From Thermoplasmatales archaeon (GTDB lineage: Archaea > Thermoplasmatota > E2 > DHVEG-1): a stretch of DNA of 64,000 nt. Of this stretch, positions 1 through 64,000 are shown one piece after another (within the stretch, counting starts at the first letter, position 1; every line of letters starts with the position of its first letter). The position numbers and the translations under genes are program-made. Below the pieces are notes generated by a model. It worked only from the letters and a program-made list of their open reading frames with translations. It searched no databases and was not told the origin of the DNA. The stretch is taken from the NCBI GenBank assembly GCA_030672305.1, contig DAOVGR010000039.1, positions 2,651 to 66,650 on the forward strand, read 5' to 3'.

Positions 1-52
1 GAAGATTTTTAAACATCATATTATTTAAAATCCTAAATATCGGAGGTTTGTT

Positions 53-301
53 ATGGTAACAATAAAAGAAGTAAAAAGCACAATATCAATAGCTATTGCA
101 GGTGCTTTTGGATTTATAATCGCTCTGATTTGGAAAGACATAATAATCGGTGCAATGAAACTCTATAATTTATGGCAAGATGGTGGATTTGCTGATGAAT
201 ATGCTTTAATGGTTGGTATCGTTGTAGCAATTATTATAACAATTGTCGCAGTTTTTGGAATTCTTTTCATAACAAAATGGGGCGGAGTAGAGAAAAAATA
301 A
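53..301 (+). CDS. small integral membrane protein, unknown function
   Basis: 82-aa ORF with two long hydrophobic segments (ISIAIAGAFGFIIALIW; LMVGIVVAIIITIVAVFGILFI). No catalytic motif recognised. Confidence 0.4.
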   Translation: MVTIKEVKSTISIAIAGAFGFIIALIWKDIIIGAMKLYNLWQDGGFADEYALMVGIVVAIIITIVAVFGILFITKWGGVEKK

Positions 302-315
302 AAATATTTCCTTTA

Positions 316-387
316 ACAGCCCTGAGCGGATTCGAACCGCTGTCACTGGCTCCAAAGGCCAGAATGTTAACCGCTACACCACAGGGC
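316..387 (-). tRNA. tRNA-Gln (anticodon UUG)
   Basis: The reverse complement AGCCCTGTGGTGTAGCGGTTAACATTCTGGCCTTTGGAGCCAGTGACAGCGGTTCGAATCCGCTCAGGGCTG folds as a cloverleaf. Acceptor is AGCCCTG/CAGGGCT. Anticodon stem CTGGC/GCCAG carries loop CTTTGGA. T arm is AGCGG-TTCGAAT-CCGCT. Discriminator is G and no CCA is encoded. Confidence 0.9.
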
Positions 388-457
388 TATCCTATTTTTT
401 TATTTTGGCAAATACAAATAATACTTATATACTTTTAACACTGATATAAAAATTTCT

Positions 458-2146
458 TTAATTCTTGTTTTGTTGCTGTTTTTGAATTTTTACCCATATA
501 TCCCGAAGAGTTGCTGTTCTGTTTATTATTAGTTTTTCATTTGTAGTATCTGGATCTATACAGAAATAACCAAGACGTTCAAATTGAAATCTATCTAATG
601 GTTTTAATTTTTTCAATTCTGGTTCAATTTTACATGAATTGAGTATTTCAAGTGAGTTAGGATTTAAAAATTCTTTAAAATCTTCACCTTTTTGTCCCGC
701 TGGATCTTTAGCTGTAAATAATCTTTCATAAAGTCGAACTTCAGCATCAATTGCATTATCTGCTGATACCCAATGTATTGTTGCTCTTACCTTTCTTCCA
801 TCTGGTGCATATCCACCTTTTGTTGCAGGATCATATGTACATCGTAACTCTATGATTTTATCATCTTTTTTAATTACTTCTTTGCATTTTATAAAATATG
901 CATATCTAAATCGTACCTCACGACCTGGCGCTAATCGATAAAACTTTTTTGGAGGATCCTCCATAAAATCATCTTGCTCGATATAAAGAACTTTTGAAAA
1001 TGGAATTTTCCGTGTACCAGCATTGGGATCTTCTGGATTGTTAATTGCTACGATTTCTTCTACTTGATCATCAGGATACTTTTCGATAACCACTTTTAAT
1101 GGTCGTAGTATACCCATAAATCGTAAAGCTGTTTTGTTTAAATCTTCCCTAACAAAATGTTCAAGAAAGTCAAAGTCAACCATGCTGTTTACTTTTGCCA
1201 CTCCTATTCTTTTACAGAAATTCCTTATTGAATTTGGAGAGTATCCACGTCTCCGCATACCGGAAATAGTAGGAAGTCTTGGATCATCCCATCTCTTGAC
1301 ATATTTACCTTCTACCAATTCTAATAACATTCTCTTGCTCATTACTGTGAATGTAAGATTTAAACGGGCAAACTCAATTTGTTGTGGATGATATACATTA
1401 AGAGCATCAAGGAACCAATCATAAAGAGGTCTGTGGTTCTCAAATTCTAGTGTACAGATAGAATGCGTTATTCCCTCTATTGAATCTTCAAGGCCATGTG
1501 CCCAGTCATACATTGGATAGATGCACCATTTATCCTTTGTGCGATGATGAGCGGCATGTAATATTCTATACATTACTGGATCACGCATGTTAAGATTTGG
1601 ATGACTCATGTCTATTTTTGCTCGAAGTACCTTCTCACCATCCCCAAATTCACCATCCTTCATTTGCTCAAAAAGAGTTAGATTTTCTTCTACTGTACGA
1701 TTACGATTTGGACTATTTTCTCCTGATTTTGTTATTGTGCCCCTGTACCAAGATATTTCTTCAGCAGATAAATCATCAACATATGCTTTCCCATCTTTTA
1801 CTAACTGTACAGCATATTCGTACATTTGATCAAAATAATCTGAGCCAAAAAGTAGTCGGTCATCCCAATCAAATCCAAGCCATCGAACATCTTCTATTAT
1901 TGATTTGACATATTCTTCTTCCTCTTTTGTAGGATTTGTATCATCGAATCGGAGATTACAAAAACCACCATAATCCTCAGCAATTCCAAAATTTAGACAA
2001 ATAGACTTTGCATGACCAATATGAAGATAACCATTTGGCTCAGGGGGAAATCTTGTATGTACACGACCTTCATACTTATTTGTTTTTAGATCTTCATCAA
2101 TAATCTCACGAATAAAATCTTTAGAAATATCATTTGTTGATTGCAT
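458..2146 (-). CDS. glnS: glutaminyl-tRNA synthetase, bacterial-type
   Basis: 562-aa ORF. It has the class I HIGH region ([22 protein letters not shown]) and VMSKR (KMSKS-type) motif. Blocks [22 protein letters not shown] and ICTLEF are colinear with E. coli GlnRS as I remember it. Confidence 0.93.
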
Positions 2147-2174
2147 ATTTACTTCACTATCCCACCTTATTATA

Positions 2175-2246
2175 CAGCCCCGACCAGATTCGAACTGGTG
2201 ACTAGAGATCCAGAGTCTCTTATGTTAACCACTACACTACGGGGCT
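2175..2246 (-). tRNA. tRNA-Gln (anticodon CUG)
   Basis: The reverse complement AGCCCCGTAGTGTAGTGGTTAACATAAGAGACTCTGGATCTCTAGTCACCAGTTCGAATCTGGTCGGGGCTG folds as a cloverleaf. Acceptor is AGCCCCG/CGGGGCT. Anticodon stem AGAGA/TCTCT carries loop CTCTGGA. T arm is ACCAG-TTCGAAT-CTGGT. Discriminator is G and no CCA is encoded. Confidence 0.9.
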
Positions 2247-2422
2247 AGCAAATTAAATCTGATGATAAGAATTTTCCTATTTAACCTTTAATGTTATTAA
2301 AAAAGTTTTACAAATATCAATCATTAATATTAATAAATAAATTTGCTGATTATATACTAATTAGGTTAATACTCTCTATAGAAATTGAATTAAAAATATT
2401 CTTTGTTAGTAATAAGATTTGT

Positions 2423-3439
2423 TTATATATGTGCAAAATTTAAAAAATCAAAATAGCGATTTAATAACGCTATTATTAATTTTGGGTTTATTTTTCTAAA
2501 TAAGAAATTAGGTAGAAGAAAGGTCTTACATAGTAAATCCCATCTAATGAATATCTTATTTATCATATGAGCATATTTTTTAGGATTTTTCATTGCTAAG
2601 AATTTTCCAGCAATGTTACCACTAATAAGAGCACGATAGATACCCTGCCCAGAAATTGGATATGTACCCACTCCTGCGTCTCCAATAAATAAAATATTCT
2701 GATATCTGAGTGGTCGCTGTATTCCAATTGGTATTAATCCACCTGTGATATAATTTATTTTCCCTTCAATTTGTTGTTCTTCCTTAAATTTTTCAAGCAT
2801 CTCTTTCAGATTATAATTAAAATTTGTAAAAGATCCAACTCCCAAATTAATCTCATTTTTTAAAGAATTCCGGGGAAATATCCAAAAGTAACCACCAAAA
2901 TCTGAGTATATAACCTTCAATGTATCTGAAATGAAGTAGTTTGAATTTTCTAAAGTATGTTGATAAGTTGTTCCTTTTATACCACGATTTAATCCAAGCT
3001 CTCTTTTAACTAAACTAGGACATCCAGATGCATCAATAATAAAATCTCCATTTAGTTCGTTTATTGTTTTGATTTTATCATTTGTTAAAAAAATTACTCC
3101 TAGTTTTTCTGCTTGTTTTCCTAACTGATATATATATTCTTGTCTGTTTAGAACAAATGTTTTATTAATTTCTCTATGAATTATTCGCTTTCTACCGCCA
3201 ATTATTAGCTCAAATCTTGTTATATTGTTAAAAATACTTTTTCCTTTCGGTATATCGGATATCCATTTACTTTCAACACTATGAGCTTCACCGCATCTTC
3301 TGCCTTCATGATTGTAACCAATCTTTTTATGTTTTTCATGAATTATTACTTCTATTGATTTGTCATTTTTTTTTAATGAAATACCTGCACTTATACCACT
3401 AAGGCTACCACCAATAATATCTACTCTTATTTTAATCAC
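2423..3439 (-). CDS. FAD-dependent oxidoreductase, geranylgeranyl reductase family
   Basis: 338 aa. N-terminal dinucleotide-binding segment (VDIIGGSLSGISAG) and C-terminal GDAGV...P.SGQGIYRALISG block, both typical of GGR-type flavoproteins. Confidence 0.65.
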   Translation of the reverse strand: MIKIRVDIIGGSLSGISAGISLKKNDKSIEVIIHEKHKKIGYNHEGRRCGEAHSVESKWISDIPKGKSIFNNITRFELIIGGRKRIIHREINKTFVLNRQEYIYQLGKQAEKLGVIFLTNDKIKTINELNGDFIIDASGCPSLVKRELGLNRGIKGTTYQHTLENSNYFISDTLKVIYSDFGGYFWIFPRNSLKNEINLGVGSFTNFNYNLKEMLEKFKEEQQIEGKINYITGGLIPIGIQRPLRYQNILFIGDAGVGTYPISGQGIYRALISGNIAGKFLAMKNPKKYAHMINKIFIRWDLLCKTFLLPNFLFRKINPKLIIALLNRYFDFLNFAHI

Positions 3440-3484
3440 CTTAAAACATTGGCATAAATGCCAATTGTCACAAAATAATACATT

Positions 3485-4756
3485 TTAAATAAATAAATAA
3501 AACTTCCTACTAAACTGATATAGTAGTGGGAATTTATTTAAAATTCTGAGTAGAACGGAGCTAGTTGATTTTCTGTTTCTTGGTATGGTGACTTCCAATT
3601 TACTTAAGTCACTTTCCTGATAAAAAATATCTTTGGCTTTTGCTTTTATTATATATGTTCCCTTTTCATTCCATGTATGACTTATTATTTCTTCTTCTCC
3701 TGAGTCGTAAGGCCCTATCCATTCCTCGATTGTTCCATCTCCCCAATCAATCCAGAGATAAACATCATCTAAATCAGGGTCTATTGAAGAGAATGAATAA
3801 TTGTATTCTTGACCTTTTTTACCACTTGTTGGACCGTTTATATTTGGTTTATTTGGTGGAAGGTTTAAACCACCCCATGGATCCATTAAGGGATACCTGT
3901 CTTTATTGTTCCCACCTGGAATATTATATGGTGTATCACCTATACCATCACCATCATTATCTGTTCCGTTATAATCATTCCAGTAATTTCCACCAGAGGG
4001 ATACCCATCATCCCATATATTATTGGGACCTCCACGTTCAAAAGCTTGATTGTCACCATTATTTACAAAGTTGTTATGATGAATTTTATTAAACTCTCCT
4101 CCCCCTTCACACATATCTAAAAGTATACCTTCTTCATCATTTGATATTATATTGTTTGTAACAATTTGGTTATATGCAGACATAATCATGTAAATTCCCC
4201 TGTTGTTATATGATATGTTGTTGTGATTAATTACATTGTGACTGTGATGGTCACTGCTGGTATGTTCAAAATGGATACCGTCATTTGTGTTTGTGGATAT
4301 ATTGTTATAAGAAATAATATTGTTATCGCTATTTTCTTTACCAGGATATTGTGTTCGAAACATTACACCATTACGGTTCTTATTTAAAATATTACACTCT
4401 ATAATACCATTTGTTACATTTATAAACACAATCCCATCATTTTTAATATCGCCATCATGTACATAACAGTTCAAAATATTAAAGTACATACTTGTATTTC
4501 TAATAGTTATGCCATCTTGGGAAGAGGCATGTATCTCCCAGTTTTCAATAATATATGGATCATTATTCGTCCCAGATCCCCCATTTACACCATTTTCACT
4601 TGTGAACTCATCATTTCCATTAATGTAAATTGGTTCATGTGGAATATATGGTGACTGATTAGAAGAAAAATTAACAGCATTAGCATTTAAACTAGGTGAA
4701 AAGACTAGGCTAAATAAGAATATTATAACAATAAATACTAATAATTTCCTAGCCAA
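3485..4756 (-). CDS. secreted right-handed beta-helix (NosD-like) protein with C-terminal PKD-like module
   Basis: N-terminal signal/anchor (MARKLLVFIVIIFLFSLVF). Asn-rich parallel beta-helix repeats (NNISxN...) and a GGNYWNDYNGTDNDGDGIGDTPYNIP...DRYPL NosD-type block. The PKD-like module is GPTSGKKGQEYNYSF..DPDLDDVY..DWGDG..GTYIIKAKAKD. Confidence 0.7.
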   Translation of the reverse strand: MARKLLVFIVIIFLFSLVFSPSLNANAVNFSSNQSPYIPHEPIYINGNDEFTSENGVNGGSGTNNDPYIIENWEIHASSQDGITIRNTSMYFNILNCYVHDGDIKNDGIVFINVTNGIIECNILNKNRNGVMFRTQYPGKENSDNNIISYNNISTNTNDGIHFEHTSSDHHSHNVINHNNISYNNRGIYMIMSAYNQIVTNNIISNDEEGILLDMCEGGGEFNKIHHNNFVNNGDNQAFERGGPNNIWDDGYPSGGNYWNDYNGTDNDGDGIGDTPYNIPGGNNKDRYPLMDPWGGLNLPPNKPNINGPTSGKKGQEYNYSFSSIDPDLDDVYLWIDWGDGTIEEWIGPYDSGEEEIISHTWNEKGTYIIKAKAKDIFYQESDLSKLEVTIPRNRKSTSSVLLRILNKFPLLYQFSRKFYLFI

Positions 4757-6225
4757 TTATACCAGCCCAAGAAACTAATAATTTGTTTTATTAATGGAAA
4801 TCTATCCAGCATTCTTAATAATAACAAATTTTGTTGCATTTTGTTTCTCGGAATTTTTACTTCGAGTTCTCCCCACTCGCTTTCAGCATCAACTTCATCT
4901 TTAATTTGAGCTTTAATAATATATGTTCCCTTTTTATTCCATATATAATGTTCACTTATTACCTCCCCAGATATGTAGGGACCTTTCCATCCGGTTGTAT
5001 CACCATTACCCCAATCCCAACGGATATAAACTTCATCACTATCGGGGTCAATTGGTGTAACATTATATGTATAATACCTTGCTGTTCGTCCCTCAGTAGG
5101 GCCAATAATATCTGGTTTTTCTGGTGGACGATTCCCCACTTTAACTAATTGCGTTTTTGTTTCATTTGAAGAGTGTTCGTCTATTACTTGTAAAGTAACA
5201 GGGTAAACTTCTGTCTCTTCAAATATATGTGTAGTTGTAGGAATTGTGTTTGATTCATCATATACTCCATCATTATCCCAATCCCATTCATATAAAATGA
5301 TATTTTCATCTGGGTCAGTACTAATTGAAGCATCGAAAAGGATGTTTTCCCCAGGATCAGGATATTCAGGTGTCCAGTCGAAATCAGCACTAGGACGATA
5401 GTTCCAAGGTATTGTAAAAAGAGTAACTTCAATATTATCTTGAAATTGACCAACTAAAGTACAATTTCCAGTATCTTCATCACATTCATACAAATAACTT
5501 TCTTGATTTGATGTATAAGCTGCTAAATATAAAATATCGTTCTCCCTGTGAAAATCACCATCCTGAGCATAATTAAGATCTATGCCAAGTGGCCCAACTA
5601 AGTTTGCTGAACCTGTCATCTTATTAATAGTCCAAAGATTGTCACCAAGATCCCAACCATATAATACACCATCTGCATCAAATGCAAGGCTAATCATGGT
5701 TATTATACCACCTCCGAATCTACCAATGTACTCTTGTTCACCTGTTTCTCTATCAATTTTGTAGAGATCATCATCTGTACAACCATAGATTTCTTCTTTA
5801 ATAGGATCAAATGCTAAACCATTGAGCCCAATTCCTCCACCGCCAATAATTTTCCAATCACAAGTTAATGGATTTATCTCGTATAGCTGGCCAGTACTAT
5901 GTTCACTTGTATAAATTACACCATCATTTGTACTAGTACCACCGCTACCTGAACCAGGATACTCAGGACAAATACATGTTGGGTCTTCTGGAAAATTTAA
6001 TTGAATTGTATAAAGCCAACAATCTAATAAAAAGCCACCTTGTATATATGCAGTATTTTCGACTGATAATAATCCCTTATTACTAATAATATGATTTATC
6101 ATTAGATAGTTTTCATTTTCATTAATATTATTTGTTTTTCCAACCGTTGGATAAATACTTACCAAAAATAAAATTAAAAAAATTCCAAACACTATTGCTT
6201 TTTTCATTATTCTATTACCTCGCAT
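4738..6225 (-). CDS. secreted repeat protein with canonical PKD domain plus C-terminal PKD-like module
   Basis: Signal peptide (MKKAIVFGIFLILFLVSIYP; the more likely start is the ATG at 6207). Repeated LY.ID..TG....G motifs suggest a propeller-like fold. The PKD domain is FDASISTDPDENIILYEWDWDNDGVYDE. The C-terminal module is paralogous to the 3485..4756 protein. Confidence 0.65.
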   Translation of the reverse strand: MRGNRIMKKAIVFGIFLILFLVSIYPTVGKTNNINENENYLMINHIISNKGLLSVENTAYIQGGFLLDCWLYTIQLNFPEDPTCICPEYPGSGSGGTSTNDGVIYTSEHSTGQLYEINPLTCDWKIIGGGGIGLNGLAFDPIKEEIYGCTDDDLYKIDRETGEQEYIGRFGGGIITMISLAFDADGVLYGWDLGDNLWTINKMTGSANLVGPLGIDLNYAQDGDFHRENDILYLAAYTSNQESYLYECDEDTGNCTLVGQFQDNIEVTLFTIPWNYRPSADFDWTPEYPDPGENILFDASISTDPDENIILYEWDWDNDGVYDESNTIPTTTHIFEETEVYPVTLQVIDEHSSNETKTQLVKVGNRPPEKPDIIGPTEGRTARYYTYNVTPIDPDSDEVYIRWDWGNGDTTGWKGPYISGEVISEHYIWNKKGTYIIKAQIKDEVDAESEWGELEVKIPRNKMQQNLLLLRMLDRFPLIKQIISFLGWYNWLGNY

Positions 6226-6466
6226 TTTTTTCCTCCCTAAATGATATTAATATAGATATTCTTATCATTCTATTTAAATTTAGGGGTATGGATTTGAGAT
6301 TGGTGATACTTACAAAGCCATACATTGTCATTTTTTAATATAATCTCTATCATTTTTTAAAAGTTACCCGCGTTACCTAATTCTATATAATTTGTTACAT
6401 TTATTGAAATACTACAAAAAAATTAAGTACTCCAGATTAGTTCCATCTTTAGAGGTGATTTGTTAA

Positions 6467-6670
6467 ATGGGAATCTATAAAATAATTGATATAGTGGGTA
6501 CATCAGATAAGAGCTTTGCAGATGCTGCTAGAAATGCTGTAATTGGAGCATCAAAAACTGTTAGAAAAATACGTCGAGCTGAGGTTACAAAACTTGATGT
6601 AAAGGTAGAAAATGATAAACCTGTATTATTTAGGGCTGAAATGAAAATTTCCTTTGAAATTGAGAGATAA
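6467..6670 (+). CDS. dodecin-family flavin-binding protein
   Basis: 67 aa, MGIYKIIDIVGTSDKSFADAARNAV...FRAEMKISFEIE. Size and sequence pattern match dodecins. Confidence 0.7.
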   Translation: MGIYKIIDIVGTSDKSFADAARNAVIGASKTVRKIRRAEVTKLDVKVENDKPVLFRAEMKISFEIER

Positions 6671-6678
6671 ATTTTGTT

Positions 6679-7926
6679 TTAAATTATTGGAATAGTCAGA
6701 CTTCCAAAAGGCATAACCACAACTTTTGGTTCATTTCCTTTAGATTTAATTATCTTTACTGCTTCATCTACTGCAGTTTGGATATCTGAATATGGTTTCA
6801 ACATAGCTTTTTTTACTATGTCATCATCTAAATCAGTAACTGCCCACATATCAGCTCTGATACCGATCTGAGCCATTTTAGCTGCTTTATGATATCCAAG
6901 TTTATATTCTTCATCAAGTATTTCAAATATTTTTTTTGGTGAATCTGCTTTGGAAAGTAATTTTAAAAAACCATCCTCTCCAATACCAGTTCGACATTTA
7001 GAAACAAGGATAATAACACCATCATCTTCTAAGGCTAATTTACCATTATCTAGTGCTTTTTGAGATTGATAAAGATCGATATCCATAGGATAAGGAGCAG
7101 CAGATATTACAATGTTACCTTTCTGTTTTAATGGAACACAAAAAATTTGATTAGAATATTTAATGGCTGCATCAAACGATTTATGTAAATCACCAGCTGT
7201 TACAGCAAAAAGTTTATGATCACCCGTTAAGACAGTCTGAATGGAAAAAATATTTAGGTCCTTTAAAACATCCATTGCATCTACCATATCCTCATTAACC
7301 GGATTGCCGTCAAGAGAAAGAGAACATGCATCATCACTTAATGCAAGCTTATGGTTCATCTCAATGGTTTTATATGATGCAACGCCTGGCAAAAATGATT
7401 TCCTACCACCAGTATAACCTGCAAAATAATGTGGTTCAACACTTCCAATAACAAGGATGTTTCTATACTCTGAAACTAGTTTGTTGATATACATCTCAGT
7501 TCCATTTTTTGACTTACCAAGATATGTCATATCTTCATCTTTACGAGCATCATGAGCATAAACCTTTCTTCTAAAAACTTTGTAAGTATCTCCAAATATA
7601 AACCTATATTCTTCTTCTGAAGGAGCCCGATGAACACCTGTTGCTATTAGAAACTTAACATCGGGATGAGATGATAGTACTGGTAAAAGATATTTTAAAA
7701 CTTTTGAGGTTGGAGTAGGCCTAGTTGCATCATTTATTATTACAAGTAATCTATCTGTATCTTCAGCAAATTCATCATAGGATTCAAAACCTATTGGATT
7801 TTCTAATGCTTCTTCTATCAACTTATTTTGATTTTCAATTGTAACTTTTTTTGGAACTAGAATTTCACAATTATCAGGAACATTGACTTTGATATTTTCT
7901 TTTCCATATGGTATATCAACTTCCAT
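6679..7926 (-). CDS. LarA-like nickel-pincer-dependent 2-hydroxyacid racemase/epimerase family protein
   Basis: 415 aa. Blocks NDATRPTP, ATGVHR and EPHYFAGYTGGRKS resemble the lactate racemase N-terminal domain family. Confidence 0.7.
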   Translation of the reverse strand: MEVDIPYGKENIKVNVPDNCEILVPKKVTIENQNKLIEEALENPIGFESYDEFAEDTDRLLVIINDATRPTPTSKVLKYLLPVLSSHPDVKFLIATGVHRAPSEEEYRFIFGDTYKVFRRKVYAHDARKDEDMTYLGKSKNGTEMYINKLVSEYRNILVIGSVEPHYFAGYTGGRKSFLPGVASYKTIEMNHKLALSDDACSLSLDGNPVNEDMVDAMDVLKDLNIFSIQTVLTGDHKLFAVTAGDLHKSFDAAIKYSNQIFCVPLKQKGNIVISAAPYPMDIDLYQSQKALDNGKLALEDDGVIILVSKCRTGIGEDGFLKLLSKADSPKKIFEILDEEYKLGYHKAAKMAQIGIRADMWAVTDLDDDIVKKAMLKPYSDIQTAVDEAVKIIKSKGNEPKVVVMPFGSLTIPII

Positions 7927-8095
7927 TATTCTCCCTCAAATTTATATCCTGAATATAACAACCAGCTAATATATTTTAATGAATTTAAAGAAGCCCTAGA
8001 GCGAATATACAGAAATAAGCAGAGAATTATTTTTCTCAAATAGTATTAAAATGCAAAATTTCTGAATAATGAATTAGTAAATTTTAATATCTTTG

Positions 8096-9169
8096 CTATT
8101 TTGGATTAAAGCTATAAGATATTAGCTCGGCATTGATGTTACTTACGAAAGGAAGAACCTCTTCGAAATTTCCTGTTATTTTTATTTTGTTACCAACTTC
8201 TGGAGAATAATAAATATTTCCTAAACTGCTCCCCATCAATGATATATTGTACGCTTCAAATGGTTCTTCTCTTGCAGGGACTTTTACATAATCTTTGCCA
8301 AAACAGCAAAGTATCGTTGGAACTGCTGGAATTTCAAATACGTTATCAATATCCACATACTCATTTAAGACGTATTTAATGTCAATTATTGGAAGAATAT
8401 CATTAAGGATATCTGAAATTTCTTTTAACATATCAGGATCTGTACCAAGAATTGTTGCTAGAATTGGTATCACACCTGGGATTCTAAAAAATTTGTTTAT
8501 AGTATTAGCAAGTCTAAGCCATGAAGATTCGATAGTACCGCTCAATGAAAAATTAGTAGCAGGAAGTCCCCAGCATTTACTGGTATTTAATGGAAATTCA
8601 ATAAGTGGATATGGATTACCAAGACCTATATCTAAGATAATTGTTGCAGGAATTGGTATATTTGGCATAAATGACAAATCATAATAAGGTTGCTCAACAA
8701 TCTTTATTGTCAACCTACCAGATATTATAATATGAACTTGTTTTATTGCTAAATCGGTTTTGTTATAAGTAATAGTTCCTTCAATTGTTGTACTTTTTAA
8801 TTCTCCTGTTATATTAATTGGGCCATCACCAAAATCAGTATAAAGCTCATAGAAACCACTTATGTCTGCCTCAAAATTTAATTCATAGAACTCCTCAGTA
8901 ACTTTATTAACTTCAAGTTCAAGAGTATCTATATTACCATCTACAAAAATTGATAAATCTGTTTGCTCAAAATCAATGACAATTTTATCCACTCTATACG
9001 CCCACTTGTCGCCAACCTCCCAAACAGGTACATCACCTTCATCAAATGATATAGTATCAATTTCATTATATTCATATTTAATAGATGAATTCTTAACATT
9101 ATGAGCAGTTGTCAGAATAGCAGTCATCAGCATTAAACAAATAAAAATACCAATTATTTTTCGATTCAT
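8096..9169 (-). CDS. secreted hypothetical protein
   Basis: 357 aa with an N-terminal signal-like segment (MNRKIIGIFICLMLMTAILTTAHN). No recognisable domain. Confidence 0.45.
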   Translation of the reverse strand: MNRKIIGIFICLMLMTAILTTAHNVKNSSIKYEYNEIDTISFDEGDVPVWEVGDKWAYRVDKIVIDFEQTDLSIFVDGNIDTLELEVNKVTEEFYELNFEADISGFYELYTDFGDGPINITGELKSTTIEGTITYNKTDLAIKQVHIIISGRLTIKIVEQPYYDLSFMPNIPIPATIILDIGLGNPYPLIEFPLNTSKCWGLPATNFSLSGTIESSWLRLANTINKFFRIPGVIPILATILGTDPDMLKEISDILNDILPIIDIKYVLNEYVDIDNVFEIPAVPTILCCFGKDYVKVPAREEPFEAYNISLMGSSLGNIYYSPEVGNKIKITGNFEEVLPFVSNINAELISYSFNPK

Positions 9170-9357
9170 TTCTATTTTTTCCTCCCAACTACATATTAAT
9201 TATAAAGATTCTAATAAAATATTTTAATATAAATGTAACTATATCAATTGATTATACTGATTTTAATTCAAAAAAAGAAAAAATAGATGGATTTGGGTAT
9301 ATATTACTAGGCTCCCTTAATAATTTATTTATATGATTCTTGTTATTCTTCGGAAGG

Positions 9358-10824
9358 ATGAAAAACTTCCATGTTGCAATTATTGGAGCAGGTGTAATTG
9401 GCTCATCAATTGCATGGGAGTTATCAAAATATAAGCTAGATGTTGTTGTTTTTGAGAAAGGAAGTGACGTTGCTACAGGTACAAGTAAAGCTAATAGTGG
9501 TGTTATTCATAGTGGAATTAATTCTCCATCATCTTCCTTAAAAGCTCGTTTTTGTGTTGAAGGCAACAAGATGCTTCAACCATTGGCAGATTCATTAGGT
9601 TTTTCACTTAAATGGGTTGGAAAATTTGTAATTGCAAAAAATGAAGATGAAGCAAAAGAACTTAATCAAATTAAAAAAGTTGGTCAAGAGAATGGAGTTC
9701 CTGGTTTAGAAATTAAAGATGAGAAAGATGTTAAAGCACTAGAGCCTAATGTACCATGCTACAAGGCTTTATGGGTACCAACTGCAGGCATAATTTTACC
9801 ATATGAATTTACTATAGCATTTGCTGAAAACGCTGCTATTAATAATGTTAATTTTTTACTTGAAACAGAGGTTATGGACCTACAAAAAAAAGAAAATAAT
9901 TTTGTAATAAAAACTAACAAGGGAAAATTTCAGTCAAAAATATTAGTAAATGCAGCAGGATTAAATTGCAGAGAGATAGTATCAATGTTACAAGAACCAG
10001 ATTTTAATGTTCATCCTTGTAGGGGAGAGTATCTTGTTTTAGATAAAGCCTATAGCCATCTAGTAAAATCTATGATTTATCCTATTCCTCCAAAAGAACT
10101 AGGAGTTTTAGGTGTTCATATAACACCAACAATTGAAGGTAATATCCTTCTTGGCCCAAGTGCTGAGTTTATTAATGACTCTGATGAAAAAAGAACAACA
10201 TTAAAAATGATGAAAACCTTGCTAAGAGAAGCAAAAGATATTATTCCAATATTTCCTGAAAAGGCAGTTATAAATGCTTATTCAGGAATTAGGTGTAAAC
10301 TTGCCTCACCAAATGAGGGAGGATGGACAGATTACATAATTGAAGAAAGCAAACAAACACCTGATTTGATAAACCTTTTAGGGATTGAATCCCCTGGTCT
10401 AACTGCTGCCCCAGCTGTTTCAAAAGAAGTAGTCAAAATGATTTCAAAGTCTATTAAGATGAAGACTAAAACTGATTTTAAAACTAAAAAAATTAAAAAT
10501 AACCGTTTTTCTGAAATGAGTTCAAAGGAAAAATCTGATTTAATTAAAAAAGACCAAAGATGGGGAAGGGTTGTTTGCAGATGTGAACATATTACAGAAG
10601 CTGAAATATTCAACGCTTTATCTAATCCTTTAAAATCACAAACCCTCTCATCTGTTAAGTACCGTTGTAGAGCTGGAATGGGAAGATGTCAGGGGGGATT
10701 TTGCACTCAACATATTGTAAGAATTATGGGAGAAGATTTTAATATCGATGTTAAAAAAATGAAATTAAAATCTTCTAATTCTAATCTTTTTTATGGTAAA
10801 ACACGGGAGATTGACAATGATTAA
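9358..10824 (+). CDS. FAD-dependent dehydrogenase, GlpA-like, with C-terminal BFD-type [2Fe-2S] domain
   Basis: FAD fingerprint VAIIGAGVIGSSIAWEL. C-terminal CRCEHITEAEI...CRAGMGRCQGGFC. The ATG at 9358 is preceded by GGAAGG (the track ORF starts at a TTG at 9340). Size resembles the archaeal/Thermotoga-type anaerobic G3P dehydrogenase large subunit. Confidence 0.75.
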   Translation: MKNFHVAIIGAGVIGSSIAWELSKYKLDVVVFEKGSDVATGTSKANSGVIHSGINSPSSSLKARFCVEGNKMLQPLADSLGFSLKWVGKFVIAKNEDEAKELNQIKKVGQENGVPGLEIKDEKDVKALEPNVPCYKALWVPTAGIILPYEFTIAFAENAAINNVNFLLETEVMDLQKKENNFVIKTNKGKFQSKILVNAAGLNCREIVSMLQEPDFNVHPCRGEYLVLDKAYSHLVKSMIYPIPPKELGVLGVHITPTIEGNILLGPSAEFINDSDEKRTTLKMMKTLLREAKDIIPIFPEKAVINAYSGIRCKLASPNEGGWTDYIIEESKQTPDLINLLGIESPGLTAAPAVSKEVVKMISKSIKMKTKTDFKTKKIKNNRFSEMSSKEKSDLIKKDQRWGRVVCRCEHITEAEIFNALSNPLKSQTLSSVKYRCRAGMGRCQGGFCTQHIVRIMGEDFNIDVKKMKLKSSNSNLFYGKTREIDND

Positions 10825-12067
10825 TCTTAATGTTGATGTAGCAGTTATTGGGGCTGGACCAGCAGGTTTAGCTGCTGCTATTTCAGCACTTGAAAATGGT
10901 GCAGAAGATGTAACAGTTTTAGATAGAAATAGTTGGTTAGGAGGCATTTTACCACAGTGTATACATGATGGCTTTGGAGTCGAGGAAATTGGAACTTCTA
11001 TGACTGGACCTGAGTATGCTGAGATGTATATTGAGACTGCTGAAAAATTAGGCATTAATTTCTTATGTAAGACTATGGTTTTGCAGATTTTTAAAAATCG
11101 TGAAATCATAGCAATTAACAATAGAGGATTACATAAAATCAAAGCAAAATCTATAGTTCTTGCAATGGGATGTCGAGAAAAGACAAGATGGGATGTTATG
11201 ATACCTGGTGATCGCCCTAGTGGTATCTATACTGCAGGTGTTGCTCAAAGTTTCATTAATCTATACAACATTATGGTTGGAAAAAATGTAGTTATTTTAG
11301 GATCTGGAGATGTAGGCCTTATTGTAGCACGCCGTTTAAAGTTTGAAGGTGCAAACGTTCTAGGAATAATTGAAATATTGCCCTATGCTAGTGGTCTTCC
11401 AAGAAATGTTGTTCAATGTCTTGATGATTATGATATTCCTCTTTATCTTAATCATACTGTAACCTACATAAAGGGTAAGGAAAGACTTGAGAGCGTTACT
11501 ATTTCGCAAGTAAATGAAAAAATGGTCATTACTCCTAGAACTGAAAAAGAAATAAAATGTGATACTCTTCTACTATCGCTTGGCTTGATTCCTGAAAATG
11601 AGTTATCTAAACAAGTTGATATTGAAATCGATAGGTTAACAGGGGGACCAATTGTTAATCAATTTTTTGAAACCACAATTTCAGGAATATTTGCCTGTGG
11701 AAACTGTCTTCTAGTTTATGATACAGTGGATATTTTATCAATAGGTGCTAAACATGCTGGTAAATATGCAGCTAAACATGTTATCGGACAAAAAGATAAG
11801 GTCAATGATTATGTTAAAGTCACAGCTGGTAAAGAAATTCGATATGTTATTCCTCAACGGATTAATAAACCAGGAAAAGTACATTTTAGTTTAAGAGTTG
11901 AAAATCCTAGGGAATCAGCAATACTTCGTATTTTTGCAGGGGATGTTGAGCTTTTAAAGAAAAAATTACCATGGGCATATCCTGCAAATATGATTGAATT
12001 TGAGATTAACATCCAAGAAGAGATAATAACGTCTAATAAAGACTTGGAGGTAACCCTTGATGACTGA
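10817..12067 (+). CDS. pyridine nucleotide-disulfide oxidoreductase (NOX/GlpB-like partner subunit)
   Basis: Two Rossmann fingerprints (VAVIGAGPAGLAAA; VVILGSGDVGLIVA). The ATG at 10817 overlaps the upstream stop by 8 nt (ATGATTAA), indicating translational coupling. Confidence 0.72.
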   Translation: MINLNVDVAVIGAGPAGLAAAISALENGAEDVTVLDRNSWLGGILPQCIHDGFGVEEIGTSMTGPEYAEMYIETAEKLGINFLCKTMVLQIFKNREIIAINNRGLHKIKAKSIVLAMGCREKTRWDVMIPGDRPSGIYTAGVAQSFINLYNIMVGKNVVILGSGDVGLIVARRLKFEGANVLGIIEILPYASGLPRNVVQCLDDYDIPLYLNHTVTYIKGKERLESVTISQVNEKMVITPRTEKEIKCDTLLLSLGLIPENELSKQVDIEIDRLTGGPIVNQFFETTISGIFACGNCLLVYDTVDILSIGAKHAGKYAAKHVIGQKDKVNDYVKVTAGKEIRYVIPQRINKPGKVHFSLRVENPRESAILRIFAGDVELLKKKLPWAYPANMIEFEINIQEEIITSNKDLEVTLDD

Positions 12068-12428
12068 TGAAAAAGTTATTACATGTATTGTTTGCCCAAT
12101 TGGTTGTAAGATATCTTTTAATACAGATGGTAAGCATTTTAAAATTAGTAATGGAAATAAGTGTATTAAAGGAGTTGAATATGCAAGAGCCGAAGCCCTT
12201 GATCCTAGAAGAATGCTTACCAGCTCAGTTCTTGTAATAAATGGTGAATGGCCACTTGCCAGTGTGAAAAGTTCTAAACCGGTTCCCAAAAATAAATTAT
12301 TTCAAGTTTTGAAACATATAACGCAAGCAAAAGTTGATGCACCTGTAACACTTGGACAAAATATTCTAAAAAACGTAGCAAATACTGGAATTAATATTAT
12401 TGCAACTAAATCGGTTAGAAGGTTGTAA
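12057..12428 (+). CDS. DUF1667-type small Cys-rich subunit
   Basis: 123 aa with an N-terminal ITCIVCPIGCKI motif. It overlaps the upstream gene end and is the third member of the Glp-like trio. Confidence 0.7.
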   Translation: MMTDEKVITCIVCPIGCKISFNTDGKHFKISNGNKCIKGVEYARAEALDPRRMLTSSVLVINGEWPLASVKSSKPVPKNKLFQVLKHITQAKVDAPVTLGQNILKNVANTGINIIATKSVRRL

Positions 12429-12535
12429 AAGTAAGATTTTTTTATCCGATTTTTAGGAGATTTTATATATAGATATAAGATACAAAACTTGTAAAACTAT
12501 ATATAATTAACACATGTTAATTGGAAGTGGTGTCT

Positions 12536-13063
12536 ATGGGTATCGTAGATTTGACTTCTATGGGGGAGTCACAGGTTAAACTTAGAAACGAAATAAACGA
12601 AAGATTATCGAGACTACAAGATGAAATATCTGATTATTGTTATCAGTGTGCTAAGTGTACATCAGGTTGTGAAGCACATAAATTACTTGAGCTTGAGCCA
12701 CATAAAATTGTTGCTCTGCTAAAAAGAGGACTTATAGATGAGATGATTAATTCTGATGTCATCTGGACTTGTATGAGCTGTTTTAAATGTCGTGAACGTT
12801 GTCCACAAAAAGTTGCTCCTGTTGAAATTTTATTTGCACTAAAAAACATGGCTGTTGCAAGTGGTAAACAGATACCTGGAAATTATACAGCCATGCTCCA
12901 GTCTGTTTTATCTATCGGTCTTATTCAAGATGTAAAAAGTATTACCACTCGTGATAATAAAACAAAAAGTAGATCAGATCTTGATCTTCCTGAAATTTCA
13001 AAACCAACTGATTCGACAAAATTTCAGATGATACTTTCAAAACTTGCAGTTGAAAAGGTTTAA
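12536..13063 (+). CDS. hdrC: heterodisulfide reductase subunit C-like
   Basis: Two ferredoxin-type clusters, CYQCAKCTSGC and CMSCFKCRERCP. The ATG at 12536 is in frame within the track ORF. Confidence 0.85.
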   Translation: MGIVDLTSMGESQVKLRNEINERLSRLQDEISDYCYQCAKCTSGCEAHKLLELEPHKIVALLKRGLIDEMINSDVIWTCMSCFKCRERCPQKVAPVEILFALKNMAVASGKQIPGNYTAMLQSVLSIGLIQDVKSITTRDNKTKSRSDLDLPEISKPTDSTKFQMILSKLAVEKV

Positions 13064-13077
13064 GGGAGGTTTTTTTT

Positions 13078-13950
13078 ATGAAAAGTTACGTGCTGTATCC
13101 CGGTTGTGTGATGCCAACAGAACAATATGCATATGAAATGTCAATTCGTGAGGTTTTACCACTTCTAGAAATAAAGCTTGTTGATCTAAAAGATTTTTCT
13201 TGTTGTGGAGAACCTATAAAAAGTGTTAATCAAATGCTATCACTTGCACTATCTGCAAGAAATATTGCACTTGCTGAAAAAGAAGGTCTTGATATTTTTG
13301 CTCCATGTCCAATGTGTCATTTAGCTCTTAGTGAAAGTAAACGAATTCTTGATTCAGATCCCGCTATGAATGAAAAAATAAACAAGTTTCTTGCAGACGA
13401 AGGATTAACATATATGGGTAAATCTGTTATTGTCAATACTCTTGACCTTTTACACGACATTGTTGGTGTTGAGAATATAAAGAAACTTGCAAAGAAACCC
13501 TTAAACGAACTTAAAGTTGCAACCCATTATGGATGTCATTTGATTAGGCCAAGTGAAATTGGTCGACCAGATGACTCTGAAAATCCACAAAAAATGGAAA
13601 AAATCCTTGAAGCAATTGGTGCAAAACCCCTTGATTATCCAGAAAAACTTGATTGCTGTGGTGGATTATTAACAGCAAACCTTCCTGAATCAGCTCTTAC
13701 TAAAACTGGTCAGAAACTTCAAAAAGTTCAGGAACAAGGTTTTGATGCTTTTATTGATACTTGTCCTTGGTGCCATCGTCAATACGATTCCAAGCAAACA
13801 AAAGCAGGCGAAACTGTTGCTGCAAAACTAGAAGTTCCTGTATTTTATCTTACACAACTTCTTGGACTTTCTTTTGGTATTTCAAGTGATAAACTTGGCC
13901 TTGATTTAAATCTAAGTCCTGTTGATAAACTAAATCTTGGAGGTAAATAA
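13078..13950 (+). CDS. hdrB: heterodisulfide reductase subunit B-like
   Basis: Two CCG domains (FSCCGEP...CPMC; LDCCGGLL...CPWC). An SD-like GGGAGG lies upstream. Confidence 0.88.
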   Translation: MKSYVLYPGCVMPTEQYAYEMSIREVLPLLEIKLVDLKDFSCCGEPIKSVNQMLSLALSARNIALAEKEGLDIFAPCPMCHLALSESKRILDSDPAMNEKINKFLADEGLTYMGKSVIVNTLDLLHDIVGVENIKKLAKKPLNELKVATHYGCHLIRPSEIGRPDDSENPQKMEKILEAIGAKPLDYPEKLDCCGGLLTANLPESALTKTGQKLQKVQEQGFDAFIDTCPWCHRQYDSKQTKAGETVAAKLEVPVFYLTQLLGLSFGISSDKLGLDLNLSPVDKLNLGGK

Positions 13951-13951
13951 T

Positions 13952-15919
13952 ATGAGCAACAAAATTGGTTTTTTTGTATGCCATTGCGGTATTAATATCT
14001 CCTCCACAGTTGACATAAAAGAACTTATGGAATATGCAAAAACATTAGATGGAGTTGTAATAAGTAAAGATTACAAGTATATGTGTTCTGATGTTGGTGC
14101 TAATCTTATTAAGGACTCGATTAAAAAACATAACCTGGATAGTGTTGTTATCGCATGTTGTTCACCACGTATGCATGAACATACCTTTAGAGGTGTTGTG
14201 GAAGCAGGTGGAGTGAATGCCTTTAACCTTGAGATAGCAAATATTAGAGAACAATGTTCTTGGGCTCATGAGAATAAAAACCTTGCAACTGAAAAAGCAA
14301 AAGCCTTAGTTCGTGGTGCTGTTGCTAAGGCAAAACTTTTAGAATCCCTTGAAACCTCAAAAATAAAAGTCACACCTAAAGCTCTAGTAATAGGTGGTGG
14401 TATTGCAGGTATTCAAGCAGCACTTGATATTGCAGAAGAAGGTCACAAAGTATATCTTGTTGAAAAATCACCTAGCATTGGTGGGCGGATGGCTCAGCTT
14501 GATAAGACTTTCCCAACTCTTGATTGTTCAAGTTGTATATTAACACCAAAGATGATGGAAGTTGCAAATCATCCTAATATTGAGCTTTTATCTTATTCTG
14601 AAGTTATTGGAATTGAAGGAAGTATTGGTAATTATAATGTGAAGGTAAAAAAGAAGGCTAGATTTGTTGACATGGATAAATGTACTGGTTGTGGAGATTG
14701 CATGGTAGCATGTAGGCTCAAGGATAGGATTTCAAGTGAGTTTGATGAAGGAATAGGTAAACGTAGTGCAATCTACATGCCTTTTCCACAGGCGGTCCCA
14801 CTAAAGTGTACAATTGATGCTGAAAATTGCCTGTTGCTTACTCGTGGAAAATGTGGAACAGGGCCTCTCTGTGTTGAAGCTTGTGACGCAGATGCAATAG
14901 ATTTCAAACAAAAGGATGAGGAAGTTGAACTAAATGTTGGTGTAATAGTTGTAGCAACTGGCTATGACCTGCTTGATCCGACTAGTTTGCATGAATATGG
15001 TTATTCTCGTTCAGATGACGTGATTACAACCCTTGAAATGGAAAGATTGATTAGTTCATCTGGACCGACTACCGGAGAGATTATTCGTCCATCAAATGGG
15101 GAAAAACCAAAAAGTATCACATATGTTTTATGTGTTGGCTCTCGTGATGAAACAGAATGTACATGGTGTTGTCGTATAGGTTGTATGAGCGCACTTAAAC
15201 ATGTATATTTACTTAAAGAGAAATTAGGAGAGGATATTGAAATTAATATTTGTTACACTGACATTCGCAGTTTTGGTAAAGGTTACGAAGAATTTTACAG
15301 AAAGATACGTGGAATGAAAACAAACTTTTTCCGAGGTCGACCATCAGAGGTTAGAAAATCAGGAGATCATCTTACAATTGATATTTTTGATACTACAACA
15401 AATAAATTATTTGAGATAAAAACCGATCTTGTTGTCCTTGCACCTGCTCTTGTATCAAGAGCAGATGCAACAGATTTTACTCGCATTCTTAGAATTTCAC
15501 AAAGTATTGATGGATTCTTTTTGGAAGCTCATCCAAAACTAAGACCAATTGATACCTTTACTGGCGGTGTTTTTATTGCTGGTTGTTGCCAATCTCCAAA
15601 AGATATTCAGGATTCTGTTGCACAAGCCAGTGGTGCGGCTGCACGTGCGGCAAATATTTTATCTAAAAAGGAACTAGAAGCTGAACCACTTATTTCCTAT
15701 GTTGATGAAGATTTATGTTCAGGTTGCAGTACCTGTTTATCTGTATGTGCATACAATGCAATTGAGCTTGTTAAGGATGGTGACAAATCACAAGCAAAGG
15801 TAAACGAAGCTCTGTGCATGGGCTGTGGTTTATGTGTTGTCACTTGCCCGTCAGGGGCGATGCAACAACATGGTTATAAAGATAAACAGTTAAGACCAAT
15901 GATTGAAGAAACTGTCTAA
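13952..15919 (+). CDS. hdrA: heterodisulfide reductase subunit A-like flavoprotein
   Basis: N-terminal FVCHCG cluster, FAD fingerprint LVIGGGIAGIQAA, and ferredoxin motifs CTGCGDCMVAC and CSGCSTCLSVC...CMGCGLCVVTCP. About 655 aa. Confidence 0.9.
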   Translation: MSNKIGFFVCHCGINISSTVDIKELMEYAKTLDGVVISKDYKYMCSDVGANLIKDSIKKHNLDSVVIACCSPRMHEHTFRGVVEAGGVNAFNLEIANIREQCSWAHENKNLATEKAKALVRGAVAKAKLLESLETSKIKVTPKALVIGGGIAGIQAALDIAEEGHKVYLVEKSPSIGGRMAQLDKTFPTLDCSSCILTPKMMEVANHPNIELLSYSEVIGIEGSIGNYNVKVKKKARFVDMDKCTGCGDCMVACRLKDRISSEFDEGIGKRSAIYMPFPQAVPLKCTIDAENCLLLTRGKCGTGPLCVEACDADAIDFKQKDEEVELNVGVIVVATGYDLLDPTSLHEYGYSRSDDVITTLEMERLISSSGPTTGEIIRPSNGEKPKSITYVLCVGSRDETECTWCCRIGCMSALKHVYLLKEKLGEDIEINICYTDIRSFGKGYEEFYRKIRGMKTNFFRGRPSEVRKSGDHLTIDIFDTTTNKLFEIKTDLVVLAPALVSRADATDFTRILRISQSIDGFFLEAHPKLRPIDTFTGGVFIAGCCQSPKDIQDSVAQASGAAARAANILSKKELEAEPLISYVDEDLCSGCSTCLSVCAYNAIELVKDGDKSQAKVNEALCMGCGLCVVTCPSGAMQQHGYKDKQLRPMIEETV

Positions 15920-15957
15920 AACATAGATTTAAATTCAAATTAATATATTGATAAACA

Positions 15958-16950
15958 ATGAAAGATACAAAAACACTTCTTTCAGATTATTTTGGAATTT
16001 TAAAAGAAAAAAGAAATGCAAAATATCTAGGTTGTAAACGAGCCCCTGTTAATTTTAATAGTACAGAATCAACAGATAATTTATGGAAAAAACATGACGA
16101 GTCAATAAAAAGCTTCAAAATTGAAAATATTGAACCTAAACAATCTTTATTAAAATTGAAAATAGAACTTGCATCAAGGATTTTTAAGAATTGCTCGTTT
16201 TGTGAAAGAAGATGTAATGTAGATAGATCTAAAAAATATGGAAATTGTGGTGTAAAACAACCTAGGATTTCCTCTGAATTTTTGCATACTGGTGAAGAAA
16301 GAGTTCTAGTTCCTTCTCATACAATCTTTTTCTCAGGTTGCACATTTCATTGTGTTTTCTGTCAGAACTGGGATATAAGCCAGGATACTTGCGGAATTTA
16401 TCTTGAACCAGAAAAATTAATAGATATTATTCACAAAAGAAACTTGCAGGGATCAAGAAATGTAAATTGGGTTGGTGGCGATCCTACACCCAACCTTTTG
16501 TATATTTTAAAAGTCCTTGATAGTTGCAAAGAAAATATTCCTCAAATATGGAACTCAAATATGTATTGCTCTTATGATACAATGAAATTACTTAATGGTG
16601 TAATTGATTTGTATCTAACCGATTTTAAATATGGAAACGATGAATGCGCAATGCGTCTTTCAAAAGTAGATAATTATCTAGAAGTTGTAAAAAGAAACCA
16701 TAAAATTGCATATGAAAACTCTGAGATGATTATTAGACATCTTGTTATGCCTAATCATACAGATTGTTGTTCTAAGCCAATAATTAATTGGATTTCAGAA
16801 AACCTTCCTAATGCTTGTGTAAATATTATGGCTCAATATAGACCTGAATATCATGCTCTTGATTATGATGATATATCAAGACATGTTTCAATGGAAGAAT
16901 TTTCACAGGTAAAAGAGTATGCAGATAAATTAAAAATCCATCAAATATAA
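15958..16950 (+). CDS. radical SAM protein, PflX/PFL-activase-like
   Basis: Radical SAM CxxxCxxC motif (GCTFHCVFCQNWDIS), plus an upstream auxiliary Cys cluster (CSFCERRCN...GNCG). Confidence 0.8.
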   Translation: MKDTKTLLSDYFGILKEKRNAKYLGCKRAPVNFNSTESTDNLWKKHDESIKSFKIENIEPKQSLLKLKIELASRIFKNCSFCERRCNVDRSKKYGNCGVKQPRISSEFLHTGEERVLVPSHTIFFSGCTFHCVFCQNWDISQDTCGIYLEPEKLIDIIHKRNLQGSRNVNWVGGDPTPNLLYILKVLDSCKENIPQIWNSNMYCSYDTMKLLNGVIDLYLTDFKYGNDECAMRLSKVDNYLEVVKRNHKIAYENSEMIIRHLVMPNHTDCCSKPIINWISENLPNACVNIMAQYRPEYHALDYDDISRHVSMEEFSQVKEYADKLKIHQI

Positions 16951-16957
16951 AATAAGC

Positions 16958-17104
16958 TTATTTCTTGAAATCCTTAATATTATTAAGTGTCTTTTTCCAA
17001 TCTAATATTTCTCTACATTTTCCACAATAACCATTATGCATTTCATAATCAAACATACGCATTCTTTGCCCACAATATTTACACTTATATTCTATTTCTT
17101 TCAT
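16958..17104 (-). CDS. small zinc-ribbon protein (below the ORF-track size cutoff)
   Basis: Hand translation of the minus strand gives MKEIEYKCKYCGQRMRMFDYEMHNGYCGKCREILDWKKTLNNIKDFKK (48 aa). It has paired CxxC...CxxC motifs and fills an otherwise empty 213-nt gap. Confidence 0.5.
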   Translation of the reverse strand: MKEIEYKCKYCGQRMRMFDYEMHNGYCGKCREILDWKKTLNNIKDFKK

Positions 17105-17163
17105 AATATATCTTTTACAAACACATTGAAAAATGAATAATCCTTTATTACCTTAATTGTAAA

Positions 17164-17784
17164 CTAAGGAATTTTTGAAAACTCTTCTAAATTTTTTACA
17201 AGAAGAGTCCTATTTGTCTTTTTTTGATTACCCAGAGTGTCGAAAGGTTTGTTACCATAATCATGACCAGGAAAAACAATTAAATTATCTGGTAGTGGTT
17301 TTATTTTTTCTTGAAGTGTTTTAAACATCTGCTCAAAACTTCCTCCAGGTAGATCCGTTCTTCCACAATCTCCAATAAATAGTGTATCACCTGTAAGAAT
17401 TGCTTCATTATCAACTATTATACATATTCCACCTTGAGTATGTCCTGGTGTTAAAATAAAATCAAGACTGACATCTCCGACTTTTAATTTGTCACTATCT
17501 GAAACATATATATTAACTTTAAAGCCTAAATTTTCCTCATCAGATTTTGAAGTTACAATTTTTAATGATGGAAATAATTCTTTTATTCGGCGAGTATCAC
17601 TTGTATGATCATTATGATAATGGGTTAAAATTATGTATTTTAATTTGAGATCCTTTGAAGTAATTAAATCTAATGCCTTAGTAGCATCGGAACTTGGATC
17701 AACAATTGCAGATTCTTTTTTGTTTGAACAATATATTACATAGCTAAAATTATCAAAACCTACTTTTAATTGTTCAACTGCCAT
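17164..17784 (-). CDS. metallo-beta-lactamase fold hydrolase (glyoxalase II-like)
   Basis: HYHNDH (HxHxDH) motif, a downstream GHTQG, and a DTLFIGDCGRTD block. Confidence 0.8.
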   Translation of the reverse strand: MAVEQLKVGFDNFSYVIYCSNKKESAIVDPSSDATKALDLITSKDLKLKYIILTHYHNDHTSDTRRIKELFPSLKIVTSKSDEENLGFKVNIYVSDSDKLKVGDVSLDFILTPGHTQGGICIIVDNEAILTGDTLFIGDCGRTDLPGGSFEQMFKTLQEKIKPLPDNLIVFPGHDYGNKPFDTLGNQKKTNRTLLVKNLEEFSKIP

Positions 17785-17822
17785 AATATGTCACCTTGTT
17801 ACTCAAGTTTTAATTTTCCTAA

Positions 17823-18437
17823 TCAAACTTCTTCAGTAGTTGCCTCTTCTTTTTTTGGAAAAATTGCATAGCGGACTGTTAATGATGCTCTTAGAATCCA
17901 TTCAACAATTACTATAAATAATATATATCTAGTAGCTATATTAACAAGTTCAGGTAATGAATTTATTTTATTTGTGACATCTTCTAGTATAAAATAAGAA
18001 GGACTGACTAGAAATATTCCAAGAAGAGCAAATGGCAACATTTTTGCGACATCTCTAGAAAGTTCTTCTGTATAATATGCGCAGATTCTAATAGCAATAA
18101 CTATTGCAAATGATGTTGATAGAACTAAATTAAGACTAATGTTTTTTGCCATAAATAACAGCATCATAGAAAATCCTAAAAAGAAAATTACTGCTATAAA
18201 TGGAAAAAGCAAGAAATATTTCAAGAAACCAACGATTTTTGTATGTTCACGTTGGCTTGATTTGAAACAATCCCTGCGTGCAATATATCTATAAAAATGA
18301 TATATTAATACTGAGTAAATAGCAATTAATAATGCTATATAAAATAGCGAAATTACTCCTGAAAAGTCTCCACCTAAAATCTTTTCAAATGAAAGATGAT
18401 CTGTAAGTTCAGATAATCCTTCATCAAATATACCCAT
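17823..18437 (-). CDS. integral membrane protein, unknown function
   Basis: 204 aa with about 5-6 hydrophobic helices. Confidence 0.45.
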   Translation of the reverse strand: MGIFDEGLSELTDHLSFEKILGGDFSGVISLFYIALLIAIYSVLIYHFYRYIARRDCFKSSQREHTKIVGFLKYFLLFPFIAVIFFLGFSMMLLFMAKNISLNLVLSTSFAIVIAIRICAYYTEELSRDVAKMLPFALLGIFLVSPSYFILEDVTNKINSLPELVNIATRYILFIVIVEWILRASLTVRYAIFPKKEEATTEEV

Positions 18438-18495
18438 CTTTATTCCTCCTTAGACACAAACTGATAATAATTATCTATTTATAAACCAATACGAT

Positions 18496-19086
18496 ATGTT
18501 TGATAAAATGGAAGTAAGAAGTGTGTCTTTTGATACATCATTTCTATTGCAGGATAAAATTACGATTGATAAAGTAATTAAAATGTTAGCACGTGATAAC
18601 ATTCTATGTTTTATCACTTCTACTGTTGTTTCTGAGCTAGAGCAACTTAGAGTTTGGGGTCGAATTTCAAAATCAGATTATAAACGTGCTTTGAAACGTT
18701 GGAAACAGTCTCACGCTACTGTGATTGATTTTAAAAATAGATTATTTTCAGATGCTTTTGGTAAATCTTGTATTCGATCAATGGAGAAGCATCATGGTGT
18801 AAAACCCGTTGATATTTCAAATGATTGTAATATTCTAGTTACAGCATTGAAGAATGGTGTTGATTTATTTCTATCTGAGGATTTTCATTTTACATCAAAA
18901 ATAACAAAAGAAGTCATTGATGAAGTAAAACATATTGCATGTTCAGAGTTTCATCAAATGTGTGATTCAAGGCTTTATAGTATAGATGCTTATACCTTTC
19001 TTAGAGCATATAATCAGGGAAAAGTAGATCTTAAAATAATTCAAACACATATGAAAACAATTAAAAAAGCTGGGAAGCGACTCTAA
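18496..19086 (+). CDS. PIN-domain protein (Fcf1/COG1412-like)
   Basis: Acidic residues at PIN-like spacing: SFDTSF, VVSELEQL, SNDCNILV, LSEDFHF. Confidence 0.55.
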   Translation: MFDKMEVRSVSFDTSFLLQDKITIDKVIKMLARDNILCFITSTVVSELEQLRVWGRISKSDYKRALKRWKQSHATVIDFKNRLFSDAFGKSCIRSMEKHHGVKPVDISNDCNILVTALKNGVDLFLSEDFHFTSKITKEVIDEVKHIACSEFHQMCDSRLYSIDAYTFLRAYNQGKVDLKIIQTHMKTIKKAGKRL

Positions 19087-19129
19087 AACAGGAAAGATTA
19101 TTAACAATTGTTAATTACATATTTTTAAA

Positions 19130-19633
19130 ATGAAAATATTCAACAACCCAGAGGTTGAAAAAAGTCTTGTTGATAACTTTGAATTAGTTAAAGATGCGGT
19201 CTTTAAAAATGAGGGCTCTTCTAGAGCAGGTTTAATGCTTGGTTTACAAGAACTGGGTGCAACCTTAAGTGGATTTATTGGTGCATACTTTCAAGTAGCT
19301 TCAAATATTATTGTGGTAAATGCAACTCCTTTAAGAAGGATTATTGAAACAAATCCAGAATTGCTCAAGCCTTATGGGTTTCATGTATTGTTGCATGAAT
19401 ATATTCACTCACTTGGATTTCTTGATGAAGAAATTACAAAACAAAAAACATATGAGATTACTAGTAAATATTATGGAGATGAGCATGTTGCTACCGCGCT
19501 ATCAAAAAACATGAACCGTTTTTTTCCAAATCTTGTTTATCCAATCCAAGGATGGTTACCCCCAAAAGGAATACCAAAAATCAAACTAGTAAAAGGATTT
19601 GATTGGTCGAATACAGACAGATATATTACATAA
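19130..19633 (+). CDS. putative zinc metallopeptidase, unknown family
   Basis: 167 aa with an HEYIHSLGFLD (HExxHxxGxxD) motif. Confidence 0.4.
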   Translation: MKIFNNPEVEKSLVDNFELVKDAVFKNEGSSRAGLMLGLQELGATLSGFIGAYFQVASNIIVVNATPLRRIIETNPELLKPYGFHVLLHEYIHSLGFLDEEITKQKTYEITSKYYGDEHVATALSKNMNRFFPNLVYPIQGWLPPKGIPKIKLVKGFDWSNTDRYIT

Positions 19634-19828
19634 TTATCATTTTACACCTTTAAAATCTGATAATACTAATATTTTTTAAAAAAGCCTATTGTGAAAACCA
19701 AAATGCCATAAATTCGTCAATTGCCTATAGGATTTAAGACAAAATTTATATATGGAGCTGCATTATAATAATTCCGGGTGGCTAAGCAATTAATTTTAAG
19801 TGTCCTCACCGGTACCTTATTAAGTTGC

Positions 19829-20257
19829 TTACCCTCTCGGTAAATTTTCTTTATAATTTCTTTTTAATCCGTTTAGTATTTTATTTCTCATTGTTTCAAT
19901 CCAAGAGGGCAGCCCTTCAATAGTTCGTATCATAGAATTCTTCGCAAAAATCTCACGATAGTGTAGGTTACAATTTACTCGTCCTTCAAGATTTTTTTTG
20001 ATAGTATGGCAAAGATAGCCTCCTCTTCTATCCCAATCTGTTAGAATAATTATATCTTTATACTTTGCAGCAATCTTATCACAAAAATCAGTAAGAGAAG
20101 ATCCAATATTAACACTAATAATAGGTCCATCGACATCAAGCTTTCGAAGTGCATCTATATCTTTATCGCCCTCAACAACAATAGGAATTTGTTTATTTTC
20201 ATCTCGCAATTCTGATAAGGCCTTTTCAAGATCTTCAAGTGATTTTTTATAATCCAT
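19829..20257 (-). CDS. small Toprim-domain protein (UPF0292/RNase M5-like)
   Basis: IVVEGDKDIDAL and ILTDWDRRGG match Toprim E and DxD motifs. 142 aa. Confidence 0.7.
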   Translation of the reverse strand: MDYKKSLEDLEKALSELRDENKQIPIVVEGDKDIDALRKLDVDGPIISVNIGSSLTDFCDKIAAKYKDIIILTDWDRRGGYLCHTIKKNLEGRVNCNLHYREIFAKNSMIRTIEGLPSWIETMRNKILNGLKRNYKENLPRG

Positions 20258-20570
20258 TCAATGACTCCTTCAACATTTGTAAAACTGTATTTTCTGAAAT
20301 ATCTTCAATCAATACAGTTTTTTCCTTTGTTTTTTTACCAGATATGAGATAGATATTTTTAATTGGTTTCTTAAAAAATTCTGCAACTATTTTTACAACT
20401 TCCAAGTTTGCAAGGTTATCTTTTGCCCTTGCACAAACTTTTATTTCTATTCTTTTTCGCCATTTGTTAAAACCTGCTGGAAAAACACATTTTTCGGCAT
20501 CAGGTGTGACAAAAAGATTAATTGTCACTCCACTCCCATGTTTTTTTGTTATATCCTCAAATAAATCCAT
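20247..20570 (-). CDS. DUF167 (YggU-like) protein
   Basis: 107 aa. The pattern ...INLFVTPDAEK...IEIKVCARAKDNLANLEVVKIVAEFF is typical of DUF167. Confidence 0.65.
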   Translation of the reverse strand: MDLFEDITKKHGSGVTINLFVTPDAEKCVFPAGFNKWRKRIEIKVCARAKDNLANLEVVKIVAEFFKKPIKNIYLISGKKTKEKTVLIEDISENTVLQMLKESLNGL

Positions 20571-20656
20571 TTTAGCTGAAGCTAATAAATAAATTTTAAA
20601 TTTAAAAAGATATAGCTAAAAAAAAGAAAAAATGTAAAAAATTTTACATTTTTTAT

Positions 20657-24824
<4,168 letters not shown>

Positions 24825-24825
<1 letters not shown>

Positions 24826-26099
24826 TATTTCCCCCCTAAAGCCATATCAACAATACGAGTCATATGGGTTTCAGGGCCATATACATCGATTGGTACACCA
24901 AGCTCTTTACCAAGGTCTTTCATTATTCTTAATCCCTCTTGGTAGTTAGGTCCTCCACGTCGAACATAAATCTTTACATCTGTATCTTTTAGTTTTTTCT
25001 TATAATCACGCAGTGCCATTGTAATACCAGTAAAGGTTTTAGCAACATCTGTAAAGTTTGCAATACCTCCACCAACAAGTAAAAACTTTGGTCGACCCTT
25101 TGGGTCTTTTTCACGTGTCATCAAATCAAGAATAGTTTTTGCATATTCATATGTCAAATCAGTTGTTGGATTACCACTGTATTCACCATAATTTGCAAGC
25201 TCATCACGATATCCAAGATCAACAATTGTATCAGTATAAATAACACTGCCTCCACCACCAGCGACCATTGTCCAAACTCGACCTTTTGGATTGAGAACAG
25301 TAAGCTTGAGTGATGCACCACTTTTCTCATCCATTGTTTTAACATATTTTTCTTCTTTTGAAAGTTTTCTTCCAAATGGTGCTGGAAATGGCAGATCTCC
25401 CCATTTCGTACTATATTCAAAATGAGCAGTATCATCAATTCGAGCAACTAAATCAAGCGGTACAAGATTTTTACCTGTTACAACAAATGGATTTATTTCC
25501 AAATATGCATATCCAAGTTCGCGATAGAAATTAAATAATCCTTTAATAAATTCTGCAAACATTTTTTTATGCTCGTTTGGAGTATCTTTTGGTAATTTAC
25601 TTACGATATTGATTTTATTGATATCTTCTTCAATTGGAACTAGAATTTCTGCAACTGTTTTCCAAACCGACTCAATATCAACTCCACCATGATTTGAAAA
25701 ATAAATTGTGTCTCCATCACGGTTACTTTTTATTGCAATATAGAACTCACCTTTGTGTGGAACAAATGGTTCTATTATGAAATGAGTCAATTTATCTTTT
25801 ACTTTACCTACAGTTGTATCTTTGTTCAGCCGCTCTTTAATCCATTTTTTTGCTTCTGCGAAAGATGCATTTGCCTTTATTAAACCATGCTTACCTCGTT
25901 TCCCAAATAATTGATCTGGTTTTACAACAAGCTTTTCTTCATTTAGCCATTTATGTTTCTTTGGCAGATCATCCAGTTTTGTATTTGGATTAACAAGGAC
26001 AATTTTTCCTGGGTAACTAAAGCTCTTTCCAAAATACTCAGTCCAGTATTTTGCAAGCATTTTTTTCCCATTATATTCTCTTATTCCTCTCTGTGCCAT
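24825..26099 (-). CDS. aclB: ATP-citrate lyase beta subunit (ATP-grasp)
   Basis: 424 aa. MAQRGIREYNGKKMLAKYW...KPDQLFGKRGKHGL matches the ACL N-terminal ATP-grasp part. Translationally coupled to aclA. Confidence 0.88.
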
Positions 26100-26118
26100 T
26101 TTTTATCTACCTCTTTTT

Positions 26119-28065
26119 TTAAGCTTTATTTTTCATATATGCAAGTGTACCACCTGCAAGTATAATCTCACGTTGTCTATCTGAGAGATTATAATCCACC
26201 TCAAACTCTAATTCTTTTGAGGTGTTCTTGACCTTCAAATTTTCTCCGTTTTTGATTACATTTTTAATATTTGGTATTTCAAGATCATCTCCCTGTTCAA
26301 TTTTATTATAATCACTTTCATTTTTGAATGTCAAAGGAATAATACCAAAATTAATCAAATTTGCAGTATGAATTCTTTCAAATGATTTAGCTATCACTGC
26401 TTTTGTCCCCATAAACATTGGACAAAGCGCTGCATGTTCTCTAGAAGAGCCTTGGCCATAGCTAAGACCTGCGATAAAGATATTTGATTTTCCGCTGTCA
26501 CGTATTTTTTTTGCTCGTTCATAGAAATTCGAATCCACTACTTCAAACAAAAATTCCGAATACTTTGGAACATTTGATCTATATTTCATTTTGCTTCCAG
26601 CAGGAATTATATGATCTGTTGTGATTTGATCTTCTACTTTAATTGTTACTTCGCCAGTAATTGAATCAGGCATTGGTAATGCTGCTGGAGGATCACCGAT
26701 ATTTGGTCCACGATTAATCTTGATATTTTCGGGGTGTTCCGTCGGATAAATAAACATGCTATCATCGATATAGAATGATTCAGGCATCTGAACATTTGGA
26801 TATTTAATACCTCTTTTCTCGAGATCACGTGGATCTGTCATTTTACCTGTGATTACCGCTGCTGCTGCTGTTTCTGGACTAACAAGATATGCTTGTGCAC
26901 TTTTTGTTCCTGATCTTCCTAAAAAATTTCTATTACTCGTTCGTAATGATACTGCTTCGGTTTTTGGTGATTGACTGTTACCAATACAAAAGCCGCATGC
27001 TGATTCAGCAATTCTTGCACCAGCCCCAATAAGATCTGTAAGTCCACCGTCTCGTGTAATGTTTTCAAGAACCTGTTTTGAACCCGGTGCTATTACAAAG
27101 CTGACATTTGGATGAGCTTTCTTACCTTTTAAGATATTTGCCACAGTCATAAGATCCTTATAAGAAGAATTTGTACAACTACCAAGGCATACCTGATCTA
27201 CTTCCATTCCTTCTAGTTCCTTAACAGTTTTTATGTTACCCGGGCTGTGTGGATATGCTGTTAGAGGTACAATTTCACTTAAATCAAGATCAATTACTTT
27301 TTCATATTCAGCATCAGAATCTGCATTAAGTTCTGACCAATCTTTCTCACGATCTTGAGCTTTTAGAAATGCTCTTGTCGTTTCATCACTTGGAAAAACA
27401 GAAGTTGTAACACCGCATTCTGCACCCATGTTTGTAATAGTTGCTCGTTCGGGAACAGATAGTGTTTTAACTCCATCTCCAGCATATTCAAAAACACAAC
27501 CAACATTTCCTTTTGTTGTAAAAATCTCAAGCATCTTTAGAACGACATCTTTTGCAGCACACCATGGTTTGAGTTTACCTCTAAGATTAACTTTTATGAC
27601 CTTTGGGCATGTTAGATAAAAGGAACCACCTGCCATTGCAACAGCAACATCAAGACCTCCAGCTCCTATTGCAACCATTCCGATTCCACCGCCAGTTGGA
27701 GTATGGGAATCAGAACCAAGAAGGGTTTTACCTGGTCTTCCAAAACGCTCTAAATGTACCTGATGACAGATACCATTACCTGCACGTGAATAGATAATTC
27801 CATATTTTGTCGCTACACTCTGTAAATATTTATGATCATCAGCATTTTCAAAACCAATCTGAACAGTATTATGGTCAACATAGCTTACAGATAACTCTGT
27901 CTTAACTTTAGGAGCACCCATGGCTTCAAACTGAAGATATGCCATAGTACCTGTTGCATCTTGAGTTAATGTCTGATCAATCTTAATAGCAATTTCTTTT
28001 CCAGGTTCCCATTTACCTTCAACTATATGTTTTTCTAATATCTTTTGAACTATTCCTTTTCCCAT
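26119..28065 (-). CDS. acn: aconitate hydratase (short, Aquifex-type)
   Basis: 648 aa. Aconitase Fe-S ligand blocks are present (DSHT, LGSCTNSS, CGFCIGN), followed by a swivel domain at the C-terminus. Confidence 0.88.
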   Translation of the reverse strand: MGKGIVQKILEKHIVEGKWEPGKEIAIKIDQTLTQDATGTMAYLQFEAMGAPKVKTELSVSYVDHNTVQIGFENADDHKYLQSVATKYGIIYSRAGNGICHQVHLERFGRPGKTLLGSDSHTPTGGGIGMVAIGAGGLDVAVAMAGGSFYLTCPKVIKVNLRGKLKPWCAAKDVVLKMLEIFTTKGNVGCVFEYAGDGVKTLSVPERATITNMGAECGVTTSVFPSDETTRAFLKAQDREKDWSELNADSDAEYEKVIDLDLSEIVPLTAYPHSPGNIKTVKELEGMEVDQVCLGSCTNSSYKDLMTVANILKGKKAHPNVSFVIAPGSKQVLENITRDGGLTDLIGAGARIAESACGFCIGNSQSPKTEAVSLRTSNRNFLGRSGTKSAQAYLVSPETAAAAVITGKMTDPRDLEKRGIKYPNVQMPESFYIDDSMFIYPTEHPENIKINRGPNIGDPPAALPMPDSITGEVTIKVEDQITTDHIIPAGSKMKYRSNVPKYSEFLFEVVDSNFYERAKKIRDSGKSNIFIAGLSYGQGSSREHAALCPMFMGTKAVIAKSFERIHTANLINFGIIPLTFKNESDYNKIEQGDDLEIPNIKNVIKNGENLKVKNTSKELEFEVDYNLSDRQREIILAGGTLAYMKNKA

Positions 28066-28235
28066 ATAAATCTGCCTCCCCTTGAATAAATAGGTGTTAT
28101 TGGGTAGTATTGGTAATATAAATTTACTACTTAAATTATTTGTAGATTAGCTCTATAAAATTTATACATTTATGAAGGAAAAATTCTTATAATGAAAGAA
28201 TATTCAAGCAACTCTGTATAAGGAGGAAAAAACTT

Positions 28236-28931
28236 ATGATGATAATAGTGAGATTATTTCCAAAAACTGACCTAAATAAGGTCTGGCATTATGTTGAAAA
28301 TGTTATAGCAAAAGAATCATCAGATGTCGTGACACCGTTATATTCAGCACAGTTAGAAGGAATGATGAGTGTTGGTGTAATCTTTAATGTGAAAGATCCT
28401 GATAATATCGAACATTTTTTAACTGAAACGCTTTCTGGTTTTGATGAGTGTCATCACACTAGAACTATATCACTTATGAAACCAGTATTTTTCCCAATTC
28501 CAAAGAAGAAACCAGAACATGTTCAAAGGTATATAATTAGGATATACACCCATCCAAAAAATTACAAGGTAATCTATGACTATTTACTCAATTACAAATA
28601 TCCTTTTAACATGTTTCCAATTTATATCTCATATTCTTTAGGTGATGAAGACCTTGTTATAAATGTTGCTGCTGATTCAAGCCAAACAGTTCATAACTTT
28701 CTTAGAGAGAAAATCCGTATAATGGATGGTGTTGACTCCTCAGCATTTTATCCTGTTGTTAAAGCAAAACGTTTTGCACCTCTTTCAGATCTAATAAAGG
28801 TCCAGCAGGAACATTTAGCAGATAAAGCAAAAAAAATACCAAAAAGTGATTTGGATCAGTCTTTTGATTTTGTTGAGGATTTCGAAGAATATGCACTTTT
28901 AACTGGAGCATTTCCTAGAGATTTGGAATAA
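28236..28931 (+). CDS. tandem Lrp/AsnC-type ligand-binding (RAM)-like domain protein without HTH
   Basis: Two repeats of a beta-alpha-beta-beta-alpha-beta-like pattern (IIVRLFPK...VGVIFNVKDPDNIEHFL; YIIRIYTHPKNY...DLVINVAADSSQTVHNFLREKI..MDGV). No DNA-binding motif seen. Assignment is by pattern only. Confidence 0.35.
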   Translation: MMIIVRLFPKTDLNKVWHYVENVIAKESSDVVTPLYSAQLEGMMSVGVIFNVKDPDNIEHFLTETLSGFDECHHTRTISLMKPVFFPIPKKKPEHVQRYIIRIYTHPKNYKVIYDYLLNYKYPFNMFPIYISYSLGDEDLVINVAADSSQTVHNFLREKIRIMDGVDSSAFYPVVKAKRFAPLSDLIKVQQEHLADKAKKIPKSDLDQSFDFVEDFEEYALLTGAFPRDLE

Positions 28932-28996
28932 TAATTGAATTGTGGAAGATTGAATTATTATATTAATAATAAAAGGGAAATTTGGAATGGGAAAAT

Positions 28997-30952
28997 ATGG
29001 TTGAAGAAAATATTTCGGTATTACTTGATGAAAAACGAGTTTTTAAACCAAAAGAAGAGTTTGTAAATCAAACAAACGTCAAACAGTGGATGGATAAACA
29101 TGGAGTAAATACTCTTGAAGATTTACACGCAAAAGCTGAAAACTGGGAATGGTTTTGGGGGGAAATTTCAAAAGATCTTGTTGAATGGTATAAACCTTAT
29201 GACAAGATTGTTGAGTGGGATGCTCCATGGGTTAAATGGTTTGTGGGTGCAAAGTACAACATAGTCCATGATGCATTAGACAAACATGTAAAAAGTTGGC
29301 GAAAGAATAAGGTTGCATATATTTTTGAGGGTGAACCTGGAGATGTTAAGAAGTATACATATAATGATCTCTATATCGAAGTAAATAAGCTTGCAAATGC
29401 CTTAAAAAAAATTGGTTTAAAAAAAGGCGATCGTGTAGGCATTTATCTTCCAATGATACCAGAATTACCAATTGCTATGCTTGCATGTGCTAAGATTGGA
29501 GCGATTCACTCTGTTGTTTTTTCAGGTTTTAGTGCACTTGCATTTAGAGATAGAATTAATGATTGCAAGGCAAAAGTTGTTATCACATGTGATGGATTTT
29601 GGCGAAGAGGAAGAAAAGTTTATCTTAAAGACCAAGCAGATGTTGCTCTTGAAGAAGCGCCAAGTGTTAAAAATGTTATTGTGTGTAAAAGAACTGGCGA
29701 TGGTGTTCCTTGGACTGCTGGTCGTGATGTATGGTGGCATGATCTAATTTTTGATTCACCTAAAGAATGTAAAACTGAAGAACTTGATGCAAATGATCAT
29801 TTATTTTTCTTATATACCTCTGGTACAACAGGTAAACCCAAAGGTATTATTCATGCCCATGGAGGATATGCAGTTGGTACTGCTTACACCCTAAAATGGG
29901 TTTTTGATATGAAGGATGAGGATATTTGGTGGTGTGCTGCAGATATTGGTTGGATTACAGGACATTCATATATTGTTTATGCGCCATTGATTCTTGGTGC
30001 AACATCAGTTTTATATGAGGGTGCGCCTAACTTCCCACAACCTGATCGTTGGTGGCAGATTATTGAAAAATACAATGTGACTCAACTTTATACCTCGCCT
30101 ACTAGTATTAGGTTGTTCATGAAATATGGTGAAGATTGGGTAAAAAAACATGATCTTTCTACACTTAGAATTCTTGGATCTGTTGGTGAACCAATAAATC
30201 CTGAAGCATGGATGTGGTATTACAAACATATTGGAAATGAAAATTGTCAGATTATGGATACCTGGTGGCAAACTGAAACAGGCCATTTTATGCTTTCACC
30301 TTTACCGATTACACCATTGAAGCCAGGTTCTGCAACTAGAGCATTGCCAGGTCTTGCAGCAGATGTAGTAAATGAAAAAGGAGAATCTGTTCAAAATGCT
30401 GGTGGAAACCTAATATTAACACATCCCTGGCCAGGAATGCTGCGAGGTATTTATAAAAATCCTGAGAGGTACAAAGAAACCTATTGGAAGAAATTCAAAG
30501 GACTTTATCTTGCTGGAGATGTCACTCGAATAGATAATGATGGATTCTTCTGGATTCAAGGTAGAGCAGATGATGTTCTAAATGTATCAGGCCATAGGAT
30601 TGGAAACTCTGAAGTTGAATCTGCACTTGTAAGCCATCCCCATGTTGCTGAAGCAGCAGTTATTGGTAAACCTCATTCTCTTAAAGGAGAATCTATTACT
30701 AGCTATGTTGTTTTGAAGGGCAATATTAATCCTACAGATCAACTACGAGAAGAACTTCGAAGTCATGTCGGTCATGAAATGGGTAAGATTGCTCGTCCTG
30801 ATGAGATATGGTTTGTTAATGATGTTCCAAAAACTCGTAGTGGTAAAATAATGAGACGAGTAATTAGGTCAAAAGCACTTGGGAAAGAAGTTGGAGACAT
30901 TTCAACACTTGCCAATCCTGAAGCAGTAGATGAGATTGCTAAAGCAAAATAG
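28997..30952 (+). CDS. acs: acetyl-CoA synthetase (AMP-forming)
   Basis: AMP-binding motif [18 protein letters not shown], and C-terminal [11 protein letters not shown]. About 650 aa. The track ORF starts at a TTG at 28982; the first ATG is at 28997. Confidence 0.92.
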
Positions 30953-31084
30953 GACAGATAAGCTCTTTATTATATATTTTCACTCTTTTTCCTTAATAAC
31001 TGTTAAATAATGCTTAAGTGTTTTAGTCGCAGAATTATAGGGAGGAAAAACTTAGTTTTTTAATTAGTAGGAAGAGTGGAATAA

Positions 31085-31945
31085 ATGGATTTCGAAGACA
31101 TGAAAAGTGGTATAATTAATCTTATAAAAAAAGCAGAAACTGAACTACCAAATGATGTAATTAATGCTTTAAAAAATGCACTTGAAATTGAGGATGGTAT
31201 TGCAAAAACTCAGATAGAGGCAATTCTTAAAAATATAGATCTTGCAAAAAAAACAAAGCGTCCTATGTGTCAAGACACTGGAATTCAGACTTTTTTTGTA
31301 AATGTTGGAGTAGATTTTCCACAAATTAACAAATTAAAAGATTTAATTACAGATGCCGTTAAAAAAGCAACTAAAGATGTTCCACTTCGTCCTAATACCG
31401 TAGATCCTTTTACAGGTGAGAATCATAAAGACAATACGGGTAATCAAATTCCATATATTACTTGGGAGTTTATTGAAGGAAATGATGTTTATATCACAGC
31501 TTTTCCTAAAGGTGGTGGAAGTGAAAATATGAGTAAACTAGGGATGCTTAAACCTGGTGTAGGTATTGAAGGTGTTAAGAATTTTATTGTTGAGGAAATG
31601 ATTAAAGCTGCTGGCAATCCATGCCCACCAACAGTAGTTGGTGTAGGAATTGGGGGTGGAGCAGACCTATCAATGAAACTAGGTAAAAAAGCTCTTTTAA
31701 GACCAGTTGGAGAACGTCATAATGATAAAGCGATTGCTGCAATTGAAGAGGAATTAATTAACCGAATAAATGATAGTGGCATTGGTCCGATGGGTCTTGG
31801 TGGAAAAACAACTGTTTTAGATGTCCATATTGAAAAAGCACATAGGCATCCTGCAAGTCTTCCTGTTGGAATCGCTGTACAATGTTGGGCAGATAGAAGA
31901 GCACAAATGGTAATTCATTCTGATGGAAGCTGGGTGGTGAAATAA
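31085..31945 (+). CDS. class I (Fe-S) fumarate hydratase / tartrate dehydratase alpha subunit
   Basis: PMCQDTGIQ motif and 286 aa, immediately followed by the beta subunit. Confidence 0.85.
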   Translation: MDFEDMKSGIINLIKKAETELPNDVINALKNALEIEDGIAKTQIEAILKNIDLAKKTKRPMCQDTGIQTFFVNVGVDFPQINKLKDLITDAVKKATKDVPLRPNTVDPFTGENHKDNTGNQIPYITWEFIEGNDVYITAFPKGGGSENMSKLGMLKPGVGIEGVKNFIVEEMIKAAGNPCPPTVVGVGIGGGADLSMKLGKKALLRPVGERHNDKAIAAIEEELINRINDSGIGPMGLGGKTTVLDVHIEKAHRHPASLPVGIAVQCWADRRAQMVIHSDGSWVVK

Positions 31946-32494
31946 ATGGAGTATCATCTAAAATTACCAGCAAGCAAAGATGAAATTAAAAAATTTAAAA
32001 TTAGTGATATTATTTTTGTTACTGGGAAAATATTCACAGCTCGAGATGAGGCACATCATATGATGCTTGAAAAAGGAAAAAATGCCCTTCCGTTTGATCC
32101 GTCTGAAATGGCATTGTTTCATTGTGGCCCTCTTATGAAAAAAGAAAAAAATAAATGGAAGGTCTTATCAGCTGGTCCTACAACAAGCAGTCGTATGGAG
32201 ATTTTTGAGGATAAATTCATTGAAAATTTTGGAATAAATGTCATTATTGGTAAAGGTGGTATGGGTGAAAGAACTGAAAAAGCACTTCAGAAATTTGTTG
32301 GTGTATATACTGCGTACACTGGTGGTGCAGGTGCACTTGCTGCAGATAAAGTAGAAGAAGTTTTAGGTGTTTACTGGCTTGAAGAACTTGGTATGCCAGA
32401 AGCTGCTTGGATATTTAAGGTAAAGGAATTTGGACCACTTGTTGTAGCAATAGATTCACATGGAAAATCAATATATAGAGAACTGAAAAAATAG
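31946..32494 (+). CDS. class I fumarate hydratase / tartrate dehydratase beta subunit
   Basis: GKIFTARDEAH and GPTTSSRM motifs; 182 aa. The start abuts the alpha-subunit stop. Confidence 0.85.
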   Translation: MEYHLKLPASKDEIKKFKISDIIFVTGKIFTARDEAHHMMLEKGKNALPFDPSEMALFHCGPLMKKEKNKWKVLSAGPTTSSRMEIFEDKFIENFGINVIIGKGGMGERTEKALQKFVGVYTAYTGGAGALAADKVEEVLGVYWLEELGMPEAAWIFKVKEFGPLVVAIDSHGKSIYRELKK

Positions 32495-32514
32495 ATATTA
32501 TAAAGGTGATATGA

Positions 32515-33339
32515 TTGCATATTGATCTATCAATTGATCCAAAAGAGATATCTATTATTATAAAAGATTTTATTAAAACATATGTAGAAAATTCTGGTGT
32601 AAAAGGTGTTGTTATTGGTTTATCTGGTGGTGTTGATTCAGCTGTTACAGCTATATTGTGTAAGGAATCTCTTGGTAAGAAAAACGTTTGTTGTATTTTC
32701 CTTCCAGATGAGTCAACACCAGATAAAGATTGCAAACATATTGATTTAATTGTAAAGAATTTTAATCTGTTTTGCGAAAAAAAAGATATTTCAGATGTTG
32801 TAAAAGCAATTGCTAAAAATTCAATAATAAAACCTGATAAGTACGCACTTGCAAATATTAAGGCAAGGACAAGAATGATTCTTCTTTTTGAATATGCTAA
32901 TATGAAAAGTAGTCTTGTTTGTGGAACTTCAAATAAATCTGAGATGTTGGTTGGATACTTCACAAAATACGGCGATGGAGGTGTTGACATCATGCCATTA
33001 GGTGATATTTATAAAACCCAGGTTTGGGAACTAGCAAAATTTCTAAAATTACCTAAGGAGGTTATTTCTAAAGCACCAGCCGGGGGACTGTGGCATGGAC
33101 AAACCGATGAAGGAGAACTTAAACTTAGTTATGATCAATTAGATAAGATATTAGCAGGTTTAGAAAAAAAGATTGATATTGATGAAATCTCGCGGATTGC
33201 AGATGTAAAAAAATCCGAGGTTGTCCGTATAAAAAACATGAGGATTAAAAGTCAGCATAAAAGTAGAGCTCCTTTAATTCCAAAAGTTGGTATTCGAACA
33301 CCTGGTTATGATTGGCGTTCACCAGTAATTGAAGGATAA
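32515..33339 (+). CDS. nadE: NH3-dependent NAD+ synthetase
   Basis: PP-loop GLSGGVDSAV plus the GTSNKSE..GYFTKYGDG block. TTG start preceded by AGGTGA. Confidence 0.88.
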   Translation: MHIDLSIDPKEISIIIKDFIKTYVENSGVKGVVIGLSGGVDSAVTAILCKESLGKKNVCCIFLPDESTPDKDCKHIDLIVKNFNLFCEKKDISDVVKAIAKNSIIKPDKYALANIKARTRMILLFEYANMKSSLVCGTSNKSEMLVGYFTKYGDGGVDIMPLGDIYKTQVWELAKFLKLPKEVISKAPAGGLWHGQTDEGELKLSYDQLDKILAGLEKKIDIDEISRIADVKKSEVVRIKNMRIKSQHKSRAPLIPKVGIRTPGYDWRSPVIEG

Positions 33340-34367
33340 GATATATATTTTTCAATATTTAAAAAGATATATTCATAACGCGATTTAATACTATTTTCAT
33401 TAAGCATATCTGTTTTGAGTTCTACTGATTCCTCTACCCAAATATCATCCCCTATAATAGATATATTTCTGTAATGGATACTCCCTTTACAGTCATCAGA
33501 TTGTACATGAAGTGTAGGATACATGCTACTATTCAAAGGTAAATCATTGTATAAATTTTGATTGCTATCATACACTACAGCATGATGCGTGTGACCTGCT
33601 AAAACAAGTTCAGCATCATACTCATCACATAAATCGATAAAATTCTCCCTATTTCTAATTAATACACCGCCAATAAATCCCCATTTGTTACGTTTATTTA
33701 CAGCAGGATGATGCATTAAAACAATCTTTTTTTGGGAAGTATTTTTAAAAGAATCCTCAAGCCATTCAATATCACAATTATAAAACCCTTCACCACAAAT
33801 ATCAATCCAAGTAAATGGATTTAGATAATAATTAGGTCCAGAATCCATAAAAAACAAACTCACGTTTTCATGGGTAACTATATATCTATCATTTTCATCA
33901 ATATGGTTTTTATCTATATACTTATGATAGTTTTTCAGATTTCGATTAAAACAATAATCATGATTCCCAGGTGTTGTATAGACAGGAATTGAAAGCTCCT
34001 CGTCAGCATATAATTGCCCATCCATTTCATAAAAACAATCAGCAAAAGCCATACAATTTAAAGCACCAGTAACTCCACTTCCACCCCATTCTGTTAAATC
34101 ACCAGTAATTACAATAAATGCTGGTTTTTTCTCAAAAGAAATAATGTGGTCAATAACTGTTGATAATCTTGCCTTTGTTTTTTCAGTAATATCATATAAC
34201 TTATGTTTGATGTGTGTATCTGTTAAATGGACAAAATAAAAATCATCGTTATTTTGAAAAATTAATTCATCTTCAATAATCCTATTAAAACCAACTACAA
34301 CAAATGTATTACATAAAAATAGAATTAACAGTATTATTATAATCAGCTGAAAATTGAATTTTTTCAT
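33306..34367 (-). CDS. membrane-anchored/secreted calcineurin-like metallophosphoesterase
   Basis: N-terminal hydrophobic anchor. Motifs HLTDTH, GDLTEWG, GNHD and GHTHH. The 3' end overlaps the nadE 3' end by 34 nt (convergent). Confidence 0.75.
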   Translation of the reverse strand: MKKFNFQLIIIILLILFLCNTFVVVGFNRIIEDELIFQNNDDFYFVHLTDTHIKHKLYDITEKTKARLSTVIDHIISFEKKPAFIVITGDLTEWGGSGVTGALNCMAFADCFYEMDGQLYADEELSIPVYTTPGNHDYCFNRNLKNYHKYIDKNHIDENDRYIVTHENVSLFFMDSGPNYYLNPFTWIDICGEGFYNCDIEWLEDSFKNTSQKKIVLMHHPAVNKRNKWGFIGGVLIRNRENFIDLCDEYDAELVLAGHTHHAVVYDSNQNLYNDLPLNSSMYPTLHVQSDDCKGSIHYRNISIIGDDIWVEESVELKTDMLNENSIKSRYEYIFLNIEKYISYPSITGERQS

Positions 34368-34385
34368 TAAAATATTATAAATCTT

Positions 34386-35273
34386 TTAAAACTTAAACTT
34401 TTCCCCTGTGATTTTCTCATAAGCTTCTTTGTATTTATTTTGTGTTTCTTCTACAACATAATTAGGAAGATTTGGTGGATTTGAGTTTTTGTCCCAACCT
34501 GTGCTACTCAAATAATCTCTAACATACTGTTTGTCAAAACTTGGTTGTGATCTACCAGGTTTATATTTATCAGCAGGCCAAAAACGAGATGAGTCAGGAG
34601 TTAATAATTCATCAACAATAATAATTGTATCATCAATTTTTCCAAACTCAAATTTAGTATCTGCAATAATTATTCCTTTTTCTAATGCATACTCTGCTCC
34701 CTTATTGTACAACTCAAGAGATAAATCCTTAATTCTTTCTGCATCTTCGTTTCCTATCAACTTTTTCATTTCATCATAAGAGATATTGATATCATGGCCA
34801 GATTCAGCTTTTGTAGAAGGAGTAAATAAAGGTTCATCAAATTTATCAGATTCCTTTAGACCTTTTGGTAGATTAATACCGCATACAGAACCACTTTTTT
34901 GATAGGATTTCCATGCAGAACCAGAAATATAACCACGAACTATACATTCAACAGGAAAAACTTTTGCTTTTTTTACTAGCATGCTTCTTCCATTTAGAAT
35001 TTCTTTATGTTGCTTTAAATCATCAGGAAAATCTCCAATTTCTGCTGAAATAACATGGTTTTTAGCAGTATCTTTAAAAAAATCAAACCAAAATTTGGAT
35101 ATTTGCGTCAAACAAATTCCTTTATTTGGTATTGGTTCAGGTAGTACAAAATCAAAAGCAGATATTCTATCTGTTACAATAAGAAGAAGCTTATCATTTA
35201 CATCATAAACATCTCGAACTTTACCTTTTTTAAATGACTTTAATGGTAAATTAGTCTCTGTTACTACACTCAT
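34386..35273 (-). CDS. purC: SAICAR synthase
   Basis: KGKVRDVYD...LLIVTDRISAFD and later blocks are typical of PurC. The start is taken at the internal ATG (MSVVTETNL), which removes the overlap with metG. Confidence 0.88.
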   Translation of the reverse strand: MSVVTETNLPLKSFKKGKVRDVYDVNDKLLLIVTDRISAFDFVLPEPIPNKGICLTQISKFWFDFFKDTAKNHVISAEIGDFPDDLKQHKEILNGRSMLVKKAKVFPVECIVRGYISGSAWKSYQKSGSVCGINLPKGLKESDKFDEPLFTPSTKAESGHDINISYDEMKKLIGNEDAERIKDLSLELYNKGAEYALEKGIIIADTKFEFGKIDDTIIIVDELLTPDSSRFWPADKYKPGRSQPSFDKQYVRDYLSSTGWDKNSNPPNLPNYVVEETQNKYKEAYEKITGEKFKF

Positions 35274-35289
35274 AAAATCTCCCCTTTTA

Positions 35290-37425
35290 TTACAATATTT
35301 TTGCTCCTTTTTCAATTTTTTTATCTGAACTAATATCTCCCTTTTCAGTCTTTAACACTTTTCCATCATACGTTGCTTTTTGTTTATCATCTATCATCAT
35401 ATTAACTTTTTTGAAATCTTCAAATTCTAAAACCTTATCAGGTTCTGTTGTAACGCCTTCAATATAGACTTTTGATCCTGGACTAGAGTCGCCTGGATTT
35501 AATAGTGAACAAACACCTTTTCCGTTATCAGCGGCAAGTAGCATACCATTGGATTTAACGCCTCTAATTGTAGCAGGTTTAAGGTTTGTGACAATTACAA
35601 TAGATTTACCTTTTATTTCATCTCTAGAGTAGTGTGGTTTCATCCCTGCAACTATTACTCTTTTTCCGAGCTTTCCGAGATCTATAAGAAGTAGATATAA
35701 AGTACCAGCATTGGGATGATCTTTTACATCAAGAATTTTTGCAACACGTAAATCAAGCTTTGAAAATGCATCTTCGCCACTTGCAAAATCATTCAAATCT
35801 AATTTTTTAAATAATGGCATTGGTTTTTCAAGAATAGAACCTACCTTAAGTTCCTCAAAAGCCAAGTCCCAATTTACATTATGAATTGTATCTTTGTGTC
35901 CAAGGATTGACCATATCCTATCAGATGAATAGGGTAAATAAGGAGTCATAATTACAGCCAAAGCGTTTACAATTTTAAAACAAATATGAAGCACAGTTGC
36001 GCATGCTTCCTTATCGTTTTTTACAAGATTCCATGGTTGTTTTTGATCAAAATAAAAGTTACCAAACTGTGCTAGATTCATAGCTGCTCTGAGTCCCTGT
36101 TTGAAACTACAATTTTCAATTGAAGTTGCAACTTCTCTAGATGCCTCTTCAATTTTTTTAATTGCCTTGTTATCTAAATCATCAAGAGCCCCTAATTTTG
36201 GAATTTCACCAAAGTTTTTGTGTGTAAATGTGATAACTCTGTGTACAAAATTACCATAAGTTCCAACAAGCTCGTCGTTATTTTTTGCAACAAAATCATC
36301 CCACATCCAATTTGTATCTTTGTTTTCAGGCATGTTAATTGAAAGATAATATCGAATAGCATCAACGTCAAATTTCTCAAGAATATCTGGAACCCAGACA
36401 GCTGTTCCCCTGCTTTTTGAGAATTGCTCTCCTTTTAAACGTAGATACTCATTTGCTGGAATATCATATGGCAAATTCAATTCTTTTCTATAACCCATTA
36501 TTATTGAAGGCCAAATCAAAGTATGAAAAGGAATATTATCCTTTGCAAGGAAATAGTAATGTTTTGAATCAGTGTTTTTCCACCATTCTTCCCATTTATC
36601 TGGCTGTCCTTGTCTTTTTGACCATTCTTTGCTTGCTGAAAGATAACCGATTACTGCATCAAACCATACATAGATACGTTTATCTTCAAATCCATCAATT
36701 GGAACCTTTACACCCCAATTAATATCTCTTGTTATCGCTCTATCTTTTAATCCATCCTTTAACCAATTTTCAGTGAACTTAAAAACGCTAGGTTTCCAAT
36801 GATTTTTGTTCTTTATCCAATCAAGTAATTTTTTTTGAAATTTACTTAAAGTAAAAAATAGATGTTCACTTGTTTTTATTTCAGGAGTACCACCACATAT
36901 TTTACATTTTACTTCTTGAAGATCTTGAGGATCAAGTAATTTTCCACATTCATCACATTGATCCCCTCTTGCTTTTTCAGATTCACAATATGGGCATATT
37001 CCTTCTATGTATCTATCGGGAAGATACTTTTTACAATTATTGCAGTAAAATGCATCAACACTTTTATTGTAAATATATTTATTTTTGTAAAGAGTTAGAA
37101 AGATATCCTGCACTACTTCTGCATGATTATCTGTTGTTGTACGAGTAAAAAGATCAAAAGAAATACCCATCTTTTTCATATTTTCAGTGTGTTCTTTGTT
37201 ATATCTATCAACAATTGTTTGCGGTGTTGTTTTTTCATTTTCTGCAGTAATTGTTATAGGTGTTCCATGTTCATCACTGCCAGAAACCATCAAAACATCT
37301 TTTCCTTGCATTCTGCAAAATCTTGCGAAGATATCTGCTGGTAAGTAACAACCTGCGATATGTCCGAGATGAAGTGATCCGTTTGCATATGGCCATGCCA
37401 CACCGATATAAATTTTCTCCTTCAT
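35290..37425 (-). CDS. metG: methionyl-tRNA synthetase with C-terminal tRNA-binding domain
   Basis: HIGH-type PYANGSLHLGH, KMSKS-type KFSKSRG, zinc knuckles CPYCES...CDECG...CKICG, and a C-terminal Trbp111-like LDLRVAKILDVKDHPNA. Confidence 0.93.
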   Translation of the reverse strand: MKEKIYIGVAWPYANGSLHLGHIAGCYLPADIFARFCRMQGKDVLMVSGSDEHGTPITITAENEKTTPQTIVDRYNKEHTENMKKMGISFDLFTRTTTDNHAEVVQDIFLTLYKNKYIYNKSVDAFYCNNCKKYLPDRYIEGICPYCESEKARGDQCDECGKLLDPQDLQEVKCKICGGTPEIKTSEHLFFTLSKFQKKLLDWIKNKNHWKPSVFKFTENWLKDGLKDRAITRDINWGVKVPIDGFEDKRIYVWFDAVIGYLSASKEWSKRQGQPDKWEEWWKNTDSKHYYFLAKDNIPFHTLIWPSIIMGYRKELNLPYDIPANEYLRLKGEQFSKSRGTAVWVPDILEKFDVDAIRYYLSINMPENKDTNWMWDDFVAKNNDELVGTYGNFVHRVITFTHKNFGEIPKLGALDDLDNKAIKKIEEASREVATSIENCSFKQGLRAAMNLAQFGNFYFDQKQPWNLVKNDKEACATVLHICFKIVNALAVIMTPYLPYSSDRIWSILGHKDTIHNVNWDLAFEELKVGSILEKPMPLFKKLDLNDFASGEDAFSKLDLRVAKILDVKDHPNAGTLYLLLIDLGKLGKRVIVAGMKPHYSRDEIKGKSIVIVTNLKPATIRGVKSNGMLLAADNGKGVCSLLNPGDSSPGSKVYIEGVTTEPDKVLEFEDFKKVNMMIDDKQKATYDGKVLKTEKGDISSDKKIEKGAKIL

Positions 37426-37516
37426 TTAGAACACCTAGGCAGAATATCAGCATAACATTTAAATATGGCGAAAAGCTAATATATATGTATAAAAGAGAAA
37501 AATAAAATTGAAAAAT

Positions 37517-37655
37517 AGCACCATGGATGGTGCGTTAATCAATTAAGATTAATTCAGATTCAACCGCTTAATTCGTGTTTAATTTCAGATGTAAAAGCAA
37601 TTGTGTGGATTCACCACCTATTATTTGCTAGAAAGCGGATAAAGGTGCTGTTTTT
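37517..37655 (+). promoter_or_regulatory. candidate structured RNA or structured dnaG leader
   Basis: Nested complementary GC-rich segments sit in an AT-rich spacer. The pairs are AGCACC (37517..22)/GGTGCT (37644..49), CCGCTT (37564..69)/AAGCGG (37633..38), AGCAA (37596..600)/TTGCT (37625..29) and GTGG (37605..08)/CCAC (37614..17). A T5 run follows at 37651..55. Confidence 0.25.
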
Positions 37656-37683
37656 CGATGTATAATTTAAAAGGTGATAGTTT

Positions 37684-38946
37684 ATGGTAATAGATCCAGC
37701 AACAACGAAATATTTAATTAAGGCTTATATTAAAGCTGATGGTATCATTGAAAAATCTGATGTGGTAGGTGCCATTTTTGGCCAAACCGAAGGTCTTCTA
37801 GGTGATGAATTAGACTTAAGAGAATTACAAAGATCTGCTAGAGTAGGAAGAATTGAAGTAGAACTTGAATCAAAAAATGGTAAGAGTGAGGGTGTTATTA
37901 CTCTCCCAACCTCTCTTGATAAGGTTGAAACAGTCATCCTTGCAGCTGCTTTTGAAAGCATAGATCGAGTCGGACCTTGTAAAGCAACAATTACTGCTAA
38001 TCAAGTTGAAGATGTTAGAGTTGTTAGGCGAAAAAGGGTAATCGAGAGGGCAAAGGAACTGTTAAACAAAGTAATGGAAGAAGGCAAAGTAGAAGGAGAA
38101 AGTATAGCTGATAATGTAAGACAAGCTGTACAAGTAGAAGAAATTTCAAACTTTGGTACAGATCGCTGCCCTGCAGGTCCTAACATTGACAAAAGTGACG
38201 CGATAATAATTGTAGAAGGCAGGAGGGATGTACTTAATCTCTTGAAGTATGGTATTAAAAATATAATTGCTGTAGGTGGAACAAATATACCTAAAACTGT
38301 AATAGGTTTGACGAAAGAAAGAATATCAACTGCTTTTGTTGATGGAGATAGAGGCGGGGAATTAATATTAAAGGAACTACTTCAAACTGCTGATATTGAT
38401 TTTGTTGCACGTGCACCAGCTACTCGTGAGGTTGAAGAAATACCTCAAAAACTTATCATGAAGGCTTTAAAAAACAAGATACCTGCAGAACAATATGCTG
38501 AAATGTATGATATCAAATTTGAAAGAAAACATGATAGATCTGAGGAAGTTATAGAAAAATCTGAGAAAAAAATAAAAACTGAAGAAAAACTAAGTGAGGT
38601 AAAAGCTAAACCTGAGGTAGAAAAAAAAGAGAAATCAAAAGAAAGAATTATTTCTGATAAACAGAAAAAATATGGTAAAATACTTGATAATATTTCAGGT
38701 TCCTTAAAAGCAGTGCTTTTTGATAAAGATGATAAAGAAATTAAAAAGATTCCTGTAAGAGAATTAACTGATTCCCTTAAAAAAAGCGATAACATATCTT
38801 CTGTTGTGTTTGACGGTATTATAACTCAAAGACTTTTAGACATAGCAAGTACTAAAAATATTTCAGAAATTGTCGGTATTAAACTTGGAAATGTTGTAAA
38901 AAAGCCAATTTCTGTTAAGATTTGGACTAAAAAGGAACTTGATTAA
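37684..38946 (+). CDS. dnaG: archaeal DnaG primase-like protein (Toprim)
   Basis: The N-terminal YLIKAYIKADGIIEKSDVVGAIFGQTEGLLG block is typical of archaeal DnaG. Toprim motifs IIVEGRRDV and FVDGDRGGE. A K/E-rich linker precedes the C-terminal domain. Confidence 0.88.
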   Translation: MVIDPATTKYLIKAYIKADGIIEKSDVVGAIFGQTEGLLGDELDLRELQRSARVGRIEVELESKNGKSEGVITLPTSLDKVETVILAAAFESIDRVGPCKATITANQVEDVRVVRRKRVIERAKELLNKVMEEGKVEGESIADNVRQAVQVEEISNFGTDRCPAGPNIDKSDAIIIVEGRRDVLNLLKYGIKNIIAVGGTNIPKTVIGLTKERISTAFVDGDRGGELILKELLQTADIDFVARAPATREVEEIPQKLIMKALKNKIPAEQYAEMYDIKFERKHDRSEEVIEKSEKKIKTEEKLSEVKAKPEVEKKEKSKERIISDKQKKYGKILDNISGSLKAVLFDKDDKEIKKIPVRELTDSLKKSDNISSVVFDGIITQRLLDIASTKNISEIVGIKLGNVVKKPISVKIWTKKELD

Positions 38947-38979
38947 TTTTATTTCCTTTTTTTATTGTATATAAAGTAT

Positions 38980-40268
38980 GAGACTCCCGTCTATTTTTAG
39001 ACAGTGCACATCCCTTTTATAGGACATGCACTGTTTTGCATGTTTGAATCATTACATGCAAAAAGGGATGGTCTCTCAGTGTTTTAAATTTAATCCTCAA
39101 TTTACAGTTAAGGATATCTTTTTGGATAATCATAATTGGGATGTTTACAGACATAAGCATAAGGATGAACTCCGGCAGGTTGAGATTGAGGAAGTTGAGA
39201 AGATGTTGTTGTGTAAGGATGGTAGCCGTGGTTTTTTTGTGTATTATTGCCCATGTTGTGATGAATCTCGTATTGTGTATTTTGGTTGTAATAGTCGTTT
39301 GTGTTCCTGTTGCGGGAAGAATTATACGGATAAATGGTCAAAGTCGTTGAAAAAGGCGTTGTTTGATGTTACTCATCGTCATTTGGTGATGAGTGTTCCT
39401 GATTCATTGTGGCCGGTGATCAGGAGTCATCGTGAGTTGTTGAAGGTGTTGATGGATGCGGCTATTGCTGCTATTAATGATACATTGTCTTATTTTCTTC
39501 GAAGGGATGTAAGAGCTGGCGTGGTTGCGGTGCTTCATCCGTTTTCACGGGATCTTTCTTTTAAACCGCATCTTCATGTATTGGTAACGGAGGGTGGTTT
39601 TGATAAAAAAGGTCGTTTTGTTCCAAAGAAGTTCATTCCTGCAAAAGCGATGAGGAAAACCTGGCAATATCAGGTTCTCACCCGGTTTAAACAAGTACTT
39701 CCAAAAACAAAAAGTTATAGTGTGTTTATTGACTGTTTTTTCAAACGATATCCAGAGGGTTTTTATGTGCGTCTTCCTAAGGAAAGCAGAATTACTTCAA
39801 AAAGGATGATTGGTAAGTATGTTGCCAGGTATGTCCGTCATCCTGCTATTGCAAACACTCGGATTTGTGGGTATGATGGAAGTAGTGTTACTTTTTGGTA
39901 TAAGGATAATGATGGCGTAAAGCATGTTGTCACTATGGGTGTGTTTCAGTTTATTGAAGCTTTGATTCAGCATATTCCAGATCGTCAATTCAAGATGATC
40001 CGTTATTATGGCGCATATGCTAGGAAATGGAAATCAAAATTCAGGTTTTATCTACAGGAAAGTATAACTCAGTCGAAATTGAGTGATTTTCCTAAAAAAA
40101 GTGGTGTTAGATGCCCTATTTGCTATAATTTTATGGAATTTGTAATGTATTGGAAGAAAGGGCCACCTTTAAAAAGTGTATTTGGCAGTAAAATACATGA
40201 TTGGAACTACATTTCATCTAGTGTGGATGCTATTTAGGGGTTTTTAATTTGCCCGAAGGGCTTTCTTG
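38980..40268 (+). mobile_element. IS91-family (Y2 HUH, rolling-circle) insertion element; boundaries approximate
   Basis: The single transposase gene is visibly more G+C-rich than its flanks. The 5' flank has hairpins GTCTA-ttttt-TAGAC (38989..39002) and CAGTGCA-N18-TGCACTG (39002..39033). The 3' flank has hairpin GCCC-gaa-GGGC (40251..40261) followed by CTTG (40265..40268) and a T-run. Confidence 0.6.
39056..40237 (+). CDS. IS91-family transposase (zinc-binding N-terminus + Y2 HUH domain)
   Basis: Cys cluster YYCPCCDES...GCNSRLCSCCG, HUH motif KPHLHVLVTEGG, and tyrosine pair region MIRYYGAYARK. The track start at 39026 lies inside a hairpin, so the ATG at 39056 is preferred. Confidence 0.8.
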   Translation: MQKGMVSQCFKFNPQFTVKDIFLDNHNWDVYRHKHKDELRQVEIEEVEKMLLCKDGSRGFFVYYCPCCDESRIVYFGCNSRLCSCCGKNYTDKWSKSLKKALFDVTHRHLVMSVPDSLWPVIRSHRELLKVLMDAAIAAINDTLSYFLRRDVRAGVVAVLHPFSRDLSFKPHLHVLVTEGGFDKKGRFVPKKFIPAKAMRKTWQYQVLTRFKQVLPKTKSYSVFIDCFFKRYPEGFYVRLPKESRITSKRMIGKYVARYVRHPAIANTRICGYDGSSVTFWYKDNDGVKHVVTMGVFQFIEALIQHIPDRQFKMIRYYGAYARKWKSKFRFYLQESITQSKLSDFPKKSGVRCPICYNFMEFVMYWKKGPPLKSVFGSKIHDWNYISSSVDAI

Positions 40269-40383
40269 TTTTTTTTTTGAAACTCTGCAGTAATAATCCA
40301 TTTATATACTTTCTATAGAAAACCATAAAAAGGCAGATTATTATGTCATCATGTATAAAAAGGGGCGTGAGGGAAGTTGAATT

Positions 40384-40686
40384 ATGCAAAAAGATGAGCT
40401 CATTCAATTACATACGTTTTTATTACAATTAAAAACCCACCTGGAGGACATTGTTCAAAATAATGGTGGAGTTGAATTTCATGCTTATGTTAAGCTTGAC
40501 GTAACACCTTTTCAGGTTTACAAGTCTAAACGAGAACATAAATTAGCTGTTTTTACATTAAGTAAGGGAATAGCTGATCTTCTTTCAAATAACAATTGCC
40601 CTGGTTTAGAAAAGGTTTCTAATAGACTTGAACAAATGTCAGAGCGCTTTATGACTGAAAAAGAGAAAGCTCTTGTTAAGTCTTAG
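40384..40686 (+). CDS. UPF0058 family protein
   Basis: 100 aa. MQKDELIQLHTFLLQLKTHLE... matches the archaeal UPF0058 pattern as I recall it. Confidence 0.55.
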   Translation: MQKDELIQLHTFLLQLKTHLEDIVQNNGGVEFHAYVKLDVTPFQVYKSKREHKLAVFTLSKGIADLLSNNNCPGLEKVSNRLEQMSERFMTEKEKALVKS

Positions 40687-41120
40687 ATTTCTTTTATCAT
40701 AGTATATGCGTCTTCTCCACTTTGATAAAATTCTCTTTTTTTTTCCTTTATTTTAAAACCATGTTTCTGGTAAAATTTTATTGCAGCTTTGTTGTTAGTT
40801 CTAACCTCTAGTTCTATCCTTTTTATTTTTTCAATATATATTACCCTTAAAAATTGATTTAATAGTCCAGAACCAATGCTTTGTTTTCTATGATATTTTG
40901 ATACAGCAAGCATAAGTATTTTGGCATATTCAGGATTAATCTTTACTCCAATTAAAAATCCAATTATTTTATGGGCTTTTTCTGCTACTATAAATCCTTC
41001 TGGAAATGTCTCGTAGAAATAATTGAATAAACTTGGATTATATCTTTCTGTAAGTGTTTCTGATGCTAATTTTATTACTGAAAACATTTCTGTTGGTTGG
41101 AATTTTCTAATTGAAAGCAC
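40683..41120 (-). CDS. GNAT N-acetyltransferase (RimI-like)
   Basis: 145 aa. Acetyl-CoA-binding block VSKYHRKQSIGSGLL (R/Q-x-x-G-x-G/A). Confidence 0.75.
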   Translation of the reverse strand: MLSIRKFQPTEMFSVIKLASETLTERYNPSLFNYFYETFPEGFIVAEKAHKIIGFLIGVKINPEYAKILMLAVSKYHRKQSIGSGLLNQFLRVIYIEKIKRIELEVRTNNKAAIKFYQKHGFKIKEKKREFYQSGEDAYTMIKEI

Positions 41121-41207
41121 AATAAGATATCAGACTCTCCAATTATATAATATTTCGCTATAACGAAAGTTATATAAATCATTTATATATCCATATAAAT
41201 TATTAAT

Positions 41208-41996
41208 ATGGTTGAGGAAGCATTTTTTGTAAAAGCAGAAGATACTATCTTATTAAAAAAAGCAATAGCAATAAATTTGTATGGTAAACAAATTGAGCAA
41301 TCAAAAATATCTAAAATTTTAAATCTTACTCAGCCAATGGTTAGTAATTATTGTAGCTCAAATGAAAAGATTCCAAAAGACATTTGTAACTTGGCCGAAA
41401 AAATTTCAAAAATAATTACTAACGGGAATTCTACTAATTTTTTTACATGTGTTACTTTTTCTGACAATCCTTTTAACGGTCGTTATTACATTGCTGAAAA
41501 AAATGAAGTCATAAGTGATGAAAACAGTAATATTATCAATAATCTAATTGAGGCTTTTCTTTTACTTAAAGGAAAAGATATTAGTGGATTAATACCAGAA
41601 GTTAAAATAAATATTGCAATGGCAAAACAAAAAGCATTAAATTCAGAGGATGTTGCTGCATTTCTCAATGGTTTAATCATTGCAGATGATAAAGTCACAA
41701 ACAATAATGGAATACGATTTGGTAAAAGTAAACACCTTTCTTCACTTCTTATATATTTGAGGCATTATATCAACATAAATGCGATTATGAATGTTGCATT
41801 TATAGAAAATGTTGAAAAAACTAGTTTTTCTTATAGTCATTTATTAAAAGATTTTAAATTTGAAGGTGGTAAAAAAAATATTGATATTCTCTTGCATAAG
41901 GGAGATTTTGGTATTGAACCCTGTTCATATGTTATTGGAAAAAATGCAGTTGATGTTGTTAATAAGGTAATTAAGATAAATGAGGAATTAAAATGA
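41208..41996 (+). CDS. HTH + ThiN-domain protein, ThiR-like thiamine regulator (or ThiN-type TMP synthase)
   Basis: N-terminal HTH-like segment ([18 protein letters not shown]). The C-terminal ThiN-like domain runs [11 protein letters not shown]...DVAAF.NG...[12 protein letters not shown]...DFGIEP. It sits first in the thi4-thiE-thiC-thiL operon, which already encodes ThiE. Confidence 0.6.
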
Positions 41997-42820
41997 AATT
42001 AAAAGATGAAAAAATAACAAAAGCAATTGTCGAAAGATATATGAAAAAATTTATCGATAATTTAAATCAAGATGTGATAATTGCTGGTGCAGGACCTGCA
42101 GGACTAACAACAGCCTATTATCTAGCAAAAAAGGGATATAAGGTTTCAATTTTTGAAAGAAAGCTCTCAATAGGAGGAGGTATGTGGGGTGGTGGAATGA
42201 TGTTCAATGAGATTGTTGTTGGTGAAGCTGGTAAAAAAATCCTGGATGAATTTGAGATTAAATCAGTAAAATATGATGAAGGGTATTATACAGCTGATTC
42301 AGTTGAGGCAATTTCAACAATATGTTCTAAGGCTGTGAAAGCTGGTGTAAGGATATTTAATTGTATTTCTGTAGAAGATGTTATGATAGATAAAAATATG
42401 GTATGTGGAGTTGTAATAAACTGGAGTTCTGTTGATATTGCAGGTTTACACGTTGATCCGCTATCGGTTAGATCAAAATATGTTGTTGAAGCAACAGGTC
42501 ATCCCTTAGAGGTATTACAAATTCTTGAGAAAAAAGTCGAGGGTGATTTATTTACAAAAACTGGAAAAATAATGGGTGAGAAATCAATGAATGCTGATAT
42601 TGGAGAAAAAACTGTTGTAGAAAATACAAAAGAGATATACAATAATGTTTATGTTGTCGGTATGGCCGCAAATGCTGCTTTTGGAACAAATCGAATGGGT
42701 CCAATTTTTGGAGGAATGATGCTATCTGGAAAAAAACTTTCAGATATTTTAATAAAAAGATTAGAAAGTGAACAAAATCTTAATTCAAAAAAGATTGAAG
42801 GAATAGTTAATGTTGAATAA
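41993..42820 (+). CDS. thi4: thiazole synthase Thi4 (archaeal/eukaryotic type)
   Basis: [32 protein letters not shown] and VVEATGHP blocks. There is no Cys at the ATGH position, like the sulfide-dependent non-suicide methanogen enzymes. Confidence 0.85.
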
Positions 42821-43448
42821 ATTAGGTAATATTGATTTCTACATGATCACAGATTCTATTTTAACGAAAGCTGGGATAATTTCTGATGTAGAAAATGCTT
42901 TACGAGCTGGTTGTAAAATAGTTCAGTATCGTGAAAAGAATAAATGTACTAGGGATATGGTTAAGGAAGCAAAACGGCTAAAACAAATTTGTGAGGGAAA
43001 AGCTACGTTTCTTTTAAATGATAGAATTGATGTTTGTCTAGCAATTGATGCAGATGGAGTACATATTGGTCAAGAAGATATGGATTTTCATATGGTTAAG
43101 AAACTTGTTGGAAAAGATAAAATTATTGGACTGACAGTTCATAGTTTAGAAGAAGCTTTTGAAGCTGAGAGCCTTGGTCTTGAGTATATTGGCCTTGCTC
43201 CAATCTTTGAAACTGATACAAAAGAAAATACTCAAACTCCTTGTGGAGTGGAAATGATTAAAAAGATTAGAAATAAAGTAAATCTTCCAATTGTTGCAGT
43301 TGGAGGAATTGATAAAGAAAATGTTAAAGATGTAATACTTGCAGGAGCAGATTCTGCAGTATCAATTAAATCTGTTTTGATTTCTGATGATGTCTATAGT
43401 GAAATCAAAGATTTTATAAGAATTATTGGAGAGTGTAAATCAAGATGA
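42810..43448 (+). CDS. thiE: thiamine-phosphate synthase
   Basis: 212 aa TIM-barrel pattern (VQYREK..., [15 protein letters not shown]). Confidence 0.82.
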
Positions 43449-44713
43449 CACAATTAGAGATGGCAAGAAACAATGAAATTTCATATGAAATGGAAATTGT
43501 ATCGGAGAAGGAAAGGATAGATGTTAAGGATTTAATGAAAAAAATTGCAGAAGGAAGAATTGTTATCCCTGCATCAAAGCTTCATAAAAATCTTAATCCA
43601 ATAGGTATTGGTGAAGGATTAAAAGTAAAAATTAATGCAAACATTGGTTCCTCTCCCGATAGAGCAGATATAGATCATGAGCTTGAAAAGCTTAAGATTT
43701 GTATTGATGCTAAAGCAGATACTGTTATGGACCTAAGCACTGGTGGAGATATTGATAGAATTCGCCGTGAAATAATAATAAATAGTGAAATTCCTGTTGG
43801 AACAGTACCTGTTTATCAAGCTGCTTGTAGAGTTGATGATGTTGTTGAGCTTGATGAGAAAGATTTTATTGATGGGATTAGAAAACATATCGAGGATGGT
43901 GTAGATTTCATTACCATTCATGCAGGTCTTGTGAGAAGTTCTATTCCATTTATTAAAGAGCGGATGATGGGTGTTGTAAGTCGAGGGGGTGCATTAATTC
44001 TCAAATGGATGATGCGTCATAAAAAAGAAAATCCTCTTTATGATAATTTTGATGATATTTTAGATATGGCTAAACGATATGATGTGACATTAAGCCTAGG
44101 TGATGGACTTAGACCAGGTTGTTTAAAAGATGCAACTGATAAAGCACAGATTTCTGAGTTAAAGGTTATTGGTGATTTGACTCTAAAGGCCTGGGAGAGA
44201 GATGTTCAGGTTATGGTTGAGGGACCAGGCCATATTCCTTTGAATCAGATTGAAAAAAATATTAGACTTGAAAAAGAAATATGTCATGGTGCACCTTTCT
44301 ATGTTCTTGGTCCTCTTGTAACAGATATTGCACCAGGTTATGATCATATAACTAGTGCAATTGGTGGATGTCTTGCTGCTTATTATGGTGCTGACTTTTT
44401 ATGTTATGTAACTCCTGCTGAACATTTAGGATTACCTAATGTCGAGGAGGTTAAAGAAGGAGTAATTGCCTCTAGAATTGCAGCACATGCTGCAGATGTA
44501 GCTAGGGGACTTGATGGTGCTATTGACTGGGATAATGAGATGAGCAAGGCTCGGTCGAACTTAGATTGGAAGAGAATGCTTGAACTTTCAATAAATCCAG
44601 AATTTGCAAGAGATATTCGTGAGAGATGCACTGATGTTGATGAAGAGGTTTGTTCTATGTGTGGTAGGTTTTGTTCTGTAAAAACAAGTAAGAGTGCTAT
44701 CAATGAAAGTTAA
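43445..44713 (+). CDS. thiC: phosphomethylpyrimidine synthase (short archaeal form)
   Basis: Conserved blocks TVMDLSTGG, FITIHAG, EGPGHIP and LGPLVTDIAPGYDHITSAIG. C-terminal Fe-S motif CSMCGRFC. Confidence 0.92.
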   Translation: MTQLEMARNNEISYEMEIVSEKERIDVKDLMKKIAEGRIVIPASKLHKNLNPIGIGEGLKVKINANIGSSPDRADIDHELEKLKICIDAKADTVMDLSTGGDIDRIRREIIINSEIPVGTVPVYQAACRVDDVVELDEKDFIDGIRKHIEDGVDFITIHAGLVRSSIPFIKERMMGVVSRGGALILKWMMRHKKENPLYDNFDDILDMAKRYDVTLSLGDGLRPGCLKDATDKAQISELKVIGDLTLKAWERDVQVMVEGPGHIPLNQIEKNIRLEKEICHGAPFYVLGPLVTDIAPGYDHITSAIGGCLAAYYGADFLCYVTPAEHLGLPNVEEVKEGVIASRIAAHAADVARGLDGAIDWDNEMSKARSNLDWKRMLELSINPEFARDIRERCTDVDEEVCSMCGRFCSVKTSKSAINES

Positions 44714-45644
44714 AGACATTGGTGAGTTTGGATTAATTGATAGAATCACTAAAAAACCTAAAGATAAAGATATTTTAATTGGAATTGGTGATGATGCTGC
44801 TGTTTTCAAAACAAGGAAAGGCTTACAGGTTTTAACAACAGATTGCTTGGTTGAAGGAGATCATTTTAGGAGAGAATGGTTTTCTTCAGCTCAAATTGGA
44901 ATGAAAACAATAGAGGTTAATGTTTCTGATATTGCTGCTATGGGTGCTATTCCAAAATATGTTCTGGTTTCAATGGCTTTACCAAACAATATTGATGTGG
45001 AGTTTGTCGATGGATTATATGAAGGTATGTGGAAAACTTGTGAAAAATATAATATTGAAATAATTGGTGGGAATATGACCCACTCTGAAAAAATTATTAT
45101 CTCAATAACATTAACTGGTGAGGTTGATAATAAAAACCTTTGTTTGAGAAGTGGTGCAAAACCAGGTGATTTTATTTTTGTATCAGATCATTTAGGAAAT
45201 GGAAGAGCTGGTCTTAGATTGTTTCAAGAAGGAATCGATGGATTTGAAAAAGTAAGAAAACATTATCTTGAACCTAAGGCTCAATTAAAAACTGCTTTAA
45301 AAATTTCACCCTTTGTAAATTCCATGATCGATGTTTCTGATGGTCTTGCACCTGAAATAAAACATATTTGCAATCAAAGTAAGTGTGGTGCAATTATTTA
45401 TAAGGATAAAGTACCAATTTCTGATGAGGTCAGAGCAGCTGCAGAAAAACTAGGTGAGGATGAATATGATTATGCACTTTTTGGTGGAGAGGACTTTGAA
45501 CTTGTATATACTGTATCAAAAGAAAACCTTGAAAAGGTTAATGGTTTTTTAGTTGGTGAAATAACTAAAAATAAAAAAATAAGTCTATTTTCAAATGGTA
45601 AAGAAAGTGCAATAGAAGAAAAGGGTTATGATCATTTTTTTTAA
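44703..45644 (+). CDS. thiL: thiamine-monophosphate kinase
   Basis: IGEFGLI...IGIGDDAAV...TTD and the later GGN..H and DVSDGL blocks (AIR-synthase-related fold). Overlaps the thiC end. Confidence 0.85.
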   Translation: MKVKDIGEFGLIDRITKKPKDKDILIGIGDDAAVFKTRKGLQVLTTDCLVEGDHFRREWFSSAQIGMKTIEVNVSDIAAMGAIPKYVLVSMALPNNIDVEFVDGLYEGMWKTCEKYNIEIIGGNMTHSEKIIISITLTGEVDNKNLCLRSGAKPGDFIFVSDHLGNGRAGLRLFQEGIDGFEKVRKHYLEPKAQLKTALKISPFVNSMIDVSDGLAPEIKHICNQSKCGAIIYKDKVPISDEVRAAAEKLGEDEYDYALFGGEDFELVYTVSKENLEKVNGFLVGEITKNKKISLFSNGKESAIEEKGYDHFF

Positions 45645-45658
45645 AATGGCAATGAAAT

Positions 45659-46723
45659 TTAGGTTATATATACACCAAATATAAATATTAGTAGAACTAC
45701 AATTGGTACACAAACAATGGTTGTCCAAGTAACAGCATGAGCCGTAGATTTATTATCGATTCCATAAGGAACTAAAAACATATTTGTACTAGTTATTGGA
45801 AGAATAGAATTAATAATTATAACGGCAAACCATGCACTTGAAATTAGACCAAATGCATATAATGGAGCAAATATTAGAGCTGTAAGAACTGGTGTAACTA
45901 TTACTGTTAGAATGAAAATTCCTCTCACCCAATTCCAATGATCACCTGTTTTATTGTTTTTATCAATATTAAATAATTTCTGAAGTTCAGTTTTTTTAAG
46001 GTCATTTGGATGAATACCTGCTCCTACATAAAAAAGCGCGGCAGGAATTGTGATAGCTGAGTAAAACAAAACTAAAATTTCTAAATTATAACCAAGATCT
46101 TTTGTTGTAAAACCAGTGAATCCATGAATGCCAATAGCCGCAATAACAAATGCGATAAGATACCAAGGATAGAGTTTTAAAAACCATGGCAAGGCCTTTA
46201 CATCCTTTTTTTCTTTCTTTTTAGTCTCTTTTTTATGCATAAATGAAAGAATGTAAGGGATAATTGCAAAAAGTGCGATACCAACTAATGCAATATATAT
46301 TGCAGCCTCAATTTTCCAGGGAGATGCTAACAAAGCACCACCAATAAAAGCAGAGCTTCTTCCCTGATTTGTAAGAACAGTTTTAATAAATAATTGCTTT
46401 TTTAATCCTTTCAAACCCCAACTATTGGCTTTAAATCTTGCAAATATAAAAGCAAGAATATACATTAAAAAAACTATAAAACTTACAACAATTGCAAATT
46501 CAATTTCATTTTTGCCAAAATCTGTGTTTAAGAAAATTCTAAAAACTAGAACTGGAATGAAAAAATAAAGTAAAATTAAACCAATTTTTTTCATTATTCT
46601 ATCTATTTTTTCTCTGCCAATAATCTTTGCTAGTAAAATAGTTACAACAAAGCCAACAAGTATCCATGGTAGAGTATAAAATCCAGATATATATGGTAAT
46701 ATATCTTTTAGTATATCTATCAT
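45659..46723 (-). CDS. AEC-family-like permease (10 TM)
   Basis: 354 aa, about 10 hydrophobic helices in two halves separated by a charged loop (KKETKKKEKKD). Confidence 0.55.
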   Translation of the reverse strand: MIDILKDILPYISGFYTLPWILVGFVVTILLAKIIGREKIDRIMKKIGLILLYFFIPVLVFRIFLNTDFGKNEIEFAIVVSFIVFLMYILAFIFARFKANSWGLKGLKKQLFIKTVLTNQGRSSAFIGGALLASPWKIEAAIYIALVGIALFAIIPYILSFMHKKETKKKEKKDVKALPWFLKLYPWYLIAFVIAAIGIHGFTGFTTKDLGYNLEILVLFYSAITIPAALFYVGAGIHPNDLKKTELQKLFNIDKNNKTGDHWNWVRGIFILTVIVTPVLTALIFAPLYAFGLISSAWFAVIIINSILPITSTNMFLVPYGIDNKSTAHAVTWTTIVCVPIVVLLIFIFGVYIT

Positions 46724-46740
46724 TAAGATTTTACTCCTAC

Positions 46741-48075
46741 CTATCGTTCAAGGACTCTAACAGCCTTTCCAATGCTTCTTGGTATTGATTTTGGCTCTAA
46801 GATCTTCACTGGTACATGCAGATTTAAAATAGTAAAAATTTCTTCTTCTGCTTGTTTTTCTAAATCTTCAATACCACCTTCTTTCCATCTATTTTCTGTT
46901 GGTTCGACTTCTACTGAAAGCGAAATAATTTCACCTTTCTTGGTTTTTATAATCTGATAATTATCACTTAAATCCTTTACCTGCATAAGAGCTGATTCAA
47001 TCTGTGATGGAAATACAATAACACCTTTAACTTTCATCATATCATCACTTCTCCCCTTAATACGTGATTGGATTGGAAGAGTTCTTCCACATTCACATTC
47101 TTCTTCGTAATAAACTGCTAAATCCCTTGTTCTAAAACGCAGAGCAGGAAATGCTTCTTTGGTCAGAGTTGTAAAAACTAGTTCTCCTTCTTCCCCTGGT
47201 GATAGTGTTTCACCTGTATCCGGATTAATTATTTCCGGCAGAAAATGATCAGCATTGATATGCAATTTTTTATATTTACATTCAGAAACAATACCTGGAC
47301 CAATAATTTCTGTTAAACCATAATGTTCATGAGCAACAATTCCCCATCTTTTTTCAACATTTTTTCTCATTTCTTCGCTCCATGCCTCTGCACCAAAACA
47401 GCCTATCTTTAAATTGAAATCCTTTAATGGATTTAAACCCATAAATTCCGCTGTCTCAGCCATATACATGGAGTATGATGGAGTACACACAAGTGCTGTC
47501 GTACCAAAATCTTTCATAATTGTTACTTGTCTTTTTGTGTTTCCAGAGGAAATAGTAATTACCACAGCTCCTATTTTTTGTGCTCCTTTCTCAAAGCCGT
47601 GGGCACCTGTAAATAACCCATAACCATAAGCATTCTGCATAATGTCGTGTTTTCTAAGTCCATTAGCCCATAAGGACCGAGCCATAACCTCGGCCCAGAG
47701 CTCAACATCGTTTGTTGTATAAGGACCAACAACTGGTTTACCTGTAGTTCCTGATGATGCATGTACCTCTACAATATCATCAATTTCAGTACAAACAAGG
47801 CCAAAAGGATAGAATCCTCTAAGGTCCTGCTTTGTTAAAAAAGGGATTTTTTCAATATCACTTAAAGACTTTATACTGTCAGAAGAAATTTTTGCTTCTT
47901 TTAGTCTATCCCGATAAAATCTATTGTTTCTATAAATATAATCAATCATTTTTTTTAATCTTTTAAATTGTAATTCTTTTAGTTCTTTCAAAGGCATGCA
48001 CTCAATCTTGCTATCCCAAACATTTTCAGCCATAATTTGCCTCCCTTGTTCGTCCCACTGAATATTGTAGTCCAA
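46741..48075 (-). CDS. paaK: phenylacetate-CoA ligase
   Basis: 444 aa. SSGTTGKP adenylation motif, YGLTE, and the N-terminal LKELQFKRLKKMIDY...RFYRDRL pattern typical of PaaK. Confidence 0.85.
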   Translation of the reverse strand: MDYNIQWDEQGRQIMAENVWDSKIECMPLKELKELQFKRLKKMIDYIYRNNRFYRDRLKEAKISSDSIKSLSDIEKIPFLTKQDLRGFYPFGLVCTEIDDIVEVHASSGTTGKPVVGPYTTNDVELWAEVMARSLWANGLRKHDIMQNAYGYGLFTGAHGFEKGAQKIGAVVITISSGNTKRQVTIMKDFGTTALVCTPSYSMYMAETAEFMGLNPLKDFNLKIGCFGAEAWSEEMRKNVEKRWGIVAHEHYGLTEIIGPGIVSECKYKKLHINADHFLPEIINPDTGETLSPGEEGELVFTTLTKEAFPALRFRTRDLAVYYEEECECGRTLPIQSRIKGRSDDMMKVKGVIVFPSQIESALMQVKDLSDNYQIIKTKKGEIISLSVEVEPTENRWKEGGIEDLEKQAEEEIFTILNLHVPVKILEPKSIPRSIGKAVRVLER

Positions 48076-48157
48076 TATAATAATTGCTAATACTATTAAG
48101 AAACGATTTTAAATGACATCTAATATTCTCTAAAACATCAATTAATTATGTGATACA

Positions 48158-49303
48158 ATGAAAGTAATTGTTCTTGGCTCTGGTATGATGGGATCAGCAT
48201 TGGCATATGACCTATCTAAATATTCAAATTTTAATGAAATTACTATTGCAGATAGAGATATTAAAACATTAGAATCTGCTAAAGAATTTCTTAATGATGG
48301 AAAAATAAAATATTCAATTCTTAATGTAGAAAATTCAACAGAATTAAAGGAACATTTTCGAAAATATGACGTTGCGATATCGGCAATTCCTTACAAATAT
48401 AATTATAATTTAGCAAAAATTGCTGTTGAGACAAAAACACATTTTCTTGATCTTGGAGGAAACAATGACATTGTTAATAAAGAAAGAACATTGTTTGAAA
48501 AAGCAAAGAAAATAGGTGTAACAATAATTCCTGATTGTGGTCTTGCACCAGGCTTAGCATCTGTTATAACTCGTGATATAGTAGAACAAATGGGCTCTGT
48601 TGATTTTGTAAAGATAAGAGTTGGTGGACTGCCTATTAATCCTCAACCACCCCTTAATTATCAAATTGTTTTTTCACCATATGGGCTTATTAATGAATAT
48701 ATTGAGGATTCTATAATTCTCAATAATCGAAAAATTATAAAAAAGCAATCAATGTCAGAACTTGAGACAGTTATTTTTCCTGAACCTTTTGGAGAAATGG
48801 AAGCATTTCTTACTTCTGGTGGGGCTTCAACCTTACCATATACTTTTAAAGATAAAATTAATTATCTTGATTACAAAACAGTTCGTTATCCTGGTCACTG
48901 TGAAAGATTTAAACATCTTTTAGATATGGGACTTGGAAATACAGAAAAAATAGGTGTTGGTGATAGAAAAGTTATCTCACGTGAAGTTTTTGTATCCTTT
49001 CTTTTAAAGATTCTTCCAAAAAATGAAAAAGATGTTGTGCTTTTAAAAGTTATATCTAAAGGAGAAGAAGATGGAAAAGATGTTTTTTTAGAATACACTT
49101 TAATTGATTATTATGATGATAAAAATAACATTACAGCAATGATGCGTACAACAAGTTATCCAACATCAATAATTGCTCAGTTAATTTTAAATGGGAAAAT
49201 AAAGGACCATGGAGTTTTTGGCTGTGAGGAAGTTGTTCCATGTTCTCCCTTTTTTAAAGAATTGCAAAAGCGAGGAATAAAGGTTCAGAAGGAAACAAAA
49301 TGA
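48158..49303 (+). CDS. saccharopine dehydrogenase-like NAD(P)-binding oxidoreductase
   Basis: Rossmann fingerprint VIVLGSGMMGSALAYDL; length and central PDCGLAPGL block fit the family. Confidence 0.7.
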   Translation: MKVIVLGSGMMGSALAYDLSKYSNFNEITIADRDIKTLESAKEFLNDGKIKYSILNVENSTELKEHFRKYDVAISAIPYKYNYNLAKIAVETKTHFLDLGGNNDIVNKERTLFEKAKKIGVTIIPDCGLAPGLASVITRDIVEQMGSVDFVKIRVGGLPINPQPPLNYQIVFSPYGLINEYIEDSIILNNRKIIKKQSMSELETVIFPEPFGEMEAFLTSGGASTLPYTFKDKINYLDYKTVRYPGHCERFKHLLDMGLGNTEKIGVGDRKVISREVFVSFLLKILPKNEKDVVLLKVISKGEEDGKDVFLEYTLIDYYDDKNNITAMMRTTSYPTSIIAQLILNGKIKDHGVFGCEEVVPCSPFFKELQKRGIKVQKETK

Positions 49304-49923
49304 ATATTGAGCGAGATTTTTTAGAAGGTAAAAAAAGTGCAATTACAAAGCTTAAAAAAGCTCAGAAAGAAAATAAAGTAGATAGAGGAATTCAACCTAT
49401 TTTAGATATAATAAATGAATCTGATGATTATTATACCTCAAGTAGCTGTTATGGTAGAATAGTTATTCTTGAAATCCCAAATATTGGTAATAAAAAAGAA
49501 GCAAAATTTTTAGGTAAGTGGCACCGAACAATAGATGTTGATGAAGTATTCTCTGCTGTAAAAAAGGCAAAAATTGGTCAGATTTGGTTTCTTTCACAGT
49601 CTCCAATAATTCATATTACTGCAAAAACAAATGAAGCTGCAAATAGACTAATGAAAACAGCGGTTGCATGTGGTTTTAAAAACTCGGGATTAAAGTCTTT
49701 TGGAAGAAAGATTGTTGTTGAAATATGCAGCACAGAAAGACTTGATGTACCTATTGGTAATAATTGTATTTTGTTTAGTAATACAAAACATCTAGAGCTA
49801 TTGACAAATATTTCAAATGAGATTTTTAATAAATCAACTAAAAAAATGCAGAAATTAGAAAAGGAATTAAAGATACAGGTCAGCCGTATGAAGTTAATAG
49901 GATTTCAGGCCCATGTTCTATAA
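49300..49923 (+). CDS. taw3: tRNA wybutosine-synthesizing protein 3 (Taw3/TYW3-like), 3' end replaced by IS insertion
   Basis: The DYYTSSSCYGRIVIL block is typical of TYW3. From codon VSRMKLIGFQAHVL* onward the ORF reads into the IS66-family element that begins at 49872. Confidence 0.75.
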   Translation: MNIERDFLEGKKSAITKLKKAQKENKVDRGIQPILDIINESDDYYTSSSCYGRIVILEIPNIGNKKEAKFLGKWHRTIDVDEVFSAVKKAKIGQIWFLSQSPIIHITAKTNEAANRLMKTAVACGFKNSGLKSFGRKIVVEICSTERLDVPIGNNCILFSNTKHLELLTNISNEIFNKSTKKMQKLEKELKIQVSRMKLIGFQAHVL

Positions 49924-51301
49924 GATTTTGCCCGTTTTGATGAAGTGTTTGACTCACGCTGAGAAGTATTTCGTAATTTTTTGAACCCTTTGTTGATCTA
50001 TTTCCACCGCTTATTTTTCTAGCAGTTACAGGGGGTCGGAGTGCTCGCTCTGCAGCATTGTTTGTACCATCTACATGTGGGTTTTTTACAAACTCGAAGA
50101 GATTATCCTTCTCCTTTAGGAGATTTACAACAAATTTATGGCAATGTTGCGACTTGTATGGGATGTCCAGTTCGTCTTTCATATTTTGAAATAGTTGTTC
50201 AATATCTTTATCTGTTCCTTTGTGGTCATAGGCTTTTGCAGATTCATAGATTCTCTTTACTACTTGATGGATATACTTTCCTTCCGCCCTATAGAAGTGA
50301 GCGAGTTCTTCCGCGTTGTTGGTAATATGTGTCCAACAATCTTGTTGAGGGTTCTTTGTCTTCTTTGCCAGTGTTTTATACGCTGAGAAACGATCATGAA
50401 CATCAACACCCTCATGGTTTTTCCCTAATAGTTTCAATGGAACCTTATGACCACGTGAACATGCAATTTTATACAAGGTGATTCCCTTTGAGACAAATGT
50501 CCAAAGATTTGCATTTTCACCATTGATACGCCAACTGGTCTCATCGATATTTCTTGATGGTTCCTTACGAATATTGTACATCAACTGCTGATAATATGGA
50601 CCAAATGCACGTGCAACCTGATCTAGGATATGAATTACTTCGCCCTCACATATTTTCAACCCAAACAACCGGTTAAAAACTTCAGGAATTGCTTCTTCTG
50701 TCATCCTGAGTTTAATTTTAAACCAAACAACAATGAGCATAACACGGAGACTAAGACGAGCACCTGGAAGTACCCATGTTACTGGTGCTTCAACAAGTTT
50801 CTTACAGGTTCTGCAATAACGTCGTTCTATCTCCAATTGGATGGCAACAGGTTTACAAACAGGAATATCCTCATATGTCCGATTTCGTGTCTCCTGAACC
50901 TTCTCGCTCAAATCTGTACCGCCACACTCAGGACATACCATTACAGGTATACGACGAACTTCATCAATATGTTCTGGCATTGCACGGAAATAGGGTTTAT
51001 GACCCTTTTTTGCCCCAGGTTTCTTAGGTGTTTGTGACTTTGTAGATGATTTGTAGAAGTATGGCTTACCGTTTTTCACGCCTACAGTCCTTGGATGTCT
51101 CTTTTTATATTCCTCAAACTCTTCTTTTAGTCTCTTCAGTTCCTCTTTTAATTCTTTGTTTTCCTGTTCCAGTTTTTGGATATACTGTTTTACCTCATCT
51201 GGTAAACCTATCATCCCATCCATCAAACAATATAGTATGTAGAACTTCCAGAAGGATTTTTTGGTCCATCATATGTATGCTTCAGACCACTGACCTATAT
51301 C
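49872..51301 (-). mobile_element. IS66-family insertion sequence, single-ORF type, with 8-bp target site duplication
   Basis: Imperfect 22-nt terminal inverted repeats: GATACAGGTCAGCCGTATGAAG (49872..49893) versus the reverse complement of 51280..51301, GATATAGGTCAGTGGTCTGAAG (18/22 match). Direct repeats GAATTAAA at 49864..49871 and 51302..51309. More G+C-rich than the flanks. Confidence 0.85.
49880..51226 (-). CDS. IS66-family transposase
   Basis: 448 aa. N-terminal leucine-zipper-like coiled coil (QKLEQENKELKEELKRLKEEFEEYKK), zinc finger (CPECGG...CRTCKK), then a DDE-type catalytic region. Confidence 0.85.
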   Translation of the reverse strand: MMDGMIGLPDEVKQYIQKLEQENKELKEELKRLKEEFEEYKKRHPRTVGVKNGKPYFYKSSTKSQTPKKPGAKKGHKPYFRAMPEHIDEVRRIPVMVCPECGGTDLSEKVQETRNRTYEDIPVCKPVAIQLEIERRYCRTCKKLVEAPVTWVLPGARLSLRVMLIVVWFKIKLRMTEEAIPEVFNRLFGLKICEGEVIHILDQVARAFGPYYQQLMYNIRKEPSRNIDETSWRINGENANLWTFVSKGITLYKIACSRGHKVPLKLLGKNHEGVDVHDRFSAYKTLAKKTKNPQQDCWTHITNNAEELAHFYRAEGKYIHQVVKRIYESAKAYDHKGTDKDIEQLFQNMKDELDIPYKSQHCHKFVVNLLKEKDNLFEFVKNPHVDGTNNAAERALRPPVTARKISGGNRSTKGSKNYEILLSVSQTLHQNGQNLIEHGPEILLTSYG

Positions 51302-51352
51302 GAATTAAAGAAAGATTTAAGTACTCACAAATCAACCAACAATTAGGTTAAG

Positions 51353-51649
51353 ATGAAGGGATTAACAACAAGCCAAATCACATTCATTTTTTGGATATTA
51401 CTTATACTTTTATTTGTATTATATGTTGTTTTTATTTCATTTAATAATATGATTATTTCAAAAATAATATTTGTTTTTATTTTTGTAATGGCCATCTTTG
51501 GATTTTTTGGTGCTATAATATCTGTTTATAATAGATTTACAAAAGTAAAATATTTGTTGAAAATAAAACAAGAAAAGGAAAAAAATATTAGAGATTTCTA
51601 CAGATATCAGCAGACCCTTGATCCACCAGATTTTGATTTATTTAACTAA
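51353..51649 (+). CDS. small membrane protein, unknown function
   Basis: 98 aa with two hydrophobic helices. Confidence 0.4.
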   Translation: MKGLTTSQITFIFWILLILLFVLYVVFISFNNMIISKIIFVFIFVMAIFGFFGAIISVYNRFTKVKYLLKIKQEKEKNIRDFYRYQQTLDPPDFDLFN

Positions 51650-51996
51650 TTTATATTGGAATGAACCAACCAAGCTTCTTTTGGTATTTTTTTGTATATA
51701 TTGAATGTATCTTTCTTTATTTTCTCAACAGATGACTCTCTAATTATATCATTGTTAAAAGACCAATAGTATTTTCGCATCTGCTTTCCATTTTCTTTGA
51801 ATTCCTCTCGTCTGAGTTTAAGAAGCTTTTCTCTTTGTAAATCATAGAATAATGCTCGTGCGTATTTATCAATAGTCATATCTTCTATTTCATCTTGACC
51901 TTTAAAGATTCCCTCAACTGTTTTTGCAAGAGCTACTGCATCCTCTTTAGTCATCTCAAACCTGTTTTTTAGTGCTTTTATTAATAATTGTTTCAT
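51646..51996 (-). CDS. hypothetical protein
   Basis: 116-aa charged helical protein. No family recognised. Confidence 0.4.
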   Translation of the reverse strand: MKQLLIKALKNRFEMTKEDAVALAKTVEGIFKGQDEIEDMTIDKYARALFYDLQREKLLKLRREEFKENGKQMRKYYWSFNNDIIRESSVEKIKKDTFNIYKKIPKEAWLVHSNIN

Positions 51997-52138
51997 TATT
52001 TGTTCCCCACTACGCCTAGATTTTTGTAATTCTGCTTATAAAGTTCTTGTTGTACAACTGTTATCTGAAAAACTTTTATTCCGAATTATTTAAATCTATA
52101 TTGACTATTTACTGCTTCAAAATATGGGGGACAATAAT

Positions 52139-53224
52139 ATGGCAAAAAGGATTTACAATTTCTATGCAGGTCCTGCGACCTTACCACTTCCAGCGTTAAA
52201 GAAAGCACAAAAAGAGCTTTTGGATTTTCATGGAACTGGTATGTCTCTTATGGAGCTGTCTCACAGGTCAAAAGAATATGATGCAATGCATAAGGAAGCA
52301 TCAAGTTTGGTTAGAAGGTTAATGAAGATACCTGATGATTACAAAATATTATGGCTTCAGGGAGGTGCTTCAAGTCAGTTTTATATGGCTCCATTAAATC
52401 TACAAAAAGATGGCAAGTCGTTTGAATATGTAAACACGGGTGTCTGGTCAAAAAAGGCAATAAAAGAAGCAAAGTTCTATGGAGAGGTAAAGGTTGTTGC
52501 TAGTTCAGAAGATGAAAATTTCTCATATATTCCAAAAAATATAGATTTTAGTTCTGATGCAGCATTTGCACATATTACAGGAAATAACACAATCTATGGA
52601 ACTGAATTTCAAGAGTGGCCAGATGTTCCAGGTGATGTGCCCTTAGCCTGTGATATGTCTTCACATATTATGGACAAGGTAATAGATGTTAAGAAATTTG
52701 GTGTTATTTATGCTGGCGCTCAAAAAAACATCGGTCCTGCTGGAGTAACACTTTTAATAGTAAGGGAGGATTTATTAGAAAGAATTCCTGAGAATACACC
52801 AACCATGCAAAAATGGAAAACCCATGTTGAGAAAGACTCACTTTTTAACACCGGTCCATGTTGGGCAATTTATATTTGCAAACTATCACTTGGACATCTT
52901 GAAAGCATAGGTGGAGTTCCAGAAGTTGAAAAGATAAACCGAAAGAAAGCAAAGATATTATATGATTTAATTGACAATTCAAATGGTTTTTACAAAGGTC
53001 ATGCAAAACCAGATTCTAGATCACTTATGAATGTAACATTTAACCTTCCAACTCCAGAACTTGAAGAAAAATGTGTAAAAGAGGCACTTGAAAAAGACCT
53101 TGTTGGCTTAAAAGGCCACAGATCTGTTGGCGGCATGAGAGCATCAATTTATAATGCAATGCCAATAGAAGGAGTCAATACTCTAGCAGATTTCTTAAAG
53201 GAATTCCAGGAGAATAATCAGTAA
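52139..53224 (+). CDS. serC: phosphoserine aminotransferase
   Basis: N-terminal YNFYAGPATLP, with later GAQKNIGPAG and GGMRASIYNAMP blocks. Confidence 0.92.
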   Translation: MAKRIYNFYAGPATLPLPALKKAQKELLDFHGTGMSLMELSHRSKEYDAMHKEASSLVRRLMKIPDDYKILWLQGGASSQFYMAPLNLQKDGKSFEYVNTGVWSKKAIKEAKFYGEVKVVASSEDENFSYIPKNIDFSSDAAFAHITGNNTIYGTEFQEWPDVPGDVPLACDMSSHIMDKVIDVKKFGVIYAGAQKNIGPAGVTLLIVREDLLERIPENTPTMQKWKTHVEKDSLFNTGPCWAIYICKLSLGHLESIGGVPEVEKINRKKAKILYDLIDNSNGFYKGHAKPDSRSLMNVTFNLPTPELEEKCVKEALEKDLVGLKGHRSVGGMRASIYNAMPIEGVNTLADFLKEFQENNQ

Positions 53225-53271
53225 ATTTTTAAAAATATACTTATCAAATCTTTCTAGTAAATTTTTACAGA

Positions 53272-53301
53272 TTGACATTTTTGCGGGTTACGTTTAAATA
53301 T
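53272..53301 (+). promoter_or_regulatory. promoter of the receiver gene: TTGACATTTTT - N10 - TTTAAATAT
   Basis: TATA-like TTTAAATAT (53293..53301) lies about 60 nt upstream of the ATG at 53361. It is preceded at fixed spacing by TTGACATTTTT (53272..53282). The same architecture recurs at 53807..53836. Confidence 0.5.
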
Positions 53302-53360
53302 AATCATCAACAAAAAATGGCATGATACATAGTATCACAATAGAGGTTGAGGAGAGTAAT

Positions 53361-53750
53361 ATGAATAAAAAAATAATGATAGTTGATGATGAGCAGGACA
53401 TATTAACTTCATTAAAAACCGTTTTTAAACATCAAGATTATGATGTAATAACTGTTGATAATGGGGGGGATTGTATTACTGAACTTGAAAAAGGTTTCAA
53501 AGGTGTAATACTAGTGGACATTATGATGCCTGGAATGGATGGATGGCAGACTATTAGAGAGATAGTAAAAAAAGGTTTGATAAATAATGTAGCAATCGGA
53601 ATAATTACCGGAAAAGGAACAAAGAATCACCAGGACATGGATGGACTTTCTTGCTATATTTACGACTACTTTTCAAAACCGCTAAATATCAAAGAATTAG
53701 TTAGAAGTATAGACGGATGTCAAATATTTCTTAATGAAAGAGTTATCTAA
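53361..53750 (+). CDS. stand-alone response regulator receiver (CheY-like)
   Basis: IMIVDDEQD...VLVDIMMPGMDGW...ITGKG...KP. The ATG at 53361 is preceded by GGAGAG. Confidence 0.85.
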   Translation: MNKKIMIVDDEQDILTSLKTVFKHQDYDVITVDNGGDCITELEKGFKGVILVDIMMPGMDGWQTIREIVKKGLINNVAIGIITGKGTKNHQDMDGLSCYIYDYFSKPLNIKELVRSIDGCQIFLNERVI

Positions 53751-53791
53751 GAAACGCTAGGTTAAGGATAATATTTAGATATACAACTACT

Positions 53792-53836
53792 TGACATTTT
53801 GTCATTTTGACATTTTTACAAAGTAGATTTAAATAT
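53792..53836 (+). promoter_or_regulatory. orphan promoter-like element with compound palindromic operator
   Basis: TGACA-TTT-TGTCA-TTT-TGACA (53792..53812), then TTTAAATAT (53828..53836). TTGACATTTTT (53807..53817)-to-TATA spacing is identical to the element at 53272..53301. No ORF follows. Confidence 0.4.
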
Positions 53837-53854
53837 CATAACAGGTGTCCTTTC

Positions 53855-53972
53855 GATTATCATCCCATCCTATAAAGGATAGGTCTGGATCGTATATTTA
53901 AATTTTAATTGGTCTTAATTTATTCACCAAATACCTGCTTTTACGATCCAGATACTACCTCCCTATTAATTT
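53855..53972 (+). ncRNA. candidate small non-coding RNA (ends approximate)
   Basis: Lies downstream of the orphan promoter. Small hairpin ATCCT-ATAA-AGGAT. Perfect 11-bp stem TCTGGATCGTA (53884..53894)/TACGATCCAGA (53942..53952) enclosing 47 nt. A T5 run lies near 53970. No ATG-initiated ORF on this strand. Confidence 0.3.
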
Positions 53973-53984
53973 TTACAATTTGCT

Positions 53985-54679
53985 TTAAAAATCATCTAAT
54001 TTTTTCATATTTTTTTCTTTAAGTATTCTTTGTGAGGTTTTCCATGAGCGTCTTGTGTGAGGAGGTAACTTACCAAATCTATCAAACCATGTTTTGAAAA
54101 ATTTTTGTGTAATTGGGTCAGCTGGATATCCGCTGCCTAAGGGTAAATTTAATTTTTTTTCGAGTGTGTTAGCGATTTTTTCAATTTCTTCTTCTCTTCT
54201 TGATTTAGCGAGTATTGAAGCAGCACTTACAACTGGATATATCTCATCTGCCTTATGTTCTGATATAATTGTAGCCTTGAAAGGAATTGCTTCAGAAATA
54301 TTTCTACCAAAGCGTTTTTCGTTTACATCTACTGAATCAACATAACAAATCTCTGGTTTTAATTTTGTAATTATATTAATAAATGCATTTACTTCTATCT
54401 GATTTAACGTCATAATTTTACGCATATCATCGATATCTGTGGCAGGAATTACAAGGATTTCATAGTTAATCGCTATTTCCTTTATTTTTATGTCTAATTC
54501 TTCTCGTCTTGTAGGTGATAGTTGTTTCGAATCTTTCACCCTGTACTCTATTAATTTTGAATCATCTTCAAATGTAACACCGGCAATTATTAGAGGGCCG
54601 ATGACTGGACCTTTAGGCAAATAGGAATCATTTTTTTATGCCCCTATTTTCTACCCGCTTCATCGACTCCACAAATCAT
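53985..54679 (-). CDS. rnhB: ribonuclease HII, coding sequence interrupted by a 38-nt BHB-type intervening sequence
   Basis: Exon 1 (54679..54651) encodes MICGVDEAGR(1st two nt of the R codon). Exon 2 (54612..53985) continues GPVIGPLIIAGV.... Joined, they give a 218-aa colinear RNase HII with the DEAGRGPVIGP motif. The unspliced reading hits TAG at 54646..54644. Confidence 0.8.
54613..54650 (-). other. candidate bulge-helix-bulge intron within rnhB mRNA
   Basis: Sense strand: central helix GGGU/GCCU (4 bp), 3-nt bulges AGA and AAA, and inner 7-bp helix AAAUAGG/CCUAUUU with a 17-nt loop. Cleavage after the second bulge nucleotide on each strand gives exactly the frame-restoring junction. Confidence 0.6.
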
Positions 54680-54765
54680 ACGTAACTTGTAATGATATTT
54701 AGTAAAAAGATGTTGCGGAATTGATAGACAATTTTTTATTATCTGATTTTATTCAAATGCAGTAT

Positions 54766-54838
54766 GCCGCTGTAGCTTAGCTGGTGGAGCGGCTGATTCG
54801 TAATCAGCAGGTCGAGGGTTCAAATCCCTCTGGCGGCT
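54766..54838 (+). tRNA. tRNA-Thr (anticodon CGU)
   Basis: GCCGCTGTAGCTTAGCTGGTGGAGCGGCTGATTCGTAATCAGCAGGTCGAGGGTTCAAATCCCTCTGGCGGCT. Anticodon stem GCTGA/TCAGC carries loop TTCGTAA. T arm is GAGGG-TTCAAAT-CCCTC. No CCA is encoded. Confidence 0.9.
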
Positions 54839-54962
54839 TGCTAAGTTCTTTTTTTTCTATTTAATGGTTATTTTATTAAAATTATCACTTAAGAAAATTT
54901 AGTCTAAAAACCTAGATTTTTTCGATATTAATTATATATGACGTGAAAAAATGTTTTAACGT

Positions 54963-55331
54963 TTAATTCAAAATTTTTTTTACTCTGATAACAAGGTCTT
55001 TTATATCAAAAGGTTTAACAATATAATCAACAGCAGCAAGTCCACCCATACCAACACTCATGGTATCTCCTTTTGCTGTTAAAAAAACAATAGGAATGTC
55101 TTTCCATTTTGGATTCTCCTTAAGTTTTGCTGCAATATCCCAACCACTAATATTAGGCATCATTATGTCAAGAATTATAAGATCTGGATCAGTTTGTGAC
55201 TCATTCAGTTTATCGATACACTCATTACCATCTTTTGCTCTTATTACCTCAAAACCACTCAGCTCTAACATTTGGCCAACGGTTAATAAAATATCAGGCT
55301 CATCATCTACAACCAATATTTTTTTACTCAT
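54963..55331 (-). CDS. stand-alone response regulator receiver (CheY-like)
   Basis: ILVVDDEPD...IILDIMMPNISGW...LTAKG...KPF; 122 aa with no output domain. Confidence 0.85.
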   Translation of the reverse strand: MSKKILVVDDEPDILLTVGQMLELSGFEVIRAKDGNECIDKLNESQTDPDLIILDIMMPNISGWDIAAKLKENPKWKDIPIVFLTAKGDTMSVGMGGLAAVDYIVKPFDIKDLVIRVKKILN

Positions 55332-55701
55332 TTTCTTCAGTCTCTTGTAAAATTTTATCTATTCTATCAAGTAAAGAGTCTTTATCAAAAGGTTTCATTA
55401 TATAATCAGCAAGCCCCTCTTCTAGTAAAACTTGTTTTCTTTTATCAGATATTTCAAGAACACTCATAAATGCAACTTTAATATTCGTTGATTTCTTATT
55501 AATTCTATTAAATACATCCCAACCACTCATACCAGGCATCATAATATCAAGTAAAACAAGGTCTACTTTTTCCTTTTCTAGCTGTCTAAGGCACTCTTCA
55601 CCGCTATAAGCAGTAATAACTTCGTATCCTCCTAGTTCAAGAACAGTTCTAGTAAGATCAACAATATCTGGCTCATTATCAACAACCATTATTTTTTTCA
55701 T
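55324..55701 (-). CDS. stand-alone response regulator receiver (CheY-like)
   Basis: IMVVDNEPD...VLLDIMMPGMSGW...KPF; 125 aa. Overlaps the downstream receiver gene by 8 nt. Confidence 0.85.
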   Translation of the reverse strand: MKKIMVVDNEPDIVDLTRTVLELGGYEVITAYSGEECLRQLEKEKVDLVLLDIMMPGMSGWDVFNRINKKSTNIKVAFMSVLEISDKRKQVLLEEGLADYIMKPFDKDSLLDRIDKILQETEENE

Positions 55702-55851
55702 TTCTCATCTCACCATTTTATACAATTGGTAAATCTACCAACTATATATTAAAAATTTGTTTTTAAATTAATGCATTTATCAATGTTTTTAAATAACTAA
55801 AATATTTAACCACTTACCCAAAATACCCTAATTCCATGGGGGTTATTACTG

Positions 55852-56847
55852 TTGAAAACAGGATCAAAGTCAAAATTTACTCTTAAAGAGAAACTTTTTG
55901 CTCATTTAGAAACATGGAGATTATATACTGTTGTTTGGTGTGGGCTTGTTAGCTTAGCAGGATCTTGCATTGCTTATGGAAGTTTTCCTCCTATAAAAAT
56001 CTCCATCTTAGCGTTATTTATTCCAATGATGGGATGGACGGCTGCCTTATATCTTTCAGATTTTTTAGATAAAAAACTTGATTCTATACAAAAACCACAA
56101 AGACCAATTCCCTCAGGGAGAATAAAACCTTACGAAGCATTAGCAATTGGCGCAATTTTTGCAATTTCTGGATTTTTTTTATCATTTCTTCTAACCTATA
56201 AAAATATAATACTAGTCTTTGTTGTAGCTGGACTAGTATTTTCCTATACAAAACTATCTAAATCTCGTGGATTAATGGGAAACATAAATAGAGGAATAGT
56301 CACGGTTGCTGCATATTTATTTGGAGTTTTTTCAATAGATAAATCCATTGGATCAATACCAATCTACATATGGTTACTATCACTAGTATTTCTATTTCAT
56401 GATACTAACAGTAATCTAGTTGGTGCTATAAGAGATATGGAGGGTGATAAGAAAGGAGGATACATAACAATACCTGTAAAATATGGAATAAAAATATCTG
56501 TATTTATTTCGTTAATATTGACAATCTTTTGGCTTTCCCTTACCTTGTATTTACAATACAATTACAAGTTCTTGAAAATAGAATTTTATCTAATGATGGT
56601 TCTTGATATATTAATTCTGATTTCACTTTATATTTACTTGTTTAGGGCAATTAAAAATTATTCAAGAAAAAAAGCATTAAGATTTCATGAATTCTTTGTA
56701 ATAGAAAGAATTACTTTAGCATCAGCCTTTATATTTGGTATAATTAATGTCTACATTGCAGCAATTATCTTTGTTAGTGCAATTATTATTACAGGTTTAT
56801 CTCAATATTTCCTTAGAAAAAGATATGAGTTTATAGAGAAAAAATGA
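55852..56847 (+). CDS. UbiA-family membrane prenyltransferase
   Basis: About 9 TM helices. First Asp-rich motif LSDFLDKKLD is followed by RPIPSGRI; second motif is DTNSNLVGAIRDMEGDKKGG. TTG start with GGGGG upstream; no in-frame ATG. Confidence 0.8.
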   Translation: MKTGSKSKFTLKEKLFAHLETWRLYTVVWCGLVSLAGSCIAYGSFPPIKISILALFIPMMGWTAALYLSDFLDKKLDSIQKPQRPIPSGRIKPYEALAIGAIFAISGFFLSFLLTYKNIILVFVVAGLVFSYTKLSKSRGLMGNINRGIVTVAAYLFGVFSIDKSIGSIPIYIWLLSLVFLFHDTNSNLVGAIRDMEGDKKGGYITIPVKYGIKISVFISLILTIFWLSLTLYLQYNYKFLKIEFYLMMVLDILILISLYIYLFRAIKNYSRKKALRFHEFFVIERITLASAFIFGIINVYIAAIIFVSAIIITGLSQYFLRKRYEFIEKK

Positions 56848-56871
56848 TATAATTAGAAATTAGGAAAAAAA

Positions 56872-57498
56872 ATGTTAAAAATAAATGATTTTTTCCTTCA
56901 AAAAATCGCTACAAAACTTGATTATCATAAATTAAAAAAATATGTTGATTTTGGATTTATTTTAATTGAAAAAGCAATTGTAAATTTGGATAAATTACAC
57001 TTTTTTTATTATGATATTTATAATGAAATGATAGAAAATGAAATCACTTTAGGGGATATTTCAAAGGACAAATTGGTTTTACATGTTGGATGTGGGCCAA
57101 TTCCTGTGACATCTATTCTACTTACAAAAAAAACTGGTGTTCAAGTTACAGGTATAGATAAGGATTCTCATTCCGTTAAAAAGGCAACATTATATGTTAA
57201 TACAACTGGGTTTTCTGAAAAAATTCAAATCATTAATGCGGATGCTAAAGATTTTTCTATCGGAGACTTTAATGTAATTATTATCTCTCAAGGAGTAAGA
57301 CCAATAAAAGAAATATTAGATCACATTGCTAAAACAATGAAAGATGATGCACTTGTGATTTTCAGAACGTCTTCTTCGCCTAGTGGAGATATATCTCAAA
57401 ATGACTTTTTTATAAAAAATATATTTAATATTAATAAAATTGTTGCTCAAAAAAAGAATGCTTTACTTATTTCAATTATACTTAAAAAAAAGCTTTGA
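56872..57498 (+). CDS. nicotianamine-synthase-like (NAS/CntL-like) SAM-dependent transferase fold protein
   Basis: LHVGCGPIPVTSILLT...VTGIDKD...INADAKDF...FNVIIISQGV...AKTMKDDALVIFRT parallels the plant NAS core VGSGPLPLTSIVLA...NFDIDP...FDVVFLAALVG...MAPGAVLMLRS as I remember it. A plain class I methyltransferase is the alternative. Confidence 0.45.
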   Translation: MLKINDFFLQKIATKLDYHKLKKYVDFGFILIEKAIVNLDKLHFFYYDIYNEMIENEITLGDISKDKLVLHVGCGPIPVTSILLTKKTGVQVTGIDKDSHSVKKATLYVNTTGFSEKIQIINADAKDFSIGDFNVIIISQGVRPIKEILDHIAKTMKDDALVIFRTSSSPSGDISQNDFFIKNIFNINKIVAQKKNALLISIILKKKL

Positions 57499-57520
57499 GC
57501 AATAATTGGGAGTATATCAA

Positions 57521-58225
57521 ATGATTAATCCATGGTTAAACTATAAAGATTTAAAATGTGTTGTTCTCTGTGCTGGAAAAGGTATCCGTATTCTACCTCA
57601 TTCTGAGGAAAAACCTAAAGTTATGCTTGATTTAGGAAATAGACCTTTACTTGAATATGTTGTTGATTATTGGAAACAATTTACAAATGATTTTATTTTT
57701 ATTGTTGGCTATAAAAAAGAACATATTATAAAATATGCTAAAAAACTACAAATTCAGTCAACTATTATAGAACAAAAGAAACTTCGAGGTATAGCAGACG
57801 CAGTTAATCATGTTAAAAATCTTGTAACAGATAATTTTATTGTTGTACTTGGTGATTGTGTTTGTGATGGAAGCTTTGATTTTCCAAGTGATATGGAACA
57901 AGGAGTTGGGGTATGGGAAACCAGCAAATTAGCTGAAATTAAACGAAGTTATTCAATTGAAACTAGAGGAGGTTTTCTTAAAAAAGTAGTTGAAAAACCA
58001 AAAGAAATACCAAATAATTATTGTGGTATGGGATTTTATTTTTTAAAAAATAAGATTTTTGATTATATTGGCCTTACACCGCCATCAAAGTTGAGAAATG
58101 AAATAGAGATAACAGATGTAATTCAAAATATGATTAATAACGGAGAAAAAATTAAACCTGTATTTTTCAAAGGTCGCTATCTAAATGTTACATATCCAGA
58201 AGATCTCATAAATTGGAAAAATTGA
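57521..58225 (+). CDS. sugar-phosphate nucleotidyltransferase
   Basis: VVLCAGKGIRILPHSEEKPKVMLDLGNRPLLEYVV matches the (L)xxGxGTRxxPxxxxxPK signature region of NDP-sugar pyrophosphorylases. Confidence 0.75.
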   Translation: MINPWLNYKDLKCVVLCAGKGIRILPHSEEKPKVMLDLGNRPLLEYVVDYWKQFTNDFIFIVGYKKEHIIKYAKKLQIQSTIIEQKKLRGIADAVNHVKNLVTDNFIVVLGDCVCDGSFDFPSDMEQGVGVWETSKLAEIKRSYSIETRGGFLKKVVEKPKEIPNNYCGMGFYFLKNKIFDYIGLTPPSKLRNEIEITDVIQNMINNGEKIKPVFFKGRYLNVTYPEDLINWKN

Positions 58226-58239
58226 ATATAATAAAACAA

Positions 58240-59523
58240 TTATTTTGCAATTGTTTCCTGAATTATTTCAGAAAGACGTTGAGCTCCTTTTTTTTCGCCA
58301 AGTTCTGTTGTGAGATTTTTTGATAAATCTTGTGCATTTTTAAGGTATGTTTCATAATCACTAAAAATTGTGTTAATTGCATTTAATAGGTCGTACTTTT
58401 TAAAAAATTTCTTTGATATCCTTAATCCTGCGCCTTTATTTACAATATTATCAATGTTATATTGATGTTCACTAAACATTGGAATTCCAATTATCGGTTT
58501 TCCAGAATAAGCAGCTGTATATACAGTACCACGCCCTCCATGTATAATTGCTAGGTCAACCATACTATTAACTAGATTAGGGGATTTTATAAATTTCTTA
58601 AGCAAAACATTTTCCTTTACATCGGGTAATCTATCTTCTTCAATGGTTGTATAAACAGCAATAATATTGTGAGAGGTTTGGCTCAATGCTTCTAGTATAT
58701 TCAAATATAATTCTTTATCGTTAGTATTACCCATCAACAACAGAATAGATTTTCCAGAACGATTTATATGACTCTTTATATCTTCATCTAATGTATCTTT
58801 TTGTTTTTCCAAAAGCCCACCCGATATCGGTCCAATGAAATTTTTCTTAGGAAATTCATTGGTGGGTTCTACTCCTAAGAAATTTTTATCGTCACATATA
58901 AAATTATGATCTCCATTAAGAATATCATTAATATTATTAAATGGTTTAACACCATATTTTCTAGCTATCTTATTAAAATCTCTTACTAGCAGTTTATTAT
59001 TGATAAGTATCCACCTAGCAATTGAATTTTTTATAAAATTTGGCAATAATCTGGTTATAGAATTTTCATAGTTTTCTGGAAAACTTATAGAAGCTTGTCT
59101 ATAATATAATGGGGTAGAAGTTCCAGAAATAACGACAATTAGTGGAATTTTTAATGCTCTAACAGAGATACTTGCTGTTGGATTAAAAGAACTAATAACT
59201 AAATCAACACCTGCTTTTTTAAATGCTTCAATTTCTTCTTTAACAAATGATTCTACTAAATCTCTTTTATAAGCAGAAAATAGCAATTCTTCAAAAGGTA
59301 CTTTATCATATTTTCCTTTGCTTTTCAATTCTTTGATTACCTTAGCCCAAGAGATTTTTCCAAGTTTAATAACCTCACATCCAAAATCTTTAGTTAAATG
59401 TTCAAATTTTCCACCATGACTAAAGAAAATTGCTTTCCCACCTTTTTTTAAAAAAATTCTTGCTATCTTTAATATAGGTAAGGTTTCGCCAATACTACAA
59501 AAACATGGAAAGAATCCTACCAA
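58240..59523 (-). CDS. GT1-family (MGT/UDP-glycosyltransferase-like) glycosyltransferase; 5' end uncertain
   Basis: The C-terminal HGGRGTVYTAAYSGKPIIGIPMFSEHQYN block is typical of GT-B GT1/GT28 enzymes. There is no in-frame ATG. The TTG at 59523 is the first possible start, and an out-of-frame ATG at 59537 opens MRINHW*. Confidence 0.7.
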   Translation of the reverse strand: MVGFFPCFCSIGETLPILKIARIFLKKGGKAIFFSHGGKFEHLTKDFGCEVIKLGKISWAKVIKELKSKGKYDKVPFEELLFSAYKRDLVESFVKEEIEAFKKAGVDLVISSFNPTASISVRALKIPLIVVISGTSTPLYYRQASISFPENYENSITRLLPNFIKNSIARWILINNKLLVRDFNKIARKYGVKPFNNINDILNGDHNFICDDKNFLGVEPTNEFPKKNFIGPISGGLLEKQKDTLDEDIKSHINRSGKSILLLMGNTNDKELYLNILEALSQTSHNIIAVYTTIEEDRLPDVKENVLLKKFIKSPNLVNSMVDLAIIHGGRGTVYTAAYSGKPIIGIPMFSEHQYNIDNIVNKGAGLRISKKFFKKYDLLNAINTIFSDYETYLKNAQDLSKNLTTELGEKKGAQRLSEIIQETIAK

Positions 59524-59595
59524 TGGTTGATTCTCATATTGTTTGGTTATATATATCCCTCATTAATATAATTCTATACTTACATCATTAATTTA

Positions 59596-60366
59596 TTATA
59601 TTAATTTTATCACACCTATACCGGCCCAATTTTGATTTTTTTCTTCTACAATCTCAATTATATTATATTTTGATTTTATTTCATCCCAAAATATACTTAC
59701 TTCACATCCTTTTATTTCAGATTTAACTATATCATGAAGTGCAATTATTCCATCTTTTTTAACTAATGGACTATATAGTTTAAAATCTCTTTTTACACCT
59801 TTATATGTATGATCACCATCAATAAATAAAAAATCTAGTTTATTCCCAGCTAAAATATCCTTGATTTTCTCTAAAGTCTCTTTTTTATGAGAATTTTTTC
59901 TAATTAAATGGATTTCTTGATTATTAATAGCAAATTCAGTATATAGTTTCATCCTTGCTCTAATATAGCCACCGCCAAAATTACCACCTGGTAAATCAAC
60001 ACTTATTATTTGAGCATCATTCGATGCTATTCTAGTAAATAGAAACAATGTACCACCAAATGCTGTTCCTATTTCAAGAATGAGTTTTGGTTTTTCCTTT
60101 TTCAATATCTTTAAAAGTTCTAAAAGTTCATATCTAATTTGTAAAGTCCTGATTAACCCAAAAAAAAATGTTTGAGTAAAATCTAACATTTTATCTAAAT
60201 TATAACTCTTATCAATTTTTTTTATTCTATAAATTGCATAAGGGTAAAAAGGAGCAAATAACAGTTGAAGGAAAAGAAATCGTAAAATCAATTTTACAAA
60301 CATCTTAAAGCTCTTAGGATCAGAAAATTCTAATATAGATTTTAATAGTCGGACAAAAATATTCAT
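59596..60366 (-). CDS. class I SAM-dependent methyltransferase, CmcI/TylF-like
   Basis: LEIGTAFGGTLFLF...ISVDLPGG...FLFIDGDHTYKGVKRDFKLYSPLVKKDGIIALHDI, preceded by an N-terminal hydrophobic segment. Confidence 0.7.
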   Translation of the reverse strand: MNIFVRLLKSILEFSDPKSFKMFVKLILRFLFLQLLFAPFYPYAIYRIKKIDKSYNLDKMLDFTQTFFFGLIRTLQIRYELLELLKILKKEKPKLILEIGTAFGGTLFLFTRIASNDAQIISVDLPGGNFGGGYIRARMKLYTEFAINNQEIHLIRKNSHKKETLEKIKDILAGNKLDFLFIDGDHTYKGVKRDFKLYSPLVKKDGIIALHDIVKSEIKGCEVSIFWDEIKSKYNIIEIVEEKNQNWAGIGVIKLI

Positions 60367-60606
60367 ACTCTTGGTCCTATTAACAGATATAAGTTTAAGA
60401 ATATGAATGAAATATTTATAGTATGTGATTAAGCTAATTCAAAGTGTAAAATATATAAAAGATAAATCAATAGCTTAAATTTAACTACTCAACCTTTGGA
60501 GGTTTAAACCATTATAGAACGATTTGCTCCGCTAGTAAAATCAAGACTTCAAAAAAAACCTGGTAAAAATACTAAAGGTTTTTTTGGGAAATTAACCCGA
60601 AAAACA

Positions 60607-61881
60607 ATGGATAAAATTCAATTATCTAAACTTAAAAAGACTATCAGATATTCCTATAACACATCTCCTTATTATAATAGACTTTTTAAAAAAAATGGTC
60701 TTAAACCTAGTGATATAAAAAAGTATTCTGATATGACAAAGATACCTTATACTAAAACTGATGATCTTCAAAACAATCCAAAATCTTTTTTTTCTGTTTC
60801 TGAGGATCAATTTATCCGAGTATTTACTACTTCTGGCACAACTGGTAAACCAAAAAAAGCATATTTTACAAAAGAAGACCTTGATAAAATTGTGGAGTCA
60901 ACAGCTATTGGTACAAAAATTATGTATGGTATAACAAGCAAAGATATCATTCGTTTAACCTTTGAGGTAGGATATGGAACAGAAATCTGGGGCAATAGAT
61001 ATTGTTTAAGCAGAGCATACGAAAGCCTTGGCGCATTAATTATTGCCACTGGAAGGTTAAATATTAAAGAAGAATTAGAAATGATAAGAGAATATAAACC
61101 AAATATTTTTGGAGATGTCTCATCACGTGTTTATTATCTTACTAAAGAAATGAGTAAACTTTGTGATTTAAAAGAACTCGGTATTAAAAAATTTTTAATT
61201 GGAGCTGAACCAACTCCAAACGCTATGAGAAAAGAAATTGAAAAAGCTTGGAATGCTGATGTTTTCGTTGGATATGGAATAACTGAGATTGGCCTGCTTA
61301 TGGCAGGTGAATGTGAAAAGAAACAAGGTATGCATCTAAGTGAATTTAATTTTCTAACAGAAGTTGTAGATCCTGAAACTGGTGAACAACTTGAAGATGG
61401 TGAAGTCGGAGAATTACTCTTTACTACGTTTGATAGAAAAGGAATGCCTTTGATAAGGTATAATTCACATGATTTAGGTAAAATAATACCAGAAGTTTGT
61501 AGCTGTGGACTTCCTTTAAAAAGAATTGAAATTAAGGGAAGATCAGATGATTTAATACCTATTGGAGCTGGAGATAATCTTTTTACTAAAATGTTTGATG
61601 AAGCAATTTTTAGTATTCCTGAAATATTAGAATATCAAGTGATATTTGATAAAAAATATGGAAAGGATCTTATCACTATTATCGCTGAAAGCAATGTAAT
61701 AGATGATGCAATTTGTAAGAAAATAGTAGATGCTATTATGACTTTACCTGAAATAAAAAACGGTATCGATCAGTCTAAAACTATTTTAAGACCAGTAGCT
61801 AAACTTGTTAAACCTAATACTTTTAACAGAAATTCTATAAAGACAAGAAGACTGATTGATAAAAGAAATCTTTATGATTAG
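60607..61881 (+). CDS. PaaK/coenzyme-F390-synthetase-like adenylate-forming enzyme
   Basis: TSGTTGKPK adenylation motif, YGITE, and GRSDD near the C-terminal domain. A divergent paralogue of the paaK at 46741..48075. Confidence 0.7.
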   Translation: MDKIQLSKLKKTIRYSYNTSPYYNRLFKKNGLKPSDIKKYSDMTKIPYTKTDDLQNNPKSFFSVSEDQFIRVFTTSGTTGKPKKAYFTKEDLDKIVESTAIGTKIMYGITSKDIIRLTFEVGYGTEIWGNRYCLSRAYESLGALIIATGRLNIKEELEMIREYKPNIFGDVSSRVYYLTKEMSKLCDLKELGIKKFLIGAEPTPNAMRKEIEKAWNADVFVGYGITEIGLLMAGECEKKQGMHLSEFNFLTEVVDPETGEQLEDGEVGELLFTTFDRKGMPLIRYNSHDLGKIIPEVCSCGLPLKRIEIKGRSDDLIPIGAGDNLFTKMFDEAIFSIPEILEYQVIFDKKYGKDLITIIAESNVIDDAICKKIVDAIMTLPEIKNGIDQSKTILRPVAKLVKPNTFNRNSIKTRRLIDKRNLYD

Positions 61882-62007
61882 ATCTTTACATCCATATTTT
61901 TTTAATAAGCACTTCATATTTAGGTCTAGATAATTTAAAACATATTCTTAATCTGATTTTTAATGTTTTTTTCTTACTATTTACAAAATTCACAATTTTC
62001 TCTAGGC

Positions 62008-63420
62008 TTAAGCATCTGTTTCTCCACTAAAAGAAGTAATAACTCTCAAACCATTTTTTAACATCCTGAAATCTTTTCGTAAAAAAGCTCGATAAATCTG
62101 ACCAAGAATATAACTAGGTCTGAAATAAAACCGTTTAGAAGCTTCTTCGGTATATTTATTAAGTTCTTCTGCAGTTAAATTTCCTAATCCTCTACGTGAA
62201 TCAGCAATTATCAAATATTTATCCTTTGTATCTTCTTTATTTTTTATTAATTCATCCCATAATTGTGATCCCATCTGGTAGTATAATGGTGAAAAAATTG
62301 CAACATCAAGTGGTAAAGAGCATGCAAAATTTATTGTGTTATTAATGTGTTTTTTTGTTTCCATTGGTGCTCCAAACATGAACGTGGCCATTGTTATAAA
62401 ACCCATCTCATGGCCTAACCGTACAGCTGCTCGAATCTGATCTAAGGTGACCTGTTTATTATAAAAATCAAGGACATCCTGATTTCCAGATTCAATCCCG
62501 TATCCAACAAGTTTAACATTAGCCTTCTTCATTTTCTTATAAACCTCTCGATCTGCTGAATCAACACGAGCACCTTCAATTATTAAATCGACGTTCGTTC
62601 CAATTTCAATAAGGTTATCCATTATTTTATGAGTTCGTTTCTTATCTGCTAGAAAGCAGTCATCGGAGATCATAACCGATCCATATTTTCCATCTATCTC
62701 CTGTATTTCTTGTACCACACTTTCAGCGGATCGTTGTCTAAAACCCCATCCTTTTATAAAATTGCCATATCTCGCACAAAATCGGCATCTGAATGGGCAT
62801 CCCCTGCTTGAAATCATAGAAGTAAATTTTGGTTTAAACAGATATAAATTACCTATCTTTCCATAATCATATTTTTCTACCAGATGACGTGCTGGAAAAT
62901 GAAGAGAGTCTAAATCATTAATCACTTTGAGGGGTTTACCTTTTTTAACTTGGTTATTTTCTCTGTAATATATACCGTGAATATCAGATAGATTTTTTTT
63001 CCCCTGTAAAAACCGAGATATATCCACAATTACATGTTCTCCTTCTCCTATAACACTAATATCTGCATGAGGAATATCGGATAAGGAACGGTCTGGAAAA
63101 AATGTACAATGTGGCCCACCGATGATTAGAGGAATGTTAGAATCTAAATCCTTGATTTTATTAGAGATATCTACAACAGAATTGTAATCGTTGCTATATA
63201 CACTTATTCCAACAGCATCAGATGACATTAGAGAATTTTTTAGGTGTTCTTCTGAGTTGTTCTCCATACAAAGATCAATAATTTCAACTTTGTGACCATC
63301 AAATTCTAATGCCGCGCCTATACTTTGTAAACCAAGAGGCGGGTAAATTGATGGAGAATAGAAGGAGTATATTTCAGTAAGGTTTCTCCGTTCAGGAGCT
63401 CTTAGAAGAAGAAATCTCAT
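62008..63420 (-). CDS. class B (B12-binding domain) radical SAM enzyme
   Basis: N-terminal B12-binding-like Rossmann region (PPLGLQSIGAAL...VGISVY...PLIIGGPH). Radical SAM motif SSRGCPFRCRFCA. The ATG at 63420 follows two in-frame TTG codons. Confidence 0.8.
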   Translation of the reverse strand: MRFLLLRAPERRNLTEIYSFYSPSIYPPLGLQSIGAALEFDGHKVEIIDLCMENNSEEHLKNSLMSSDAVGISVYSNDYNSVVDISNKIKDLDSNIPLIIGGPHCTFFPDRSLSDIPHADISVIGEGEHVIVDISRFLQGKKNLSDIHGIYYRENNQVKKGKPLKVINDLDSLHFPARHLVEKYDYGKIGNLYLFKPKFTSMISSRGCPFRCRFCARYGNFIKGWGFRQRSAESVVQEIQEIDGKYGSVMISDDCFLADKKRTHKIMDNLIEIGTNVDLIIEGARVDSADREVYKKMKKANVKLVGYGIESGNQDVLDFYNKQVTLDQIRAAVRLGHEMGFITMATFMFGAPMETKKHINNTINFACSLPLDVAIFSPLYYQMGSQLWDELIKNKEDTKDKYLIIADSRRGLGNLTAEELNKYTEEASKRFYFRPSYILGQIYRAFLRKDFRMLKNGLRVITSFSGETDA

Positions 63421-64000
63421 CAACAATGCCTCTCTAAATTCTTTCCTATTATTAATATATCATAAAAAAAATCTCCTTATAAAATTTATTAATCCAATAT
63501 AAACCCAACTTTTCAAGTATTTTTTTATATAAATAAAATCCTATTATTTATTCAAAATTCGATAGTTACTTATAATTTACTAAACAAACATTGATTATCT
63601 AGTCAAATCAACAGATAGAATAGTAAAAACAGTACATCTGAATGCAAAAAACTACCAATGAATCGTAATTTTCCAGAAGAAAATTAGAAATTTTTTATTG
63701 AAATTTCCCTGATTTCTTTGGACTATTATTAAGGAAACACGTTTTATCTATATCATCATCTAATTTAACCTAACTTGCTTTAAAACTTGATAGAAATCCA
63801 CCCGGCTTTTCGTATTATAGGAAAATACATTTTATCCTTCAATTGTGACTTTAAAAAAAATTTGATTTTTTGGAAACTATGAATTCCCAATATTACTTTT
63901 TTTTATTTATCTTGGAAGCATCGATTCTCATAAAATCAAATTTTATCTTTGGACAAGGAGCCAGTCGTAGGTTAATGAACATTTTTTTCTTCAAATAATG

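Follow-up and report, generated by a model that had tools for sequence, protein, structure and literature searches.

A candidate bulge-helix-bulge intron in the RNase HII pre-mRNA of a Thermoplasmatales archaeon

The rnhB gene of this Thermoplasmatales archaeon raises the question of how a complete RNase HII could be made from a coding sequence whose catalytic motif is split between two reading frames. In the window (the whole 64,000-nt stretch of DNA that was analysed), the longest RNase HII open reading frame (53985..54620, minus strand) begins with a TTG and encodes a 211-aa protein with the N-terminus MPKGPVIGPL. It lacks the Asp-Glu pair of the DEAGRG motif, which corresponds to D7 and E8 of Tk-RNase HII. 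The motif is found upstream in another frame, where an ATG at 54679 opens the peptide MICGVDEAGRK before a TAG at 54646..54644. An earlier, sequence-only reading of this DNA had described both frames, their start codons and the stop, all of which we reproduced, and had proposed that rnhB is interrupted by 38 nt (54650..54613) whose removal would yield a colinear 218-aa enzyme. Deletion of this segment leaves 657 nt in frame, corresponding to a 218-aa protein and its stop codon, and the proposal is borne out by the translation, the Pfam match and the alignment with orthologues: the product covers positions 1-198 of the 199 in the Pfam RNase_HII profile (E = 2e-47), is colinear from residue 2 with the RNase HII of Thermococcus kodakarensis (1io2 and mutants, IAGIDEAGRGPVIGP) and starts with MICGVDEAGRGPVIGPL, the same N-terminus as in the intact relatives P0003, P0004 and P0006. 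The junction GCG GGU AG/A GGU restores DEAGRG and matches intronless orthologues at this point, and removing 54649..54612 instead, a register offset by one A, leaves the product unchanged. We put the probability that the rnhB pre-mRNA carries a bulge-helix-bulge (BHB) intron made up of these 38 nt at about 0.8, and regard the insert as a well-supported candidate for an archaeal BHB pre-mRNA intron, with both the gene and the phylum being new for introns of this kind (features in Table 1).

Table 1. Features of the rnhB locus and of the predicted splice motif (positions in the window).
Feature	Position	Strand	Sequence and remarks
Promoter-like block	54701..54724	-	TCAATTCCGCAACATCTTTTTACT; TATA-like TTTTTACT at 54708..54701; 21 nt upstream of ATG
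Exon 1 (29 nt)	54651..54679	-	ATG ATT TGT GGA GTC GAT GAA GCG GGT AG, encoding MICGVDEAG and the first two bases of the Arg codon
Predicted intron (38 nt)	54613..54650	-	AAAAUAGGGGCAUAAAAAAAUGAUUCCUAUUUGCCUAA; same-site homologous inserts of 37-45 nt in relatives
Exon 2	53985..54612	-	A/GGT CCA GTC ..., third base of the Arg codon, 208 residues (GPVIGPL...KKLDDF) and stop
Central 4-bp helix, 5' strand	54653..54656	-	GGGU (exon 1), pairs with 54618..54615
Central 4-bp helix, 3' strand	54615..54618	-	GCCU (intron), pairs with 54656..54653
5' three-nt bulge	54650..54652	-	AGA, invariant across variants; predicted cut after G54651
3' three-nt bulge	54612..54614	-	AAA (AGA in L165); predicted cut after A54613
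Intron hairpin	54619..54649	-	Inner helix 54649..54639 with 54630..54619, 11 bp, A54628 bulged
Outer exon-exon helix, 5' strand	54660..54670	-	GG.GUCGAUGA; 8+2 bp with 54604..54595
Outer exon-exon helix, 3' strand	54595..54604	-	UCAUCGGCCC, exon 2; pairs with 54670..54660

An insert at the same site was read in 11 distinct sequence variants, one of which ends at a contig edge, in independent assemblies from NCBI, JGI, ENA and Logan; comparisons of exon 1 and of pairing were made on 10 of them. That the insert is an artefact of assembly or sequencing, which the origin of the window in a metagenome-assembled genome and nothing further would suggest, has a negligible probability against eleven distinct variants from at least four repositories, differing both by substitutions and in length. 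The inserts measure 37, 38, 39, 40, 43 or 45 nt and always contain the in-frame UAG; all three frames are represented, and a programmed ribosomal frameshift was rejected because the insert length modulo 3 is 0, 1 or 2 among relatives. All carriers share one and the same interruption, and their genes are otherwise free of frameshifts and stops. L053 seemed at first to have rnhB broken in another way, but its apparent frameshift turned out to be a masked run of N. The sequence-only reading had named an assembly artefact, and unrelated disruptive mutations in relatives together with an intact second rnhB copy, as outcomes that would count against it; the variants speak against the artefact, and no unrelated disruptions were seen among the carriers.

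The insert is carried by 19 of the 120 best protein relatives. The most direct comparison is provided by the intronless metagenome contig L171 and the intron-bearing L172 and L173, whose flanks are about 95% identical and which are separated by a clean 40-nt gap lying exactly at the predicted intron boundaries; the presence/absence polymorphism for which the sequence-only reading had proposed to search is thus found, with the boundaries as predicted. All intron-bearing sequences fall into one clade (83 of 100 bootstraps) whose basal branches bear the intron, and 5-10 changes between presence and absence are required per bootstrap replicate. Probably, a single gain at the base of a clade of sediment Thermoplasmata was followed by several precise losses of the intron. 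A search with nhmmer and an intron profile found no second copy in the window or in the more than 170 loci analysed, and thus nothing to suggest that the intron is dispersed or mobile. Members of the 90%-identity clusters included no spliced-transcript contig, no cluster mixing 211- and 218-aa proteins and no 218-aa twin of an intron-bearing gene.

The substitution pattern bears on whether anything needs to be removed at all. The gene could be a pseudogene, or could encode an N-terminally truncated protein of 211 aa from the TTG at 54620; gene callers annotate exactly this product (P0001 and 18 other entries, 211-227 aa), and the 53985..54620 frame stands alone as an open reading frame. Such a protein would be without the Asp-Glu of the DEAGRG motif, yet exon 2 has a dN/dS of about 0.1 (0.08-0.19 among intron-bearing genes) at dS values of 0.24-2.5. 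Exon 1, its ATG and the promoter-like block are likewise intact, and exon 1 shows a substitution pattern of the coding type: among the 10 variants only three of its sites vary, two of them at third positions without changing the amino acid and one replacing Val by Ile, and the mean pairwise difference is 0.046. Even the non-coding insert is about 4-fold more conserved than neutral sites, with 0.09 differences per site in the arms of the intron, compared with 0.37 for codon position 3 and 0.375 for the upstream spacer. Neither is initiation at 54620 favoured by its context, since no Shine-Dalgarno-like sequence was seen ahead of the TTG and since the start at this place is a TTG, an ATG or replaced by a read-through frame, depending on the relative. 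We consider decay or truncation very improbable; the data support purifying selection that acts on exon 1, on exon 2 and on the arms of the predicted intron.

The RNA around the junction can adopt a fold of the kind expected of a substrate of the archaeal splicing endonuclease. The GGGU/GCCU central helix and the AGA and AAA bulges described in the sequence-only reading are all present: the two 3-nt bulges lie on opposite strands, each 3' of its helix strand, with four base pairs (G.U, G-C, G-C, U.G) between them that are invariant in 10 of 10 variants. Cleavage after the second nucleotide of each bulge, the rule on which that reading relied, gives the sole junction that restores DEAGRG and agrees with the cbf5 introns, where cleavage occurs between the second and third bulge nucleotides (PMC2738675). 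The earlier description of the intron hairpin held for its AAAUAGG/CCUAUUU pairing; its figures of 7 bp and a 17-nt loop did not, as the helix extends to 11 bp (nine contiguous pairs, then a bulged nucleotide and two further pairs), and the A-rich loop at its end has about 8 nt (54638..54631; A6 to A12 among the variants). The in-frame UAG at 54646..54644 sits within this inner helix, which has 99.1% of its cells paired in the 10 variants. Six of its 11 pairs vary, five of them remaining paired throughout and one being unpaired in a single sequence, and the pair 54649:54619 appears as A-U, G.U or G-C. On the outer side, the weak C-G pair previously noted (C54657-G54611, a lone pair closing the 3' bulge) is there, but the account of mere mismatches beyond it overlooked the 8+2-bp exon-exon helix, which is set off by a 2x6 internal loop and is predicted by both RNAfold and RNAalifold. 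Its 10 pairs form in every variant (10/10), with a compensatory change from G-C to A-U on both sides in L167, while all 8 core pairs are present in just 10 of 142 intronless homologues. Over the whole structure, 99.6% of 260 pair cells are paired versus 30-49% in slid controls, and two pairs are altered on both sides with pairing kept, the kind of compensatory helix change that the sequence-only reading had proposed to look for among relatives. All those predictions of the endonuclease-intron reading that could be examined at the level of sequence were thus fulfilled.

With a single C-G pair outside the 3' bulge, the motif would be of a relaxed or bulge-helix-loop-like form and not a strict hBHBh'. 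The BHB conformer is sub-optimal, lying 2.7-3.6 kcal/mol above the minimum with an ensemble pairing probability of about 0.33, and both RNAfold and RNAalifold favour an alternative local pairing near the junction (UAG/CUA plus GG/CC); with no variation in the central helix or in either bulge, covariation does not discriminate between the two. The weak immediate outer helix and this thermodynamic preference, together with the description of alpha'2 EndA as an enzyme of narrow specificity (PMC6379350), could mean that the insert is removed from the RNA by another endonuclease-ligase pair, or by some other route recognising the hairpin, and not by EndA and RtcB. The 3-4-3 spacing of bulge, helix and bulge, with cuts after the second nucleotide, nevertheless fits the junction exactly, and an insert of 38 nt is too small for a self-splicing ribozyme of group I or II and has no match in Rfam, which identified only three tRNAs in the window. 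We know of no other archaeal system for precise excision and religation of about 40 nt, and none is found in the searchable literature. Removal by such a route appears improbable to us.

Could the ribosome, instead, skip the insert by translational bypassing, as in gene 60 of phage T4, so that no RNA processing is needed? As in gene 60, the coding sequence has a gap of roughly 40-50 nt, in whose first part a stop codon follows soon after the break and a hairpin lies at the take-off region; in the window, AAA UAG ... AAA GGU could supply matched take-off and landing codons, and hopping tolerates gaps of variable length. However, the codon before the UAG is AAA, GAA or GAG in relatives and the landing triplet is AAA, or AGA in L165, so that the codon match is not conserved. 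Moreover, hopping between AAA triplets would insert an extra Lys (DEAGRKGPV) where intronless orthologues read DEAGRGPV, and with the sole conserved pair, from the Gly codon GGU to GGU or GGA, the GRG motif would lose its Arg-Gly. Unlike gene 60, rnhB therefore has no conserved take-off and landing pair that would give the orthologous protein. Bypassing would also leave the BHB geometry and its correctly placed cut sites unexplained, and we judge it highly improbable.

Recognition of the intron depends on homology as well as on the fold. The window is AT-rich and contains many relaxed BHB-like patterns (about 700-800 on each strand versus about 600 in shuffles), and the motif alone is thus not significant. 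At a junction fixed in advance by protein homology, the probability of finding it by chance is about 1e-4 for an inner helix of at least 5 bp and about 3e-6 for the observed case of at least 9 bp, an estimate from which the comparative data are independent. Scans of the window for BHB-like motifs, with and without a filter for restored open reading frames, recovered the rnhB intron along with hundreds of chance matches, and cannot be used to find further introns without evidence from homology. One such match, at 10735..10777, would fuse two adjacent oxidoreductase genes and was judged to be due to chance.

How the BHB intron would be spliced can be outlined from the locus. The promoter-like block, found in intron-bearing and intronless relatives alike, has a mean pairwise difference of 0.03 (-60..-22) versus 0.375 in the 21-nt spacer between block and ATG; we infer that it is the promoter of rnhB, and its distance from the ATG implies a leaderless or near-leaderless mRNA, with transcription presumably starting at or just before 54679. 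The first roughly 85 nt of this RNA would fold so that the GGGU of exon 1 pairs with the GCCU at the 3' end of the intron, placing the splice sites in the two opposite 3-nt bulges, flanked on the inside by the 11-bp intron hairpin and on the outside by the C-G pair, the internal loop and the 8-10-bp exon-exon helix. EndA would then cut after the second nucleotide of each bulge and RtcB would join ...GCG GGU AG to A GGU CCA..., completing the Arg codon of DEAGRG and the 218-aa RNase HII. The predicted junction of the spliced RNA is GCGGGTAG/AGGTCCAG and the peptide spanning it DEAGRGPVIGPL; should RtcB also circularise the intron, a 38-nt circle with the junction ...GCCUAA/AAAAUAGG would be expected, and unspliced RNA would yield only the peptide MICGVDEAGRK. 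To our knowledge, EndA and RtcB are universal in Archaea. Neither was found by Pfam among the 64 window ORFs of at least 110 aa, nor was EndA found by tblastn in the window and the other loci analysed (query M. jannaschii EndA, checked against 1a79). By phylogeny, the enzyme expected in Thermoplasmata is the homodimeric alpha'2 type reportedly carried by cluster II Euryarchaeota (PMC5829648), which, for example in T. acidophilum, is classed as narrow in specificity (PMC6379350); homodimeric EndA, including that of Ferroplasma, another member of the Thermoplasmata, is reported to cleave BHB and bulge-helix-loop motifs outside the tRNA context (PMC8707768), and an alpha'2-type splicing endonuclease acts on the HVO_1309 mRNA (PMC7714728).

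An intron located 29 nt into a probably leaderless mRNA would place splicing in competition with immediate translation, and since the central helix uses codons 8-9 of exon 1, passage of the first ribosome would unwind the splice motif. It is conceivable, though unlikely, that the intron is not just a tolerated passenger but acts as a kinetic gate on RNase HII output through the balance of splicing and translation initiation, a prokaryotic counterpart of HAC1/XBP1-type control. Quite apart from such a role, a BHB intron here would show that archaea with the homodimeric endonuclease described as narrow in specificity can acquire and keep introns in coding sequences, and its repeated precise losses would point to reverse transcription of spliced mRNA, or gene conversion from it, in these populations. 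If the insert is indeed a BHB intron, rnhB, in a phylum expected to use the homodimeric enzyme, would join cbf5 as the second archaeal protein-coding sequence known to contain an intron of the EndA type, and this type of gene interruption would no longer be a one-off. The proposed tie between pre-mRNA introns and hetero-oligomeric endonucleases of broad specificity would be weakened, and alleles that carry or lack the intron while being about 95% identical would provide a natural series for the study of intron gain and precise loss. Similar introns have probably been missed elsewhere, because automatic annotation reports such genes as proteins of 211-227 aa without an active site, as it does for 19 of the 120 best database relatives.

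The pre-mRNA intron of cbf5 in Crenarchaeota, reportedly described by Watanabe in 2002 and by Yoshinari in 2006, lies at the catalytic Asp codon and occurs in Desulfurococcales or Sulfolobales. With rnhB as host gene and the Thermoplasmata (Thermoplasmatota) as lineage, the intron proposed here would be analogous to this family but outside it. In both cases, a short non-coding insert with a BHB-like fold, often relaxed in cbf5, breaks the coding sequence at a catalytic motif and so must be removed, the cuts occupy the same place in the bulges, and the patchy distribution within a clade is read as gain followed by secondary precise losses (Yokobori 2009, PMC2738675). The differences are that RNase HII is not a pseudouridine synthase, that the Thermoplasmatota belong to the Euryarchaeota and not to the Crenarchaeota, that splicing of cbf5 is tied to a hetero-oligomeric endonuclease whereas a homodimeric alpha'2 enzyme is expected here, and that the rnhB intron lies close to the start of its mRNA, its splicing being predicted from sequence. 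Archaeal tRNA and rRNA introns and processing stems share the predicted arrangement of 3-nt bulge, 4-bp helix and 3-nt bulge and, presumably, the use of EndA and RtcB; the rnhB substrate differs in being an mRNA without a tRNA body and in its outer side, formed by one pair, an internal loop and a distal helix. A more speculative analogy can be drawn with HAC1/XBP1, also a small frame-changing mRNA intron that is cut out by a protein endonuclease, with the exons sealed by a tRNA ligase (RtcB in metazoa), but there the endonuclease is IRE1, which is no homologue of EndA, recognition involves two stem-loops and not a BHB, and splicing serves as a regulated stress switch. The sequence-only reading had held that an intron of this type in rnhB would be new, and this agrees with the searchable literature, which reports only the cbf5 introns of Crenarchaeota and the 5'UTR intron of Haloferax volcanii HVO_1309 (Schwarz 2020, PMC7714728). 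The latter resembles the rnhB case in concerning a euryarchaeal mRNA, a BHB and an endonuclease of the alpha'2 type expected here; there, the intron lies in an untranslated leader and leaves the frame uninterrupted, whereas in rnhB it would split the coding sequence and, with it, the active-site motif.

Our analysis indicates that the RNase HII gene (rnhB) of this window, which has a G+C content of 32% and whose nearest relatives are uncultured sediment Thermoplasmata/Thermoplasmatota, is probably split by an endonuclease-type bulge-helix-bulge (BHB) intron of 38 nt, a reading strongly supported by comparative sequence evidence and to which we give a probability of about 0.8. The exon-1 ATG opens a frame encoding MICGVDEAGRK that then meets a TAG, and the long RNase HII ORF (211 aa, MPKGPVIGPL...) begins at a TTG in a different frame. 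As the sequence-only reading had it, both for the ORF coordinates and for the insert, removal of the 38 nt leaves a single frame of 657 nt, whose 218-aa product (MICGVDEAGRGPVIGPL...) matches positions 1-198 of the 199 in the Pfam RNase_HII profile and can be aligned, from its second residue onward, with the Thermococcus kodakarensis RNase HII of known structure (IAGIDEAGRGPVIGP). Since the Asp-Glu pair equivalent to the catalytic D7/E8 of the T. kodakarensis enzyme sits in exon 1, the 211-aa ORF cannot by itself form an active enzyme.

Positions of the rnhB elements and of other features in the window
Feature	Position	Strand
rnhB exon 1 (from ATG)	54679..54651	-
rnhB insert	54650..54613	-
rnhB exon 2	54612..53985	-
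TAG in exon-1 frame	54646..54644	-
211-aa ORF (from TTG)	54620..53985	-
Central helix	54656..53/54618..15	-
Distal exon-exon helix	54670..60/54604..595	-
A-rich loop	54631..54638	-
Conserved upstream block	54724..54701	-
rnhB/tRNA spacer	54680..54765	
tRNA-Thr(CGU)	54766..54838	+
Receiver gene	53322..53750	+
Receiver gene	54963..55331	-
Receiver gene	55324..55701	-
Class-V aminotransferase gene	52124..53224	
Transposase gene	39026..40237	+
Transposase gene	49880..51226	-
Citric-acid-cycle cluster	20657..28065	-
Citric-acid-cycle cluster	31085..32494	+
Hairpin between FAD-oxidoreductase genes	10735..10777	+

Insert-type N-termini, either [ML]P[KR]GPVIGPL or MKRVENRSIKK... (the same insert translated through in another frame), occur in 19 of the 120 best protein relatives, and the remainder begin MICG.DEAGRGP. 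In DNA from NCBI, JGI, ENA and Logan assemblies, eleven distinct carrier variants have the insert at the identical position, between GCGGGTAG and AGG[T/A]CC; all keep the in-frame UAG, and the lengths (37, 38, 39, 40, 43 and 45 nt) cover every residue modulo 3. The shared site and varied lengths across four repositories exclude an assembly artefact, the mixture of residues excludes a fixed ribosomal frameshift and, together with the UAG, a translated insertion. Translational bypass, in which the ribosome would skip the insert without its removal from the RNA, requires matched take-off and landing codons, but carriers show AAA, GAA or GAG before the UAG against a landing triplet of AAA (AGA once), and the sole conserved codon pair (Gly) would remove Arg-Gly of the GRG motif; we reject it. 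The length differences lie in the A-rich loop, which here and in the homologous loops of relatives (loci L082-L172) is a homopolymeric A run, 6 (A6) to 12 (A12) long and in some cases interspersed with U or G; such variation is typical of replication slippage and explains nearly all of the differences in intron length. The intron also causes a systematic annotation error: public calls of intron-bearing rnhB are 211-227 aa long and either miss the DEAGRG motif of the active site or begin with a spurious N-terminus (MKRVENRSIKKYDSCLPK...), the mis-annotated carriers being database proteins P0001, P0002, P0010, P0012, P0019, P0023, P0028-31, P0034, P0035, P0043, P0045, P0046, P0055, P0067, P0071 and P0075. 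A seeming frameshift in rnhB of another Thermoplasmatales genome (L053, 2472..2486) is a masked N run in the stored record, and no second intron.

Alignment of relatives' loci, as proposed earlier, revealed a presence/absence polymorphism. The intronless metagenome contig L171 is ~95% identical to L172 and L173, which carry a 40-nt intron, across promoter, exon 1 and exon 2, with one clean 40-nt gap exactly at the predicted splice sites; these apparent natural deletions confirm the predicted boundaries. A neighbour-joining tree built from the exon-2 proteins places every carrier in a single clade of 36 members, of which 19 have the intron and 17 lack it; the clade is supported by 83 of 100 bootstraps, its basal branches carry the intron, and the number of presence/absence changes required is 5-10 in each replicate. 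The simplest history is one gain followed by precise loss on repeated occasions; a possible alternative is that the intron spread laterally from allele to allele. Comparisons between carriers (dS 0.24-2.5) give exon 2 a dN/dS of 0.08-0.19, in the same range as in intronless relatives, and exon 1 varies at only three sites (ATT/ATA/ATC, GAA/GAG and the Val/Ile change GTC/ATC). The mean pairwise difference per site is 0.046 in exon 1 and 0.09 in the intron arms, versus 0.367 at exon 2 codon position 3 and 0.375 in the 21-nt stretch that separates the conserved upstream block from the ATG; relative to neutral-like sites, then, the arms are under roughly four-fold constraint. The interrupted gene is thus under selection as a whole. 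A pseudogene or truncated protein conflicts with this constraint on both exons and the arms, and with the clean gap at the splice sites of intronless alleles, and is rejected.

The upstream block is ~97% conserved and contains a TATA-like TTTTTACT that ends 21 nt before the ATG; among relatives the block is almost invariant and the adjoining 21 nt are as variable as synonymous sites, a pattern that would fit an unchanging promoter from which a leaderless transcript starts at the exon-1 ATG. The gene is divergent from tRNA-Thr(CGU) across an 86-nt spacer and is flanked by three stand-alone response-regulator receiver genes, whose synteny, with that of the aminotransferase gene, is kept in related contigs L161-L172. 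One of the two transposase genes is IS91-like, with Y2_Tnp and a zinc-binding domain, and the other belongs to the IS66 family; neither is linked to the intron. Elsewhere, a citric-acid-cycle cluster encodes monomeric isocitrate dehydrogenase, both ATP-citrate lyase subunits and aconitase, with a two-subunit fumarase nearby; such a set is noteworthy in a Thermoplasmata genome and may point to a reductive TCA capacity.

The RNA structure considered comprises the central helix, two 3-nt bulges, an 11-bp inner helix and an outer part made of a C-G pair and a distal 8+2-bp exon-exon helix. Across ten variants, 99.6% of 260 cells are paired, versus 30-49% with the 3' partners slid by 1-3 columns. 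Of the six variable inner-helix pairs, five stay paired throughout and one is broken in a single sequence; the compensatory changes sought in relatives are found at two pairs altered on both sides, 54649:54619 (A-U, G.U, G-C) and 54667:54597 (G-C to A-U in locus L167). The central helix, bulges and inner helix of the fold originally proposed are all present, the inner helix being longer than first given; the distal helix, which RNAfold and RNAalifold both predict, had been overlooked. This distal helix is perfect in all carriers, and all eight of its core pairs occur in only 10 of 142 intronless homologues, a comparison that is not phylogenetically independent. Covariation is silent on the central helix and bulges because neither ever varies. 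Energy models favour a local alternative pairing (UAG/CUA plus GG/CC), placing the BHB conformer 2.7-3.6 kcal/mol above the minimum with an ensemble probability of ~0.33 for the central helix; this conformer is a plausible substrate for a motif-capturing enzyme, which falls short of proof.

A BHB-like motif alone is worthless as evidence because this AT-rich DNA abounds in relaxed patterns (712-816 per strand, ~600 in shuffles). One such pattern is a perfect 8-bp hairpin between adjacent FAD-oxidoreductase genes, whose excision would fuse both ORFs in frame; chance, or a hairpin of intercistronic type, is the likeliest explanation. For rnhB, protein homology fixes the junction independently of the motif, and the chance of a BHB-like motif at a pre-specified pair of cut sites is ~1e-4, falling to ~3e-6 if the inner helix must have at least 9 bp, as it does here. 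The rule known from cbf5 places the cuts between the second and third bulge nucleotides (PMC2738675); the other registers picked up by the motif scan give products without DEAGRG. Processing by a route other than the splicing endonuclease EndA is conceivable, but has no known precedent and leaves the 3-4-3 geometry unexplained. The intronless alleles, pairing, selection and cut rule together argue for the endonuclease-type intron first proposed.

The novelty claimed for this intron is upheld in the searchable literature, where the BHB introns in mRNAs are only those of cbf5 in Crenarchaeota and of the Haloferax HVO_1309 5'UTR, a limit that Schwarz et al. (2020; PMC7714728) state explicitly; endonuclease papers of 2019-2025 cite the cbf5 work alone for pre-mRNA (including PMC6379350), and nothing relevant there links BHB with RNase HII, Thermoprofundales or an mRNA intron. 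The rnhB intron would thus be the second in a coding sequence and the first outside Crenarchaeota and cbf5. Cluster II Euryarchaeota, including Thermoplasmata, reportedly have only the alpha'2 homodimer endonuclease (PMC5829648), a type classed as narrow in specificity (PMC6379350), and homodimeric enzymes, including that of Ferroplasma, are reported to cleave bulge-helix-loop-like motifs without a tRNA body (Tocchini-Valentini; PMC8707768). The rnhB and cbf5 introns are alike in being short, in their relaxed motif, in breaking the gene at a catalytic motif and in their patchy loss, whereas the rnhB intron lies in another gene and another phylum, with another expected enzyme.

Follow-up and report, generated by a model that had tools for sequence, protein, structure and literature searches.

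A lineage-specific gene island of uncultured Thermoplasmatota that may tailor isoprenoid lipids

What could an archaeon make with a membrane prenyltransferase, a NAS-like S-adenosylmethionine (SAM) enzyme, a set of sugar genes, an adenylating enzyme, and a B12-binding radical SAM enzyme encoded side by side? The question is raised by a 64,000-nucleotide stretch of DNA (the window) from an uncultured sediment archaeon of the Thermoplasmatota, recovered from a marine sediment metagenome. A sequence-only reading of the window had grouped seven such genes into one cluster with the logic of a modified, possibly glycosylated isoprenoid. That general logic is upheld by the neighboring genes in related genomes and by the character of the prenyltransferase, whereas the seven genes do not stand as a unit.

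Gene content and borders of the island

The open reading frames lie where the earlier reading placed them, and all seven family assignments are borne out by Pfam, NCBIfam, and PDB comparisons. On the forward strand are a UbiA-family membrane prenyltransferase (55852–56847; PF01040, 115.9 bits), a 208-residue NAS-like SAM enzyme (56872–57498; PF03059, 46.3 bits against a cut-off of 27.1), and an NDP-sugar pyrophosphorylase, or sugar-1-phosphate nucleotidylyltransferase (57506–58225; PF00483 NTP_transferase, 70.9 bits). The reverse strand then carries a GT1 glycosyltransferase of the UDP-glycosyltransferase/macrolide type (58240–59523; UDPGT, EryCIII-like_C, and Glyco_tran_28_C) and MT24, a Methyltransf_24/CmcI-type methyltransferase (59596–60366; PF13578, 59.3 bits; PF04989, RMNT_CmcI, 47.9 bits). 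AMP1, a PaaK/F390-synthetase-like adenylating enzyme (60607–61881, forward; AMP-binding and AMP-binding_C_2), is followed by the class B, B12-binding radical SAM enzyme rSAM1 (62008–63426, reverse; B12-binding and Radical_SAM), whose start alone is shifted, because the ATG at position 63420 is internal to the gene. All seven proteins score below the curated equivalog cut-offs, and thus none is a known housekeeping enzyme. For the same reason, we infer every substrate of the island.

The right-hand border proposed earlier is wrong. The seven genes are the left half of a 13-gene, 17-kb island that passes the window end and runs from 55852 to about 73172 in extended window coordinates. The six additional genes, assigned from open reading frames and Pfam, encode an AttH/CrtC-fold hydratase-like protein (63893–65212, reverse; C22:66543–67862), of which only the 3′ end (63893–64000) is in the window; a 439-residue B12-binding radical SAM enzyme, rSAM2 (65245–66564, reverse); a sulfotransferase (66755–67600, reverse); a PaaK/F390-like protein, AMP2 (67768–69171, forward); a third B12-binding radical SAM enzyme, rSAM3 (69217–70638, forward); and another PaaK/F390-like protein, AMP3 (71796–73172, reverse). 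Conserved housekeeping genes flank the island on both sides, with a receiver pair and RNase HII on the left and PGK, GAPDH, MiaB, and LysRS on the right.

As described previously, the receiver pair consists of two stand-alone CheY-like genes, divergent from the island across a 150-nucleotide shared spacer; they overlap each other (55324–55701 and 54963–55331, both reverse; Response_reg, 97.3 and 90.2 bits). This arrangement had been taken as a hint of signal-dependent control. The same pair is a conserved left flank in many related genomes, where it sits at the island edge beside different island genes, and its adjacency is therefore not specific evidence for such control. The AMP1 leader also contains the A/U-rich inverted repeat of 10 bp with its U-run (60552–60585, forward; arms 60552–60561 and 60576–60585), which folds better than shuffled sequences (−13.3 kcal/mol, z = −3.0). 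However, the same 8.4 kb of AT-rich DNA holds 21 comparable short inverted repeats, this one included. The repeat shows no conservation, and its pattern matches none of 97 loci.

Nested conservation among relatives

The AttH-like family is found in 70 loci, labeled as Thermoplasmatota/Thermoplasmata, generic euryarchaeal, or uncultured-archaeon metagenome-assembled genomes (MAGs), and sequence matches come from DNA metagenomes only. Co-occurrence was counted over the 59 related loci that span 8 kb or more. The NAS-like gene is present in 44, rSAM2 in 43, UbiA in 41, AMP1 in 15, and the sulfotransferase in 5, compared with 4 for GT1 and 2 each for MT24 and the NTP-transferase. Conservation is thus nested, with rSAM2 and the NAS-like gene the most widespread, then the AttH-like gene and UbiA, and then AMP1. 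The accessory layer of NDP-sugar pyrophosphorylase, GT1, sugar methyltransferase, and sulfotransferase is confined to the source genus and a few relatives; both the pyrophosphorylase and MT24 also occur in congeners, two in the case of the former. The most conserved partners, the AttH-like protein and rSAM2, both lie outside the originally delimited cluster. Close orthologues of rSAM1, the B12-binding radical SAM enzyme of that cluster, occur in few genomes only, and it is a peripheral member of the island.

Gene order follows the same layering. Among 40 relatives, 13 carry UbiA orthologues (46–85% identity). In a set of 34 UbiA orthologues, 23 have a NAS-like gene 3′ of them in the same orientation, and 20 have a divergent AttH-like gene within 600 nucleotides. 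Homologues of rSAM2 (64–92% identity, some cut by contig ends) are found in about 20 of the 24 same-family relatives, and the AttH-like gene is directly 3′ of rSAM2 orthologues in 14 of 38 cases. In a sister family without UbiA and AttH orthologues, rSAM2 still adjoins a NAS-like gene (genomes G025, G027, G031, G032, and G033). AMP1 orthologues, where present, usually adjoin a NAS-like or AttH-like gene. Across the 24 family relatives, UbiA and the AttH family occur together in 8 genomes, UbiA alone in 3, and AttH alone in 6, a partial overlap that counts against a role in lipid tailoring.

The scarcity of sugar genes in most related islands raises the possibility that there is no single pathway here. 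The NTP-transferase, GT1, MT24, and sulfotransferase could serve cell-surface or N-glycan synthesis and simply share a variable, recombination-prone island with lipid genes to which they are unrelated. The nearest models of the pyrophosphorylase, all below cut-off, are the archaeal GlmU N-domain, AglF, and RmlA-long; the sugar cassette has moved relative to UbiA within the genus; and the lowest G+C (25–28%) extends over 56000–60500. However, the cassette is interleaved with UbiA and the NAS-like gene inside the island in at least five genomes and in three gene orders (the source genome; G001 and G003; G011 and L032), and GT1 is kept inside the island in G001, G003, G011, and L032 in differing arrangements. 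Moreover, GT1 matches UGT2B, YjiC, and OleD-type enzymes, which glycosylate small lipophilic acceptors, and not the GT2 or GT4 types usual for dolichol-linked glycans. MT24, by its sequence a membrane-anchored, sugar O-methyltransferase-like protein, carries a hydrophobic segment near its N terminus (residues 19–39). We regard independent glycan genes as quite unlikely.

Relationships of the conserved enzymes

The closest structural and sequence relative of the island UbiA is the DGGGP synthase of M. jannaschii (PDB 6M31, 81 bits), with which it aligns at both Asp-rich motifs (SDFLDKKLD and DMEGD) and shares about nine transmembrane segments (nine hydrophobic segments were counted). It differs in scoring far under the DGGGP synthase equivalog cut-offs (130.4 against 269 bits and 102 against 296) and in being one of 19 UbiA paralogues in its genome. 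A role as housekeeping DGGGP synthase was considered for it and rejected because the paralogue at C55:3361–4263 outscores it on DGGGP synthase–type models (258.6 and 178.5 bits). That paralogue is likely the housekeeping enzyme, and by sequence the island UbiA is a divergent paralogue from the DGGGP synthase branch.

The NAS-like protein has as its best PDB matches thermonicotianamine synthase (MtNAS) and CntL, ahead of methyltransferases. PF03059 is present in every database orthologue, and of 68 family members at least 80% keep the GxGxxPxT motif. With NAS and the staphylopine enzyme CntL, both aminobutyrate transferases, the protein shares PF03059 above the gathering cut-off and a NAS-type GxGPxPxT SAM motif, whereas generic methyltransferase models also match it, more weakly. 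It is a candidate 3-amino-3-carboxypropyl (or methyl) transferase. These relationships, together with the conserved co-directional pairing of UbiA and the NAS-like gene, could point to a lipidated opine- or nicotianamine-type metallophore, in which the NAS-like enzyme would build an aminocarboxypropyl-amine chelator and UbiA would anchor it with a prenyl chain. Yet the 208-residue protein has only about 42 residues before its Rossmann core, in place of the N-terminal helical domain of NAS and CntL, and genes for a CntM-like opine dehydrogenase, a racemase, or a metal transporter are absent from the island. Its conserved partners are instead lipid-type enzymes, including the membrane prenyltransferase and a B12-binding radical SAM enzyme, and we consider a metallophore highly improbable.

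The AlphaFold model of the AttH-like protein (pLDDT 90.1) has as its top fold matches AttH (2ICH), kievitone hydratase (7A0T), and 25-phosphosteroid lyase (9G4C). The acidic residue of its GYHDHNW motif aligns with the invariant E184, and a segment of roughly 40 residues, which contains an aromatic-rich predicted helix (202–218), is missing from a CrtC-like paralogue. In anaerobic sterol degradation, this lyase is paired with 25-hydroxysteroid kinase, and its site of action is the tertiary C25 of an isoprenoid-type side chain. The frequent placement of AMP1, a nucleotide-dependent activating enzyme, directly beside the AttH-like gene is reminiscent of that system, but the lyase match is at the fold level only (8–9% identity), and the island's activating enzyme is an adenylate-forming PaaK/F390-type protein and not a kinase. 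AMP1 matches B. thetaiotaomicron PaaK (4R1L) with 203.7 bits and is under the PaaK equivalog cut-off (237 versus 646). For rSAM1, which has a CxxxCxxC motif at residue 210, the best model is HpnJ (164 bits versus a cut-off of 577).

A closer parallel is found in archaeal lipids. Garcia, Chadwick, Nayak, and Welander describe a tetraether desaturase, Ted, a B12-binding radical SAM enzyme that with the overlapping AttH-like hydroxy-GDGT synthase, Hgs, yields OH-GDGTs (bioRxiv 10.1101/2025.10.20.683597). In both systems, a B12-binding radical SAM gene directly precedes an AttH-fold gene in the same orientation (rSAM2 and the AttH-like gene are 32 nucleotides apart), the setting is isoprenoid lipid metabolism in archaea, and the AttH fold of the island protein is backed by model and fold search. 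The preprint applies homologue length thresholds of at least 500 residues for Ted and more than 495 for Cgm; rSAM2, with 439 residues and a DUF4070 tail, is below both, which counts against lipid tailoring. Hgs homologues are described there as mainly from Methanobacteriota and Bathyarchaeota and as lacking in Thermoplasmatota, the only group in whose MAGs the island's AttH family is found; this family can thus be no more than a distant analogue. The island pair also keeps company with a UbiA paralogue, a NAS-like enzyme, and PaaK-like ligases, and Ted/Hgs includes no such partners. The conserved core resembles Ted/Hgs as described without matching it; by this analogy rSAM2 may be a desaturase, but it could equally be a methylase.

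Isoprenoid context and a possible pathway

Islands of relatives include genes for both the large and the small subunit of an AcnX-type phosphomevalonate dehydratase, as well as GGR-like genes, and the wider context is therefore isoprenoid. Paralogues in the source genome have similar company: the C26 NAS-like paralogues are grouped with a mevalonate-kinase-like GHMP kinase, AcnX, and LPG_synthase_TM proteins, and the C32 UbiA paralogues with CrtC-like, GGR-like, and CrtI-like genes. The latter setting recalls carotenoid tailoring, in which the lycopene elongase/hydratase LyeJ acts with CrtD and CruF to give bacterioruberin, and CrtC with CruC gives hydroxy-carotenoid glycosides. There too a UbiA-family enzyme is joined with an isoprenoid double-bond hydratase, and the tertiary alcohol that the hydratase makes becomes the site of a later glycosyltransferase. 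We know of no counterpart in carotenoid pathways to the B12-binding radical SAM, NAS-like, and PaaK-like enzymes.

Alternatively, the island could direct the synthesis of a diffusible secondary metabolite, a small prenylated compound of the meroterpenoid glycoside kind. The PaaK-like ligase would activate an aryl or alkyl acid, UbiA would prenylate an aromatic or polar core, the AttH-like protein would hydrate the prenyl double bond, and GT1, the methyltransferase, and the sulfotransferase would decorate the product. Kievitone hydratase, one of the fold matches, indeed hydrates the prenyl side chain of an aromatic compound; AMP1 is nearest to phenylacetate-CoA ligases and to flexirubin and bagremycin ligases; GT1 is of the macrolide/UGT type; gene content is patchy among genomes; and the 19 UbiA paralogues suggest diversifying chemistry. 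The PaaK-like ligases, GT1, the sulfotransferase, and the variable content fit such a metabolite as well as they fit lipid tailoring. However, lipid and chlorophyll synthases that prenylate oxygen are closer to UbiA than are the aromatic prenyltransferases for 4-hydroxybenzoate or DHNA, and genes for aromatic-core synthesis are absent from the island. The near universality of rSAM2 in the family is unlike a dispensable secondary metabolite, and the neighbors in relatives are mevalonate-pathway and geranylgeranyl-reductase-like genes. We consider this alternative unlikely.

On balance, we favor, with somewhat better than even confidence, the proposal that the island is a lineage-specific isoprenoid-tailoring system of Thermoprofundales-type Thermoplasmatota, analogous to Ted/Hgs, with ether membrane lipids as its most likely target. 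The DGGGP synthase–derived UbiA paralogue would transfer a prenyl chain to an O-nucleophile and so form a core that is a lipid or resembles one. On the isoprenoid chain, rSAM2 would desaturate or C-methylate unactivated carbons, and the AttH-fold enzyme encoded immediately downstream would add or remove water at a tertiary isoprenoid carbon, in parallel to Ted/Hgs. The NAS-like enzyme could contribute an aminocarboxypropyl or methyl group with SAM as donor, and the PaaK/F390-like enzymes could activate a carboxylate or adenylylate a hydroxyl. Glycosylation, methylation, and sulfation would be genus-specific additions: in the source genus, the hydroxylated product would be glycosylated by the NDP-sugar pyrophosphorylase and GT1, the sugar would be O-methylated by the membrane-anchored MT24, and the product would possibly be sulfated.

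Extent, source, and conservation of the island

The sequence-only reading had proposed that seven genes encode a pathway to a prenylated glycoside, glycolipid, or modified isoprenoid. This pathway logic stands in part; the unit, however, was wrongly bounded, and most of its core is found outside the sugar genes. The seven ORFs were found at the positions assigned to them, and all seven families hold in Pfam: UbiA; NAS; NTP_transferase; a UDPGT/EryCIII-like GT1; Methyltransf_24 plus RMNT_CmcI (MT24); AMP-binding plus AMP-binding_C_2 (AMP1); and B12-binding plus Radical_SAM (rSAM1). Not one of the seven reaches an NCBIfam equivalog cut-off, and none would be taken from its sequence for a recognized housekeeping enzyme. 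When the contig is read past the window end, six more genes are present (extended window coordinates, continuing the same numbering): a 439-aa AttH-like protein with no Pfam hit (63893-65212, minus strand); rSAM2, a B12-radical SAM enzyme (B12-rSAM) with a DUF4070 tail (65245-66564, minus); a sulfotransferase (66755-67600, minus); AMP2, a PaaK/F390-like enzyme (67768-69171, plus); rSAM3, a B12-rSAM 45 nt 3' of AMP2 (69217-70638, plus); and AMP3, a third PaaK/F390-like enzyme (71796-73172, minus). With these six genes, the unit is therefore an island of ~17.3 kb and 13 genes. Its right flank, after AMP3, is housekeeping (PGK, GAPDH, MiaB-like, and class-I LysRS). The G+C content is 25-28% across the NAS-like, NTP-transferase, GT1, and MT24 genes (window 56000-60500) versus 30-35% in the flanks. 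On the left margin of the variable island, a tRNA-Thr(CGT) gene (window 54766-54838) sits between RNase HII and a pair of receiver genes.

The window occupies positions 2651-66650 of contig C22 in a metagenome-assembled genome (MAG) that comprises 2.81 Mb in 86 contigs and is 88% complete. Because all named homologues come from Thermoplasmatota MAGs, and because the one public run in which the stretch is present is a marine sediment metagenome, the source is an uncultured benthic Thermoplasmatota archaeon. (Three public runs were returned, all DNA and all from one marine-sediment metagenome study.) Going by the isolate name, we take the organism to belong to the SG8-52 (MBG-D/Thermoprofundales-type) lineage.

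A database scan for the AttH family, with one genome per species, returned 70 loci from MAGs labeled Thermoplasmatota/Thermoplasmata/Thermoplasmatales, generic euryarchaeal ("Euryarchaeota," "Methanobacteriota"), or uncultured archaeon. The island proteins were mapped on these loci and counted in the 59 that are at least 8 kb long. NAS-like genes are present in 44 of the 59 loci, rSAM2-type genes in 43 (37 at 60% identity or more), and UbiA in 41 (31 at 45% identity or more), followed by AMP1 in 15, the sulfotransferase in 5, GT1 in 4, and MT24 and the NTP-transferase in 2 each. The NAS-like gene lies downstream on the same strand for 23/34 UbiA orthologues, and a divergent AttH-like gene is less than 600 nt away for 20/34. 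Whole-genome searches covered 40 relatives, 24 of them in the family of this genome. Homologues of rSAM2 with 64-92% identity occur in ~20 of the 24 family genomes (some are cut by contig ends), the AttH family in 14, and UbiA orthologues in 11 as well as in two genomes of a sister family. A second sister family, of small genomes, lacks orthologues of UbiA and of the AttH-like protein, and its rSAM2 homologue (50-52% identity) still directly adjoins a NAS-like gene (genome, contig, and positions: G025:C26:4213-6028, G027:C40:30-1824, G031:C141:2179-4000, G032:C12:4923-6756, and G033:C7:17666-19517). rSAM2 and the NAS-like protein are the deepest conserved pair of the system. From the presence counts across loci and across the genomes of relatives, it follows that conservation is nested, with rSAM2 and the NAS-like protein most widespread, the AttH-like protein and UbiA next, then AMP1, and finally the sugar and sulfate genes.

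In many genomes, the island is bounded by the receiver pair and RNase HII at one end and by PGK-GAPDH-MiaB-LysRS at the other, and the content between these flanks varies. At one AttH-family locus (L070), the interval from PGK to the receiver genes holds only rSAM2, a geranylgeranyl-reductase-like (GGR-like) flavoprotein, the AttH-like protein, a NAS-like protein, OTCase, and UbiA.

The operon structure and regulation of the island are putative, read from gene spacing only. Taken earlier as a hint of signal-dependent control, the divergently oriented receiver pair and the spacer of 150 nt that it shares with UbiA are present as described. The pair is a conserved synteny flank that adjoins different island genes in different genomes, and its role as a dedicated regulator is therefore without specific support. 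The hairpin noted upstream of AMP1 (60552-60585) also exists and folds better than shuffled sequences (z = -3.0). Similar short inverted repeats number 21 in these 8.4 kb with this one included, which makes it ordinary for such AT-rich DNA, and its pattern has no match in any of 97 loci. We thus reject it as a regulatory element.

B12-radical SAM enzymes and the AttH-like protein

All three island rSAMs have an N-terminal B12-binding domain and a radical SAM domain with a CxxxCxxC motif; in rSAM2, the domains are PF02310, PF04055, and DUF4070, and the motif is at residue 173. None of the three reaches the cut-off of a named subfamily (for HpnJ, scores of 164, 112, and 208 bits against 577.6). 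The gene for the AttH-like protein lies directly downstream of that for rSAM2 on the same strand, with a gap of 32 nt, an arrangement that is repeated for 14 of 38 rSAM2 orthologues. Elsewhere in this genome, three rSAM1 paralogues with 56-58% identity stand in tandem (contig C44:45913-50340).

The AttH-like family has 111 database members, of which a few match PF07143 (CrtC). AlphaFold, run on an alignment of 40 sequences, gave a confident model with a pLDDT of 90.1 and a pTM of 0.87. A Foldseek search of the PDB with this model returned AttH (2ICH, E = 6.6e-15) and kievitone hydratase (7A0T, E = 7e-13), with 25-phosphosteroid lyase (9G4C) and fungal Diels-Alderases of the same fold among the further top matches. 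The AttH-like protein is thus predicted to adopt the AttH/CrtC lipocalin-type double β-barrel fold. An invariant glutamate, E184 (GKGYLEKAWGNW), aligns with the aspartate of GYHDHNW in a CrtC-like paralogue from the same genome, at an hhalign probability of only 57%. Profile comparison also indicates that a segment of ~40 residues (residues ~193-237; extended window 64500-64640) has no counterpart in the CrtC-like paralogue. Within this segment is a predicted aromatic-rich helix, residues 202-218 (...SIYGNLFYWWFTHRK), which in the model may be a membrane-contact element that could dip into the membrane.

The closest precedent for the pair comes from hydroxy-GDGT biosynthesis. Ted, a B12-rSAM from a Bathyarchaeon, desaturates GDGT chains, and Hgs, an AttH-like protein whose gene overlaps that of Ted, adds water to the resulting double bonds, which yields hydroxy-GDGTs; the related B12-rSAMs Cgm, Pgm, and Gmm methylate GDGT chains (10.1101/2025.10.20.683597). 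In that study, homologues were defined by a length of at least 500 aa and a BLASTP E-value of at most 1e-100 for Ted, by more than 495 aa for Cgm, and by an E-value of at most 1e-80 for Hgs (10.1101/2025.10.20.683597). Hgs homologues were found mainly in Methanobacteriota and Bathyarchaeota, and Thermoplasmatota are described as being without Hgs (10.1101/2025.10.20.683597), which suggests that the AttH-like family falls short of the homology threshold set for Hgs. At 472, 439, and 473 aa, respectively, rSAM1, rSAM2, and rSAM3 are all shorter than the minimum set for Ted. The rSAM2/AttH-like pair thus has its gene arrangement and combination of folds in common with Ted/Hgs but is probably a different family, set apart by the length (439 aa versus at least 500) and taxonomy criteria of those authors.

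The UbiA paralogue, the NAS-like enzyme, and their isoprenoid setting

The cluster UbiA has nine hydrophobic segments and keeps both Asp-rich motifs intact (SDFLDKKLD and DMEGD, aligned to NDIFDIEID and DMEGD of 6M31). Such motifs bind Mg2+ and prenyl diphosphate. A sequence search of the PDB placed the DGGGP synthase of M. jannaschii closest and chlorophyll synthase next. All scores against the DGGGP synthase equivalogs of NCBIfam are below cut-off (PRK12882, 102 bits against 296; PRK12883, 91.8 against 353; PRK12884, 130.4 against 269), and a better candidate is found elsewhere in the genome at C55:3361-4263, with 258.6 bits for PRK12884 and 178.5 bits for PRK12882. These two findings lead us to reject for UbiA the housekeeping reading, in which the cluster would combine DGGGP synthase with N-glycosylation enzymes. 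For the sugar genes, this reading is less clearly dismissed and stays among the rival accounts. By sequence, C55:3361-4263 is likely the housekeeping DGGGP synthase, and the cluster UbiA is predicted to be a divergent paralogue.

UbiA prenyltransferases are markedly expanded in this genome and its family. In this genome, 19 genes exceed the Pfam cut-off for PF01040 (on contigs C32, C34, C52, C55, and others). Members of its family have 6-19 copies, apart from an incomplete genome (64% complete) with a single copy; sister families of the order have 1-6 copies, and other families of the class 0-5. A second isoprenoid island, at C32:3394-15988, holds five UbiA paralogues; interspersed with them are a GGR-like flavoprotein, a CrtI/amine-oxidase-fold protein, a GT2, and two lipocalin proteins of the CrtC-like type. 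The pairing of UbiA with an AttH/CrtC-like protein appears to be a module that recurs.

The NAS-like protein passes the Pfam gathering score for PF03059 (46.3 bits versus 27.1), with weaker hits to generic methyltransferases, and PF03059 is carried by all 38 database orthologues except for one truncated 136-aa hit. Class-I methyltransferases have the SAM motif G-x-G-x-G, whereas the motif of nicotianamine synthase (NAS) is of the type G-x-G-P-x-P-x-T. The NAS-like protein has GCGPIPVT, aligned to GGGPLPLT of MtNAS, and at least 80% of the 68 family members compared keep the G, G, P, and T of this motif. When the 208-aa protein was searched against sequences in the PDB, thermonicotianamine synthase and CntL ranked above arginine methyltransferases. 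The position of the NAS catalytic Tyr differs by one between the pairwise and the family alignment. The likeness to nicotianamine synthase thus extends to the motif and to PF03059 but not to the N-terminal helical domain, which in NAS forms the substrate chamber; the PF03059 alignment spans 90-231 of the 276 profile positions, with only ~42 residues before the core. One unlikely alternative for an island with such an enzyme is that it makes a lipidated opine-type metallophore.

The genomic setting was surveyed by clustering all ORFs of the 70 AttH-family loci and scanning representatives. Recurrent neighbors include the large and small subunits of AcnX, which acts as phosphomevalonate dehydratase in the mevalonate pathway of archaea, and a geranylgeranyl-reductase-like flavoprotein. 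An NAD-dependent epimerase/3-beta-HSD/"male sterility"-type reductase also recurs, often between UbiA and the NAS-like gene, as do class-I methyltransferases, an HD protein, and OTCase. The last (31 loci) was rejected as a pathway member; it is probably the housekeeping ArgF, and a 57%-identical copy lies elsewhere in this genome (C85). At C26:19914-39014 of this genome, both AcnX subunits are encoded along with a GHMP kinase of the mevalonate-kinase-like type, two NAS-like paralogues, and two LPG_synthase_TM proteins. An rSAM1-like B12-rSAM, a class-I methyltransferase, and a remote AttH paralogue whose N terminus bears a hydrophobic segment lie in the same stretch. The AcnX/GHMP block is contiguous with the island in relatives. 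Less probably, the product of the island could be a diffusible prenylated secondary metabolite. By analogy with Ted/Hgs, we rate the island as a probable isoprenoid-lipid tailoring system of the B12-rSAM plus AttH kind, joined to an unusual UbiA/NAS-like module. A literature search found no description of this cluster.

Accessory genes and a candidate lipid pathway

AMP1 shares the fold and domain architecture of PaaK (203.7 bits to 4R1L, with phenylacetate-CoA ligases closest in the PDB) and scores 237.2 bits against the PaaK equivalog TIGR02155, below its cut-off of 646.3. F390 synthetase, the other reference point for these enzymes, adenylylates a phenolic OH. PaaK/F390-like genes recur beside B12-rSAM genes in this genome (C9:10981-13576, C16:20259-22834, and extended window 67768-70638), in divergent or co-directional pairs. 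No description of this pairing was found in a literature search.

GT1 falls below the TIGR01426 (MGT) cut-off (70.2 bits against 260) and matches UDPGT and EryCIII-like_C at the superfamily level of Pfam; its sequence neighbors in the PDB are UGT2B, YjiC, and OleD-type enzymes. MT24, which carries an N-terminal membrane anchor, is above the threshold for PF04989 (47.9 bits versus 23.2) and below that for the NF045824 equivalog (30.1 versus 400). The sugar cassette was found only in this genus, in one further relative (G011), and at one further AttH-family locus (L032). Its position in the island is shifted relative to congeners. The genes could be unrelated neighbors, with the sugar genes serving surface glycans; against this, the cassette lies inside the island in three different gene orders, which argues for a functional link to the island in that subclade.

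From the gene content, folds, motifs, nested conservation, and isoprenoid context, we infer a mechanism for isoprenoid-lipid tailoring. The DGGGPS-like UbiA paralogue would O-prenylate an acceptor to give a lipid-type core, rSAM2 would desaturate or C-methylate the chains, and the AttH-like enzyme would hydrate a tertiary position or catalyze the reverse elimination. The NAS-like enzyme, in which GxGPxPxT is conserved and the N-terminal NAS domain is absent, may transfer an aminocarboxypropyl or a methyl group, and the PaaK/F390-type enzymes may activate a carboxylate or adenylylate a hydroxyl. In this genus, GT1 could then glycosylate the product with an NDP-sugar from the pyrophosphorylase, the membrane-anchored MT24 could O-methylate the sugar, and the product would perhaps be sulfated. 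Carotenoid glycoside pathways (CrtC/CruC) are a precedent for glycosylation of a tertiary alcohol made by a hydratase.

In its fullest form, the proposal is that Thermoprofundales (MBG-D-type Thermoplasmatota) produce isoprenoid ether lipids of a class not yet described. The core or head group would be non-canonical and built by a UbiA paralogue of DGGGPS descent together with a truncated NAS-type enzyme, a short B12-radical SAM enzyme and a new AttH-family hydratase would desaturate or hydroxylate the chains, one genus would glycosylate, O-methylate, and sulfate the product, and the 6-19 UbiA paralogues would constitute a combinatorial lipid-tailoring repertoire. With all of these parts taken jointly, we consider the proposal a long shot. 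If true, it would point to a possible aminocarboxypropyl (homoserine/betaine-like) ether lipid and to the first NAS-family enzyme acting on a lipid.

Thermoprofundales (MBG-D-type) are among the most widespread benthic archaea, abundant in marine sediments and uncultured, and to our knowledge the lipids of archaea of this type are not known. Hydroxylated, unsaturated, and methylated archaeal ether lipids are in use as proxies for environment and palaeoclimate, and there is debate about which organisms produce them. The conserved set of a new short B12-rSAM, an AttH family that is likewise new, a paralogue resembling DGGGPS, and a NAS-like SAM enzyme provides concrete candidates for direct testing. 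Such work could bring to light a lipid pathway that uses a NAS-type transferase, tertiary-alcohol lipids that carry sugar or sulfate groups, or a role for PaaK/F390-type enzymes beside B12-rSAMs.
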